A DNA stretch of 64,000 bases from Squalus acanthias (lineage: Eukaryota), in assembly GCA_030390025.1 (NCBI GenBank), contig CM059432.1:65908001-65972000 (forward strand), in the 5' to 3' direction. The notes under the pieces were generated by a model. It searched no databases. It saw only the letters and a program-made list of their open reading frames with translations, and was not told the DNA's origin. Both the position numbers and the translations under genes were made by a program. Of the stretch, positions 1-64,000 are shown piece after piece (within the stretch, counting starts at the first letter, position 1; the number at the start of each line of letters is the position of its first letter).

Positions 1-47
1 CAATCAAACCTCCAGGAAACGTCCAACCAGAGTTGCCAACCCTAACC

Positions 48-360
48 TTAAACCTTATGGTCACTGCTCTCGAGGAGCTCACCCACATTTAACTCACCTA
101 CTTGATCTATTTTGTTACTCATAACTAGATCTAGCAGCACCTTGTAGGTATACGAACATATCGCTTGAGGAAGGAGTTTTGCACACATTTTAGGAATTCC
201 ATTCCTTTTTTTCCCCATTTCCTCCCTCCCTCTCCCAATCAATGAATGGACAATTAAAATCTCCTACAACAATGTTTTATTATACCTACTCAATTCCCTG
301 ATCTGTTTGCAGATCGCCTCTTCCATTTTCCTCCCACAATTCGAAGGTTTACAGTACAAT
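48..360 (-). mobile_element. Old CR1 LINE fragment (APE endonuclease region); continues at ~8035-8290
   Basis: Minus strand reads approximately EEAICKQIREL...GDFNCPFIDW, a CR1 APE motif, with a frameshift; the upstream part of the domain lies at 8035-8290. Confidence 0.6.
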
Positions 361-2775
361 TAATTCATAATTCTCAACAAATATACATTCCGTTGAGGAA
401 TAAAAACTCCACTGGAAAAGTGGTACAACCATGGCTAAGTAAAGAAGTTAAGGATAGTATTAGATTAAAAGAAGAGGCTTACAATGTTGCCAAAAATGTA
501 AGCCTGAGGATTGTGAGGATTTAAAAATAGCAAAGGATGACCAAGAAATTGATAAAGAGGGAGAAAATAGAATATGAGCGTAAACTAGCAAGAAATATAA
601 AAACAGATTGTAAGAGCTTTTACAAGTATGTAAAAAGGAAGAGATTAACTAAAGTAAACGTGGGTCTCTTACAGAGACAGGAAAATTATAATGGGGAATA
701 AGGAAATGGCAGAGACATTAAACAAATATTTTGTGTCGGTCTTCGCAGTATAAGACACAAAGAACATATCGGAAATTGTGGGGAACCAAGCGACTAATGA
801 GAGTGAGGAATTAAAGTAAGTAGTTTTAGTAAAGAAAAAGTACTGGAGAAATTAATGGGACTAAAAGCCGACAAAGCCCCTGGACCTGATGGCCTACACA
901 CTAGGGTTTTAAAAGAGGTGGCTGCAGAGATAGTGGATGCATTGGTTTTGATCTTCCAGAATTCACTAGATTCTAGAATGGTCCCCGTGGGTTGGAAGTT
1001 AGCAAATGTAACACCGCTGTTCAAGAAAGCAGGGAAATTGCAAACAGAGACCTACAGGCCAGTTAGCTTGACATCTGTAGCAGGAAAATGCTGGAATCTA
1101 TTATTAAAGACGTGGTAACAGGGCACTTGGAAAATCACAATATGATTGGGCAGAGTCAACACGGTTCTGTGAAAGGGAAATCGTGTTTGACAAATCTGTT
1201 AGAGTTTTTTGAGGGTGTAACTAGCAGAATAGATAAGGGGGAATAAGTGGATGTAGCGTATTTGGATTTTCAAACAGCATTCGATAAGGTGCCACACAAG
1301 ATGTTGTGACACAAGATTAGGGCTCATGGTATTGGGGGTAATATATTAGCATGGATGAAGATTAGTTAACAGACAGAATACAGAGAGTAGTGATAAACGG
1401 GCCATTTTCAGGATGGCAGGCTGTAACTAGTGGAGTGCCACAAGGATCAGTGCTTGGGCCTCAGCTGCTTACAATCTATGTCAATGACTTAGATGAGGGA
1501 ACTGCATATAATGTATCCAAGTTTGCTGATGATACAAAGCTAGGAGGGAAAATAAGCTGTAAGGAGGATGTCAAGAGGCTGCAAAGGGATATTGACTGGT
1601 TAAGTGATCGGGCAAGAAGGTGGCAGATGGAGTATAATGTGGGGAAATGTGAAATTATCCACTTTGGTAGGAAGAATAGAAAAGCAGAATATTTTTTAAA
1701 AGGTGAGAGACGAGTAAATGTTGATGTGAAGAGTGTTTTGGGGGTCCTTATACATGAAGTACAGAAAGTTAACATGCAGGTACAGCAAGCAATTAGGAAG
1801 GCAAATGTTTTGTTAGACTTCAATGCAAGGGGGTTGGAGTGTGAAGGAATAGCCATATTCAGAAAAATACACCATCCTATGAACAGAATTCTAGCCTTAT
1901 TAAACATGACAAACTGGGTTTAAAAATCTAAAAGCCTCAACGACACAAAGCTATAAACACCATACAGGCTTTTGAGATAAGATGGGTTGTTGACACTGAA
2001 ACAATAGCCCTATTGAAGCAGCAGGTTGGAGGTTCCAAAAAGTCTGCAGATTGGAAAACAGACAATGATATACCCAGTTAAATTGTTTTAAACCAACACT
2101 TTGTAAACAGGCACATGAAAGAGTACAATGGTATAATGTTAAGGTGTCATAAACCAACACTTCGGGAAACAGAAACACAGAACATTAAAGAAACATATGC
2201 CTTCATAAATATGATATCAAATGAAAGACAGGAGACATAATTCTTAATACAACCAACTGAGGTGGCTAGGGGGACAATGGTGCATCTGGTTGAAGTGTTT
2301 TTAATTTACATGTTGTAAAAAGATACAAACAGAAGACTTTCATAAATATGACATCAATAGATGCACCAAGCAATCACATTGTTTTTGTGTTGAACTTGTA
2401 ACACATAGGAGACATGGGGGGAAAAATTAGGTCGCGCCCCGTTTGGGGCGCAAATATCGTCTGGACGCAAATATTAGCGCCTGGCGCTAATTATCGGCAC
2501 TGACTGGAAACTTCACTTTTACCGCCCCGGGAGGTGAGTGGAGCGCTAAATCAGGCGCTGCACACCTGTCTTAAGGTGCAAAGGCCGAGCAGTGAGGCGC
2601 TAACTCAGCGCGCGAGCGCAGCGCAGCTGCTGCCAGTTAGCGAGGGAACACAGACACACTGGCGCCGGCCACTTCTTAAAGCGGGGGAGGCCAACTTGCT
2701 CCCCAGCCACACCCTGCTCATTGCAGCCTTGAATCTCGGCCTGGAGAGACCTGTGAATCCATTTTGCTGCCAAGG

Positions 2776-4607
2776 ATGGAGAGGGTGAGAGAACGCGCTC
2801 ATCGCTTCACCGAGCGGGCCTTGGATGCTCTGGTTGGCGCGGTGGAGCGCAGAAGATGTATGCTCTTCCCTGAGAGTGGCAGGAGGCCTTTGCCACGCGA
2901 GTTCAGAAGAGTGTGGAGGGAGGTGGCTCAGAGCGTCTCCTCCAGGAGCATTCTGCCCAGGACCCATACTCAATGTCGCAAAAAGTTCAACGACCTCACT
3001 CGGGTCGTCAGGGTGAGTGGCTTTTTCTCAATACCTCTCCATCCCTCCATCTCAACCTCACTCTATGGCCAGAGGGTCTTAAAACCCCAATGCACAACAC
3101 TCATCCAACACCTATGGCCCTTTCATGAAACACACACACTCATTCCACACTTTGCATACAGTAAGGGCTATTCACCTATGGGAGGCACATCAGGCAAGAC
3201 CATGGCTGCATACAGTAAGGGCTATTCACCTATGGGAGGCACATCAGGCAAGACCATGGCTGTATATTTACTCAGATGCTGTCCTTTTTCTTACAGGCCA
3301 AGCTGGCGCATAATCGGAGACAGCAGCAACGGACAGGTGGAGGGCGGCCTCAGCTGCAACCCCTCAGCGATCTTGAGGAGCGCGTCCACAGGATTGTGGC
3401 AAGCCGGGTGATCGGTCCCGTCACCACTGGAGACGCCGACCCCGTTCTGGACAGCAATGGTAAGGTCATCACCTTTTTGTCCTCTGTCCTTCCACTTGTC
3501 CCTCACAACACCAGCCTTTGACACTTTCAATCCAACTTGCTAACTCGCTGCACTTATTCCTCCCTTACTGCCACCCTGTCCTCACGCTAAAGCCACTCTT
3601 GTACCTCCCTGCTTTCAGATGGTGATTCACCAGCTGAGGAGACGGGCCCTGAAGCTGCCACTGGGAGTGAAGCTGCAGCCGAGGAGGAAGAGGAAGCCGG
3701 AGCATCAGTGCCACCCTCTCCCGAGGAAGCCCATGCCCACACTGGGAACACGCCTTCCCTGGAGGGGAGCAGGGGGGAAGGGTCTGATGAGGGTGAAGCT
3801 CCAGGACCCAGCGGGCTGCAGCAACGCCATGGGGGGGGGGGGGGGGGTAGGGAAGAACGGGGGCCTTCTCCCCAGTGGGAGAGTATGCCAGACACTCCTA
3901 CTGCAATGGACGCAGAGGAGGAGCGGCTGATCGCAGAAATGAACACCCAGGCGGTGGGCATGCAAACTGAGCTCATGGGTGCAGTGAGAAGGGTGCCCGA
4001 ATGCATTGAGTCACTGGCAAGGAGTGTGGAGCACTTCGCTGTAGCACAGGCGGATGCCACACTAACGCTTAGTGCTGCAATTCAGTCACTGGCTGCCGTG
4101 ATCCCATCTCTGACTGCTCTCATACAGACTCAGATTGAGGCCACGCGAGCACAGACTGCTGCCATCCTCGATGGTTCGTGCACATGTCCCCGGGGCTGTC
4201 ACCGTGCCGCAGCAGGCCAGCAATCTGTTCTCCAGCAGATTGCTCCGGATGCTGAAGTGCTGCCCCGTGGGAGTGCCAGTGTGTCGGGCGAGCAGGGAGT
4301 TGCTGTCCTCTCTCACGATGACAGCATTCCTGCTGCCAACACTGTCACTTCTCCACTGCACTTGCCACCGCCTGTAGGACAGACTGCTGCCGCCCATGCA
4401 GAGTTGGTGCAGTCTGCAGCCGGGCCCTCCAGGCCCAGAACTGGTCGAGGCCGTCCTTCAGGGGCATCTGCAGTGTCAGGGTCTGACGAGCAGCAGCCTT
4501 CCACCAGCCTTGCTGCAGCCACTGAGGTCCCATTACGGAGGAGCAGTAGGGTTAGAAGGGGGGAAGTGCGCAAGGGAAGGAGATCACCCTCGAAGGGCAA
4601 AAAGTAG
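2776..4607 (+). CDS. Harbinger Myb/SANT (trihelix, NAIF1/MSANTD-like) DNA-binding protein; exons 2776-3012, 3297-3459, 3619-4607; 462 aa
   Basis: Exon 1 RFTERALDALV...VWREVA...RTHTQCRKKFNDL. Donors gtgagt (3013) and gtaagg (3460), acceptors ttacag and tttcag. Phases 0 and 1 join into ORF 3708-4607 with no stop; basic NLS-like C-terminus. Confidence 0.88.
3155..3262 (+). repeat. 54-bp tandem repeat (2 units) in intron 1 of the Myb gene
   Basis: catacagtaagggctattcacctatgggaggcacatcaggcaagaccatggctg x2. Confidence 0.95.
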
Positions 4608-4901
4608 GAGGTGTGACAAAATGCTGGTCATTTTTTTATTAAAGGTCGAGGTTCATGGTCCAACTTTTGTTTAGTGTTTTGGACATTATCTCCAGGTTGT
4701 GAGAACCAGTTATGTTATTGACTGTTTTTTTGTGTTTATTTTTATGAGTTTGTCATGAGGAATTGACACACACAGAGTTTGTAAAATAAATAAGTTTCTG
4801 TATTCAAAATATACATGGTTGGTGGTTGGAATTATTGGTGCCTTGGCCGGCTTAGGGGTTGCGTGCTGGGTTCATTAATGTTGTTAGCAATGGCAGGGGC
4901 C

Positions 4902-6062
4902 CTAGAAGCGGCTTGCTATTAGCCGTTGACGGACGGCCCTTGCAGTTTGACCATTGTGGGCCGCCCTCCCGCCTTGGTGCTGCTGATGATCATCCTCCTC
5001 GTCCTCTTCCTCCTCTTCCTCCTCCTCCTCTGGTGGTGCTCCAAGGCCTGGTGGCATTGGCTGGGTCCTGAGGATTGCCATGTTATGCAACATGCAGCAC
5101 ACGACTACGAAGTTCGATACTCGCTCAGGCGAGTACTGCAGGGCTCCTCCAGAATGGTCGAGACAGCGGAACCGTTGCTTCAGCATGCCGATTGTGCGCT
5201 CAATTATGTTCCTGGTAGCTTGATGGCTCTCATTGTACCGCAGCTCAGCAGGGGTGTTGGGCGTACGGAGCGGTGTCATCAGCCAGGTGCTCAATGCATA
5301 CCCCTTGTCCCCGAGAAGCCAACCAACTGGCTGATGTGGTGCCTCGAAAAGTTCTGCCACAGTAGTCTGGCGCAGGATAAAAGTATCGTGGCAGCTGCCA
5401 GGATAGTGGGCATTGACAGCGAGTATCAGCTGTCTGTGGTCACAGACCAACTGAACATTCAAGGAATGGAACCCCTTTCTGTTCCGGAATTCCTCGGCAT
5501 TCTCATGCAGAGCACGCAAAGCCACATGCGTGCAGTCAATGGCGCACTGCACCATGGGGAAGCCTGCTACCCTCGCAAAGCCCAGAGCACGGTCACGCTG
5601 CTTGTCTGGGGTCATGGGGAAAGAGATGAACTCTCGTCTCCTTTTAAAGAGGGCATTTGTGACCTGCCGGATGCAGCAATGCACCGCGAACTGGGAGATA
5701 TTGGCGAGGTCCCCAGCAGCAGCTTGAAATGAGCCAGTAGCGTAAAAGTTGAGAGCCACTGTGACCTTCACTGCCACCGACAGAGACGTCCTGGACCTCA
5801 GTTGAGGCTGCAGATCTGGCTGCAGCAGGTGGCAGAGCTCAGTGACCACCTCCTTGCTGAATCGCAGCCTTCGCAAACACAGCTCCTCAGACATATGGAT
5901 GTAGGAGAGCTGTTCACGATATACCCTGGGAGGGTAAGCTCTCCTGTACATACGCCTGTTGGCCCTCCTCCGTCTGGCCATCATTGCCACTCTCTCTCTG
6001 CATCTCTGTGTCCTCCGATTCAGCTGGAGCAGGATGACGCCCCCAATCAGTGCAGCCCCCAT
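4902..6062 (-). CDS. Harbinger DDE transposase (HARBI1-like nuclease), 386 aa from the first ATG
   Basis: Uninterrupted ORF with IDCTH, RKGFHSLNVQLVCD, PGSCHD, LLGDKGY, RNIIERTIGMLKQRFRCL, CCMLHN and an acidic tail. Confidence 0.95.
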   Translation of the reverse strand: MGAALIGGVILLQLNRRTQRCRERVAMMARRRRANRRMYRRAYPPRVYREQLSYIHMSEELCLRRLRFSKEVVTELCHLLQPDLQPQLRSRTSLSVAVKVTVALNFYATGSFQAAAGDLANISQFAVHCCIRQVTNALFKRRREFISFPMTPDKQRDRALGFARVAGFPMVQCAIDCTHVALRALHENAEEFRNRKGFHSLNVQLVCDHRQLILAVNAHYPGSCHDTFILRQTTVAELFEAPHQPVGWLLGDKGYALSTWLMTPLRTPNTPAELRYNESHQATRNIIERTIGMLKQRFRCLDHSGGALQYSPERVSNFVVVCCMLHNMAILRTQPMPPGLGAPPEEEEEEEEEDEEDDHQQHQGGRAAHNGQTARAVRQRLIASRF

Positions 6063-8034
6063 ATTCTCTTTGCAAGCAAAGTAATGAAGGACAGCAACTA
6101 AAGTACCAGCGAAGTTAGGATCAGTAGGCAAAACTACCTCACACAGCGTTGAGTCAATGCAGAAGTCTCTCTTTCTCTCTCTCCGAATCTCTCTCTCTCT
6201 CTCAGAACGAGTGGTGCAAAAATGTCGACCACAGAAAAAGACAGGAAGAGGCCCCCTTTAAATAGCGCCCCCCCCAGCCCCACAGCGATTGATAGCGTTC
6301 CAGTCTTCCGGTCGTTGGATGCGCCAGGCGGTAAGGCAGGGGGCGCCACTCAATTTCCGCTCCGGGGCGCCACAAGGGCGTTGCACCATGGAATGACGTC
6401 ACAATCTGCGCGCGCAGGTGGTCGCAGTGGTAAGTTTTAGCGCCGCCGCACAATCTCTAGTTAAGTTCCCGAGCGGCGCAAACATCGCTCCGCCCGGGCG
6501 TTAGCGGCTTTGCGCCCCATTAGCGCCCTCTTAAGGCGCTAACGGGAGGCGCAACCAACTGAATTTTTACCCCATGAAGTCTGCTTACAACCAGCTGAGG
6601 TGACTTAAGAATTGAACAGGAGACCTTCGTAAAAATGACATCAAATGCTGTCACATTGTTTTTATGATATGTTTTGATAAGTTTTGAACACCTAAAGGTA
6701 GAGACATGAGTCTGCAAGCTAACAGCTGAACTGACTGTAAGAATAGCAGGGGTCAACAGAAAGATGACTAGAGATAATTAGCTTACATCAGCAGAAAACG
6801 TCAAAGGATATACCACTGAAAAAAGGGTATAAAATATAGAACTTTCAAATAGGAAGACAGACTCTGCTGGAAGGTGCAAAGCGATTCTTAGATTCAGAGG
6901 CTCTGTAAGCCTATAACTCTTTAAGTCTCGGGTAATCAAATGTATTTTGATTTTGGTGGATATCCTGGAATAAGAATAAGTAAGAAATATAAAAATGTAA
7001 CGACATTAAGATTTGAGAATAAGGATCTCTGAGAATAAGAATTGTAAGCTATTTGTTTTTGGAATTGTTAAAGTTGCGATTGAATCACCAGCTGTAATTA
7101 CATGTCGGTTCTTTAATAAATCTATATATTTTTAGAATTATCTCACATAGTACTTCTGTATCAAACTGGCGAACTCAATCTCTGTACACTCTTTGGTGAG
7201 GAGTTGCAGAATTCTGGGGGAGTTTTCCAGACCCTCATAATATCCGGAAGGTTACAGTCTAGTTAAACTTATTAAAAGTGCTATCTGGAGGACGGTAACA
7301 TCTTCAGGTCGTTCCTTTCCTTTAGGGAGAGATAGTCTGGACCTTTAGACCCAATTAAGCATCTTTAGGATCCGGCTACCTCTAACTTTAGTTGAAGGTG
7401 AACGTCTGGGGAATACGCCTGATCCGGGGTGGCCCGAAAAGGGCTAGGACTAGTAATTATCCCTTCAGGAGTATAAGAGTAAGGAAGTCTTGCTGGAATT
7501 ATATAGAGCTTTGGTGAGACCACACCTGGAGTACTGTGTGCAGTTTTGGTCTCCTTACCAAAGGAAGGATGTATTTGTCTTGGAGGGGGGTGCAACAAAG
7601 GTTCTCTAGATTGATTCCTAGGATGAGAGGATTGTCCTATGAGGAGAGATTGAGTAGCATGGTTCTACATTCTCTGTAGTTTAGAAGAATGAGAGGCGAT
7701 CGCATTGAAACTTTAAAAATCTTAGAGGGCTTGACAGGGTAGAAACTGAGAGGTTGTTTCTCCTGGTTGGACAGACAAGAAGTATGGGTCATAATCTCAG
7801 GATAAGGGGTCGGCCATTTAGGACTGAGATGAGGAAAAATTTCTTTACTCAGACTGTTATGAATCTTTGGAATTCTCTACCCCAGAGGTCTGTGGATGCT
7901 CAGTCGATGACTATATTGAAGACTGAGATCGATAGATTTTTGGGCACTAAGGGAATCAAGGGATATGAGGATAGGGCGGGAAAGAGGAGTTGATGTAAAA
8001 GTTCAACCATGATCTTATTTCTTATGTTCTTATA

Positions 8035-8290
8035 TTTAACCTCACTAATATAATAATCCCCTTTTTATCTTTGATCTCTAACCATATTATTATTAAGAAA
8101 CCTCTTTTCTTGCTTCTATCAGCCCTCTCTACAGCATGGACTCTCTCCTTCACAATATTGTCACTCCTCCTTTCTTGTCTATTTTGTCCTTTCTAAAAAT
8201 ATTATAACCTGATATGTTTATTTTCCATGCCTGCCCAGTTCGCAGCCAAGCTTCTGTTCATGCTAATAAATCTATATCGGATGTGACATA
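8035..8290 (-). mobile_element. Old CR1 LINE fragment (APE N-terminal part)
   Basis: Minus strand TEAWL...ISGYNIFRKD...KGGV...IWLEIK, with stops. Confidence 0.6.
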
Positions 8291-8320
8291 TTGGGGCCGA
8301 TTTTCAACTGCCGACATCTC

Positions 8321-10007
8321 GGGCTGAATTTTACCAGCGCTCAGAGTGCGGATTTGGAGGCGGGTTCACTGTCAAAATCGAAATGATTGACAGCGGGTTG
8401 GGAACCTGCTGCGAACCCACCTCCATGTAAGTTTCCAAAGTGTCGGGTCTGCGATTTCAGAACAGACCCGACACCAAGTGGTGGAGGAGGCATTTAAAAT
8501 AGTTAAATGCTTGTTAACTACAATTTTGCCAGCCTTTTTCTATTTTACCAATTTTCTTACGAGGTTCCCGTCACTCGGGGATCACGTCAGGTAAGTAGGT
8601 CGGGTTCTCTATGTCTCCCCATTGCTGTGAATAGTTGACAGCTGCAAAAGTGGTCTGAAAGCTACCATTTCACAGCTGGTCACTTTCCAATGTAAGAAGC
8701 TTGAGCCTTCAGGACTTGGAAGACACTTTTGAGCTGTATGCAGTTTGGAAGTGTTTGGAGTAAACTTCAGCTGCCATCCATTCCAGCAACATCGGTGCCC
8801 TTGAAAAAATCTCACCTTGGTCCTCTGAATCCCTCCACGATCAACCCCAACAGCAACATCACCAGGCACACCAACTTCACCAACAACAATACCAACCTTC
8901 TCTGCAATCACCTGATGCTGCACAGGACACAGGGTATCAGCACCCAACCACATTGCTGCCCAGGAGGCCAGCAATGGCATCACCATGGCCAGATTTACTT
9001 CACTTGATGCTGTACACTCTGGCTGCCATATGATGCGCCAGGTTGACACCACCCCACACCAGCACCATAAAGCATCCCTATAATGTCCAAGCCATTCGTT
9101 TCACACTCATCACAATTGCGGGGTGGGGGAGTCATGTCTCAACATTCATTGGAACTCACTAGGACACTTCTAAAGGTTAGCACAGATCTGTCCAATAAGG
9201 TAAAGTGTTGAAAATATAGATTTCAATGTTTGACAACACATTAACAGAAACTTCACATGAACATTGGCTAAACCACCCAAGTGCCTACCCTTGTGTGTTG
9301 TTAGTTGGTATGATTGGGCAAGGATGAGGGTGAGTGTGAGTGGTGGCTAGTGAGGTGGGGAAGTGAGGTGGAGGTGTAAGGTAAGTTGGTGTGAGTAAGG
9401 ATGTGCAGGAGTAGGGTAGGGAAGGCAGATTGATGGGGATGTGATGAGTGGCACAGCAGGATGAGGTTGAGTGTGGCTTTGCAGTAACGTTTTGTGATCT
9501 ACTGAGATCATTGAAACGTTTGCGCCACTGCAGCCTGGTCCTCCTTATCACATCCCTGCTTGTGTCCTCCTCAGCTATTTGCAGCCAGGCTGCCTTGGTC
9601 TCCTGGGGAGGTCTCTTCTGACCACTGGTAGTGAAGAGAACCTCCCTGCATGCTCTGACTCCCTCCACAAGAACATGGAGGGAGTCATCACTGAATCGAG
9701 GTGCAGCCCTCTGCTTTGTGAGCTCATTTTTGGATTTGAACAAGCTATCTCAGCAATGGTCGTTTCAAATTCAGGAAGTGGAATGAAGTGGGGCCGGGGC
9801 CCTTTAAATAAACTGGCAAGAGAAGCGTCAGCGCTGACATCACCTGACCCGCACTTTCTAATAGGGTCGGGGAACGCGATGGACGGGCTTAACAAGGCCC
9901 ATTAATGTAAAATCCTTTTTATCGGCGGGCTTCAGTAGGCAGCAGGACCGTATCCCGACAACGACCTCTCCCGCCCAGAACCCACCTCGGCTGGCGAAAT
10001 CGCGGTC
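8321..10007 (-). mobile_element. Non-autonomous Harbinger derivative carrying a Myb/SANT exon (~9490-9743)
   Basis: Imperfect TIRs gggctgaattttaccag / ctggcgaaatcgcggtc; ORF 9285-9743 AAPRFSDDSLHVLVEGV...AWLQIA...RKRFNDL. Confidence 0.7.
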
Positions 10008-10089
10008 TTTATCTCTATTTTACCTGCTTATAACTGGCTGATTTGATTCTCCTCCTCTATTCCTTTTATTCCTTCTGCCTGCTATCCTT

Positions 10090-10585
10090 TTGAGGAGGGT
10101 GGGGAGAGGAGGGGGAGGATGGGGAGGAGGAACGGGAGAAGAGTGGTGAGATGGGATAGACGTAGGAGAGAGGAGGGCTAGATGATAGTGTGAGAAATGG
10201 GAGTGATAGAGAAGGGGGAGGGGAGGAAAGTGGATGAGGAGGATGCTGGGGGAAGGGGGAAAGTAAGAGAAAGAAAGAGGTGGAAGAAAAGAGGAGAGGC
10301 AGAGGAGGGGGAAATTACAGAAGTGGATGTGGAGGAGGGGGAAGGAGGACAGAGGATGTAAGGAAGGAGGCAGTAGATGGGTAAGAAATGAAGATGGCAG
10401 AGAGAGTAGTGGGTGAGGTCGGGTAGAAGAGGTGGAAGGTCAGAGGAATGAAGAGAAGGTAATGTACGGCAGAGGGCAGAAATGGGCAGAGGCAAAGGGG
10501 CAGTGGGGAGGAGGAGGCGGGGGCAGAGGTGCCAGTGGGGAGGAGGGGTCATGGAGGGGGTGGGGGGCCAGAGAAAGGAGGGGCA
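10090..10585 (+). repeat. Purine-rich (GA) low-complexity tract
   Basis: ~500 bp strongly enriched in G/A on the + strand, with several G-runs. Confidence 0.85.
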
Positions 10586-11283
10586 AATTTATTTCCTCTT
10601 ATTTTAAATAGAGCAGTGTTTTAATGGGCTGCTGATAAGGGGACACCAGAGCTGAGAGTGAGGGAAAGACCAGAGCAAGACTGGGGCTGACTGACTGAGC
10701 AGTCGACGGGTGGGGTTGGACAGTGCGTCATGTTCTAATGTCACATGATGATTTAACATTGTGCAGCTCTATCACAGCGCTGCCTGTAGGAGTAACAACT
10801 ATTGTAAGTGAATGTTGACACTTTTAAACACCATAAGGAATAGCTGATGGAGGGGGTTTAAATGTATAGTATATGGTGGCTCATCTACCATTTTTAATAT
10901 ATTATAGATAGATCCTTTGCCTGGATAGGACTAAAGTTTAAAATAGTCTTTGTGCTGTTTCCATTTTTTAAATAGAAACATAGAAATGTTGGTGCAAAGG
11001 AAACCATTTGCCCATTATACCTGTCAGTCTTGTTCTTACACTGTAGTTATCTACTCTAATTCAATCTACTTTTTCCCCATGCCCTTTACAGATTTATTTT
11101 TCAAGTGTTTATGTAGTGCGCCCTTAAATGTGATGAATTCAGCTTTGATAGTCACTTGTGATAATGTATTCCTTTTTCCAGCAATCTTATGTGAAAAAAT
11201 ATTCCTAACCTGCCCCATTTATGCTTCAAGCACTGATACTGAGTTTATGCTTCTTGTTATCGATTCACCAAACAGTGGACATA

Positions 11284-12470
11284 GGGGGAGAAATTCAGGT
11301 ATCGCCCCGTTTGGGGCGCAATTATCGGCCAGACACAAAGTTTAGCGCCTGGCGCTAATTATCGCCTCCGACTGCAAACTTGGCTTCTATCGCCCCTGGA
11401 GGTGATTGGAGCGCTAAATCAGGCCCTACACACCTCTCTTAAGGCACTAACGCTGAGGAGCGAGGCACTACCTCAGAGCGCTGGCGAAGCTCAGGTGATG
11501 TCAGTTAGCTATGGAACACAGACAGACTGGCGCTGGACAGTTCTTAAAGGGGAGGGTCGATCTTGCTCTCCAGCCACACCCTGCTCATTGCAGCCTTGAA
11601 TCTCGGCCTGGACAGACCTAAATTTGAATTCTGCTGCAAAGAAGAATGGAGAGGCCCAGGGAACGCAATCAGCGCTTCAGCGACCGGGCCTTGGTGGCTC
11701 TGGTTGATGCAGTGGAGCACCGAAGGTCAGTACTCTACCCACAGAGTGGCAGGAGGCCATTGCCACGTGATTATAGAAGAGTGTGGAGGGTGGTGGCTCA
11801 GCACGTCTCCTCCAGGAGCATGGTGCCCAGGACTCACACCCAATGTTGGAAGAAGTTCAACGACATCACTCGGGTGGTCAGGGTGAGTGGCTGCTTTTCA
11901 ATACCTCTACATCCCTCACTCTGTGCCCAGAGGGTTTAAAAACCCCAAATGGCCAACACTCATCCAAGACCTATGCCCATCTCATAAAACACATACGCAC
12001 ATTCCACATCTTGCATACATTAAGGGCTATTCAACTATGGGAGGCACATCAGGCAAGCACATGGCTGCATACATTAAGGGCTATTCAACTATGGGAGGCA
12101 CATCAGGCAAGCACATGGCTGCACATTTACTCAGACGCCGTCCTTTTTCTTGCAGGCCAAGCTATCTCACAACAGGCGCCAGCAGCAACGGACGGGTTGG
12201 CTGAGTTGCAGACCCTCAGCGATTTGGAGGTGCACATGCACAGGATCGTTGCCAGCCAGGTGATAGGTGCCGTGGCCGCATGAGAGGTCGACTCCCTTGG
12301 GGACAGCAATGTTAAGTTCATTAGCTTTCTCTCCTCTCTCATTCCACTTGCCCCTCACAACGCCAGCCTTTTACACTTTCAATCTAACTTACTAAATGTC
12401 TCCAGTCCTTGCTCCCTTACTGCCTCTTAGGGCGCTAACTGGAGGCGCTAATCAATCGAATTTTTCCCCC
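11284..12470 (+). mobile_element. Internally deleted Harbinger related to the full-length family (Myb exons 1-2 only), inserted in a decayed minus-strand CR1 3' end
   Basis: TIRs gggggagaaattc / gaatttttccccc; TSD ata; Myb exon 1 from 11646 (RFSDRALVALV...KKFNDI); two diverged 54-bp intron repeats; degenerate exon 2; no transposase. Confidence 0.92.
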
Positions 12471-14639
12471 ATAATCTTTCAGTATTTATGCTCTCAAGCC
12501 CTCATAGTTTTGAACTCTTCTATTAGATCATCCCTTAACCTTAAATATACATGCAATGCAAGTGACTGGGCGAGGAGGAGAAGGGATTTATTGTTTTCAC
12601 ATCTACTGCCACACAAGGTTATTCCTCTCAGTGATATTCCAGGATAAACAGGGCAGTGATCAAAATAGCAATTCAAAGTTGCTTTTAAATCTAAATCTGT
12701 TGTGGCAGCAATAATTTCCTTTTTTTGTCCGTGGCACTAAGAATTAAAATTAATCCAACCTCCTATGACAATATTGGCCTAAATAGGCTTCTTATGGTTT
12801 CCTTAGTTATACCCTTGTTGAGACTCTCACTACAATACTTCTTGTCTTCCATATGATCTTTTGTCATAACTGTGGATTGGTTTAGATAGTTGACTGTCTC
12901 AAACTAGTACTTAAGGTTGTTGTTGTTGCAGTCTTGCTTTTTATCAGGTTATACTGATTGATCTCTCCTTCATTTCTTACTTTACTTTTCTCTCCTTATT
13001 TGTAGCTTTGTTTGTTCTTTTTACCTTCACATGTTGTAGCTATTGTAAAATTCAGAAATAAAGGTGTAGGTTTTTCGGCACATGCCCCATGATTTTCTGT
13101 CCGTTACTTTTCGTGAGTGGAATGTTAAATTAAAAATGATTAATGTGCTTGTATAAAAAACGTCTCTCTGCTATTTTAACAGACATTAAGCCATTTAAAT
13201 ATAGGGTTACTGGGCCAATTTTCCTGTTTTTAATGCTCCATTGCCTAGAAATTTGATTACGCAGCGCCCGTTTTTCGGGTGCTAAGCAGTCTCCAATATG
13301 GCGGGCAGGAAGCGCCTGCTCATTACAAAAGTGCTCCTCATGACCTCACATTCAAACCATGCGGGCTGCTTATCCACCCCCCATCACGACCTCGCTCCCG
13401 CCCACTCACTGTCCCCCTCTCCCGGTCGTCCCCCTCTCCTTTTAATAACTTACCTGAGGGTGGCTACCAGTGACACAGTGGCTGCCTGGGGATGCCTATT
13501 TAATGTCAGCTTGCCGGTTTCATTAGAATGAGGCCCGAGGCACCTCAGGCCGATCCATTCAAGCGCAGGGATCGTTCCCAGTACCCTAACATGCTGGTTT
13601 TTGGGCTCGTGTGTGCCTGTGTACAAGGGCTGGAGAGGTGGATCGTTCGGGTTCTTTCCCTTTTGTGCATGATGGTCATTTCTATTGGGCAGGAGCTTCA
13701 TTATAATATGCAAATCATGTGGGAGTGCCATTATATTGACCTTTACACCAGGCTGACATTAAGCAGCAAATGAAAGTAAGTTTAAAGGGCCAGTAAGAAG
13801 ATTCTTTTATCTCTTTTTAGGCCATTCCAAGTCTATTTTTTTTCCTACTGGCACTTAGGTTCTCATGAACCTTTGTACCAGTTGGTTTGATTATTTTTTG
13901 CCAGCAGTATTAATGGGATCAATAAGTTTCCTAGTTTTAACGCCCCCCCCTATTCCAGGCAAGTCGGGGACACAAGAAGTGCTCTATGCCCTTCATTGGC
14001 ATCTGCACACCTCCATTTTCAGACAGTGATAACCAGACCTTGCTTTGGGAGATGATTAATGCATGTTATGGCATTAAGGTTGTGACAGCAAACTTGGTGG
14101 CACAGATACTTGTGAAGGCTTGACTAACTGTTGTGCTGGATGGTTCTTCAGAAGCAGCCCAATACAGCAAGTCATGTTTTATGTGGTACTGCATGAAAGA
14201 AGACATGCAAGGGTGATCATCAGCTACCAAACAAATTTGTAGGTATGGTTGCCGCAACTAGCAATGACTGTGGGGAATTGCCTTCATGTGTATTAGGTAT
14301 TCAGAAAACCTGATGCAGAGCTGTGACATTTGCTGCGAGGATACCTGCTATTAATATGCACCATAGGACTGGCACAGCCAGTGATAGTACAGATTAGCTG
14401 CAGCCTCAAGTCTGGCATGTTGCAATGAGGACCATGGAGTGGCACAGAGGGCAACCATCTCATGCAGCACCACTGCCACTTCATCAGCCATTAAACATGG
14501 GGACTGATGTTGGGCTACTCCACCACTTGCCTGCAGATTTGTACTTATATTTGGGTTTCCTTTCCCTTTATTTTTGTTTCTTAATCTCCTGCCTCTTCAG
14601 CCTTGACAAAGTTTGTGAATGGGTTGAAATGCCATTCAG

Positions 14640-14722
14640 TCGAAGTACTTGTCTCCTGTGAAGCGCCTTGAGATGTTTTACTACGTTAAAGGCGCTATAT
14701 AAATACAAGTTGTTGTTGTTAC
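14640..14722 (+). mobile_element. L2 LINE/SINE 3' tail fragment
   Basis: gtgaagcgccttgagatg...ggcgctatataaatacaagttgttgttgtt. Confidence 0.7.
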
Positions 14723-15169
14723 TTGCAGAATTTTTGCCATTCTGTTGTGACACTTCCCCTTTAATAGCCCCCATTCCTTAAAATTTCACTTAAATGCACC
14801 ACCATTAGCATACTCCCCACACTTGTCCAAATCTGCACGTAATAAAGAAAAGAGAAACAAAGTACTGAGGAACAGTAAAAGCAGTGATCAGTACTGGAAA
14901 GATAAATATAAAGGTTGCAATAATACTGCTATGTTTGTGTTGTAAATGTTTTTCAGTTACATATTGATGCAAAAGTATCAGTTTAGTTCCAGTGTCAGTT
15001 CCTGATCTGATTTCAAAGTGCACTATATTCAAGGAATGCGAGATCCCACCAGCAGCCCAGCTCACAGTACTAGGTCTTGAAACAGAGTTTAGTATAACTC
15101 CAATCCATGATCATAGTGTCTGTCAGTTTTATTCTTTCTCATTGGTTCTCCCTCATCACTGAGTGAGGC

Positions 15170-15885
15170 TGAACCAGACCGTTCGCAATCTGGTATCCAA
15201 TTTGACCCTGAGATGAGCTTCCGACCACATATGCACTCCGTCACCAAGACCGCCTACCTCCACCTCCATAACGTCATCTGTCTCCGCCCTGCCTCAGCTC
15301 ATCTGCTACTGGCACCCTCATCCATGCCTTTATTACCTCTAGACTTGACTATTCCAATGCTCTCCTGGCCGGCCTCCACCTTCCGTTAACTTGAACTCAT
15401 CCAAAACTCTGCTATCCGTATCCTAACTTGCACCAAGTCCTGTTCACCCATAACCCCTGTGCTTGCTGACCTACATTGCCTCAATTTTAAAATTCTCATA
15501 CTTGTTTTCAAATCCCTCCATGGCCTTGCTCCTCCCTATCTCTGTAATCTTTTCCAGCCCTACAACCATCCGCGATTACTGCCCTCCTCCAATTATGGTC
15601 TCTTGCGCATCCCCAATTTTAATTGCTCCACCAATGGCGCCCGTGACTTCAGCTGCCTAGGCCCTAGGCTTTGGAATTCCCTCCCTAAGCCTCTCCACCT
15701 CTTTACCTCTCTTTCCTTCAATAAGATGCTCCTTAAAACCTACCTCTTTGGCCAAGCTGTTGGTCACATGTTCTAATAGCTCCTTATGTGACTCAGTATC
15801 AAATCTTGTTTGATAACGCTCCTTTGAAGTGCCTTGGGATGTTTACTATGTTATAGGCACTATAAAAATGCAAGTTGTTGTTGTT
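15170..15885 (+). mobile_element. L2 LINE 3' fragment
   Basis: ORF 15459-15776 (FKILILVFKSLHGLAPPYL...PRLWNSLP...LKTYLF); (gtt)n tail. Confidence 0.88.
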
Positions 15886-16165
15886 AAAACTTCAGGAACC
15901 AATTAATATCTACATTGGGGCCACAAGTTAGCTGATCCTTCAGAGTGAGTGGAAGAGTTCTGGGACCTCAGAGCAGGTTGTGGTAAAAGGCAGAAACCAT
16001 GCTCCGGGCCTTGGGCTACTTGTGCGCAATACCACAGGATGTCCAATGATAACTAGAAATTTCAACTTGCACCATGATAACATTGTAATTTAATTCTTCC
16101 CCTAATTTTTAACCTTAATCTGTGCTTCAGACATTTAAAATGTTTGCTCACTAAATTAGATTAAA

Positions 16166-17852
16166 GGCTCCCAGAGATGTTGGAGAACATACGGTCTGAT
16201 GAAAGGGAGGAAATGAAATAAATCAGTATTTGCAGGGAAATGGTGTTAGGGAAATTGACGGGATTGAAGGCCGATAAATCCCCAGGGCCTGATAATCTAC
16301 ATCCTAGGGTACTTAAGGAAGTGGCCCTAGAAATAGTAGATACATTGCTGATCATCTTCCAACATTCGATGGAATCTGGAACTGTACCCATGGATTGGAG
16401 GGTAGCTAATGTTACCCCACTATTCAAAAAGGGTGGTAGAGAGAAAGCGGGGAATTACAGACCGGTAAGCCTGACATCGGTAGTGGGGAAAATGCTAGAG
16501 TCCATTATAAAGGATGTAATAGCTGAGCACTTGAAAAACAGTGACAGGATCGGACAAAGTCAACATGGATTTACAAAAGGTAAATCGTGCTTGACTAGTC
16601 TACTGGAATTTTTTGAGGATGTAACTGGGAAAATAGATAAGGGAGAACCAGTAGATGTGGTGTATTTGGACTTTCAAAAGGCTTTCGATAAGGTCCCGCA
16701 TAAGAGATTAGCGTGTAAATTTAAGGCACATGGGATTGGGGGCAAGGTATTGACTTGGATAGAGAACTGGTTGGCGGACAGAAAGCAGAGAGTAGGAATT
16801 AATGGGTCTTTTTCCGAGTGGCAAGCAGTGACTAGTGGGGTACCGCAGGGATCGGTCCTTGGACCCCAGCTATTCACAATATACTTTAATGATCTAGATA
16901 AGGGAACTAAATGTAATATCTCCAAGTTTGCAGATGACACAAAGCTGGGTGGGAGTGTGTGCTGCGAGGAGGATACCGAGAAACTCCAGGATGATTTGGA
17001 CAGGTTGGGTGAGTGGGCAGAAGCATGGCAGATGCAATATAACATGGATAAATGCGAGGTTATCCACTTTGGTGTCAAAAACAGAAAGGCAGACTATTAT
17101 CTGAATGGCAATAGATTGGGAGAAGGGGAAGTGCAACGAGACCTGGGTGTCCTTGTGCACCAGTCGCTGAAGGTAAGCATGCAGGTGCAGCAGGCGGTGA
17201 AGAAGGCAAATGGTATGTTGGCCTTCATAGCAAAAGGGTTTGAGTATAGGAACAGGGATGTCCTGCTGCAGTTGTACAGGGCCTTGGTGAGACCACACCT
17301 TGAGTACTGTGTGCAGTTTTGGTCGCCTTATCTGAGGAAGGATGTTCTTGCCATGGAAGGAGTTCAGCGAAGATTCACAAGGCTGATACCTGGGATGGCA
17401 GGAATGACATATGAGGAGAGATTGGGTCGATTGGGCTTATACTCGCTGGAGTATAGAAGAATGAGAGGGGATCTCATCGAAACATATAAAATTCTGACAG
17501 GTCTGGACAAACTAGATGCAGGAAGAATGTTCCCGATGGTCGGAGAGTCCAGAACCAGGGGTCATAATCTAAGGGGTAAGCCATTTAGGACAGAAATGAG
17601 GAAGAATTTCTTCACCCAGAGAGTGGTGAACCTGTGGAATTCTCTACCACAGAAGGTAGTTGAGGCCAAGTCATTAAATATATTCAAGAATGAGTTAGAT
17701 GTATTTCTTAAAGCTAAAGGTATCAAGGGATATGGGGAGAAGGCAGGTACAGGGTACTGAGTTTGGATGATCAGCCATGATCTCATCGAATGGCGGAGCA
17801 GGCTCGAGGGGCCGAATGGCCTACTCCTGCTCCTATCTTCTATGTTTCTATG
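16166..17852 (+). mobile_element. Young 5'-truncated CR1 LINE
   Basis: Open RT frame followed by the gggccgaatggcctactcctgctcct 3' UTR and a ctatgtttctatg tail. Confidence 0.95.
16240..17760 (+). CDS. CR1 ORF2 reverse transcriptase, C-terminal 506 aa (5'-truncated, no endonuclease)
   Basis: [54 protein letters not shown]; no stops. Confidence 0.9.
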   Translation: MVLGKLTGLKADKSPGPDNLHPRVLKEVALEIVDTLLIIFQHSMESGTVPMDWRVANVTPLFKKGGREKAGNYRPVSLTSVVGKMLESIIKDVIAEHLKNSDRIGQSQHGFTKGKSCLTSLLEFFEDVTGKIDKGEPVDVVYLDFQKAFDKVPHKRLACKFKAHGIGGKVLTWIENWLADRKQRVGINGSFSEWQAVTSGVPQGSVLGPQLFTIYFNDLDKGTKCNISKFADDTKLGGSVCCEEDTEKLQDDLDRLGEWAEAWQMQYNMDKCEVIHFGVKNRKADYYLNGNRLGEGEVQRDLGVLVHQSLKVSMQVQQAVKKANGMLAFIAKGFEYRNRDVLLQLYRALVRPHLEYCVQFWSPYLRKDVLAMEGVQRRFTRLIPGMAGMTYEERLGRLGLYSLEYRRMRGDLIETYKILTGLDKLDAGRMFPMVGESRTRGHNLRGKPFRTEMRKNFFTQRVVNLWNSLPQKVVEAKSLNIFKNELDVFLKAKGIKGYGEKAGTGY

Positions 17853-17956
17853 CTCACTAGTTTCACCTCCATAATTTCAAAATTAAAAAATATTTAAAGT
17901 ACTATTTGAGGGGCTGAATTCTATTTATTTGTTCCGTGCTAGTAATATAATTATAT

Positions 17957-18175
17957 CCTGGCCAATATTTATCCCTCAATCAACATAACAAAAAAAAAAC
18001 AGATTATCTGATCATTATCACATTGCTGTTTGTGGGAGCTTGCTGTGCGCAAATTGGCTGCCGTGTTTCCTACATTACAACAGTGACTACACTTCAAAAG
18101 TACCTCATTGGCTGTAAAGTGCTTTGAGATGTCCGGTGGTTGTGAAAGGCGCTATATAAATGCAAATCTTTCTTT
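17957..18175 (+). mobile_element. Deu-domain SINE (SacSINE1-like), 3' part
   Basis: cctggccaatatttatccctca...cacattgctgtttgtgggagcttgctgtgcgcaaattggctg core plus L2-type tail. Confidence 0.8.
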
Positions 18176-18506
18176 TATTTGGATTTTAGCACAATTGGCC
18201 TTTCAGCATTTGGCAAGATTATATTAAAACCGAATACACATACAATGCATTTTTAGGTGCATATTTTGCCTGATGATGAAATATTGATGGTTTTAGACAA
18301 TATTTCTCATTGTCATTATCAGTGTTTTTCTTCTTCTTGTTCATTGGGGTCATTAGATAATGGAAGCACTGGTTGATTTTCCCTCTCCCGAGCCTGAGAC
18401 ATGGAGGTCAATTGTAGTACCCAAACTGGCACCACCACAGTTCAGATGGCAACAGGCTGCCCATGTATCAGCTCAGCTGAAGTCAATACATGCTTCAGGT
18501 AGATCA

Positions 18507-18993
18507 TGATGCGGAGTTCATGAAACTGATAGCCAAGTTCCGCACTCATGAAGACGGTCTCAATCGGGATCTTGGGTTTATGTCACGATACATGACGTGA
18601 TCCGGACTCGAGTCGTCGTTGGCTTGTTCACAGATGTGATTCCCAGTAAAAAAGTAAAAATTTTAAAGTTAATCGTTTTACATACAGACGGCAGCTTTTG
18701 ACACGTTAGACCCCATGCGATTCCACCTCATTGTCTCAGTTGTATCTTGCTATGTCTTTGATGTGGTACCTTCCTGGCTGACCTGATTAACTTTATCACA
18801 CCTCGGCAGATAAACAGTCAGGATGATTGAATTCAGTTGTCTGCAATTGTAAGTTACACATGCATTGTTCTCGATCTATATATGCTTTGACGATTCTGTA
18901 TCTCCTCACTTCACCTGACGAAGGAGTTGTAACTCCGAAAGCTTGTGATTTAAAATAAAACTGTTGGACTATAACCTGGTGTTGTGCGACCTC
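18507..18993 (+). mobile_element. Penelope-like element 3' end (GIY-YIG C-terminus and pLTR)
   Basis: Encodes KLIAKFRTHEDGLNRDLGFMSRY; flanked by the 12-bp direct repeat tcaggtagatca (18495-18506 / 18994-19005); contains a hammerhead motif. Confidence 0.85.
18911..18948 (+). ncRNA. Minimal type I hammerhead ribozyme (Penelope-type)
   Basis: tcac-CTGACGA-a-ggag-ttgtaa-ctcc-GAAA-gctt-gtga: catalytic cores, stem II ggag/ctcc, stem I tcac/gtga, palindromic stub stem III. Confidence 0.82.
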
Positions 18994-19639
18994 TCAGGTA
19001 GATCAGGCAGAGCAATGAAATTAGACAGTTAGAAGGTTTTCTTCCAACATTCAAAGTCAATGTTAAAATTATTTTCTGTAATTCTGAATGTTAAAATATA
19101 GAAGTACAGAATTCTATAGAACAATGGCAAATTTGCGTACTCAAAATATTTTGGAATAAACTCAAAAGCTTACATTCTTCGTTATAATATGATATAGGTG
19201 CAGTGATGTGACCACAGTACTGAAAGAGCTAATACAAACACTAATCAATATCAAAAATGTATCACATGAATATGTCATATCTGTTTTATCTTCTCTACTT
19301 CTGTGATCCAGTTAGCTGTTCTTTGGCAGGAACCCATTATAAACAAGCTTTCAACCTTAACCGGGGTATGTTGTAAAAATATTTCTCATAAGTAAAATAA
19401 ATAAGAAGACTAATCATAAATTAAACATTTCTAATAGTCCAGGAAGTTTGAATGTCAAACAAAAAATCTAAAGAGGTTAATTTCTTAATAAAAAAGGTAC
19501 TACTCATTGAATATACAGATTGTTTGTGACCAGAAGCAAAGAATCCTCCAAGTCAATTCCTGATTTGTTGGAAGTAGCCATGATGCCTTCATCCTCAGGA
19601 ATTCTGTCCTCCCTGAGCTCTTCAAGAAAGATAGTCAAG

Positions 19640-19985
19640 TGATTGAATAGCTTGTATCATGAATAATGAACCCCATTGTAAGTGATAAGAACAGCATCTA
19701 AGGAGTGCTACAAATGCCACTACTGGACAAAGAGAAACATAGGAGGTTTTAAAGAGGCGCTTTAACTGCCTTGGTACATCAGGATGGCCTGTATAGTTGC
19801 AGCTTGCTGTGCCTGCAGAACTTTGCTATTCACAAAGGCCTGGACATGGAGATTCCAGGGGTGATGCCCACAACTGCTTTGGAGACAGAGGAACATGAAG
19901 TGGAACATCAGGAGAGCCATCAATCCGAGGAATCCTCACTGACAGCTGCAAGGTGCATCAGTACTCAACTTAGCAATGAAGTTAA
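19640..19985 (+). pseudogene. Ancient Harbinger transposase C-terminal relic
   Basis: Degenerate VLKRRFNCL...VAACC..QNFAIHKG plus acidic tail, with frameshifts. Confidence 0.5.
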
Positions 19986-20154
19986 TTAAACTCATCTGTT
20001 TAATAGACTCTCGTTGTCACCACTGCCATTACTCCATTTTCCCAGCCTTCAGAGTAATGTCAATTTCTTCAATGTGGTGCACATCTTAGCCATTCACAGC
20101 ATCTCTGACCTCTTTGCCCCTACTTTACCCTGGAAATCTTTAAAATCTACATAG

Positions 20155-21702
20155 TGCAGTAAAAATACATATGGGCCAGAAATTCGGCTGTTGTCGGGTG
20201 AGTACGCGCTGTGTACTCACCCGTAAGGCCATCTAAAGTGCCGGTTTCCTGCATGCACTGCATATGCGCGGGAAACCGGAACTTCCGTTCCCCTGAAGGG
20301 AGGGGTTCAGAAGTCGAACGCGTGCGCGGGAGAGGCTGCGCGCACGCAGCAAACTTTTTTTTTTCAGGTTTCTCCGGGAAGGTAAGTATGAAGAAGCTGC
20401 GCTTTTAAAAAGGAGGCGCAAGGCCTGTTTTTAACAAGGTAAGTGGTTAATTAATTACAATTTAAAAAATTTTCAACAGGTTTATCTTTTTAGATACTTT
20501 AAAGAAAGGTAAGTTTATTTTTAGCACCATTACAAAGTTTAATTAATTTTTTCAAAAATTTAAATTTTTGTTTAAAGTAGTTAATTTATTTAACTTATAG
20601 TTATTTTAAAAATGTGATTTAAAAAAAAAATTATTTGAAGTTTAAGTGTAGTTTTGGGGCCGATCTCTATTCATAGATTTGACAGGTCTTCCTGTCAAAT
20701 CTATGAATTAAAATGCCCTGCTAGGATTGGCTCTCCATGGCCCACGTGATCCCAGGGGACGCTTCGAACTAACTGCACCCCTGGGATACACAAGCACTAC
20801 GCGCCGGCAGCTGGAGGAGGCCCAGGACCCGAAGTCCTCGTGGGCCCAAAGCACAACTGCAGGCGCGGTAGGCAAGTACGCGCACGATGCTTGCACCCGC
20901 AGGAAGCCTGAAAGCTGAATTTCTGGCCCATGATAAATAAAAGTTTTATATAAAAGAGTAAAACCGGCTGAAGCGAAAAGGGCTGCTGAGGTACACCTCA
21001 TGAGTGCAACAGACGAACAGATCACCATAGGAACTTGCTGAATCTGGCTCCAGACCGGCTGAAGACCTACATAACTTGGCTGCATTGAAGACACTGAAAG
21101 AAAACAAATGTTGTGTCAATTAATCCTGGGGTCGTACTCGAAGAAGCCTATTGTTGGCAAACAACTGCCCCAGATATGTGGTTCAAAAATAAAAGGACTA
21201 TAAAAACCCAACCATGTGGGGAATAGGGGTTCTCTACCTCACTGCTCCCTCTACCTTTCTGCTTCTTTCAGATTGCTTCTGGCATGGCTGACTAGAACAG
21301 GAGATAAGACCATGTGCTATACCACAACCCGTGCCCATCACAATATTTAGAGGACCTTGGCAATCCTAAACCATCAATTAATATTTGTTATGGGGCTAGT
21401 CTAGGACAGACCTTTGTATTCCAAAAAGTTATGCATTTTGGGGAGTCAGAAGGTGTTTTTCTTTATTGTTGTTAAAGTAATTCTAAATCGTGCATAAACC
21501 AAAGATGTTGTTTAATTCTAATGTCGATTATTTTCTAGTGCATAAAAAATGATTGTTTTATTTACAAAGTCATGGTTTATGCCTGGAGTATCTTATTAGG
21601 ATAAAGAACAAATTAAATTAAATATAATATTTAAATCGTGGAGATAAAAAGGCATTTCCCCAAATTAAAGAGTAAAATCACTTAGCGACTTTTGTCCATA
21701 CA
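20155..21702 (+). mobile_element. Solo-LTR-like element (~0.79 kb) interrupted by a MITE
   Basis: TG...CA termini, 4-bp TSD atag (20151-20154 / 21703-21706), TATA-like tataaaaa ~21199. Confidence 0.55.
20173..20929. mobile_element. Harbinger-type MITE
   Basis: Perfect 13-bp TIR gggccagaaattc / gaatttctggccc; non-coding; TSD ambiguous. Confidence 0.85.
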
Positions 21703-22869
21703 ATAGATACATGAGGACGATAAGTGAATCTTCTGTTTTAGTGCAACCACTTCCAGAGAGATTATTAGTCATCCTACTCTTTCACACCATGCTTCCCCTT
21801 TGTATTTAAATGGGCATTTTTTCTCCTATTCTAGTGCTTCTCCGAGGTGGAACCATTTCAGAGCTGTCAATGACTGACCATGACTTGGGATTTCCGCAAG
21901 AGCCAAATCCCGAAGTTGTGGTCAGTTTCAAAGGTGGAATGCCGGCGAACGCTGCCAGTTCACCATCATCCCGACCACAAATTCAGGGCCAACAAAACAG
22001 ACAATAGAGGAGCATCAGGCCAATCAATGCTCACTCTATCCATTAGAAAATACAGACTGTGCAGCATATTCTCAACCACTAGTAATGCTAAATGCTGGAG
22101 GAGGCAACAACAGAGAAAAAAGCCTGCAGCCAATTTCAGGAAAAAACTAGGAAATTCCTGTCCAATTCCCAAAGGTAATGAAGGAAGCTCCATGTGAGCA
22201 TGGTTGCTCATAACTAACCCACACCACTCACACCTATATGACCCAATGTCTGAAGGAACATAATGGATAATTCCATAATCCGGCACTCAGAGTGGGGAAC
22301 AGTGCTTGTGGGCAGCGCATGTCAAGAAATCCTGGGTGTACAGCACATGCTTTTCCATCCATTCATTTAAATAATGTTAGCACATGGATTGTCGCACAAT
22401 GAAGCGCTTCCTGGATAAACGGATTTTACTTGAATTATGTTGTGCCCTTGATTTCCTGAATGCACTGTCTGTGAGCACCATTTTCCCAGTGGGAGTGTCA
22501 GGTCGCGGAATCACCCATTATATCCATCAATACCTCCAGCTCCCTACCCTGTGTTCTGTCAAACACTTGATTGTTAAAGCCACTTTGTAAGCAATTCCAA
22601 TCTGTTGCACCACCATGTGGTAGAAGGTGTGTTTGCACTCACAATCCTAATGCTGAGTGTCATGTTTTAGCTGTGTCAAGGGAAAAGAGCAAATGATAAA
22701 TTCATACAAGGCAATGGTAAGGGAAAAGTTAGAGCACTGAGAGTAGTTTTAGATATCTGATTATATTAAAGCCAGAGAGAACATAAAGTGTAGATTCACC
22801 AGGAAGATGTCAAGTGCTGAAAGTTGTGCACGTTGGAGAAGAACTGTTGTGAACTTAGTTTAAAGTAGC

Positions 22870-23060
22870 TAGAGGTGCGTGCCAACATAAATGAAGGTGC
22901 TGCTGCAGGAGATGCAGCAAAGGAGTGTAGCCATCTTTACAACAGAAGACCATCCTTCTGCCAAAGCAGAGGTCAAGGCAGTTTGGATGGAGGTAACCAA
23001 GAGTGAATGGACTGGGAACAAACAAGGAAGAGTGCTGCAGTATCAGGTGGAGTGCCAAAG
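22870..23060 (+). pseudogene. Decayed Myb/SANT exon of an old Harbinger
   Basis: MKVLLQEMQQRSVAIF...KAVWMEVT...QVECQ followed by gtaagt. Confidence 0.5.
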
Positions 23061-23352
23061 TAAGTGTACCCACCTTTGCTTAAATTAGGTGAGGGGGCTG
23101 CACGCAGGAGGCCATACCCAGCACACAACATGTACAGGCTAAGACTAACCTTCCTGGACCTATCTAAAGAGCAGTGCATCAGCAGTCTCTGGTTCTCCAA
23201 GCAGGCTATCATTGTAAAGGATTATCACATGGTTTATCACATGGTTTAGTATGAGCATGCTCAGTTCACTCTGGCCGAGTAAAGCAATTACATTGACTAG
23301 CAACTCATCGTGTTTCTGTCCTTCATTTGTTCTACCCACATATATTACACTT

Positions 23353-23370
23353 TGGCGATGAGGATGGGAT
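23353..23370 (+). promoter_or_regulatory. Primer-binding site, tRNA-Ser(GCT)-like
   Basis: tggcgatgaggatgggat, 3 nt after the 5' LTR; one mismatch to the complement of the vertebrate tRNA-Ser(GCT) 3' end as recalled. Confidence 0.75.
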
Positions 23371-24616
23371 CCCAAAGCCTTTTTTAGTGATCATGGAAGG
23401 ACGCAGTGTTCAACATTTGAGTGGACAAGTTTAAGGTGAATTTGTGACACCTAAACTGAATTTCTGCAATGTTTTACTGTTAATGCTCATGCAGAATCAT
23501 CTGTGCTTTGCCTTCGTGTGTGTGTATACACAGCAACATGTTGATTCTCACGGGTACACAGGTGACGTGTTGAGTCTCTGTTCGATGGGATCGGGACAAT
23601 CATGGCCGCGCCTACAGGATTCATCGGAAACCTCGGCGTGTATGACCAAGTTCGCGAACCATTCAGTTCTTACATTGATCGGATGAAGATGTATTTTAAG
23701 GCCAATAACATTATTGAGACCGAAGATGCAGATGAGAATGTTCAATCTCAAAATAAAGTAATTCGTGAACGTAAAAAAGCAATTTTTCTAATGGCGATCG
23801 GGCCAGATGTCTATGGAACATTAACAAACCTATTCCCACCAGGGAAAGCGAAGGATGCATTGTTTGAAGACATTGTCGAGAAACTCGAGGACCATTTTGA
23901 CCCAAAGCCGTTAGAAATAGCAGAGAGCTATAAGTTTGGTACCAGAAACCAAAAACAAAGTGAAACCATCAGTGAGTACATTGTAGCTCTTAAGAACCTG
24001 TCTTTGCATTGTAACTTCGGCACATTTTTGGATCGTGCTTTGCGAGATAAGTTTGTGTGTGGACTGGTGGATGAGCGCACACAGTCCAAATTACTGAACA
24101 CTCTGGGGTAAAAATTCAGTTGGTTGCGCCTCCCGTTAGCGCCTTAAGAGGGCGCTAATGGAGCGCAAAGCCGCTAGCGCCCGGGCGCAGCGATGTTTGC
24201 GCCGCTCGGGAACTTAACTAGACATTGTGCGGCGGCGCTAAACTTTACCGCTGCGACCACCTGCGCGCGCAGATTGTGACGTCATTCCATGGTGCAACGC
24301 CCTTGTGGCGCCCCGGAGCGGAAATTGAGTGGCGCCCCCTGCCTTACCGCCTGGCGCATCCAATGACCGGAAGACTGGAACGCTATCAATCGCTGTGGGG
24401 CTGGGGGGGGGCGCTATTTAAAGGGGGCCTCTTCCTGTCTTTTTCTGTGGTTGACATTTTTGCACCACTCGTTCTGAGAGAGAGAGAGAGATTCGGAGAA
24501 AGAGAAAGAGAGACTTCTGTATTGAGTCAACGCTGTGTGAGGTAGTTTTGCCTACTGATCCTAACTTCGCTGGTACTTTGGTTGCTGTCCTTCATAACTT
24601 TGCTTGCAAAGAGACT

Positions 24617-25777
24617 ATGGGGGCTGCACTGATTGGGGGCGTTGTCCTGCTCCAGCTGAATCGGAGGACACAGAGACGCAGAGAGAGAATGGCAATGATG
24701 GCCAGACGGAGGAGGGCCAACAGGCGTATGTACAGGAGAGCTTACCCTCCCAGGGTATATCGTGAACAGCTCTCCTACATTCATATGTCTGAGGAGCTGT
24801 GTTTGCGAAGGCTGCGATTCAGCAAGGAGGTGGTCACTGAGCTCTGCCACCTGCTGCAGCCAGATCTGCAGCCTCAACTGAGGTCCAGGACGTCTCTGTC
24901 GGTGGCAGTGAAGGTCACAGTGGCTCTCAACTTCTATGCTACTGGCTCATTTCAAGCTGCTGCTGGGGACCTCGCCAATATCTCCCAGTTCGCGGTGCAT
25001 TGCTGCATCCGGCAGGTCACAAATGCCCTCTTTAAAAGGAGACGAGAGTTCATCTCTTTCCCCATGACCCCAGACAAGCAGCGTGACCGCGCTCTGGGCT
25101 TTGCGAGGATAGCGGGCTTCCCCATGGTGCAGTGCGCCATTGACTGCACGCATGTGGCTTTGCGTGCTCCACATGAGAATGCCGAGGAATTCCGGAACAG
25201 AAAGGGGTTCCATTCCTTGAATGTTCAGTTGGTCTGTGACCACAGACAGCTGATACTCGCTGTCAATGCCCACTATCCTGGCAGCTGCCACGATGCTTTC
25301 ATCCTGCGCCAGACTACTGTGGCAGAACTTTTCGAGGCACCGCATCAGCCAGTTGGTTGGCTTCTCGGGGACAAGGGGTATCCATTGAGCACCTGGCTGA
25401 TGACACCGCTCCGTACGCCCAACACCCCTGCTGAGCTGCGGTACAACGAGAGCCATCAAGCTACCAGGAACATCATTGAGCGCACAATTGGCATGCTGAA
25501 GCAACGGTTCCGCTGTCTCGACCATTCTGGAGGAGCCCTGCAGTACTCGCCTGAGCGAGTATCCAACTTCGTAGTTGTGTGCTGCATGTTGCATAACATG
25601 GCAATCGTCAGGACCCAGCCAATGCCACCAGGCCTTGGAGCACCACCAGAGGAGGAGGAGGAAGAGGAGGAAGAGGACGAGGAGGATGATCATCAGCAGC
25701 ACCAAGGCGGGAGGGCGGCCCACAATGGTGAAACTGCAAGGGCCGTCCGTCAACGGCTGATAGCAAGCCGCTTCTAG
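24617..25777 (+). CDS. Harbinger DDE transposase (HARBI1-like), 386 aa
   Basis: IDCTH, PGSCHDA, LLGDKGYP, IIERTIGMLKQRF; 9 amino-acid differences from copy 1 by hand count. Confidence 0.95.
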   Translation: MGAALIGGVVLLQLNRRTQRRRERMAMMARRRRANRRMYRRAYPPRVYREQLSYIHMSEELCLRRLRFSKEVVTELCHLLQPDLQPQLRSRTSLSVAVKVTVALNFYATGSFQAAAGDLANISQFAVHCCIRQVTNALFKRRREFISFPMTPDKQRDRALGFARIAGFPMVQCAIDCTHVALRAPHENAEEFRNRKGFHSLNVQLVCDHRQLILAVNAHYPGSCHDAFILRQTTVAELFEAPHQPVGWLLGDKGYPLSTWLMTPLRTPNTPAELRYNESHQATRNIIERTIGMLKQRFRCLDHSGGALQYSPERVSNFVVVCCMLHNMAIVRTQPMPPGLGAPPEEEEEEEEEDEEDDHQQHQGGRAAHNGETARAVRQRLIASRF

Positions 25778-26089
25778 GGCCCCTGCTGTGGAAATGGCTT
25801 CTGCCATTGCTAACAACATCAATGAACCCAGCACGCAACCCCTAAGCCGGCCAAGGCACCAATGATTCCAAACACCAAACATGTATATTTTGAATACAAA
25901 TACTTATTTATTTTACAAACTCTGTGTGTGTCATTTCCTCATGACAAACTCATAGAAATAAACACAAAAAAACAGTCAATAACATAACTGGTTCTCACAA
26001 CCTGGAGATAATGTCCAAAACACTAGACAAAAGTTGGACCACGAACCTCGGCCTTTAATAAAAAAATGACCAGCATTTTGTCACACCTC

Positions 26090-28017
26090 CTACTTTTTGC
26101 CCTTCGAGGGTGATCTCCTTCCCTTGCGCACTTCCCCCCTTCTAACCCTACTGCTCCTCCGTAATGGGACCTCAGTGGCTGCAGCAAGGCTGGTGGAAGG
26201 CTGCAGATTGTCAGACCCTGACACTGCAGATGCCCCTGAAGGACGGCCTCGACCAGTTCTGGGCCTGGAGGGCCCGGCTGCAGACTGCACCAACTCTGCA
26301 TGGGCGGCAGCAGTCTGTCCTACAGGCGGTGGCAAGTGCAGTGGAGAAGTGACAGTCTTGGCAGCAGGATTGCTGTCATTGTGAGAGAGGACAGCAACTC
26401 CCTGCTCGCCCGACACACTGGCACTCCCACGGGGCAGCACTTCAGCATCCGGAGCAATCTGCTGGAGCACAGATTGCTGGCCTGCTGCGGCGCGGTGAGA
26501 GCCCCGGGGACATGTGAACGAACCATCGAGGTTGGCAGCAGTCAGTGCTCGCGTGGCCTCAATCTGAGTCTGCATGAGAGTAGTCAGAGATGGGATCACG
26601 GCAGTCAGTGACTGAATTGCAGCACTAAGCTTTAGTGTGGCATCCGCCTGTGCTACAGCGAAGTGCTCCACACTCCTTGCCAGTGACTCAATGCATTCGG
26701 GCACCCTTCCCACTGCACCCATGAGCTCAGTGTGCATGCCCACCACCTGGGTGTTCATTTCTGCGATCAGCCACTCCTCCTCTGCGTCCATTGCAGTAGG
26801 AGTCGCTGGCATACTCTCCCTCTGGGGAGAAGGCCCCCGTTCTTCCCTACCCCCATGGCATTGCTGCAGCCCGCTGGGTCCTGGAGCTTCACCCTCATCA
26901 GACCCTTCCCCCCTGCTCCCCTCCAGGGAAGGCGTGTTCCCAGTGTGGGCATGGGCTTCCTTGGGAGAGGGTGGCACTGATGCTCCGGCTTCCTCTTCCT
27001 CCTCGGCTGCAGCTTCACTCCCACTGGCAGCTTCAGGGCCCGTCTCCTCAGCTGGTGAATCACCATCTGAAAGCAGGGAGGTACAAAAGTGGCTTTAGCG
27101 TGAGGACAGGGTGGCAGTAAGGGAGGAATAAGTGCAGCGAGTTAGCAAGTTGGATTGAAAGTGTCAAAGGCTGGTGTTGTGAGGGACAAGTGGAAGGACA
27201 GAGGACAAAAAGGTGATGACCTTACCATTGCTGTCCAGAACGGGGTCGGCGTCTCCAGTGGCGACGGGACCGATCACCCGGCTTGCCACAATCCTGTGGA
27301 CGCACTCCTCAAGATCGCTGAGGGGTTGCAGCTGAGGCCGCCCTCCACCTGTCCGTTGCTGCTGTCTCCTATTATGCGCCAGCTTGGCCTGCAAGTAAAA
27401 GGACAGCATCTGAGTAAATATACAGCCATGGTCTTGCCTGATGTGCCTCCCATAGGTGAATAGCCCTTACTGTATGCAGCCATGGTCTTGCCTGATGTGC
27501 CTCCCATAGGTGAATAGCCCTTACTGTATGCAGCCATGGTCTTGCCTGATGTGCCTCCCATAGGTGAATAGCCCTTACTGTATACAGCCATGGTCTTGCC
27601 TGATGTGCCTCCCATAGGTGAATAGCCCTTACTGTATGCAAAGTGTGGAATGTGTGTGTGTGTTTCATGAAAGGGCCATAGGTGTTGGATGAGTGTTGTG
27701 CATTGGGGTTTTAAGACCCTCTGGCCATAGAGTGAGGTTGAGATGGAGGGATGGAGAGGTATTGAGAAAAAGCCACTCACCCTGACGACCCGAGTGAGGT
27801 CGTTGAACTTTTTGCGGCATTGAACATGGGTCCTGGGCACCATGCTCCTGGAGGAGACGCTCTGAGCCACCTCCCTCCACACTCTTCTGTACTCGCGTGG
27901 CAAAGGCCTCCTGCCACTCTCAGGGAAGAGTATACATCTTCTGCGCTCCACCGCGCCAACCAGAGCATCCAAGGCCCGCTCGGTGAAGCGCTGAGCTCGT
28001 TCTCTCACCCTCTCCAT
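26090..28017 (-). CDS. Harbinger Myb/SANT protein; exons 28017-27781, 27388-27226, 27066-26090; 458 aa
   Basis: Exons 1 and 2 have the same lengths as in copy 1 (237, 163 nt), GT-AG sites conserved, spliced frame open. Confidence 0.88.
27423..27639 (-). repeat. 54-bp tandem repeat (4 units) in Myb intron 1
   Basis: Reverse complement of the 3155 unit, four times. Confidence 0.95.
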
Positions 28018-28854
28018 CCTTGGCTGGAAAATGGATTCACAGGTCTCTCCAGGCCGAGATTCAAGGCTGCAATGAGCAGGGTGTGGCTGGGGAGCAAGTT
28101 GGCCCCCCCACTTTAAGAAGTGGCCGGCGCCAGTGTGTCTGTGTTCCCTCGCTAACTGGCAGCACCTGCGCTGCGCTCGCGCGCTGAGTTAGCGCCTCAC
28201 TGCTCGGCCTTTGCACCTTAAGACAGGTGTGCAGCGCCTGATTTAGCGCTCCACTCACCTCCCGGGGCGGTAAAAGTGAAGTTTCCAGTCAGTGGCGATA
28301 ATTAGCGCCAGGCGCTAATCTTTGCGTCCAGACGATATTTGCGCCCCAAACGGGGCGCGACCTAATTTTTCCCCCTCTGAACCTAACATTTGATGTAGCA
28401 TGCAAAATTGCGCTATCTATGCAGATGGCGTCTAAGAATGCTCGGGAGCTCCGTCCAACTCAAGTGACTAGTGCAGCTGAGGTATACAGTCACAAAGCCA
28501 CCGCCAAACCTAAAGTTGTAAGACCAAGTCAAAAGCATGTTGTTGAGAGCAGTTCAGTGAATTGTTATCACTGCAATGGAAATCACTCACCACAGTTCTG
28601 CCAATACAGAAATGCAAAGTGTTTTCATGGCCAGAAGCAAGGCCATATTTCAACAGCTTGCAGAGCTAGATCTAAAGCAGGAAGTAGTGGCAATGCAAAG
28701 CAGTGACAACAAAGGGAGGAATTCACAATATTGAAGTGAACACACCTGATGTTGAAGAATTAGGCATCTACAGCATCTATGCCACTAGCGGCAACACCAG
28801 CAGTCGTGAGAAGACTTCCATACAAAACCTCTGATCAACGACCAATATATTGAT

Positions 28855-31226
28855 ATGTGTATCGACACAGCGGCGGACTGTTCTATCATGAGTAAGGACA
28901 CATATGAGAGTAAGTTTAATCAAATACCACTTACAAAGAGTACCGTAGAGTTAAAAACCTACTCCGGAGAAATGCTAGAGACATGTGAACAAATGGAATG
29001 TAGAGTTCAACACAATGGCCAGTCAGTAAATCTGCCTATTATTGTAGCGAGCTACAACAACAGGCCAACCCTCATGAAAGAAAGAAAGAAAGACTTGCAT
29101 TTATATAGCGCCTTTCACGATGACCAGACGTCTCAAAGCGCTTTACAGCCAATTAAGTACTTTTGAAATGGAGTCACTGTTGTAGTGTGGGAAACGCAGC
29201 AGCCAATTTGCACACAGCAAACTCCCACAAACAGCAATGTGATAATCTGTTTTTTGTTATGTTGGTTGAGGGATAAATATTGGCCAGGACACCGGGGATA
29301 ACTCCCCTGCTCTTCTTTGAAATAGTGCCATGGGATCTTTTACATCCACCTGAGAGAGCAGATGGGACCTCAGTTTAACGTCTCATCCGAAAGACGGCAC
29401 CTCCAACAGTGCAGCACTCCCTCAGTACTGCACTGGAGTGTCATGGGCAAAGACTGGTGAGAAAGTCAAAACTAGACTGGAAAACCATCTTCAGTGTAGA
29501 TGCTTCAAAGAAATGACTCGACACAATGCTGAACAAGTATGAAAGCATGTTCACAGACAGTTATGAGGACATCACTGGGTATGATACGCATATCCGCATT
29601 AAGTCCAATGCGAAGCCTGTCTATTGTAAGGCAAGGCCAGTCCCCTATGCGTTGAAAAGTCAGGTGGAGGAAGAGCTAGCGAAGCTCAGAGAGAACGGAG
29701 TGTGAGTAAAAACTGACAAAAGTGAATGGGCTTCCCCGATTGTGGTAGTGTCCAAAGCAGAAAAAACTGTACGCTTGTGCGGTGACTACAAAGTTACTAT
29801 CAACCAAACGGTTGACGATGAGCAGTACCCGTTACCTACATCACAAGATTTGTATGCAGCACTCTCTGGGTCAAAGGTTTTCTCCAAGCTTGACCTGTCA
29901 CACGCTTATGCTCAGCTGAATGTTGACAAAGAGAGTCAACAGTATCTCACTGTCAACACACACAAGGGACTGTACTCATACACCAAGCTGTCGTATGGTG
30001 TAAAGTCCTCCCCCAAAATCTTCCAGGCTACGATGGATAAGATCTTGCAAGGAATTCCAAATTGCTTATGCAATCAAGAAGATGTGCTGATCGCAACAAG
30101 CAGTGAGGAAGAAAATCTGGAAGTGTTAAATTTAGTGCTTCAAAGGTTGGATTCCCACAATGTCAAATTGAAAAGGAGCAAATGTGCTTTTGTGCAGCCC
30201 GAGGTTGTGTACCTTGGTCTGAAAGTTGATGCAAATGGCTTGCAACCAGTTAAGGAAAAGGTTGATACTGTCATCAATGCTCCAAAGCCACAGAACATGT
30301 CTGAGTTAAGATCTTTCCTTAGAATGGTCCAGTACTACGCACGTTTCTTACCTGAGTTAGCAACCAGGTTAGCTCCATTGCACGAGCTCCTCAAGAAGGA
30401 TGTCCAGTGGAAGTGGACAAAAGTGCAACAGGAAGCTTGCGACGCTCGTAAGAGAAGTCTCTCTAGCGATGCTCTACTTGTGCACTACGACACAGAGCGT
30501 GAGCTTAAGTTAGCATGTGATGCTTCCAGCTACGATGTGGGAGCTGTCATGGATGATGGCCAAGAGAAACCAATCGCGTTTGCATCGCGAACCCTCACAA
30601 AGAGCGAAAGAAACTACGCTCAAATTGAAAAGGAGGCACTCACCATAGTGTTTGGAATCAAGAAATTTCAACAGTTCCTGATCGGCAGAAAGTTCACCCT
30701 GATAACCCATTACAAACCATTCCTAGTAAAATCTGCCATCCCTGCAATGGCTGCATCAAGAATGCAACGTTGGGCAGTGTTGTCACAATATGACTACACG
30801 ATTGAATATCGCACTTCAAAGCAAAACGCAATCGCAGATGCCTTGTCCAGGTTGCCACATGAGGACTCATGTGTTGGGAGTGAAGGTGCTATTTTCACGC
30901 TAGGTGCCGTTGACAAAGACTTTCCCGTGAATGCAACTGAGATTGCAGATGAGACTCAAAAGGACTCAGTACTGAAAAGAGTGTATGAAAACACCTTGAA
31001 TGGATGGATTGATCAGTGTCTGGACACAGAGTTGAAACCATTCCATAACCGTCGTACTGAATTGTCTTGTGAGCAAGGTTGTATCAAGTGGGGAAACAGA
31101 GTGGTGGTACCTACTTCTTTGAGTTCGGAACCAAAAAAAACCAGCCTGCAAATTGGTTCAACGCCAAAACCTTTTGTAAAGAGATCAGGAAGGCTCCACA
31201 AACCTGTTATTAAACTGGATATTTAG
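28855..31226 (+). pseudogene. pol: Gypsy pol (protease, RT, RNase H; integrase missing), disrupted
   Basis: IDTAAD protease; RLCGDYK, FSKLDLSHAY; YxDD decayed to NQED; LACDAS, YAQIEKEAL, NAIADALSR; stops and a SINE insertion. Confidence 0.9.
29077..29440 (-). mobile_element. Deu-domain SINE (SacSINE1-like) inserted in the Gypsy protease
   Basis: (gaaa)n tail, Deu core, TSD tcatg; removal restores PTLMGKDW. Confidence 0.85.
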
Positions 31227-31537
31227 TTCATTTGTAAGATTTGTCGTTCATTTAAAAGAAAGAAAACCAGGAGTTTTTGTTATGTGGTACATGTAGTGCT
31301 GGGAAAGGTGGGACCATAGTTTTGTTCTATTTGAAAGGGGAATATGTACATTTTTTTAAAGGGGAAAGCAGTGCAATGTATTATCACATAGTTTGTCACA
31401 TGGTTTAGTATGAGAATGCTCAGTTCGCTCTGGCTTAGTAAATAAAGCACATTGACTAGCAACTCATTGTGTCTCTGTCCTTCATTTATTCTACCCACAT
31501 ATATTACAATCATAGACCTCTGCAACCTCCTGCAATC

Positions 31538-32978
31538 TGTAAGGTTGTCAAAATTTACAGATCCCCAAAACCGAAGGAAAAAGGACTTTGGAACTACCTC
31601 AGAGTGATAATATTGTATTTGGGCCTAACCTAAGAGAATGTAAGACCAAAAACCAAGTTTTGGCATTTTAAAACATGTCTGGGCCTGTAAAGGAACAAAA
31701 GGTGGGACAACCTCTGTAAAAGCAGTTTTTGGTATTGCAGTTAATTGCAATGTCTGGGGAACCGGGATGACCTCACTCAAAGCCCCAGCAAGCATTAACA
31801 TTTTTGACAATAAACCCTAGGAGAAGACAGTCCCACCCAAAACAACAGGTCCCATCAAACCGATTACAGGGCCCATCAGGAAACATGCATAAAGCAAATA
31901 TTCTATAGAAGTCCCAGGCCCAGTCAAGAAACCCAAAACATGAGGACAATTCAAACTCCGATTAAACAACAGATCGACAGGATGGAACTATCCTGAAACC
32001 ACTTCACACATTTACAAAACCAGTCAACACACTAGTAAAGTCGTTACTGTTAATGAGGCCTCCATAAGAAAGCTTCGATGGGTATAATTAAAGGCCTGTT
32101 CTCAACAGTTCTGCAGTAACAACAGTTCAAGTTCAACAGAAGGCAGTTCTGCAGTTTTCGAGTTCAATTGAAAGCTTGTTTTCAGCAGAAGTGAGTGCTG
32201 GAGTTACAGAGTTCAGGAGAAGCAAGTTGGGCAGTTAAAGAAGCCAGTTCAGCAGTAACAACAGTTCAAGTTCAACAGAAGGTAGTTCTGCAGTTTGGAG
32301 TTCAATTCAAAGCTTGTTTTCAGCAGAAGTCAGTGCTGGAGTTACAGAGTTCAGGAGAAGCAAGTTGGGCAGTTAAAGAAGACAGTTCAGTAAGAAGGGA
32401 GTTCTCCAGTTCTCCAGCACAACAGTTACAGTTCTGCAAGAAGGCAGTTCCACAGCTCGGAAGAAGACAGTTTAAACAGAGGCAGAGTTCAACAGAAAGA
32501 AGTTCAACAAAGAAGGCCAACAGCTCCAGAAGTAGGCCGACACGCAAGAAGAAACCAGAGCGACTGCCTCAGTGACCATCGGACACCTCGCGGCAACAAG
32601 GGCCTTACAAAACTTTTTACTCAAAAGACTCTAAACCCTAACTCTCAACTGTCAAGGATTCGTTTGGTGAGCATTATCCCTGGTTCTCCAGAGCCCAACC
32701 TAGCTAGTGAAGTGGGATTGGGAGGGGTGAAGTATTCTTCTAATGTTATTTCCCTCGCTTGTACCGAAGTGTTCCCCACTTTTAGAGTGTTAAGAGTGTT
32801 TGTGTTGTGTTTTACTTTCTTGAATAAAGATCGAAGTTCTTTCATCAAACTCAATTGTCTGCTGCAGCTTTGTATCACAACCCCCAAATAAGTCCAAGGT
32901 CTAGAACCAAGGGAGTGGGAGCGATTCGAACGGCTCAGAAGTCAGAGGTGAAGCTGACACAAGCCACCACCCCCTACA
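31538..32978 (+). mobile_element. Solo LTR (ERV/Gypsy-like) with an internal ~138-bp tandem duplication (32113-32389)
   Basis: tgtaagg...cccctaca termini; homologous to 37203-38093; AATAAA ~32823; TSD degenerate (aatc/aaca). Confidence 0.75.
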
Positions 32979-33949
32979 AACATGACCTGATGCCTTCTGG
33001 ACCTGGGGGCATGCCTTGTCAGTGGTCCTCAAAGTCACCACGGCCCTGAAATTTCACGCGACTGGATTCTTTCAGTTCACAACAGTGGACTTCAGCCACA
33101 TTTTGCAGCCTGCAGTTCAGAACTGCATAAAGCAGATGGTCAACACCCTCTTTGCCAAGGCCGAGCAGTACATCACCTTCCTCACTAACCTTAAAAGTCA
33201 ACAAAACAGAGCTCATGGCTTTGCAGCAGTTGCTGGCTTCCCTTGTGTGCAGGACGTGATTGACTGTACACACGTGGCCATTAGGACACCGGAACACCGC
33301 AATATTCACCAACAGTAAAGGGTACCACTCTATTAATGTACAGCTAGTGGCCGATCACTGGAACAACATCATGCAGCTCTGTGCAACGTGCCCAGGGACT
33401 GCAACTCCACTATTCAACCCTAGGAGGAGCATGACAGGATGGCTGCTGGGGGGTCAAGGGTTACCTCCTGCAGACCTGATTGATGATATCACTCCACAAC
33501 CCCAACACGCCTCAGCAACACAGTTACAATCGGTGCAAGGGTTTGACCAGGATCCTTATAGAGCACACGATAGGAATGCTCAAGCAGGGGTTCAGATGTC
33601 TGGATTGCTCAGGCTGCTCACTGCAATGTGCCTCAGATAGAGAGTCAGGCATTGTTATGGGTTGCTGCATGTTGCACAGTATTGGATTGTAGAGAAGCCT
33701 GCACTTGGAGGAGGTAGCACAGCAGCAGCAGTCGCCATCAGATGAGGAAGAACTGGGGGAAGGAGGGTGAAGCAGCAGAGGAAGGAGGGCCACATCAGTG
33801 CCTTGCAGCGAGATGTCAGCGGTCTGCTCATAGGCTTCTCATGCCCTGCCCTGAGAATTTATAAACATAACAGTTCTCGACATATTCTTCATCACGCCCT
33901 TCATTCTGCATTGAAGAACATTCAAACCTTTCAGACAACTTCTATATTT

Positions 33950-36790
33950 TGTTTTTATTCGTTCGTGGGATGTGGGCGTCGCTGGCAAGGCCAGCATTTA
34001 TTGCCCATCCTTAGTTGCCCTGGAGAAGCTGTGGTGAGCCGCTGTTGTGAACCGCTGCAGTCCTTGTGGTGAAGGTACTCCCACAGTGCTGTTAGGGAGG
34101 GAGTTCTAGGATTTTGACCCAGTGATGATGAAGGAACGGTGATATATATTTCCAAGTCAGGATGGTATGTTACTTGGAGAGGAACTTGCAGGTGATGGTG
34201 TTCCCATGCACCTGCTGCCCTTGTCCTTCTAGGTGGTAGAGGTCGCGGGTTTGGGAGGTGCTGCCGAAGAAGCCTTGGCGAGTTGTTGCAGTGCATCTTG
34301 TAGATGGTACACACTGCATCACGGTGCGCCGGTGGTGGAGGGAGTGAATGTATAAAGTGGTGGATGGTGTGCCAATCAAGCAGGTTACTTTGCCCTAGGT
34401 GGTGTCGAGCTTCTTGAGTGTTGTTGGAGCTGCACTCATCCAGGCAAGTGGAGAGTATTCCATCACACTCCTGACTTGTGCCTTATAGATGGTGGAAAGG
34501 CTTTGGGGAGTCAGGCAGTGAGACACTCGCCGCAGAATACCCAGCCTCTGACCCGCTCTTGTTGCCACAGTATTTATGTGGCTGGTCCAGTTAAGTTTCT
34601 GGTAAATGGTGAACCCTAGGATGTTGATGGTGGGGGATTCGGCAATGGTAATGCCGTTGAATGTCATGGGGAGGTGGTTAGACTCTCACTTGTTGGAGTT
34701 AGTCATTGCCTGGCACTTGTGTGGTGTGAATGTTACCTGCCACTTATCAGCCCAAGCCTGAATGTTGTCCAGGTCTTGCTGCATGCGGGCATGGACTGCT
34801 TCATTATCTGAGGAGTTGCGAATGGAAGTGAACACTGTGCAATCATCAGCGAACATCCCCACTTGTGACCTTATGATGGAGGGAAGGTCATTGATGAAGC
34901 AGCTGAAGATGGTTGGGCCTAGGACACTGCCCTGAGGAACTCCTGCAGCGATGTCCTGGGGCTGAGATAATTGACCTCCAACAACCATAACCATCTTCCT
35001 TTGTGCTAGGTATGACTCCAGCCAGTGGAGAGTTTTCCCACTTATTCCCATTGACATCAGGCTTCTTCGGCAGCACCTCCCAAACCCGCGACCTCTTCCA
35101 CCTAGAAGGACAAGGGCAGCAGGCGAATAGGAACACCACCACATCCAAGTTCCCCACCAAGTCACACACCATCCTGACTTAGAAGTATATCGCTGATCCG
35201 TCATCGTTGCTGGGTCAAAATCCTGGAACTCCCTACCTAACAGCACTGTGGGAGTACCTTCACCACATGGACTGCAGCAGTTCAAGAAGGCAGCTCACCA
35301 CCGCCTTCTCAAGGGCAATTAGGGATGGGCAATAAATGCTGGCCTTGCCAGCGACGCCCACATCCCATAAATGAATTAAAAAAAAACTTCAATTTTACGA
35401 GGGCTACTTAATGCCACACTCGGTCAAATGCTGCCTTGATATCAAGGGCAGTCACTCTCACCTCACCTTTGGAATTCAGCTCTTTTGTCCATGTTTGGAC
35501 CAAGGCTATAATGAGGTCTGGAGCCGAGTGGTCCTGGCGGAACCCAAACTGAGCATCATTGGTGAGTAGGTTATTGGTGAATAAGTGTCGCTTGATAGCA
35601 CTGTTGACAACACCTTCCATCACTTTGCTGATGATTGAGAGTAGACTGATGGGGCGGTAATTGGCCGGATTGGATTTGTCCTGCTTTTTGTGGACAGGAT
35701 ATACCTGGGCAGTTTTCCACACTGTCGGATAGATGCCAGTGTTGTAGCTGCACTGGAACAGCTTGGCTAGAGGCGCAGCTAGCTTTGGAGCACAAGTCTT
35801 CAGCATAACAGCCGGGATGTGGTCAGCGCCCAAAGCCTTTGCTGTATCCAGTGCACTCAGCCGGGTGTCGTCCAGGTCTTGCTGCATGGGTGCATGGACT
35901 TCTTCATTATCACGTGGAGTGAATCGAATTGGCTCAAGACTGGCTTCTATGATGGTTGGGACCTCAGGAGGAGGCCGAGATGGATCATCCATTCGGCACT
36001 TCTGGCTGAAGATGGTTGCAAACGCTTCAGCCTTGTCTTTTGCATTCATGTGCTGGGCTCCATCATCATTGAAGAAGGGGATGTTCATGGAGCCTACTCC
36101 TCCTGTTAGTTGCTTACTTGTCCACCACCATTCACGACTGGATGTGGCAGGAATACAGAGCTTTGATCTGATCCATTGGTTGTGGAATCGCTTAGCTCTG
36201 TCTGTAGCATGCTCTTTCTGCTGTTTAGCATGCATGTATTCCTGTGTTGCAGCATCCCTAGGTTGGCACCTCATTTTTAAGTATGCCTGGTGCTGCTCCT
36301 GGCATGCTCTTCTACACTCCTCATTTTACCAGGTTTGGTCCCCTGACTTGATGGTAATGGTAGAGTGAGGGATATGCCGGGCCATGAGGTTACAGATTGT
36401 GATGGAATACAATTCTGCTGCTGCTGATAGCCCACAGTACCTCATGGATGCCCAGTTTTGTGCTGCTAGATCTGTTCTGAATCTATCCCATTTAGCACGG
36501 TGGTAGTGCCACACGATGGAGGGTGTACTCAGTGTGAAGATGGGACTTCATCTCCACAAAGGACTGTGCGGTGGTTACTGCTACCAATACTGACATGGAC
36601 AGATGCATCTGCGACAGATAGATTGGTGAGGACGAGGGCAAGTAGGTTTTTCCCTCGTGTTGGGTCTCTCACCACCTGCCATAGGCCCAGTCTGGCAGCT
36701 ATGTCTTTCAGGACTCAGCCAGCTCAGTCAGTAATGGTGCTACCGAGCCACTCTTGGTGATGGACATCGAAGTCCCCCACCCAGAGTACA
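33950..36790 (-). mobile_element. Second LINE family (CR1-group APE-RT, 'family B'), decayed
   Basis: PVHKKQDKSNPANYRPISLLS, QFGFR, DIKAAFDRVWH, GVPQGSVLGP, MFADD; 3' end ...gccagcgacgcccacatccc. Confidence 0.88.
35056..35386 (+). mobile_element. 3' end of a family-B LINE/SINE inserted antisense into a family-B LINE
   Basis: Reverse complement of ~33955-34275, ending in poly(A). Confidence 0.85.
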
Positions 36791-37202
36791 TCAATTACAT
36801 TCTGACCTTACAGACTCAGAGGCTGCTAATAAACCATTTTGCCGACCAAAATCCATAAAGGTGATGGTTTTAATGTCAAACATCATACTTGCCTTCCATT
36901 CTTTTATCACCCAGTTGATCAACCTTTAATGCTTTTCTTTAAAGAAGGTTTCCTAACTCTACTACTCCTATGAAGTGTTCACTAAGTGGCCTGAGCAGAG
37001 CTGGTGGAAGGCTGCTGTTCCTCATGTGGGGACTCTTGAGATGCTTGTGGCCGGTGACTTCCGGGTGCTCGAGCCCCTGAGGGCCCGGCCACAGGCTGTT
37101 GCAGCTCAGCTCCTGCTGGGGCAGTCTAGCCAAATTGACTTGCTGGCACCGTGGTGGTTACTGGTGAAGGGGAGAAGTGAATGTGCAGACGTGCTGAGAT
37201 AC

Positions 37203-38093
37203 TGTAAAATTTCCAAAATTTGCAGATCCCCAAAAAAATATCTAAAGGAAAAAAATAAGGACTTTGTAACTTTAAAGGAACATGTCTGGACATGTACAGC
37301 ACGTGGATTGTCTGGAATTCAAAGCCCAGCAAACATTAACATTTGGACAATAGGCCCTGGGAGAAGGCCACCCCACCCAAAACACAGAGCCCATAGGAAT
37401 GCTAGGCCCAGCAAGGAACCCAAAGCATGAGAACAATGCAAGCTTCCATGGAACAACAGCTCAACAGGATGTAAGCCATTTGATTTGGTTTAGCATAGTT
37501 GAAGGCCCATCAAAATTTAACAAGACAATGAACAGGCCTCACCTGAAAACTCACTGCATTACGAAACCAGTTTTCATGAGGAATTTTGTGGGGGTGGGGG
37601 GGTGGTGCGAAAAAGGACTATATCTGCAGCAGGACCCAAGATTTCTTTCTCTTTTGACTCCCTCTCAGCTCTGCCCAGAAGCCACATGGTAAAGGAAGAC
37701 ATTCGATGACCAGAATCACCATCGACTTACCTGGCTGGATTTCGTACTGTTAATACCTCTGTCTGGTGAGCATTATCCCTGATCTCCTGAAACCGAAACC
37801 TAGCTAGAAGTGGGATTTTTGGGAGGGATAAAGGTTTTTTTCTTGTATACTGTCATTTTCCCTTGCCTGTAACCATGTGTTCCCCAAACCTGTTTAAGTG
37901 TGAAGTGTGTTTAAGTGTGTTACCTTTTAATTTTAATAAAAGTTATAGTTCTTTTAATCGGAACCTGTTGTCTACTGCATCTTTATTCACAAACCCTAAA
38001 TAAGTCCAAGTTTTGAACCTGGGACGTGGGAGCGATTCGAACCGCTCACTGAGTCAGGGGAAAGGCTGACCCCTACCACCACCACCCCCTACA
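37203..38093 (+). mobile_element. Solo LTR, same family as 31538-32978
   Basis: tgtaaaat...cccctaca; 4-bp TSD atac; shared tggtgagcattatccctg and gggagcgattcgaac blocks. Confidence 0.85.
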
Positions 38094-38814
38094 ATACTTA
38101 GAGAAGACAATATGTACTGCTCCCCTCGTGCTACTGCCACTTCCGTGGGTGTGGGCCTCATCACTTCCACTGATCTGTGGGAGAGCAGACTGCAGAAGGT
38201 GACCGATTCCTCCAAAGCAGCTATCTATTCAATCCACCAGTCTTTCCATTGTGGACCCCAGAGTTTGCATGGCAGCCGTTTGAGCTTCCACCAAAGCAGC
38301 AAATCATGCTAGCATGGACTCCTGTTGTGAGAGCTCTGCTGAAGCATCCCTGGAGGTTTCCACACTCTCCAGGGTAGCTTGCAGAGTGGTGCTGCCATGC
38401 AAAATGACACCACAGAGGCTGGATGCAGACTCCTTCACAATCTCAGCCATAGTGGTGAGACTCCTTGGCATGCCTTCCAATACCTTGTGCAGCTGTCTGT
38501 ATGAGGACATAATTTTCTTCTCATGGCTGGGCCCTGGAAGACCTCATCTCTGTCGTCCTCAGCAGAGCTGGAAAAGAGCCTTGCTCTCCAGCGAGACCTC
38601 TCTTGTGCTATCTCTGCAACCATTACTGCGGCAGCCCACTGGTGCTGGTTGTTTCTCCATGTGCACACCTCTAACTGACTATCTATCCCAATGTATGCCA
38701 ATGTCTGAGCTGGTGCCTGGGAGAGGTGGAGCACCCATGGTCTATCCTGAGTGGACTGTCCTCCTCCAAGGTCTATTCTTCTGCAGGAGCCTCTTGTTGT
38801 TGAGTAGGCCCTAG

Positions 38815-39545
38815 AAGAAATAGAGAAGTGTGAAGTGATGCATTTTGGAAGGAAGAATGAGGAGAGGCAGTATTAATTAAATGGTAAAAATTTAAAGGAA
38901 GTGCAGGAACAGAGAGACCTGGGGTTTCACATACACAAATCTTCGAAGATGGGAGGACAACTTGATAAAGCTGTTAAAAAAGCTTACGGGATCCTTGGCT
39001 TTATTAATAGAGGCCTAAAGTACAAAATCAAGGAAGTTATGGTAAACCTTTATAAATCACAGGTTAGACCTCAGCTAGAGTATTGTGTCCAATTCTGGAC
39101 ATCACACTTTAGAAAGGATGTCAATGCCTTGGCGAGGGTGCAGAGAAGATTTTCTAGAATAGTACCAGGCATGAGGGAATTCATTTATGCGAAGAGACTA
39201 GAGAAACTAGGATTGTTCTCCTTAGAGCAAAGATGGTCAAGGGCAGATTTAATAGATGTATTCAAAAATATGAAAGGGTTTGATAAAGGGAGAAACTGTT
39301 TCCACTGGCAGGAGGGTCAGTAACCAGAAGACTCAGATTTAAGATAATTGGCAAAAAAGCCAGGGGGGAGACGAGGAGAATTTTTTTTACTCAGCGAGTT
39401 GTTATGATCTGGAATGCACTGTCTGAAAGGATGATGGAAGAAGATTCAATAATAACTTTCAAAACGGAATTGGATAAAACTTGAAAAGGAAACATTTGCA
39501 AGGCTATGGGGAAAGAGCAGCAAGTGGAACTAATTGGGAGTCTGC
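38815..39545 (+). mobile_element. CR1 LINE 3' fragment
   Basis: ORF 38901-39323 [11 protein letters not shown]...LGLFSLE. Confidence 0.85.
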
Positions 39546-40034
39546 TTTGGTACAGAATCAGTCTTTCCTTCCTAATGTTGATGACCCTGCCTGAGCCAGT
39601 GATCTCCAGTGCTTCTTGCTCTGCCTGTGTGAGGGCAATGATGTTGGGGACTCCTCCACCCATCCTGTAAATCTCTCTGGCATTATGCATGATCTTGTCC
39701 TACAGAAAGAGAGGGTGAGAGTTAGTGAGAACGTCAGTGGAGATGTGTCGGGCTTGTGAATATAGCGGGCATGTTGAAACATGTAGAAGAAGCAAGATGG
39801 AAAGGTGATTGGGAGGTGTTGAATGTAAAGGCAAGTGTGCGGAATCTGAAGTGAGGAAGGAGTGGTGGGAATAGTTGATAGTTTTGCAAGTGTTAGGATG
39901 TGAGAAGAGAATGGTGCTAGTGTGTGGTGTAAAGAGAACAAAGGAAAAGGTAAATGTGTTTGGACTGAGCAAGAAAGGTATCTTAGTGTGTCCTTGTGAT
40001 TGCATGTTGAAGAATGTGATGGAAGGAAGATTAA

Positions 40035-40878
40035 GGGGGGAATTTTGCCAGCCCTGGGGAGGCAGGTTTGGAGGTGGGACTGCCAGGAAAATGGCAGAAA
40101 CTGGGAGCGGGTACCAAACCTGCTCCCAACCCACCTCCGTGCCATCTTCTCGGGAGGCGGGTCCCTGACTCGCGCAGGGACCTGTCTCCTCGAGGCGGGA
40201 TGGAGATTACAGCCAATTAACTGCCTGTTAACAGGTAGTTAACAGGCAGTTAAGAGGCTTATCCCCATTTTACCAACACAAGTGCGGGCTTCCCGACATC
40301 GGGAAACCCCGCCAGGGTCAGCGAGGCGAACAGTGGGTCTGCGGGGGTGAGAGAGGTTGAAAAGTGCGCTGTGCAGGTGAGTGATGGGTGCAAGTGTGGA
40401 GAGGTAAGTATGGGAGGTGAGTGAAAAGTGTTAGAAAAAGTTTCCTTACCTTTGTTTCTTCCTGCAGGCTTCAACGCTTGGAGATCCGGAGGCTCCTCAT
40501 CTCCACAGCAGAGATGACAGAATGGCTGCTGCATTCTCCGATGCAACAGCCATCTGATTTCTGCTCAGGAAAGAGGTTTGGTGAGTCTTGAGTACAAGGA
40601 CTCACCAAAGAACAGAGAATGTCAGTGTCTGACAGCTTCTCAAAGCTGTCAAACGATGACAAGTCATCTGTCAAAAATTTTTGACAGATGAAACGTCATA
40701 CGCTGACGTTCTCTGTCACCGGCTTTCCCTTAATTGGCCTGCTAAGCTCGCAGGGCGGGCTTAACAAGGTCAATCAAGGGAAAATAGCGTGGGTTGGCCG
40801 GACGTCGTTGGGGACGGAACTGAAACCCGACAACCAGCAGTCCCGCCCCCAACGCGCCCCCTTGCTAAAATTCCCCCC
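40035..40878. mobile_element. Harbinger-type MITE (~840 bp; same family as 56317-57146)
   Basis: TIR ggggggaatttt / aaaattcccccc; collinear with 56317-57146; flanks taa/tat. Confidence 0.85.
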
Positions 40879-40884
40879 TATAGT

Positions 40885-41028
40885 TAAGAACATAAGAACA
40901 TAACAATTAGGAGCAGGAGTAGGCCATACAGCCCCTCGAACCTGCTCCGCCATTCAATAAGATCATGGCTGATCTTCGACCTCAATTCCACTTGCCCGCC
41001 CGATCCCCATATCCCTTGATTCCCCTAG
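40885..41028 (-). mobile_element. CR1 3' tail
   Basis: aagaacataagaacat...ggagcaggagtaggcc...gatcatggctgatc. Confidence 0.85.
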
Positions 41029-41066
41029 AGCCCCTAGTTGAGAGTGGTTGGGGAGGGGCTGAGAGC

Positions 41067-41202
41067 AATGTTCCCTATAATTTATTTTCGTGCACGGTCC
41101 CTTTAAATTTGCTGCACGGTATCTTTTCCAGCGGCAACGGCTGGTGAGCGGCCTGCGTGGGACCACCCGATTGATGTGCCGCTGCGCGCCCGCGCATCTT
41201 AG
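41067..41202. mobile_element. Probable hAT-type MITE fragment
   Basis: Begins caatgttccct, resembling hAT TIRs; partner TIR not found. Confidence 0.35.
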
Positions 41203-41289
41203 CAGGAAGGTTGGGTGAGAGGTGTGTTGGGAGGTCTTGTTGAGAAAGGTGGAGAGCTGCAGAGGTGTACTGACCCTTGCTGCTCTTGT

Positions 41290-41500
41290 GACATCATTGA
41301 ACCTCTTTCTACATTGAACCCAAGTCCTGGGGTGATGCTGGTGGTATTGACCCTCTCAGCCACCACTGTCGAGGCCTGCTTGACAGTGGTTGTGGGGATG
41401 TTGCTGCGGGCACTGGGGAAGATAACCTCACTCCTGGCCCTCACTTACTCCACTACGATTTCCAGGGATGGATCAGGTAAGCGAGGGGCAGCCCTCTAAC
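41290..41500 (-). pseudogene. Decayed Harbinger Myb/SANT exon
   Basis: AAPRLPDPSLEIVVE*VRARSEVIFP...KQASTVVAERV. Confidence 0.6.
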
Positions 41501-42374
41501 TCATGTCTGCAGCCAGTAAGTCCTCCAGAGTTGTTTAATGTAAAATAAAAGTAAGGGATGCAACCTTTATTTAAGAGATGCAATCCTCTTTAAGTAGAGT
41601 TGGGGAAGGCGCGGGAAATTCCATGGGTCATGTGCCGGTCTGCCCGATTCTGCAGATGATCGGGAGGGCAGCCAGTCCTTCAAATGTTAATGAGGCCCGG
41701 GAGTTAAAATGGCCAAGGTCACACATTAACAATGTCATGATGGCTTGCAGCCCACTCCCCTCCACCCCACCTCCCCTGCCACATGCACAATACCTACCCT
41801 GAGTAACAGTTGGCCGTCTAATTTAAGGGGATTACTTCTAGAGGCTAGACAAGTCAAGCATGTGTTTATTTTATATTGGTGAAGTGAATGGTGGCCAATG
41901 ACAGCATGCAATTAGTAAAGAGGACCCTGCCAGCTTTGGGTGGCTGTCCTTGCTGCCTGCTCAAGAGAGCATATGCAAATCCAAACCTGTCAGGGCTCCA
42001 GTGCGGGTAAGGAACGGGCGATTTTAACGGCCCACCTGCCTGGTTTCTGCCAGGCGGGTAGGGTTAAAATCATCCACCGTGAGTGAGGAAGAATATCCAC
42101 AGCTAATGCTGAGGCATCCGAATTTTAAAACTGATGATTAGTCATTCCCCTCAAACAAGTGGTCTCATTAACTTCTGCAAGCTGGCTCTGCCAATGATAT
42201 AATCAGAATTCACTGTTTTATTTTCTTAAATTAAAAATAGAAAAGAATGTTAATATTACTTCTTTGTAACTATTTGATTTTTTAAAAGGAGTCTTAATGA
42301 TGAGAATCACTGCTTAGAACATTAATTAATCTTTTGAGCTTGTGAAGAAGCGGGATCATTAGGCTGTATTACAC

Positions 42375-44485
42375 GGGATGTGGCCATCGCTGGCAAGGCC
42401 AGCATTTATTGCCCATCCCTAATTGCCCTTGAGAAGGTGGTGGTGAGCCGCCTTCTTGAACTGCTGCAGTCCGTGTGGTGAAGGTACTCCCACAGTGCTG
42501 TTAGGGACGGAGTTCCAGGATTTTGACCCAGCGACGATGAAGGATCGGTGATATATTTCCAAGTCAGGATGTTATGTTACTTGGAGGGGAACTTGGAGGT
42601 GATGGTATTCTCATGCGCCTGCTGCCCTTGTCCTTCTAGGTGGTAGAGGTCGCGGGTTTGGGAGGTGCTGTCGAAGAAGCCTTGGCAAGTTGCTGCAGTG
42701 CATCTTGTAGATGGTACACACTGCAGCCACAGTGCGCCGGTGGTGGAAGGAGTGAATGTTTAAGGTGGTGGATGGGGTGCCAATCAAGCAGGCTGCTTTG
42801 TCTTGGATGGTGTCGAGCTTCTTGAGTGTTGTTGGAGCTGCACTCATCCAGGCAAGTGGAGAGTATTCCATCACAGTCCTGACTTGTGTCTTATAGATGG
42901 TGGAAAAGTTTTGGGGAGTCAGGAGGTGAGACACTCGCTACAGAATACCCAGCCTCTGACCTGCTCTTGTAGCCACAGTATTTATGTGGCTGGTCCAGTT
43001 AAGTTTCTGGTCAATGGTAGATCCCAGGATGTTGATGGTGGGGAATTCGGCGATGGTAATGCCATTGAATGTCAAGGGGCAGTGGTTAGATTCTCTCTTG
43101 TTCGAGATGGTCATTGCCTGGTGCTAGTGTGGTGCGAATGTTACTTGCAACTTATCAGCCCAAACCTTGCAGCCTGCGTGCACGGACTGCTTCATTATCT
43201 GAGGAGTTGTGAATGGAACTGAACACTGTGCAAATATCAGCGAACATCCCCACTTCTGACCTTATGATGAAGGGAATGTCATTGCGAAGCAGCTGAAGAT
43301 GGTTGGGTCTAGGACATTGCCCTGAGGAGCTCCTGCAGTGATGGCCTGGGGCTGAGATGTTTGGCTTCCAACAACCACAACCATCTTCCTTTGTGCTAGG
43401 TACAACACCAGCCAGTGGAGAGTTTTCCCCCTGATTCCCATTGACTTCAATTTTACTAGGGTTCCTTGATGCTACACTTGGTCAAATGTTGCCTTGATGT
43501 CAAGAGCAGTCACTCTCACCTCACCTCTGGAATTCAGCTCTTTTGTCCATGTTTGGACCAAGGCTGTAATGAGGGCAATTAGGGATGGGCAATAAATGCT
43601 GGCCTTGCCAGTGACGCCCACATCCCAAGAACAAATTTTTAAAAAATGAGGTCTGGAGCCACAGGCCCAGTCTGGCTGCTATGTCCTTCCGGACTCGGCC
43701 AGCTGGGTCACTGGTGGTGCTACTGAGCCACTCTTGGTGATGGATATTGATGTCCCTTACCCAGAGTACGTTCTGCGCCCTCAATGCTTCTTCCAAGTGG
43801 TGTTCAACATGGAGGAGAGGAGTACTGATTCATCAGCTGAGGGAGGGCAGTAGGTGGTAATCAACAGGATGCTTCCTTGCCCATGTTTGACGTGATGCCA
43901 TGAAACTTCATGGTGTCCAGAGTCAATGTTGAGGTCTCCCAGGGCCACACCCTCTGTCCAGTGTGACAGGACTTATGCAGGGATGGTGATGGAGGAGTCT
44001 GGGACATTAGCTGAAAGGTATGTTTCTGTGTCAAGCTGTTGCTTGACTAGTCTGTGGGACAGCTCTCCCAATTTTGGCACAAGTCCCCAGATGTTTGTGA
44101 GAAGGACTTTGCAGGGTTGACTGGGCTGGGTGTGCCTTTGTCATGTCTGGTGTCCATCTGGTTTTATTATTGGTATACTTCTTTGTAGCAGTTTGGTACA
44201 ATTGTAATGGCTTGTGAGGCCATTTCAAAAGGCAGTTAAGTGTAAGCCATATTGCTGTGGATTTGGAGTCACATATAGACCAGACAAGGATGGCAGATTT
44301 CCTTCCCAGACAATCCAGTAATTTTCATGATCACCATTACTATCTTTTTATTGCAAATTTATTAATTAACTGAATTTAAATTCCCCAGCTGTCATGATGA
44401 GATTTGAACTCACGTCTCACAGATCATTAGTCTGATGCCTACTGGATTACTGGTCCAGTAACATAACCACTATGCTACCGTACCC
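42375..44485 (-). mobile_element. Family-B LINE with internal deletion and tRNA-like 5' head
   Basis: RT C-terminus (42611-43450), APE start (~43680-44100), short leader, then A box tagcatagtgg and B box gttcaaatc at 44400-44480. Confidence 0.8.
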
Positions 44486-44819
44486 GATAGTTTTTTGCTG
44501 GTTGTGTGCTAGTATTTGTACAAGTGTCAGAGCCATAAATATATATACAAGGCCAACAAAAATCAAGGAGGACAGCTATCAACTCTGTACATAAGCTGTG
44601 GCTGAACTGCACTTTTGTGTACTTTTTGTATATTAAAGGGGCAATGTCCTCATGAAAAAATGTGTCACACAAACACTTTTTTTGGGAGGGAGAAGGGGAA
44701 GTAAAAGAGCCACTTGTCACTTCTATCATAATGATATCACAAGAAAGTGACATGACTTATGTGATCCATTCTGTTTTGCCAAACAAATGAAAACAATAGC
44801 TATTATTTATATGGGTCCT

Positions 44820-45120
44820 TTAACATCGTAAATCCTCTAAGGGCGATTCACAGATCTGAGAACAACTAGCAAGCAGTAATAGGAAAATATTCACAGTGGT
44901 GACTGAATGCGTAGTCGAAGACGTAGGTTTTCTGAAGGCTTTTGAAGGAGGAGAGAGAGGTAGGATGGTGAAAGGCTTTAAGTAGAGAGTTCCAGAGCAT
45001 GGGGCCAAGACAGTTGAAGTCTTTGCCACCAACAGTGAAGTAGAGAGAGAGGGGGCAAAGGAGGCTGGAATGGAAGAGCAGAGGGCACATGCTGGCACAT
45101 AGAGCTGGAGTAGGTTGTAC
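44820..45120 (-). mobile_element. Old L2 3' fragment
   Basis: FNCLGPMLWNSL...FKSLQKTYVFD. Confidence 0.65.
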
Positions 45121-45707
45121 TGAACATTTTGTCATGGACATCGTAGCCACATTAGCGTATTTATAAATCTGCCTTTCCCCCCTTAACTTTTTTCCAAAAA
45201 CAGTAGCTGTTACAGTGAATAGATGAAATAAATAGCTCAGCGATCAATAGATTAATGATGTTGAAAGTGCGAGATGACAGATTTGTTCTAGTACAGTGTG
45301 TGTTTATGAAATCTTTGTTGAGTGTTCGCCTCTGTGTTTGGACTGTGCTACCTGGAACAGATGGAGCACTCCTATTTCACAGCTACATTCCTCACGATAC
45401 CCTCTACTGAAGCAGACAAAAGTAAATGGAACTTTATAATCACACAGTAGCCCCTTGTGAAAATACATTGTATTGCACATTGTTTATGACTTATTCATTT
45501 TAACAGAATACTCACAGAACACCCAGAGGCAGGGTGATATGCCAGTGCTTTGTTGAGCACTATATTTGTGTTAATTCAACTTAGCATCTCAGCAAAATTC
45601 TAAGGTGGAAAAAGCAATCATAAACTCAGCGAGTTTACTTATTGGTGCACAATAAATTTCAACTTCTCTGAAAACCTTACCACATTGGTGACACATAACA
45701 CCGCTAC

Positions 45708-46135
45708 ACATAGGAACATAGGAACAAAAGTAGGCCATTTAGTCCCTCGAGCCTGTTCTGCCATTCAATGAGATCAGGGCTGATCTGCGACCTAACTCCA
45801 TATACCTGCCTTTGGCCTATATCCCTTAATACCTTTGGTTAACAGAAAGCTATCAATCTCCAATTTAAGTTTAACAATTGATCTAGCATCGATTGCCATT
45901 TGCGGAAGAGAGTTCCAAACTTCTACCACCCTTTGTAGAAGTGTTTTCTAATTTAACTCCTGAAAGGTCTGGCTCTAATTTTTAGACTATGCCCCCTAGT
46001 CCTAGAATCCCCAACTAGCGGAAATAGTTTCTCTCTATCTACCCTATCTGTTCCCCTTAATATCTTGAAAACTTCGATCAGATCACCCCTTAACCTTCTA
46101 AATTCTAGGGAACACAACCCTAATTTGTGTAATAA
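45708..46135 (-). mobile_element. CR1 3' fragment
   Basis: LEFRRLRGDLIEVFKIL; acataggaacatagg tail. Confidence 0.85.
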
Positions 46136-47629
46136 TCCTAGCCCCATATCAATCCAGTGCAGCTGCACCTGCGTCGGACATTAAACTTATCATGCCTCTT
46201 TTGAGATTCTGGTTTTAATCCAGGCAAATTAATTGGCTGTGTCAGTGCTACCCGATTTTCCCAATGCGCTAGTAAAACACTGTTCTCTTTTTCTCACTCT
46301 GGGATTCATCTTGGCTATGGCTCGGCCTAGTACTCAGGCCTGATATTCTCTCCTCTTCCTGTATTTTGATAGAGAGAAGTAGAAGCCAGACTAATTTTTT
46401 GTTCCCCAGTGTATTTTGGAGAAGGGGAAGTGAAATTCATTGCTAGATCAAAGGTGGCCAACGTTTTTAGCTTCAGAAAACTGACATAGGCTACAGGAAA
46501 TCCGTTATACTCATTTGGGGGTGGTCAATCCCATTAGCGTTTCTTTATTTCTTTTTCAGTCTGCGCCAGCTTGCTTTTTGAGGCAGTCCATTCCCTGTGA
46601 ATCTACTAGCACAGTTTTCAGGAGGAAGTACCAGTAATCATCTCAATTTGGGGGTTCACGAATGACCTCTTTAATACCTGTTAATATTAGGAATGGCACT
46701 GCTGCTGTCTGCTACCTACCACGGTACTAAAGTAAATGTAATGGTACAACTGCTGTAAGAGCTTGCGTGAACTATCAAAATAAGTTGCTTTCAGCTATTT
46801 TTCTGACAGCAGTTCTGCCTCTGCCTCTAATATCAATAGCAAGTTATCCCAGTTGAGTGCCCTCCCCTCCTGAGTTCTATGGGGTTGCAGACTTTGCTGG
46901 ACCTACTTCCCAGTGGATGCTGTTAGTATTCGTGGTCCATGTTGAACAGTATTTTTGCATCTATGGAATGAGGTAAATCTAGTTTGACCACAGAGTGGTC
47001 ACATTGCAGTCTTCCATTTGTCATGCGACATCACCAGTGGCGTCTGCAGTGGAGACTTCAGTTTAATCGGCCACAAGAACAGTAGAAACATTTCTCATGA
47101 ATGGTCCCACTGCTGCTATGGAGGCTTTGTGGCCCAAACTCAAAGATGCAGTCATGGCTGGCTTTAACACACTTGGAGTAGGGTTACAAATAACCATGAG
47201 GGAGGGATTCTGAGATCTCACAGATGCCCACTATTTTGTGGTCATACGGTGAGGAGATCACATGAGTACAGATAAAGGAGGCCATTTGGCCCACTCAGCT
47301 CAACCTTCCACAGACATCTACAAGCCCACTACCATAGCATCCATCTGTTTATTGAATGATTCCAAAGTTTTTGCCATCGCTAACCTATCCAGCAGATCAG
47401 TCCCAGTATTAATCCCTCTTTGTGAAGAACTGCTTCCTGATATCAGTCCAGAACCTGGCTTCCATGTTTGGTTTAGCACAGGAGTAGCTGGGTGGCCCTA
47501 AACAGGCAGTTCTGTGTCATCATGTAATAACAAGTGATGGTCGACCCTAAAGGCAGTAAACCCACAGATACCATACTAAACAAAACCCCCAGCACTAATA
47601 CAGATTTGTCATGATTACAGGCAGAAACA

Positions 47630-48005
47630 AGAACAACTTGCATTTATATAGCGCCTTTAAGATAGTAAAATGTCCCAAGGCATGTCACAGGAGCGTTATC
47701 AAACAAAATTTGTCACCGAGCCACATAAGGAGATATTAGGAACCGTGGTCAAAAGCTTGGTCAAAGAGATAGGTTTTAAGGAGCGCTTTAAAGGAGGGTA
47801 GAGAGGCAGAGAGGTTTAGAGGGAATTCCAGAGCTTAGGGCCTAGACAGCTGAAGACATAGCTGCTGATGGTGGAGTCTAGTTGAGAGGTAATAAAGACA
47901 TGGATGAGGGTTTCAGCAGCAGATGAGCTGAGACTGAGTGGAGAAGGGTGATATTACAGAGATGGAGGTAGGCGGCCTTGGTGAAGGAGAGGATATGGGG
48001 TCGGA
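47630..48005 (-). mobile_element. L2 3' fragment
   Basis: aacaacttgcatttatatagcgcc tail and L2 body. Confidence 0.75.
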
Positions 48006-48007
48006 AG

Positions 48008-48420
48008 TCAATGGGAATCGGGAAAAACTCTCCACTGGCTAGAGTCATATCTAGCACAAAGTTGGATGGTTGTGGTTGTTGGAGGTCAATCATCTTAGCC
48101 CCAGGACATCGCTGCAGGAGTTCCTTAGGGCAGTGTCCTAGGCTCAACCATCTTCAGCTGCTTCATCAATGACCTTCCCTCCATCATAAGGTCAGAAGTG
48201 GGGATGTTCGCTGATGATTGCACAGTGTTCAGTTGCATTTGCAACTCCTCAGATAATGAAGCAGTCCATGCCCGCATGCAGCAAGACCTGGACGGCATTC
48301 AGGCTTGGGCTGATAAGTGGCAGGTAACATTCGCGCCACACAAGTGCCAGGCAATGACTATCTCTAACAAGCGAGAGTCTAACCACCGCCCCTTGACATT
48401 CAATGGCATTCAATGGCATT
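48008..48420 (+). mobile_element. Family-B LINE RT fragment
   Basis: MFADDCTVF...MQQDLDGIQAWADKWQVTF. Confidence 0.85.
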
Positions 48421-48424
48421 ACCA

Positions 48425-48732
48425 GGTCACTAACCAGGTGGCATAGATTTAAAGTAATTGGTAGAAGGATTAGAGAGGAGTTGAGGATAAATTCTTTCAC
48501 CCAGAGGGTGGTGGGGGTCTGGAACTCACTGCCTGAAAGGGTGGTAGAGGCAGAAACCCTCATTACATTTAGAAAGTACTTGGATATACACTTGAAGTGC
48601 CGTAACCTACAAAGCTACGGACCAAGAGCTAAAAAGTGGGATTAGGCTGGATAGCTCTTTGTCAGCCAGCACAGACACAATGGGCCAAATGGCCTCCTTC
48701 TGTGCCATAAGTTTCTATGATTCTATGATTCT
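48425..48732 (+). mobile_element. CR1 3' fragment
   Basis: FTQRVVGVWNSLPERVVEA; ttctatgattctatgattct tail. Confidence 0.85.
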
Positions 48733-49817
48733 AACTGCCCCAACTTGCCACAGATGGACAACATCCTAATAACTCACTTCATATGTTGCAAGCATTAGCA
48801 CAGGTACAGCCACCCTGGGGGATTTGGGTAGTTAGTTTGAGGAGGAAACACTGGGTACGTTATAGAACATGAGTGAGCAGGAGCAATTGGTGGTAGCAGT
48901 GGAGGAGCAGGAACTACTGGGCAGCAGGGCAGCTCATCTTCCTCAGCTGCGAAGCTCTGAGATTCGGACTTCATGAGGCCTGCATTCAAAAGAAGGTACA
49001 AGTGTCTGTGTACAAGTGTCTGACCGCCAACATTTTATACAGCCATTTCAGAATGTGTCAAACAGCCTGCAGGATGTGGCAGTGAGTGTGAAAGTGTCCT
49101 CTATCCACATCTGTGCAATCATGCTTGCATGCTTTTCTGAAGCACAGTCCACTATGGGGCACATTACAATTTCAGAGCCATGTGCAGCAAACCCCCAGTG
49201 AGAGACATCTTCATGAATGCTCACACTGCTGCTATAGAGACCTCGGACTCCAATCTCTAAGGGGCTCTGTTGTCCGACTACAGGGTGTTTGGATTTGGAT
49301 GGAGACAGCCATTGTGTAGGACTTCACTGCCCTCACTGCTGCCCAGATATCTGCCTGCCCCCACACTTCTAGTAATAATTAGTTGTTGTTTATGATCAGC
49401 GCTGCAACACTCCTGACCCTGAACTACCTGCAGGCTAGCTATTGGTTCTCTTTGTAACAAAGCGTGTGCATAATTTTTCTTCAGCTGAGTTGATGAAAGC
49501 AAGAACTTCTATTAGGAAATGTAACGGAGGCAACTGTTGTTATGGTTACACACTCGACTTCAAAAGCCAGAATAATCTAATAATGATTTCTAAAAGCAGC
49601 CAAATTGTGTATTAAAACAGAAGCAGTAACTGCTTCTAATAGTAACCGGTCTTTCATGCTACCTACAAGTGTCACTAGAGTTGATATTTTATTAAAGGAA
49701 TATTCCTGACTCCAAACAACTTTTATGTTTTAATACACAGAGGGCTACTCTATAATTTAATTACCAGCACTAATTAATTCTATCATTTGTTCATTAAAGA
49801 CAAGTTTCAAAGTGGAT

Positions 49818-50038
49818 GGGGGTGAAATTGGATCTCGTTGAGCCCGGAACACATGCAAAGAGGTCCAAGTTAGGAGGCTAACCTCCCACGCCGAACAGTG
49901 TCAGAAACACATCCGACACCGTATTGGTTCAGGCACTGTAGAGGCGTCCATGGCAGCTGCCTAAAACAGGCATTAGGCCCCTTGAATAAGGGGCTAATAA
50001 GTACTGGCGAGCAGCCTCTGAGAACAGATTTCACCCCC
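49818..50038. mobile_element. Short Harbinger-type MITE
   Basis: TIR gggggtgaaat / atttcaccccc; TSD not resolved. Confidence 0.6.
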
Positions 50039-50551
50039 ACTATCTCAAAGATTTCAATGGTTTAGGTAGGCCACTTGCAGCCTACTGTTCTTCGTTAAAA
50101 TCCAAGACAAACGAGAACTCTCAGCATAGCAGTACGTGTGCTGTGGGGTTTGCCCATTTATATTGTGGGGCAAATTCCACCACAGCAGAGCAACAGATAA
50201 ACAATTGCACATGTAAGTTATTTGAGAGTTGTGATTTTGTGAATTTATTTTCTAGTTGTTGGAACTTCCCCAATGGCTCACAAATAAAATACCTCATGTT
50301 CTCACACCCATTGCTATTTGAAGTGGGTGGATTTTAGAATACAGCAAAGGAGGACCAAGAAATTGATAAAGAAAGGGAAAATAGAATATGAGAATAAACT
50401 AGCGAGAGACATAAAAATAGACTGTAAAAGCTTCTATAGGTATGTAAAAAGGAAAAGATTAGCAAAAGTAAATGTGGCTCCCTTACAGGCTGAGACAGGA
50501 GAAATTATAACGGGGAATAAGGAAATGGCAGAGAAATGAAACAAATACTTT

Positions 50552-52347
50552 GGCCGCGATTTTATTAATGGAGGCGGGTTGAGGGCGGGCCCGCTGCTCG
50601 GCAGCTTTCCAACCCACTCCCATCACTTACTATTTTGGCTGGATTGGCCTCATTACGGCTGACGTGCAGGTCCCTCCAGGCAATTGCTTGGAGGCTGTCA
50701 GTTTCTCGCGCCTGATGATGCAAGAAACTGACAGGGAATATGGTATTGAGATAGAGGATCAGCCATGATCATATTGAATGGCGGAGCAGGCTCGAAGGGC
50801 CGAATGGCCTACTCCTGCTCCTATGTTTCTATGTGTCTATGTTTCTATGATGCGTTGTTTGAATGAAAATTTAAAGGGACCATGTCCCCTTTGGAAAAAT
50901 GTCAATGGATGGATTGGTGCTGTATTATATAGAAAGGGGAGTTGACAGCGTCTGTTCTGAACAAAATTTAATGAATAAAATTGCTGTTCATATTATTCCA
51001 GAAAGATATTTATGATTTTTTAATATATCAATTTATTATCTGACTATGAAATGAAAAAGATGCCAGATTTGTTCCAATAATTGGCTTAGTAATATTAATG
51101 CTTTTTTCTCTTAAAGGTGCTGGCTGCTGCAGGAACGGCAGCCCCAATAACTAAGGCTGCACCCAGGTTCAATGAGGGCTCTCTCTATGCTCTTGTGGAG
51201 GGAGTTAGAGGACGTCAGGAGGTCCTCTTCCCTGGAAACGGAAGGAGGAGGCCTCCTCAGCAAACCAAGGCAGCTTGGCTGCAAGTTGCTGAGGAGGTGA
51301 GTTCGAGTTCTGTGTGCAGACGCACATGGGTTCAGTGTGGAAAAAGGTTTCATGATCTGCTGCGATCACCTAAAGTGTGGCCTCTGTGTTCTGGGAAATG
51401 GAAGTTCAAGAGTGAGGGCTCAGGGCGATTTCCATGTAGAATGTTGGTGGTGACACTGAGCGCAAACCACCGTTTATTGGACAGATGATGCCTGGGGTTT
51501 TGAGAATGTCAGACTTATATTCATCTCCATGTGCCAGCCACCTGTGGTTGAAGCGTAAAGTTACGTGAACCTGGCATGGATGAGTGCTTCCCTTGCCTGA
51601 CGGCCAGCAATGTGGTTGCCTGCTGCTGGATTGGCCACATCCGGCCCCACAAGGCGTAACTCCCTGTCCTCCTCCTCGTCCTCGTCCTCTTCATATTCCT
51701 CCAAGGAGGCTGTGTGCTGAGCCGTTTGTTCATTCAGCAGTACTAAGCCGCGCTGCTCTTCCTCCGAATCTGATGACTAGGATGAGAGGATGTAAATGGT
51801 TCCCATCCCATTGTTATAGATTTCAGTTGAGGCAAGAATTTTGCAAGCACACACTCAAAGTGGTCTGAAATTATTCCAATTAGTTCAAACAGCAGATGTG
51901 TGTCAGCTTGACCAGTCACAAGGTCAGTAGATTTGCAAAATCTTATCCCAAACCTCCAACAACAAAGTTGTTGCATTTGAATGCCAGCCATGTTACAGGA
52001 GTGCTTTTAAAGTTCTGCACTAATAATGACTGCAGATCATGGCCTCCACCAACTCGTCTCCTTGCAGCTGGACTGTTTCTGACAAGACGGGAAACAGGAG
52101 CCAGAGGCACAAAAATGGGAAACCTCTATCAAATAGGATTATCAAGGCAGTTAACAGGCTCTTAACTGCCTTAACTACCTGTCCCACCGGTTGGAGTCGG
52201 GTCAGTTTGGGAGCAGCTGAACAGACACTCACGAAAATCGGGTGGGGACGGGATGGAGCCTGGTTGGGTGTCTAAAGCCATTTTTCCCGATTTTCGCAGC
52301 TGACCCGCCTCCAAACCCGCCTCCTCAGGACTGTTAAAATTGAGCCC
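50552..52347. mobile_element. Non-autonomous Harbinger with a Myb exon (+, ~51117-51375), a transposase-like acidic tail (-, ~51540-51745) and a nested CR1 tail (~50734-50848)
   Basis: TIRs ggccgcgatttt / aaaattgagccc; TSD ttt; AAPRFNEGSLYALVEGV...AWLQVAEEV...RTWVQCGKRFHDL. Confidence 0.88.
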
Positions 52348-53408
52348 TTTGTGTCTGTCTTCACGGAAGAAGACGCAAAAAACTTCCCGGAAATAGTGGA
52401 CAACCAAGGGTCTAGCGAGAATGAGGAACTGAAAGATATTAGTATTAGTAAAAAAGTAGTACTGGAGAAATTAATGGGACTGAATGCCGATAAATCCCCT
52501 GGACCTGATGGCCTACATCCAAGGGTTTTGAAAGAGTTGGCTATAGAGATAGTGGATGTCATTTTCCAAAATTCTATAGATTCTAGATTCTAGAAAACGG
52601 GGAACTACAGACCAGTTAGCCTGACATCAGTCGTAGGGAAAATGCTAGAATCTATTATTAAGGACGTGGTAACAGGGCACTTAGAAAATAATAATAGGAT
52701 TGGGCAGAGTCAACACGGATTTATGAAAGGGAAATCGTGTTTGACAAATCGGTTAGAATTTTTGGATTTGTAACTAGCAGAATAGATAAGGGGGAACCAG
52801 TAGATGTGGTGTATTTGGATTTTCAGAAGGCATTCGAGAAGGTGCCACACAAGAGGTTAGTAAACAAAATTAGGGCTCATGGGATTGAGGGTAATATATA
52901 CTAGCATGGATTGAGGACTGGTTAACGGACAGAAAACAGAGAGGAGGAATAAACGGGCCATTTTCGGGTTGGCAGGCTGTAATTAGTGGAGTACCGCAAG
53001 GATCATTGCTTGGGCCTCAGCTATTCACAATCTACATCAATGATTTGGATGAAGGGACCAAATGTAATATATCCAAGTTTGCTGATGATACAAAGCTGGG
53101 TGGGAATGTAAGTTGTGAGGAGGGTGCAAGGAGGCTTCAAGGGGATATAGACAGGCTAAGTGAGTGGGCAAGAACATGGCAAATGGAATATAATGTAGAG
53201 AAATGTGAAGTTATCCACTTTGGTAGGAAAAATAGAAAAGGAGAGTATTTTTTAAATGGTGAGAGATTGGGAAATGTTGGTGTTCAGAGGGACCTGGGTG
53301 TCCTTGTACACGAATCACTGAAAGTTAACATGCAGGTACAGCAAGCAATTAGGAAAGCAAATGGTATGTTGGCCTTTATTACAAGAGGATTTGAGTATAA
53401 GAGTAAAG

Positions 53409-54049
53409 GGGGGAAAAATTTGGTTGCTTTGCGTCTCCCGTTAGTGCCCTAGGGGGTCCGGGCGCGGCACCGCCAACGCCTCCCGCGAAATTCAGCGGGA
53501 GGTTAGTGGCGGCGGTAATCGGTAGCGCCCCGTGGTGCTGTGCCACCGGCGATGAAGTCATCGCCGTGCACAGCACCCCACTTCGCGATCTTCGGGAGCG
53601 CCACCTGACTTACCACCGGACACTATGTCCGACGGGGTCAGGGGGGCCTACCTGCGGCTGGGGAGGCGCTATTTAAAGGTGAGGTGCGGGGCGGCAATTT
53701 TTGTTGCTGGCTGCCTGCCAGCACCTGCCTCCGCTCCCATCCCCGGCCTCCTTACCCATCCCCTCGTGGAGTGCCAGCTGCGCTCCATGAGCCCGGCACT
53801 TCCCTTGAGTGCCGGGCTCTTTTGCCGGCACTCCCGATCCCCGGGGGCCCAGCTGGGCCCCGGGTCTTGCTGCACAAGGCCCCTCCCCTTTCAGAAGGCA
53901 CCATGATATTCCCTCACAGCGCCCCAAAAGGGAGGCGCGACCCGCTTCCCTCTTGGGGCGCTACCACTCAATTTCCATCGCGGGGGCGCTAACTTTTCCG
54001 GGGCGCTAAAGTTAGCACACCAAAGGGGGCGCTACTCAATTTTTAGCCC
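53409..54049. mobile_element. MITE of the full-length Harbinger family
   Basis: TIRs gggggaaaaatt / aatttttagccc; TSD aag; shares ggcgcta motifs and gcgctatttaaa with the transposase-side end. Confidence 0.9.
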
Positions 54050-55704
54050 AAGACGTCTTACTGCAATTATATCAGGCCCTGGTGAGACTACACCTGGAGT
54101 ATCGTGTACAGTTTTGGTCTCCTTACCTAAGGAAGGATGTACTTGCCATAGAGGGAGTGCAACAAAAGTTCCCCAGACTGGTTCCTGGGATGGGGGGATT
54201 GTCCTATGAGGACAGATTGAGTAGACTAGGTCTATATTCTCTAGAGTTTAGAAGAATGAGAGGTGATCTCATTGAAACATACAAAATTCTTACAGGGCTT
54301 GACAGGGTAGATGCAGGGAGGATGTTTCCCCTGGCTGGGGAGTCTAGAACCAGGGATCACAGTCTCAGAATAAGGGGTCGGCCATTTAGGACTGAGATGA
54401 GGAGAAATTTCTTCACTCAGAGGGTAGTGAATCTTTGGAATTCTCTACCCCAGAGGGCTGTGGAGGCTCAGTCGTTGAATATATTCAAGACAGAGATTGA
54501 TAGATTATTGAATATTAATGGAATCAAGGGATTTGGGGATAGTTCAGGAAAGTGGAGATGAGGTAGAAGATCAACCATGATGTTATTGAATCACGGAGCA
54601 GACTCGAAGGGCCAAATGGCCTACTCCTGCTCCTATTTCTTATGTTTTTATGTTCTTTTGAAGTCCTCTTCCTTCAAAATCAGTCTCCATAATATGTATC
54701 AGAAAACCCTGACCTAGCGTATTTAGGTTGGGTCTTCATGGTTTTCGGTTTCTAATCCCTGTGAAAAAGTATTTGAAACTTCAGTTGCTACAGATAATGG
54801 CATGATGGTCAGTTGATATTTTTCTTTTGCAAGGGTGCTGTCATCTTCAATTAACTGACCAAGAATTATCAAGCCCCCTCCAACATAGAGGAAAACTGTG
54901 GGAAAGGACTGGTTTGTCTAAATGGAGTTTGGTATGATGGGGGTGATTTTCAACTGCTGCCCGCCTGTTTTTCACTGAAAATGGATGTCTGGCACAGTAA
55001 AGTGTGTGAGGGGGGGTGGGGGGTGTGGGCGGAGAAGGAGAAACCTTGGCTGGCTCTTGGATGCCCAAGGCCCACCTGATGCAATTTTCAGGCGGGCCTG
55101 TAAATGGGTGCACAGCAGTGCGGCCTGTTTTGGGAAGAAGTCTGCTTAAATATGCAATTCACGGTCCTACGCCATTGAAGGATCCTGACAATTTTGAAGT
55201 ACAAATGGGCAAAGCGTGCACTGGACTAGTTATACCTGGCAGTGAGCACCCTAAGGGAACGGGGGGAGAAATATGATTCGGACTAGTTGATCCTGTAGAG
55301 GGTAAACAACGCCGTGGACTGGTTGGGCCGAATGGCAGGTTACTATTTTGTAAGTTCTATATATTTTATTTTAATTGATAATGTTCCTGATGACCTTGGG
55401 AAAGGTAATGTGGCCTAGAAATTTGGCCACACAGTGCCCATTTTTCAGGCGCTATACCGCCTCCTAAGCCTCTATTTTGGTGTGCAGGAACACACGCTCA
55501 TTACGAGCCTGTTATAATGGTTGAGGCAAGAAAATCGGTGTCCAGGGATCACGTCTGAAACAGATGTTAGGCAATTTGCATATTCAAGTAAGGGGTCGAA
55601 TGCTTGTTTCAAGTCCCCTCTGCAATATTGGGTTACCCTGAATGTAGCCAGTACTGGGCTAAAGGAGAGTGCACTTTGGCTGCAGACAACTCGATTGTAC
55701 CTAG

Positions 55705-57305
55705 AATCACAGAATCATAGAATGCTACAGCACAGAAGGAGGTCTTTCGGCCCATCGTGCCTGTGCCGGCTCTTTAAAAGAGCTGTCCAATTAGTCCCAC
55801 TCCACTGCTTTTTCCCCATTGGTCTGCAAATTTTCCACCTTCAAATATTTATTCAATTCCCTTTTGAAAGTTATTATTAAATCTATTTCCACCACCCTTT
55901 CAAGTAGTGCATTTCAGATCATAGCAACTAGCTGCGAAATTGCTTTTTCCTCATGTCGTCTCTGGTTCTTTTGCCAGTTACCTTAAATCTGTGTCCTTTG
56001 GTTACCAACCCTTCTGCCACTGGAAACAGTTTCTACTTATTTACTCTATCAAAACCCTTCATAATTTTGAACACCTCTATCAAGTCTCCTCTTAACCTTC
56101 TCTGCTCGAAGGAGAACAAGCCCAGTTTCTTTAGTCTCTCTATGTAACTGAAGTCTTTCATCCCTGGTGCCATTTTAGTAAATCTCCTCTGCACACTCTC
56201 CAAGGCCTTGACATCCTTGCTAAAGTGTGGTGCCCAGAATTGGCCACAATGCTCTAGCTGGGGCCTAACCAGGGATTTATAAAGGTTTACCATAACTTTC
56301 TTGCTTTGTATTCTATGGCCGCGATTTTGTCAGCCCCGAGGAGGCGGGTATGGAGGCGGGAATGCTGGTAAAGTTGCAGAATTTGGGGGTGGGTGGAGGA
56401 GGGTCGCCCTCATCCCGCCTCCGTGCCCTCTTGCCAGGAGGCGGGAAGCCATCCTGCCCCGGGTCCCATCTCCTCGAGGCGGGAAAGGGATTAAAGTCTA
56501 TTAACTGCCTGTTAACAGGTAGTTAACAGGCAGAAAATAGGATTATTGCCATTTTACCTTCCCATGTGCAGGCTTCCCGACCTCGGGGAACCCCACCAGG
56601 GTGGAGGAGACGAGTAGGAGGTCTGCGGGGGTCGGAGGGGTCTGAAAGTGCAATGTAGAGGTGAGTGGTGGGTGCAAGTGTGGAGTGGTAAGTATGTAAG
56701 GTAAGTGTAAAGTGTTAGAAAATGTTCACTTACCTTTGTTTCTGCCTACAGCCTTCAGCCGCTGAGAAGCCGGAGTCCCGACATCTCCATTGTAGATTTC
56801 ACAGACTGGCTGTTGGATCCTCCGAACCAGCAGCCAGGTGATTTCTGCAAAGTTGAAAGGTTTGATGAGTCCTGAACACAAGGACTCATCAAACTATACA
56901 GAATGTCCGTGTTTGACAGCTTCACAGAGCTGTCAAATGCTGACATTTCTTCTTTCAAAAAATCATACGTTGACGTGCTCTGTCAGTGACTTCCCCCTAA
57001 TTGGCCTGCTGAGCCCCCTGGGCGGGCTTAACAAGGTCAATCAGGGGAAAATCCCTCTGGTTGGTCAGAAGCTGATGGAGGCAGGATTGAAAGCTGACAA
57101 GCAGCAATCCCGCCTCCAAAAGCTTCCCATTGCCAAAATCCAGCCCTATGCCTCTATTTCTAAACCTAAGGATCCCATATGCCTTTTTAACAGCCTTCTC
57201 AACTTGTCCTGCCACCTTCAAAGACTTGTGTACATACACTCCCAGGTCTCTCTGTTCCTGCACCCCCTTCAATATTGTACCATTTAGTTTATATTGCCTC
57301 TCCTC
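55705..57305 (-). mobile_element. CR1 3' fragment interrupted by a MITE
   Basis: ORFs 56033-56293 and 56997-57317; agaatcacagaatcatag tail. Confidence 0.88.
56317..57146. mobile_element. Harbinger-type MITE (~830 bp)
   Basis: TIRs ggccgcgatttt / aaaatccagccc; TSD tat; CR1 is restored on removal. Confidence 0.9.
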
Positions 57306-57309
57306 ATGA

Positions 57310-57990
57310 TAGGCCAAGGAGAAGCTTCAAGTGCCCCTGTTTCTTGGATGCCGCATTGGAGGTCTTGGTAGAGGAAAGTCGGCAGGAGGAGGGTCGTCCT
57401 CTTCCCGCCAGGCAACAAGCTGCACGGCAGCAGTGGGCAGAGGTGGAAGAGCAGGTCAGCGCTTGCAACATCGCCCATGGACCTGGCTGTAATACAATAA
57501 ACAATTTAATGACCTGACCAAGGTTACCAAGGTAACACTCCTAACTATGAACTCGCATCACTCTCTGTATAACCAGGCACTATTTGAAGCCCCAGCACTC
57601 ACAACCCTTCCCTGCCCCGATTACTAGCACTCTCCTCCATTCACTGCAGCACACTTCAAACCAGCTGCTTCTACTCCTAATGCCACACTCTGCACCTGCT
57701 ACTCTCCCCATTATTACTGCCTTTACTTCCTCACACTTCTGCCACCCTTAATACACCAGCGCCACCATTCTACCTTAGCCTGCATATCCTCAAAGCATCT
57801 CACTAGGCTACCATTAACACTCTCCCTTCTTTCTTGCAGATCAAGCTTGCGAGCAGTAACAGAGAGCAGACGAGGACAGGAGGAGGGAGAGCGTCCAGTC
57901 AGCTCCTCTCTCAAGTTTAGGAGGACATCATGGAGATCATGGGGATGGTTCACATGAAGTGCGTGACGGGGCTGGAAAATATGCCCTGCA
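57310..57990 (+). pseudogene. Decayed Harbinger Myb gene, exons 1-2
   Basis: FLDAALEVLVEE...QWAEVEEQVS; after ttgcag, IKLASSNREQTRTGGG. Confidence 0.65.
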
Positions 57991-58639
57991 GGGTTCTTGG
58001 CTATCTTACACTCCTTCCCTTCTCACTGAAATCTCACCCTCACACACTATACCTGACAAGGTGCAGCTGCATTCAGCTGCATCTGTCTCTGCTTATCTTA
58101 GACACTAAATGCTAATCCTTGCCCCTCTCTTCCCTTTCAGGTGAAGCAAATGTAGAGCACCCAGAGACTGAGGAGCTGGACAAGGGCAAGATGACATGGT
58201 AGCAGTAGGAACTGGCCTAAGAAATAAAAAAAAATCAGCCAAAGTATGTGCTCTTGAAACTTCAGTGCCCTCTGCTGGAAACTGTGCGTGTAGGTACATC
58301 AGTGAGGACAAGATCCAGCTTGGCTGTGGAGCAAATAGCTTGCCAACACTCACTGTCTAGGTTTAGCTATGGAGAATAGTCACTTGAGCAAGGTTAAGAA
58401 GGGTCAGTGGTACCAGCATGAGATTGTGCCTTTATAAGAGATGGGAGAAAAAAAGGACGCCAAGTTGTCGAATTAATGATGCCCCTTTACACAACAATAA
58501 TAAAAGAATTTGCAAATACTTCCCCATTCTGTCCTGAACTGTCAGCTAAGCCAGCTTTTAAGATTATTATGCTCATATTTAGCTTGTTGCAATCACTGTA
58601 TCCCTGAATTATAAAGACTCTATATAATTAATGCCATAA

Positions 58640-61039
58640 AAACATTTGGTTATCAACTTTATTTGTTACCATACAAAAAAACTGTATAGTATACAACACA
58701 TGTTTCTGTCTCCTTGTAAGAAATAGCAATTACATGAAGAGCCATCAATGTACAACCTACACAAACATAAAAAATGTATACTTCATCAGGGCTGAAAAAT
58801 GCAAATTTTACAATAAAGTCGAGCATTATTAATGCGGTCTGACACAACAAACAATTCAGTGCACGTTACAAAACACATCAAGTATGAACCAGTTGGAAAC
58901 AATAAATATTAATGTACTACACAGAGATACCTGAGCCAAAACATTGAACAGCACATTTAAATTAGCTTCAAGCAATTACAAATAATAGTTATGAATGAGT
59001 ACACAAAAGTGTAGACAATTACAAAATAATTATATTTTATATATAAAACTGAACTTAAAGACTTTTTTTTAAAAGCAGTGTTTTGCTTTAAGTTTCAGTA
59101 TATTACCACAGTATCATATTTATAAAACTGTCATTATTTTCACATGTGGTAGCAATTAATTCTTTGATGCTCACTATATTCAGCAGATACAGTATGACAG
59201 CAGTAACAATCTCATAGTAGGTACTTGAGCTCTGTGCTTTTTAAACAGGGCTCTGTGCCATTGTATATTTTTTTGAGGGGAAACTTTTCGAAACTACAGA
59301 CAAATCGCTTCAGGACCCAACTCTTCCAAATAGTAAGGTCATAGAAAAATGATGTGCCATATATGCATGTCGTACTGCAATAAGAATTCAGTGCACACAT
59401 TGTCACTGCATTTACAGATTTGCCTTGAAGTTCTGGAGGAATCAGGTCCATTTGTACTTTTTGTGGGTTGCTTTATTTTAACGATCACATCATTAATGAC
59501 GTGACTAAGTTGACAAGATCTAATAGTGGTTACTTGTACCTCAGCACAAATACCAGAACAGAAAACAAGCGGAAATGAGCAGGAAGTGGGATTGAATTAC
59601 TTTGCATCATGAGGACGGTGCTGTTGATAAGTTGCTTTCAAAGTGGAATTAGTCTTCTTGGAAGTTTTGTAGAAGTGAAATATATAGGACTGATTATAGA
59701 TCTAAAACTTAAAAGGGCAATAGTGGATAAATTGTCTTGCAAAACAAATAAACAAAAAGTGTTCTGAGTAAATCAGTGATGTGATGGTGTCACTACACCA
59801 GTGATCAGCTCTGCTGTTAGTGTGAGCAAATGAAAACCACATTCTTATGTGACATGTTGAAACAGGTTTAATTTCTTCTGCACTGAGGGTAGAGTTTCAG
59901 CAACTAAATTTGTAGCTTTCCAAGTAGAAAACAATTCCTTCCCTTTTTACAATTCATTCTACATGGTATAAAGTTTAAAATGATCAGATTCAAACCATGT
60001 ATTTTTAATTCAAAGTTGCTCAAATCAAATGATCTGTTAATTGAAAATGTGCAAAAATATTTTTCCATTGAAGATCAATTGGTTAATTCCAATTTGAAAT
60101 TCCACCCAAATTGGTCTTGACCAGTGAAATCTGCTGCTTAATTCAAGTTCAACCAGGTTCAAGCAGTCCAGAACAGCTCAGCTTCCTGCACTATCAGACC
60201 TCGCCTTGCTGGAAAAGGCAAATGAATTTGCCCAAGAATTTGGAACGGACCCTGTTTCTGCACTGTGGATCAACCACTACAACAACCATCACGCAATCAA
60301 GTCCAGGTCCACACACGGGGAGGGAGCAAGTGATGTTCCCACGGAAAGCGTCAACAAATGGGTGCGGGATAAACATTCCTGAAATGTTATCTTCTTGTAA
60401 CCCCAGCAACATTTTTAATGCTAATGAAACAGACCATTTTATAAGCAGCTCCCAAGCATGAGCTTTCATCAATGAAAGACACTCAGGTAGGAAAAAAGCC
60501 GAGTATCAAATTACTGTAACGGTTTGTGCTTGCATGACGTGAAGGAGGAGGGGTTAAAAAAAAGCTGCTGCGGAATTCCAACCTGCTCCTCACCGCCACC
60601 CCACCATGTTTGAATGGTGCTGTTACTCTCCTGTAACCTACAGCAACAATAATAAGACATGGATGACTGAGAAGTGGCTGCATCACTTTCACTGAGGCAT
60701 GACATCGCAAGACAGAAACTAGTTGCCTTGATAGTTGACAACTTAAATCACCTGTATCTAAAAGCAGAATCCAATGTCAACTACTTTTGGCGCTGTAAGT
60801 TCATTCCATTAGCAACTGCATCTAACACAGTTGAGGATCCCACACATGCACCCATGGTTCACTCTGAAGCAGCAAACCTCTTTGAGCTTACGAGTTCTCT
60901 GTTGTGACTGCCAGCAGATGTGAGGTTTGATAAAGGAGTCCAGGTGTTTAGATTCCTGACTGATAAAGAAACTGCTGACTCTGTGTGGGAGGATGCTGCT
61001 ATTACTGGTAAAAGTAAGAAAGAGGCCCAAGTGAGTGGA
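58640..61039 (-). other. Putative long 3' UTR of a minus-strand host gene
   Basis: AATAAA on the minus strand at 58658-58663; AU-rich; no TE recognised over ~2.4 kb. Confidence 0.4.
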
Positions 61040-61117
61040 TCAATAAGCAGACAGATGTAGAGGTACCTGCTTCCACCACACCTTCTGTGCAACTGCTGAA
61101 AAATGGCTAACAGACAC
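61040..61117 (-). CDS. Possible terminal coding exon (VSVSHFSAVAQKVWWKQVPLHLSAY*), gene not identified
   Basis: ttgccttag acceptor followed by 25 codons and TGA, directly upstream of the putative UTR; weak pyrimidine tract; phase assumed. Confidence 0.25.
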   Translation of the reverse strand: MSVSHFSAVAQKVWWKQVPLHLSAY

Positions 61118-63479
61118 CTAAGGCAAATGTCCCGATTGAATTTTTCTCTGCGCTAAAGACTTTGTGGATAAATGTGCAAGCCACAATCACAGAGTATTTT
61201 GAAAAATGACTGAACTTTGTGCTCAGGTTTTCATCATACACATTTCAACAGTTACTTTTAAATGGCTAAAAGCGGCCATATACGTTGTTTCACCAGGGTT
61301 TCTGCTAATCTGCTACTGAAACTATAGCAGGAGATCAGAAGAACCCCATCTAAATTCAGGGACCTGATACACTGTTTCACTAAAATTGCTTAATTTGATT
61401 TATTGGATAATCTGTCTGGGTCCACATGAAGATGTGAAAAAAATAACACCTTTTTGGTGTTAATCCACATCGGGCCTGCTCAACTCAGGGCAGCCCAATT
61501 TAGCAGAGAGGTCCTAAATCAGGTGTTAGGTCACTCAGTAACATATGCAAGGGGCCTATTGCCTGTTTTAGGCGCCTACCCGGGATTTCTACAAAGCCGC
61601 CTTTACCAATATGGTTGCACCATAACACGGGCGCGGAATGTTACCCCCGAAATTGGACCTATTTTCCCCCCGTTTTCTGCCCAGAAAACAAGTGCAAAGT
61701 GGACCAATTTCTACCACTATACCTTTTTCTTTTAGCAAAAAGCATCTTTGAATTAGAAGTAGACTGTACTTAGAACAAATTTTAAAGGACCCCTTGTTAT
61801 GAAAAGCTGCCAAATGTTTTATGTTCAGAGCAGATAAAGATGAGACATGCCATTTTTGGCACATATAAATGGTGCAGTGATGCATTTTGCATCACTATGT
61901 TATGTGATAATAAACAAATGAAAAAATGTTTGATAAACACTATTTTATGAAGATGGTTCAATAACAGTTCCTAAAAGCAAGTACTATAGTAACAACAAAC
62001 AGTCGTCATGAAATAACTTGAGCAGTGTATTATTAAACTCAAAGGGCAAAACAGCCGCAACATTAATTAACCAAAAGCAATTCTGACAGTCTGTCCACAC
62101 TATGGCTCATATTTTCCTCTGTGTATAAAATATAACTCTAAGGGTGGAGCAAGAGCAATAGAAAGTAATGATTTTACTGCTACTTTGAGTCTTGCCTCCA
62201 TGATAAAATGGATGTGACACGTCGGGATTGTCACCCTCCGAAATAATGTCATTGGCGAATTTCTCGAGGGCAGCCTGTTTTACATATTTTGGGTAGGCTT
62301 TTAGTGGGATTCCCGCCTACATGGGAAAGCTCCCCTGCACCCCCTTGGGGGGAAAGTGGCTGCTGTGGGTTTTGGACACCAGCAGCAGTGGAGTGAGACC
62401 TGCGGCCTGTGAGACAGGAAAAGGTAGCCTGACATTTTTGGGCCCAAATTTTGTTCTTTGTGCACTTTTGCATCGAAGCAAACTGTGTTTTGTAATTGAG
62501 ACATGAAATCACCTTAGTCACTTAGTCAAGTAGAGCAGTTAGACTCACACTGCCATTCACTGTTAGGGGTGCCCTGTGTTACAGTTGGTTGGGGATCATT
62601 GCTATCTGAGGTGTTTCCTGCAGCCACTGTGGAGGGACACGCATTGGCCCAGAACTGCTGATAGTATTACATGACTGTTCCTGTGCTTCTTCATGCACAC
62701 CACTATTGAAAGCTACTTCTCCCTTTGCAAATAAAGGGCTAATTCCATTGGTTTTAATGGACTCAAGTCAAAATGCCAGTTGCATGCCTTTTTGCTTCAG
62801 ATGACTCTGTGCAAAACAGATTTGTTTATGGGACGGAAAGAAAATTGGCCATTTAGACTGCACATTTAAAAATGCTCCAGTCAGGCTTGTCAGTATGCTA
62901 AATTGGTGTTTAAAGATTATAAATGATCATTTCAAGTTGATTAAAACTTTTGAAAAAAAGACAAGGCCAGGACATGACATTCTGCTTAACAGCATTTTTG
63001 AGAAATATAAGGAACTTTTTGAGTTGGTGGGGTTAGTCCCCAAACTTCCAGCAGACACAAAAGGGTAGATTTCCTCCTTCGCTGCGCCTGGGGAATGCTC
63101 AGTTCTCAGATGCAGTGGAGAGGAAGCGGGAGTAGAGACCCATTACACCAGATCTCCTCCACCACCACAATGCTGCCCTGGGATTTCTGGGGGTTCCCTC
63201 AGTGGGTGGCACTGGTAGTGGGGCATTCGCCAGGACTCTACTCAGACTGTGGAGGGTCTGTGGGGGTCTCAGGAACACCTCAAAGTTGGAGCCTGGCTAA
63301 AGGTGACGTTATGTTCTTACTTCTTTATTTATAGGTGGATCTTCAAGTCCAGAGGCCATCTAAACCTTGATGCCAATGGCCAGGAGCACACCTGATGTAG
63401 ATGCTGACCTCTCTGGCCTGCAACTGTGCTCCTGTTTCCACTCCCTGTTCCCAGCTCAGTCCTGCCAGTGGGTAAGCCT

Positions 63480-63669
63480 GCAATGGAAGAGCCATGCAAA
63501 TAGTTTGGACCAGAAGATTTGGCTGCCCTCTGCCTGTACACTATGCGTGTCTGTGGAACGAGAGGACAATTGGCAGTATGCCACAAACTGGATCAAGTCG
63601 AGGTCAAGCAATAGGACGGTCAGGTATCAGGTTCAGAAGAAGTTTCATGATTTGAAAAGCAGCACTTAG
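63480..63669 (+). pseudogene. Decayed Myb/SANT exon
   Basis: WQYATNWIKSRSSNRTVRYQVQKKFHDLK. Confidence 0.5.
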
Positions 63670-64000
63670 ATATGGCAAGAATATCACCCTGTCTTAATAT
63701 GGAGATATAGGCCAGAATTTTTCCCTTAGGGCGCATAGTGGGTTGCCATCACAAAGTTTTCAACAGCGCGTTCTGCACTGTGCGTTTAACTGAATTAGAT
63801 CAATTGAATGAGTCATGCGGGTTTCCCGGCCAATTAACTGGAGCGGGTCTGATGATGTCACCGATGACTCGCTTTCAGCTCTGATATTTAAAGGAGTCTT
63901 GCACACATCAGCGTTGAAGGTTGTTGTAGGAGGCTTAGAGGTGGTTGGGAGAGGTGGCTATTCTTATCTATCGAAGACTCTTGTGAGGGTGCAAGGAAGG

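Follow-up and report, generated by a model that had tools for sequence, protein, structure and literature searches.

The stretch of DNA analysed here (the window, 64,000 nucleotides) carries at 2417-6573 a 4,157-bp element bordered at either end by the target-site duplication (TSD) ATG. We call it copy 1. It encodes two convergent genes, a Myb/SANT gene on the plus strand and a DDE transposase on the minus strand, and two relatives lie further along the window:

2414-2416: left TSD, ATG; the right duplicate is at 6574-6576
2417-6573, plus strand: copy 1, full-length autonomous-type Harbinger element of the youngest subfamily (B)
2417-2432, plus strand: left terminal inverted repeat (TIR), imperfect, 13/16 matching the right end
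2434-2666: left subterminal region in which a GGCGCTAA-like motif recurs, the 8-mer occurring 3 times within the first 360 nt
2534-2541, plus strand: upstream splice donor, GAG/GTGAGTG in 104/113 copies
2776-3012, plus strand: Myb exon 1, SANT/trihelix domain, 79 codons
3013-3296, plus strand: intron 1, GT..AG, 284 nt, containing a 54-bp tandem unit whose number varies
3297-3459, plus strand: Myb exon 2, AKLAHNRR..TGGG..LEERV block
3460-3618, plus strand: intron 2, GT..AG, 159 nt
3619-4607, plus strand: Myb exon 3, encoding an acidic linker, a probable helical region rich in Ala/Leu/Gln and a basic tail, stop at 4605-4607
4608-4901: intergenic spacer on which the two genes converge, with polyadenylation-like signals on either strand (plus at 4638 and 4785, minus at 4635 and 4735)
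4902-6062, minus strand: DDE transposase, 386 aa, single exon, M at 6062, stop at 4902, with D176, D252 and E288 present
6265-6552: right subterminal region, same GGCGCTAA-like motif repeated, occurring 3 times within the final 330 nt
6558-6573, minus strand: right TIR
11284-12470, plus strand: copy 3, older non-autonomous relative (~81% identity) that retains its two ends, Myb exons 1-2 and an ATA TSD
24105-28375, minus strand: copy 2, inverted, full-length, main subfamily (A), TSD TCT at 24102-24104 and 28376-28378
24617-25777, plus strand: copy 2 transposase, carrying V25M, G173C and V293M
28017-27781, 27388-27226 and 27066-26090, minus strand: copy 2 Myb exons, encoding a Myb protein with 12 amino-acid changes

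Alignment and translation confirmed that both full-length copies retain TIRs, TSDs, the IDCTH, GDKGY and IERT motifs and three GT-AG exons, and the exons do join into a single open frame as the initial annotation had proposed (462 aa in copy 1, 458 aa in copy 2). The two copies differ at 98 of 4,144 aligned bases (2.4%), and the copy 2 TSD reads AGA on the minus strand (TCT on the plus) on both sides. The TIRs are short: they start with GGGG and agree at 13 of their first 16 bases, which falls below the 25–50 bp that one survey gives for PIF/Harbinger TIRs (PMC9179366). Copy 3 has neither Myb exon 3 nor the transposase, and the window also holds many more distant Harbinger remnants. The element had been described as present twice, which misses the third, non-autonomous relative and some 3,000 copies genome-wide.

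Checked against the 3.7-Gb genome, the family indeed amounts to ~3,000 transposase-bearing copies: a transposase-internal 28-mer has 2,969 exact matches (control 0), and a first-look search returned 3,356 candidates. By extrapolation (3,000 × 4.2 kb of 3.7 Gb) this is ~0.3% of the genome. Exact end 35-mers occur 1,053 and 7,282 times, an abundance that is not due to chance since reversed controls gave 0, and internally deleted derivatives of ~743 bp share common breakpoints. Among 94 elements with both ends, 74 have a perfect 3-bp TSD, which is all A/T in 53. The target profile, from which L056 and L107 were left out, shows over 61 distinct sites a palindromic 15-bp target, approximately A-R-A-C-A-C-[T-W-A]-G-T-G-T-Y-T, with A/T at positions –5/+5 in 88%. 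Its TSD columns read T-W-A (0.56/0.90/0.56), exact TAA or TTA accounts for 15/74, and TAT, AAA and ATA are equally common. Because insertion prefers this palindrome, abundant repeats that contain the 15-bp motif have been struck repeatedly.

The transposase matches DDE_Tnp_4 (PF13359, E 3.5e–39) with its three motifs held, and a sequence search gave no solved structure related to it (best E 0.034). The DDE_Tnp_4 triad, the Myb/SANT gene, the TIRs, the 3-bp TSD and the extended target preference are all traits of PIF/Harbinger (PHIS superfamily). Han et al. (2015) assign a TWA TSD to their PIF/Harbinger group and CWG to their NuwaI group (PMC4482050); a GGG start, a length of ~4.2 kb and an animal host would also fit NuwaI, but its CWG TSD is all but absent here (CAG 1/74, CTG 0/74). 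The best named relatives of the transposase are all shark/ray proteins with a top identity of 66%, which makes a shark or ray the likely host. These 'putative nuclease HARBI1' gene models (P0001–P0120), 45–66% identical to the transposase of this family, do not belong to it and are automatic models, not described transposons. In comparison with annotated proteins (best 66%), the element is a member of a known Harbinger type and apparently of an undescribed family.

Exon 1 of the partner gene matches Myb_DNA-bind_5 (PF13873, E 3.7e–8). For exon 3 we found no Pfam family, no homolog at E<=0.001 and only Atlas leads below 0.9, so the probable coiled coil suggested for it was confirmed by no tool. 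Intron 1 is mostly 230, 284, 338 or 392 nt long across copies, and intron 2, present in all 113 aligned copies, is 159 nt in 109 of them. Of the two splice junctions predicted earlier, 3459/3619 was recovered in contigs from other organisms in all four probable RNA runs (X1, X2, X3 and X5, whose RNA nature is a guess) and in 0/3 runs of unknown kind, while 3012/3297 appeared in 0/8 runs. Junction 1 is backed by homology: P0010, which like P0121 is a shark/ray gene model containing Myb/SANT, aligns ungapped across exon 1/exon 2 (45% over residues 2–113). Splicing of intron 2 in 4/4 probable RNA runs makes it likely that related organisms transcribe the Myb gene; transcription of the transposase is indistinguishable in contig data. 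We considered intron-less DNA copies as the origin of junction 2, but the intron is there in 113/113 aligned copies and the three unknown-kind runs show the unspliced form only, although other organisms may differ. In a single contig (run X1, depth 7, joint 2531–3295) the upstream donor is spliced to exon 2, a joining that would skip the SANT exon. The one poly(A) raw-read run examined (X17), covered to 10 million records or 12% of its total, yielded 42 reads, each a partial fit on a simple-repeat stretch.

The window copies themselves are less sound than their open frames suggest. Private changes in the copy 1 transposase are G173C, P185L, A227T, V293M, V10I and R21C. G173C, which the initial annotation overlooked, lies beside the first catalytic aspartate in both window copies and is found in 2/84 aligned copies; among 35 homologs, position 173 is Gly in 29 and Cys in none, and position 185 is Pro in 28. 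Judged by this conservation, G173C may be damaging. The two copies had been called apparently competent, a description that does not survive, as both carry G173C and copy 1 has in addition P185L and A227T at conserved positions; on sequence grounds both are likely impaired. Copy 2 had also been considered closer to consensus (APH, HDA and GYP versus ALH, HDT and GYA in copy 1), and the residues are as listed there, but GYA (P256A) is no deviation of copy 1: it is fixed in subfamily B, to which copy 1 belongs, and so does not indicate damage.

How old the family is can be read from its copies. The first alignment comprised 84 elements, namely the two window copies and those 82 of the 100 loci fetched that remained once short, end-less or out-of-range ones had been dropped, and the larger one 113 elements of 3.9–4.5 kb only, including 33 of 40 transposase-probed loci. 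They form a subfamily ladder from old O through main A to young B. Sixty-four position-ordered copies lie 0.31–1.9% from consensus (mean 0.93%), their own mutations amount to 0.3–0.9% in a near-neutral, CpG-rich pattern, and CpG transitions make up 626 of the 2,001 rare changes (L056, L147 and L157 were dropped from the per-copy count of rare changes). Singleton pN/pS is 0.76 for the transposase and 0.96 for Myb, with 8 stops in each, while shared transposase changes give 0.31. Terminal branches shorten toward the tip of the ladder tree (Spearman –0.41, P = 1e–5). Both frames, the motif trimers and the splice sites are kept in 14/64 and 7/33 full-length copies (~20%), which extrapolates to a genome total of roughly 500–650 copies with both frames open. 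Signs that an error-prone polymerase had acted on the replicating lineage were weak and the idea was dismissed (P = 0.04 for non-CpG transitions against transversions); private changes are enriched in doublets too (34 versus 8.2 expected).

Such decay bears on the idea that a host function, as in a domesticated HARBI1/NAIF1-like pair, maintains the frames, which are open in both copy 1 and copy 2. HARBI1 and NAIF1/MSANTD1–4 do derive from such transposase and Myb-like genes, according to PMC9392472, and named relatives of our transposase are labelled 'putative nuclease HARBI1'. The label is automatic, however, and the domesticated genes are described as single-copy host genes without TIRs and TSDs, whereas here ~3,000 copies with TIRs and TSDs decay neutrally. 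Near-neutral singleton pN/pS, the stops, and the 3–7 transposase and 9–12 Myb changes of each window copy against its own consensus make a host role very improbable.

The same divergence could instead reflect fairly recent horizontal transfer in repeated waves and not a long-resident family in slow decay, a reading that agrees with present dormancy. Eight organism labels contain more than half of the sampled 31-mers, no annotated shark/ray protein is nearer than 66%, and purifying selection on shared transposase changes would be expected at transfer; for Harbingers, transfer between fishes and into sea kraits has been published (PMC9179366, 10.1101/2021.06.13.448261). Against this, the genome holds a continuous series from 90–93% relatives through A to B, as well as an 81% relative, which together with the remnants in the window fits long residence, and the other organisms holding the family may simply be close kin. 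We regard transfer as quite unlikely.

Recent activity should leave identical copies at unrelated sites, and none was found among the 113 aligned and 30 selected copies or in five genome-wide searches. The closest independent pair differs by 0.54% among the 113 and by 0.36% among the 30, chosen for closeness to copy L166. L055/L056, the sole near-identical pair in the 113, share 9.3 kb of flank at 99.9% and 5.6 kb at 99.6%; with >9 kb and >5 kb of flank in common they represent a segmental duplication, and a recent local hop is ruled out. Those searches, made with four query copies, turned up no twin: the best non-self matches, with ~5–9 differences in 0.6–2.1 kb, score 22–42 bits below self. 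Two flank searches for insertion polymorphism in alternative-haplotype contigs returned only paralogous repeats and no allelic contig. Across 3,907 sites, L166 (G000:C1, 62.59 Mb) shows only 1 singleton plus 3 rare changes, and it departs from its subfamily consensus once in the transposase and twice in Myb; under an overdispersed model, 0.4 copies like this are expected in 110. A very young subfamily with L166 at its tip was rejected, since private change outside the query region averages 0.57% in the 29 copies nearest to L166 (0.53% for subfamily B copies); none of the 30 L166-like copies is identical to consensus in both proteins. Alleles diagnostic of subfamily B also occur in runs X11 and X12 from other organisms.

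As no two independent sampled insertions are identical, the family likely ceased its bulk spread long ago. In our judgement copy 1 is probably a complete autonomous PIF/Harbinger element of a ~3,000-copy family whose last large wave is likely old, dating which relies on a mutation rate from another species, and the window copies are likely impaired relics with frames still open because too few mutations have accrued to break them. By analogy with Harbinger biology, the spliced Myb/SANT protein would bind the repeated subterminal GGCGCTAA-like motifs, which are likely its binding sites, and would bind the transposase and carry it into the nucleus, where the latter may excise the element and insert it through a 3-bp staggered cut. 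The ~743-bp derivatives have been mobilised in trans. The family built up as the subfamily ladder under purifying selection on the transposase during replication, probably with sequence exchange between copies, each copy decaying nearly neutrally once inserted.

This account must be weighed against low-rate germline transposition that continues unsampled. Copies with both frames open, ~20%, speak against dormancy, given that the proteins act in trans and such copies could supply both. The spliced junction 2 in probable RNA runs, the near-consensus L166, and a ladder tree that implies long persistence with branches shortening toward its tip also favour it, and our sample is blind to a young identical cluster of fewer than ~50 copies (power 0.13–0.17 at 20 copies). 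Yet the queries without a twin include the two with the fewest private changes, no independent pair is nearer than 0.36%, the X17 reads all fall on simple repeats, and junction 1, required for the DNA-binding protein, is missing from all 8 runs. We consider continued transposition unlikely, and doubtful too the wider notion of a natural, unreconstructed vertebrate Harbinger still mobile with a 15-bp palindromic preference, its recombining copies renewing functional alleles. What stands of the initial annotation is an autonomous two-gene PIF/Harbinger with a spliced Myb partner, young enough for ~20% of full-length copies to keep both frames; its suggestion of possible present activity finds no support, given the lack of identical independent insertions, the near-neutral decay and the sharing of youngest-subfamily alleles with other organisms.

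If still mobile, the element would be a rare native two-protein vertebrate DNA transposon, a two-component tool for vertebrate cells, and a cut-and-paste element that persists in a single lineage via successive subfamilies. In the likelier case of dormancy, it is a well-preserved, apparently undescribed family and a record of large Harbinger expansions in sharks or rays (one survey found zero Harbingers in elephant shark; PMC9179366), and it cautions that, where a vertebrate mutates slowly, 99% identity with open frames is no proof of recent activity. Near-consensus natural copies could be assayed directly, and the A/T-centred variant of the Harbinger3_DR target could serve to map target recognition.

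Harbinger3_DR and Harbinger3N_DR of zebrafish were reportedly described by Sinzelle et al. in 2008. Later accounts give Harbinger3_DR a DDE transposase, a separate Myb-like protein and non-autonomous derivatives (PMC2836001, PMC3016246, PMC8151067), and state that both proteins are required and sufficient for transposition of it and of Ping (PMC2836001). Its 3-bp TSD likewise sits in a 15-bp palindrome, with closely similar flanks (AAACAC..GTCTTT against ARACAC..GTGTYT here), but is CWG rather than mostly all A/T; and it was rebuilt from a consensus, whereas here about one-fifth of natural copies keep both frames. Harbinger-Snek of the sea kraits (Laticauda) is a natural vertebrate two-gene Harbinger at high copy number as well, but a horizontally transferred element in a snake. 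One species has 269 fully intact copies, reads cover both genes, and its authors hold that expansion slowed and transposition may continue (10.1101/2021.06.13.448261); with these copies published, the implied novelty of an intact natural vertebrate Harbinger is reduced. LatiHarb1 and related coelacanth Harbingers make up 9.3% of the genome, with expression reported in a transgenic line (PMC3787270, PMC9179366). They too are very abundant in a slowly evolving fish, of another lineage and at 9.3% against ~0.3% here. Smith et al. reportedly described the coelacanth elements in 2012.

Our data show that copy 1 belongs to a real, well-preserved and apparently unnamed autonomous Harbinger family. 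The element occupies the position proposed for it in the initial annotation, and its Myb partner, as also proposed there, splices from three exons into one open frame (462 aa in copy 1, 458 aa in copy 2).

Harbinger elements of the window and the two genes of copy 1
2417-6573, forward strand: copy 1, flanked by two ATG triplets
2776-3012, 3297-3459, 3619-4607, forward strand: Myb gene exons, GT..AG introns
Met at 6062, convergent to the Myb gene: transposase, single exon, 386 aa
24105-28375, inverted: copy 2, flanked by two TCT triplets
11284-12470: copy 3, older non-autonomous relative

Copies 1 and 2 align over 4,144 bases, with 98 mismatches (2.4%) and five indels between them. The terminal bases of copy 1 match between its two ends at 13 of 16 positions, and GGCGCTAA-like motifs recur internal to both ends. 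Pfam places the transposase in DDE_Tnp_4 (E 3.5e-39) and the Myb partner in Myb_DNA-bind_5 (E 3.7e-8), while for Myb exon 3 the Pfam scan gave no family and the homolog search no homolog. Within intron 1 lies a 54-bp tandem unit, repeated a different number of times from copy to copy (window 3153-3266 in copy 1, 27365-27688 in copy 2), and the intron is mostly 230, 284, 338, 392 or 446 nt long.

The element had been described as present twice, which holds for full-length copies in the window, but a transposase-internal 28-mer has 2,969 exact matches in the 3.7-Gb genome. One left-end 35-mer and the right-end 35-mer match 1,053 and 7,282 times, and all three reversed controls give 0. The right-end 35-mer is ∼2.5 times as common as the transposase probe, implying thousands more derivatives or sister families with the same end. 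Among 80 loci drawn in positional order at left-end matches, 64 are elements of 3.5–4.9 kb, 9 are ∼743-bp deletion derivatives with common breakpoints, 3 are other short elements and 4 lack a right end in range. The ∼743-bp non-autonomous family joins ∼280 bp of left end to ∼460 bp of right end at 96–98% identity.

Non-autonomous families at sampled loci
∼743 bp: L051, L066, L074, L076, L111, L112, L113, L125, L126
∼893 bp, older: L075, L094

A perfect 3-bp duplication flanks 74 of the 94 elements having both ends; 53 of the 74 are all A/T and one is CAG. The target profile, from 61 distinct sites, is palindromic, approximately A-R-A-C-A-C-[T-W-A]-G-T-G-T-Y-T. Its flanks are like those of the Harbinger3_DR target as excerpted from PMC3016246, AAACACCWGGTCTTT, whereas the centre differs; in the classification of Han et al., as far as the excerpt of PMC4482050 gives it, the duplication is closer to TWA than to NuwaI's CWG. 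A single site carried on a repeat received six insertions, in both orientations (L056 left out as a duplicate). Mismatched 3-bp flanks occur in 20 of 94 elements (L031-L130), above the ∼4–5% expected from 0.7% divergence; some are off-by-one ends, and others may reflect imprecise repair or inter-copy recombination.

The copies form a ladder from old types (90–93% identity to copy 1) through the main subfamily A, which includes copy 2, and intermediates to the derived subfamily B, which lies 1.4% from A and includes copy 1. Branches at the tips become shorter toward B (Spearman –0.41; 18 of the B copies had been chosen because they are close to copy 1). For transposase changes shared between copies, pN/pS is 0.31 (11 and 11), versus 0.76 (transposase) and 0.96 (Myb) for singletons, stops among them, a pattern of selection on replicating copies followed by near-neutral decay once inserted. 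Common variants do not fit a single tree: four-gamete violations affect 53% of site pairs (L031-L170) versus 16–33% in six clonal simulations and depend little on distance, which suggests that copies have widely exchanged short tracts, by gene conversion or template switching.

It appears from residue conservation that the window copies, both first taken for apparently competent, are probably less so than others. Measured against the consensus of its subfamily, copy 1 carries 7 changes in the transposase and 9 in the Myb protein; for copy 2 the figures are 3 and 12. Both carry G173C, three residues ahead of catalytic D176, at a position that is Gly in 29 of 35 homologs and Cys in none; copy 1 adds P185L (Pro in 28/35) and A227T (Ala or Ser in 29/35). 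Its GYA, initially listed as a departure from consensus, is the subfamily B allele P256A, so we rejected it as damage. The non-CpG change underlying G173C (at window position 5546 in copy 1, and at its counterpart in copy 2) is found in 2 of 84 copies, these two alone, which are neighbours yet of different subfamilies. Flanking subfamily markers limit any conversion tract to ∼60 nt, and since 31 of 1,235 cross-subfamily pairs share a comparable doubleton, the sharing is possibly due to chance.

The suggestion in the initial annotation that the family is recently, possibly still, active fits poorly with this near-neutral decay, and we consider the family probably dormant or nearly so. Mean divergence from consensus is 0.93% (64 position-ordered copies), and the two youngest sets stand at 0.53–0.57%, measured outside the selecting region. 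Continued transposition at a low rate, which we regard as unlikely, would agree with both frames being open in ∼20% of copies (14/64; 7/33) and with one locus, L166, lying very near its consensus, and an identical cluster of 20 copies would escape the present sample ∼85% of the time; however, no independent pair is closer than 0.54% among 113 aligned copies or 0.36% among 30 chosen L166 neighbours, and genome-wide searches gave no twin of copy 1 (in two parts), L166, L132 or L033 among the 40 best candidates per search. Moreover, sequencing runs X11 and X12 contain most B-diagnostic alleles plus a few that are in none of the 113 copies, so the youngest wave is common to other organisms. At the mean and upper epaulette-shark pedigree rates (7e-10 per base per generation, 95% CI 1.4–14.1e-10, as excerpted from PMC10587355), divergence of 0.3–0.5% corresponds to ∼2–8 million generations, an order of magnitude only, from a stand-in species. 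The sole near-identical pair (L055/L056) was rejected as independent insertions, being a segmental duplication. At G000:C1:19912000-19967000 (L201-L204) a tandem duplication of at least 19 kb, with 99.6–99.9% identity, ∼32 kb apart and differing chiefly by indels, is either real or an assembly artefact.

The two predicted splice junctions fared differently. Junction 3459/3619 is exact, with GT..AG, in contigs of all four runs guessed to be RNA (X1, X2, X3, X5; from two studies and two organisms, neither of them known to be the host), while three runs of unknown kind have intron 2 instead, and none of 113 aligned genomic copies lacks it. These contigs support splicing well, though not conclusively, because the RNA label is guessed and the same contigs span introns and ends. 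Junction 3012/3297 was found in 0 of 8 runs; alignment of a shark gene model, P0010, runs ungapped over it, scoring 97 bits spliced versus 64 bits for unspliced read-through. In a single X1 contig exon 2 follows directly on a donor upstream of exon 1, at 2534, a joint that would leave out the SANT exon, and in contigs of X1 and X2, from one organism and identical in letters, the exon 2 end at 3459 is joined to foreign sequence. These joints suggest use of element splice sites in chimeric or SANT-less transcripts. The sole poly(A) raw-read run had no real coverage of the element.

Among named proteins, the transposase comes closest to gene models from sharks and rays, at ≤66% identity, so the host is probably an elasmobranch. 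Natural intact vertebrate Harbingers are already known, going by excerpts of the reports: Harbinger-Snek, which may still transpose, has 269 fully intact copies in one sea krait (10.1101/2021.06.13.448261), and large expansions occurred in coelacanth and newt (PMC3787270, PMC5741667). Similar excerpts cover expression in teleosts, with no Harbinger detected in elephant shark (PMC9179366), a natural active element reported in a nematode (PMC13668399), and the two-protein mechanism, known from zebrafish, where the element was reconstructed, and from rice Ping (PMC2836001). Within the openly accessible literature searched, none of the papers listed centres on a Harbinger family from sharks or rays.

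Copy 2 sits inside an LTR retrotransposon remnant (window 23566-24104 and 28376-31226). The window also has degenerate Myb-like and transposase fragments left by other, more distantly related Harbinger families (36–65% amino-acid identity), and numerous LINE reverse-transcriptase fragments.

Other elements in the window
23566-24104 side, before copy 2: gag-like frame, no Pfam match
After copy 2: Cys/His-knuckle-like frame, no Pfam match
29706-31226, after copy 2: RT/RNase H frame
9498-9725, 19492-19644, 23106-23210, 33013-33698, 36910-37167, 41272-41331, 51147-51497, 57813-57941: distant Harbinger remnants
807-1923, 16222-17760, 52272-54561, 33955-36325, 42611-43481: LINE reverse-transcriptase fragments

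We take the interrupted remnant to be Gypsy-type, and the gag-like and Cys/His-knuckle-like labels are likewise our assumption. The LINE fragment at 16222-17760 has a 512-aa open stretch, presumably CR1-like.
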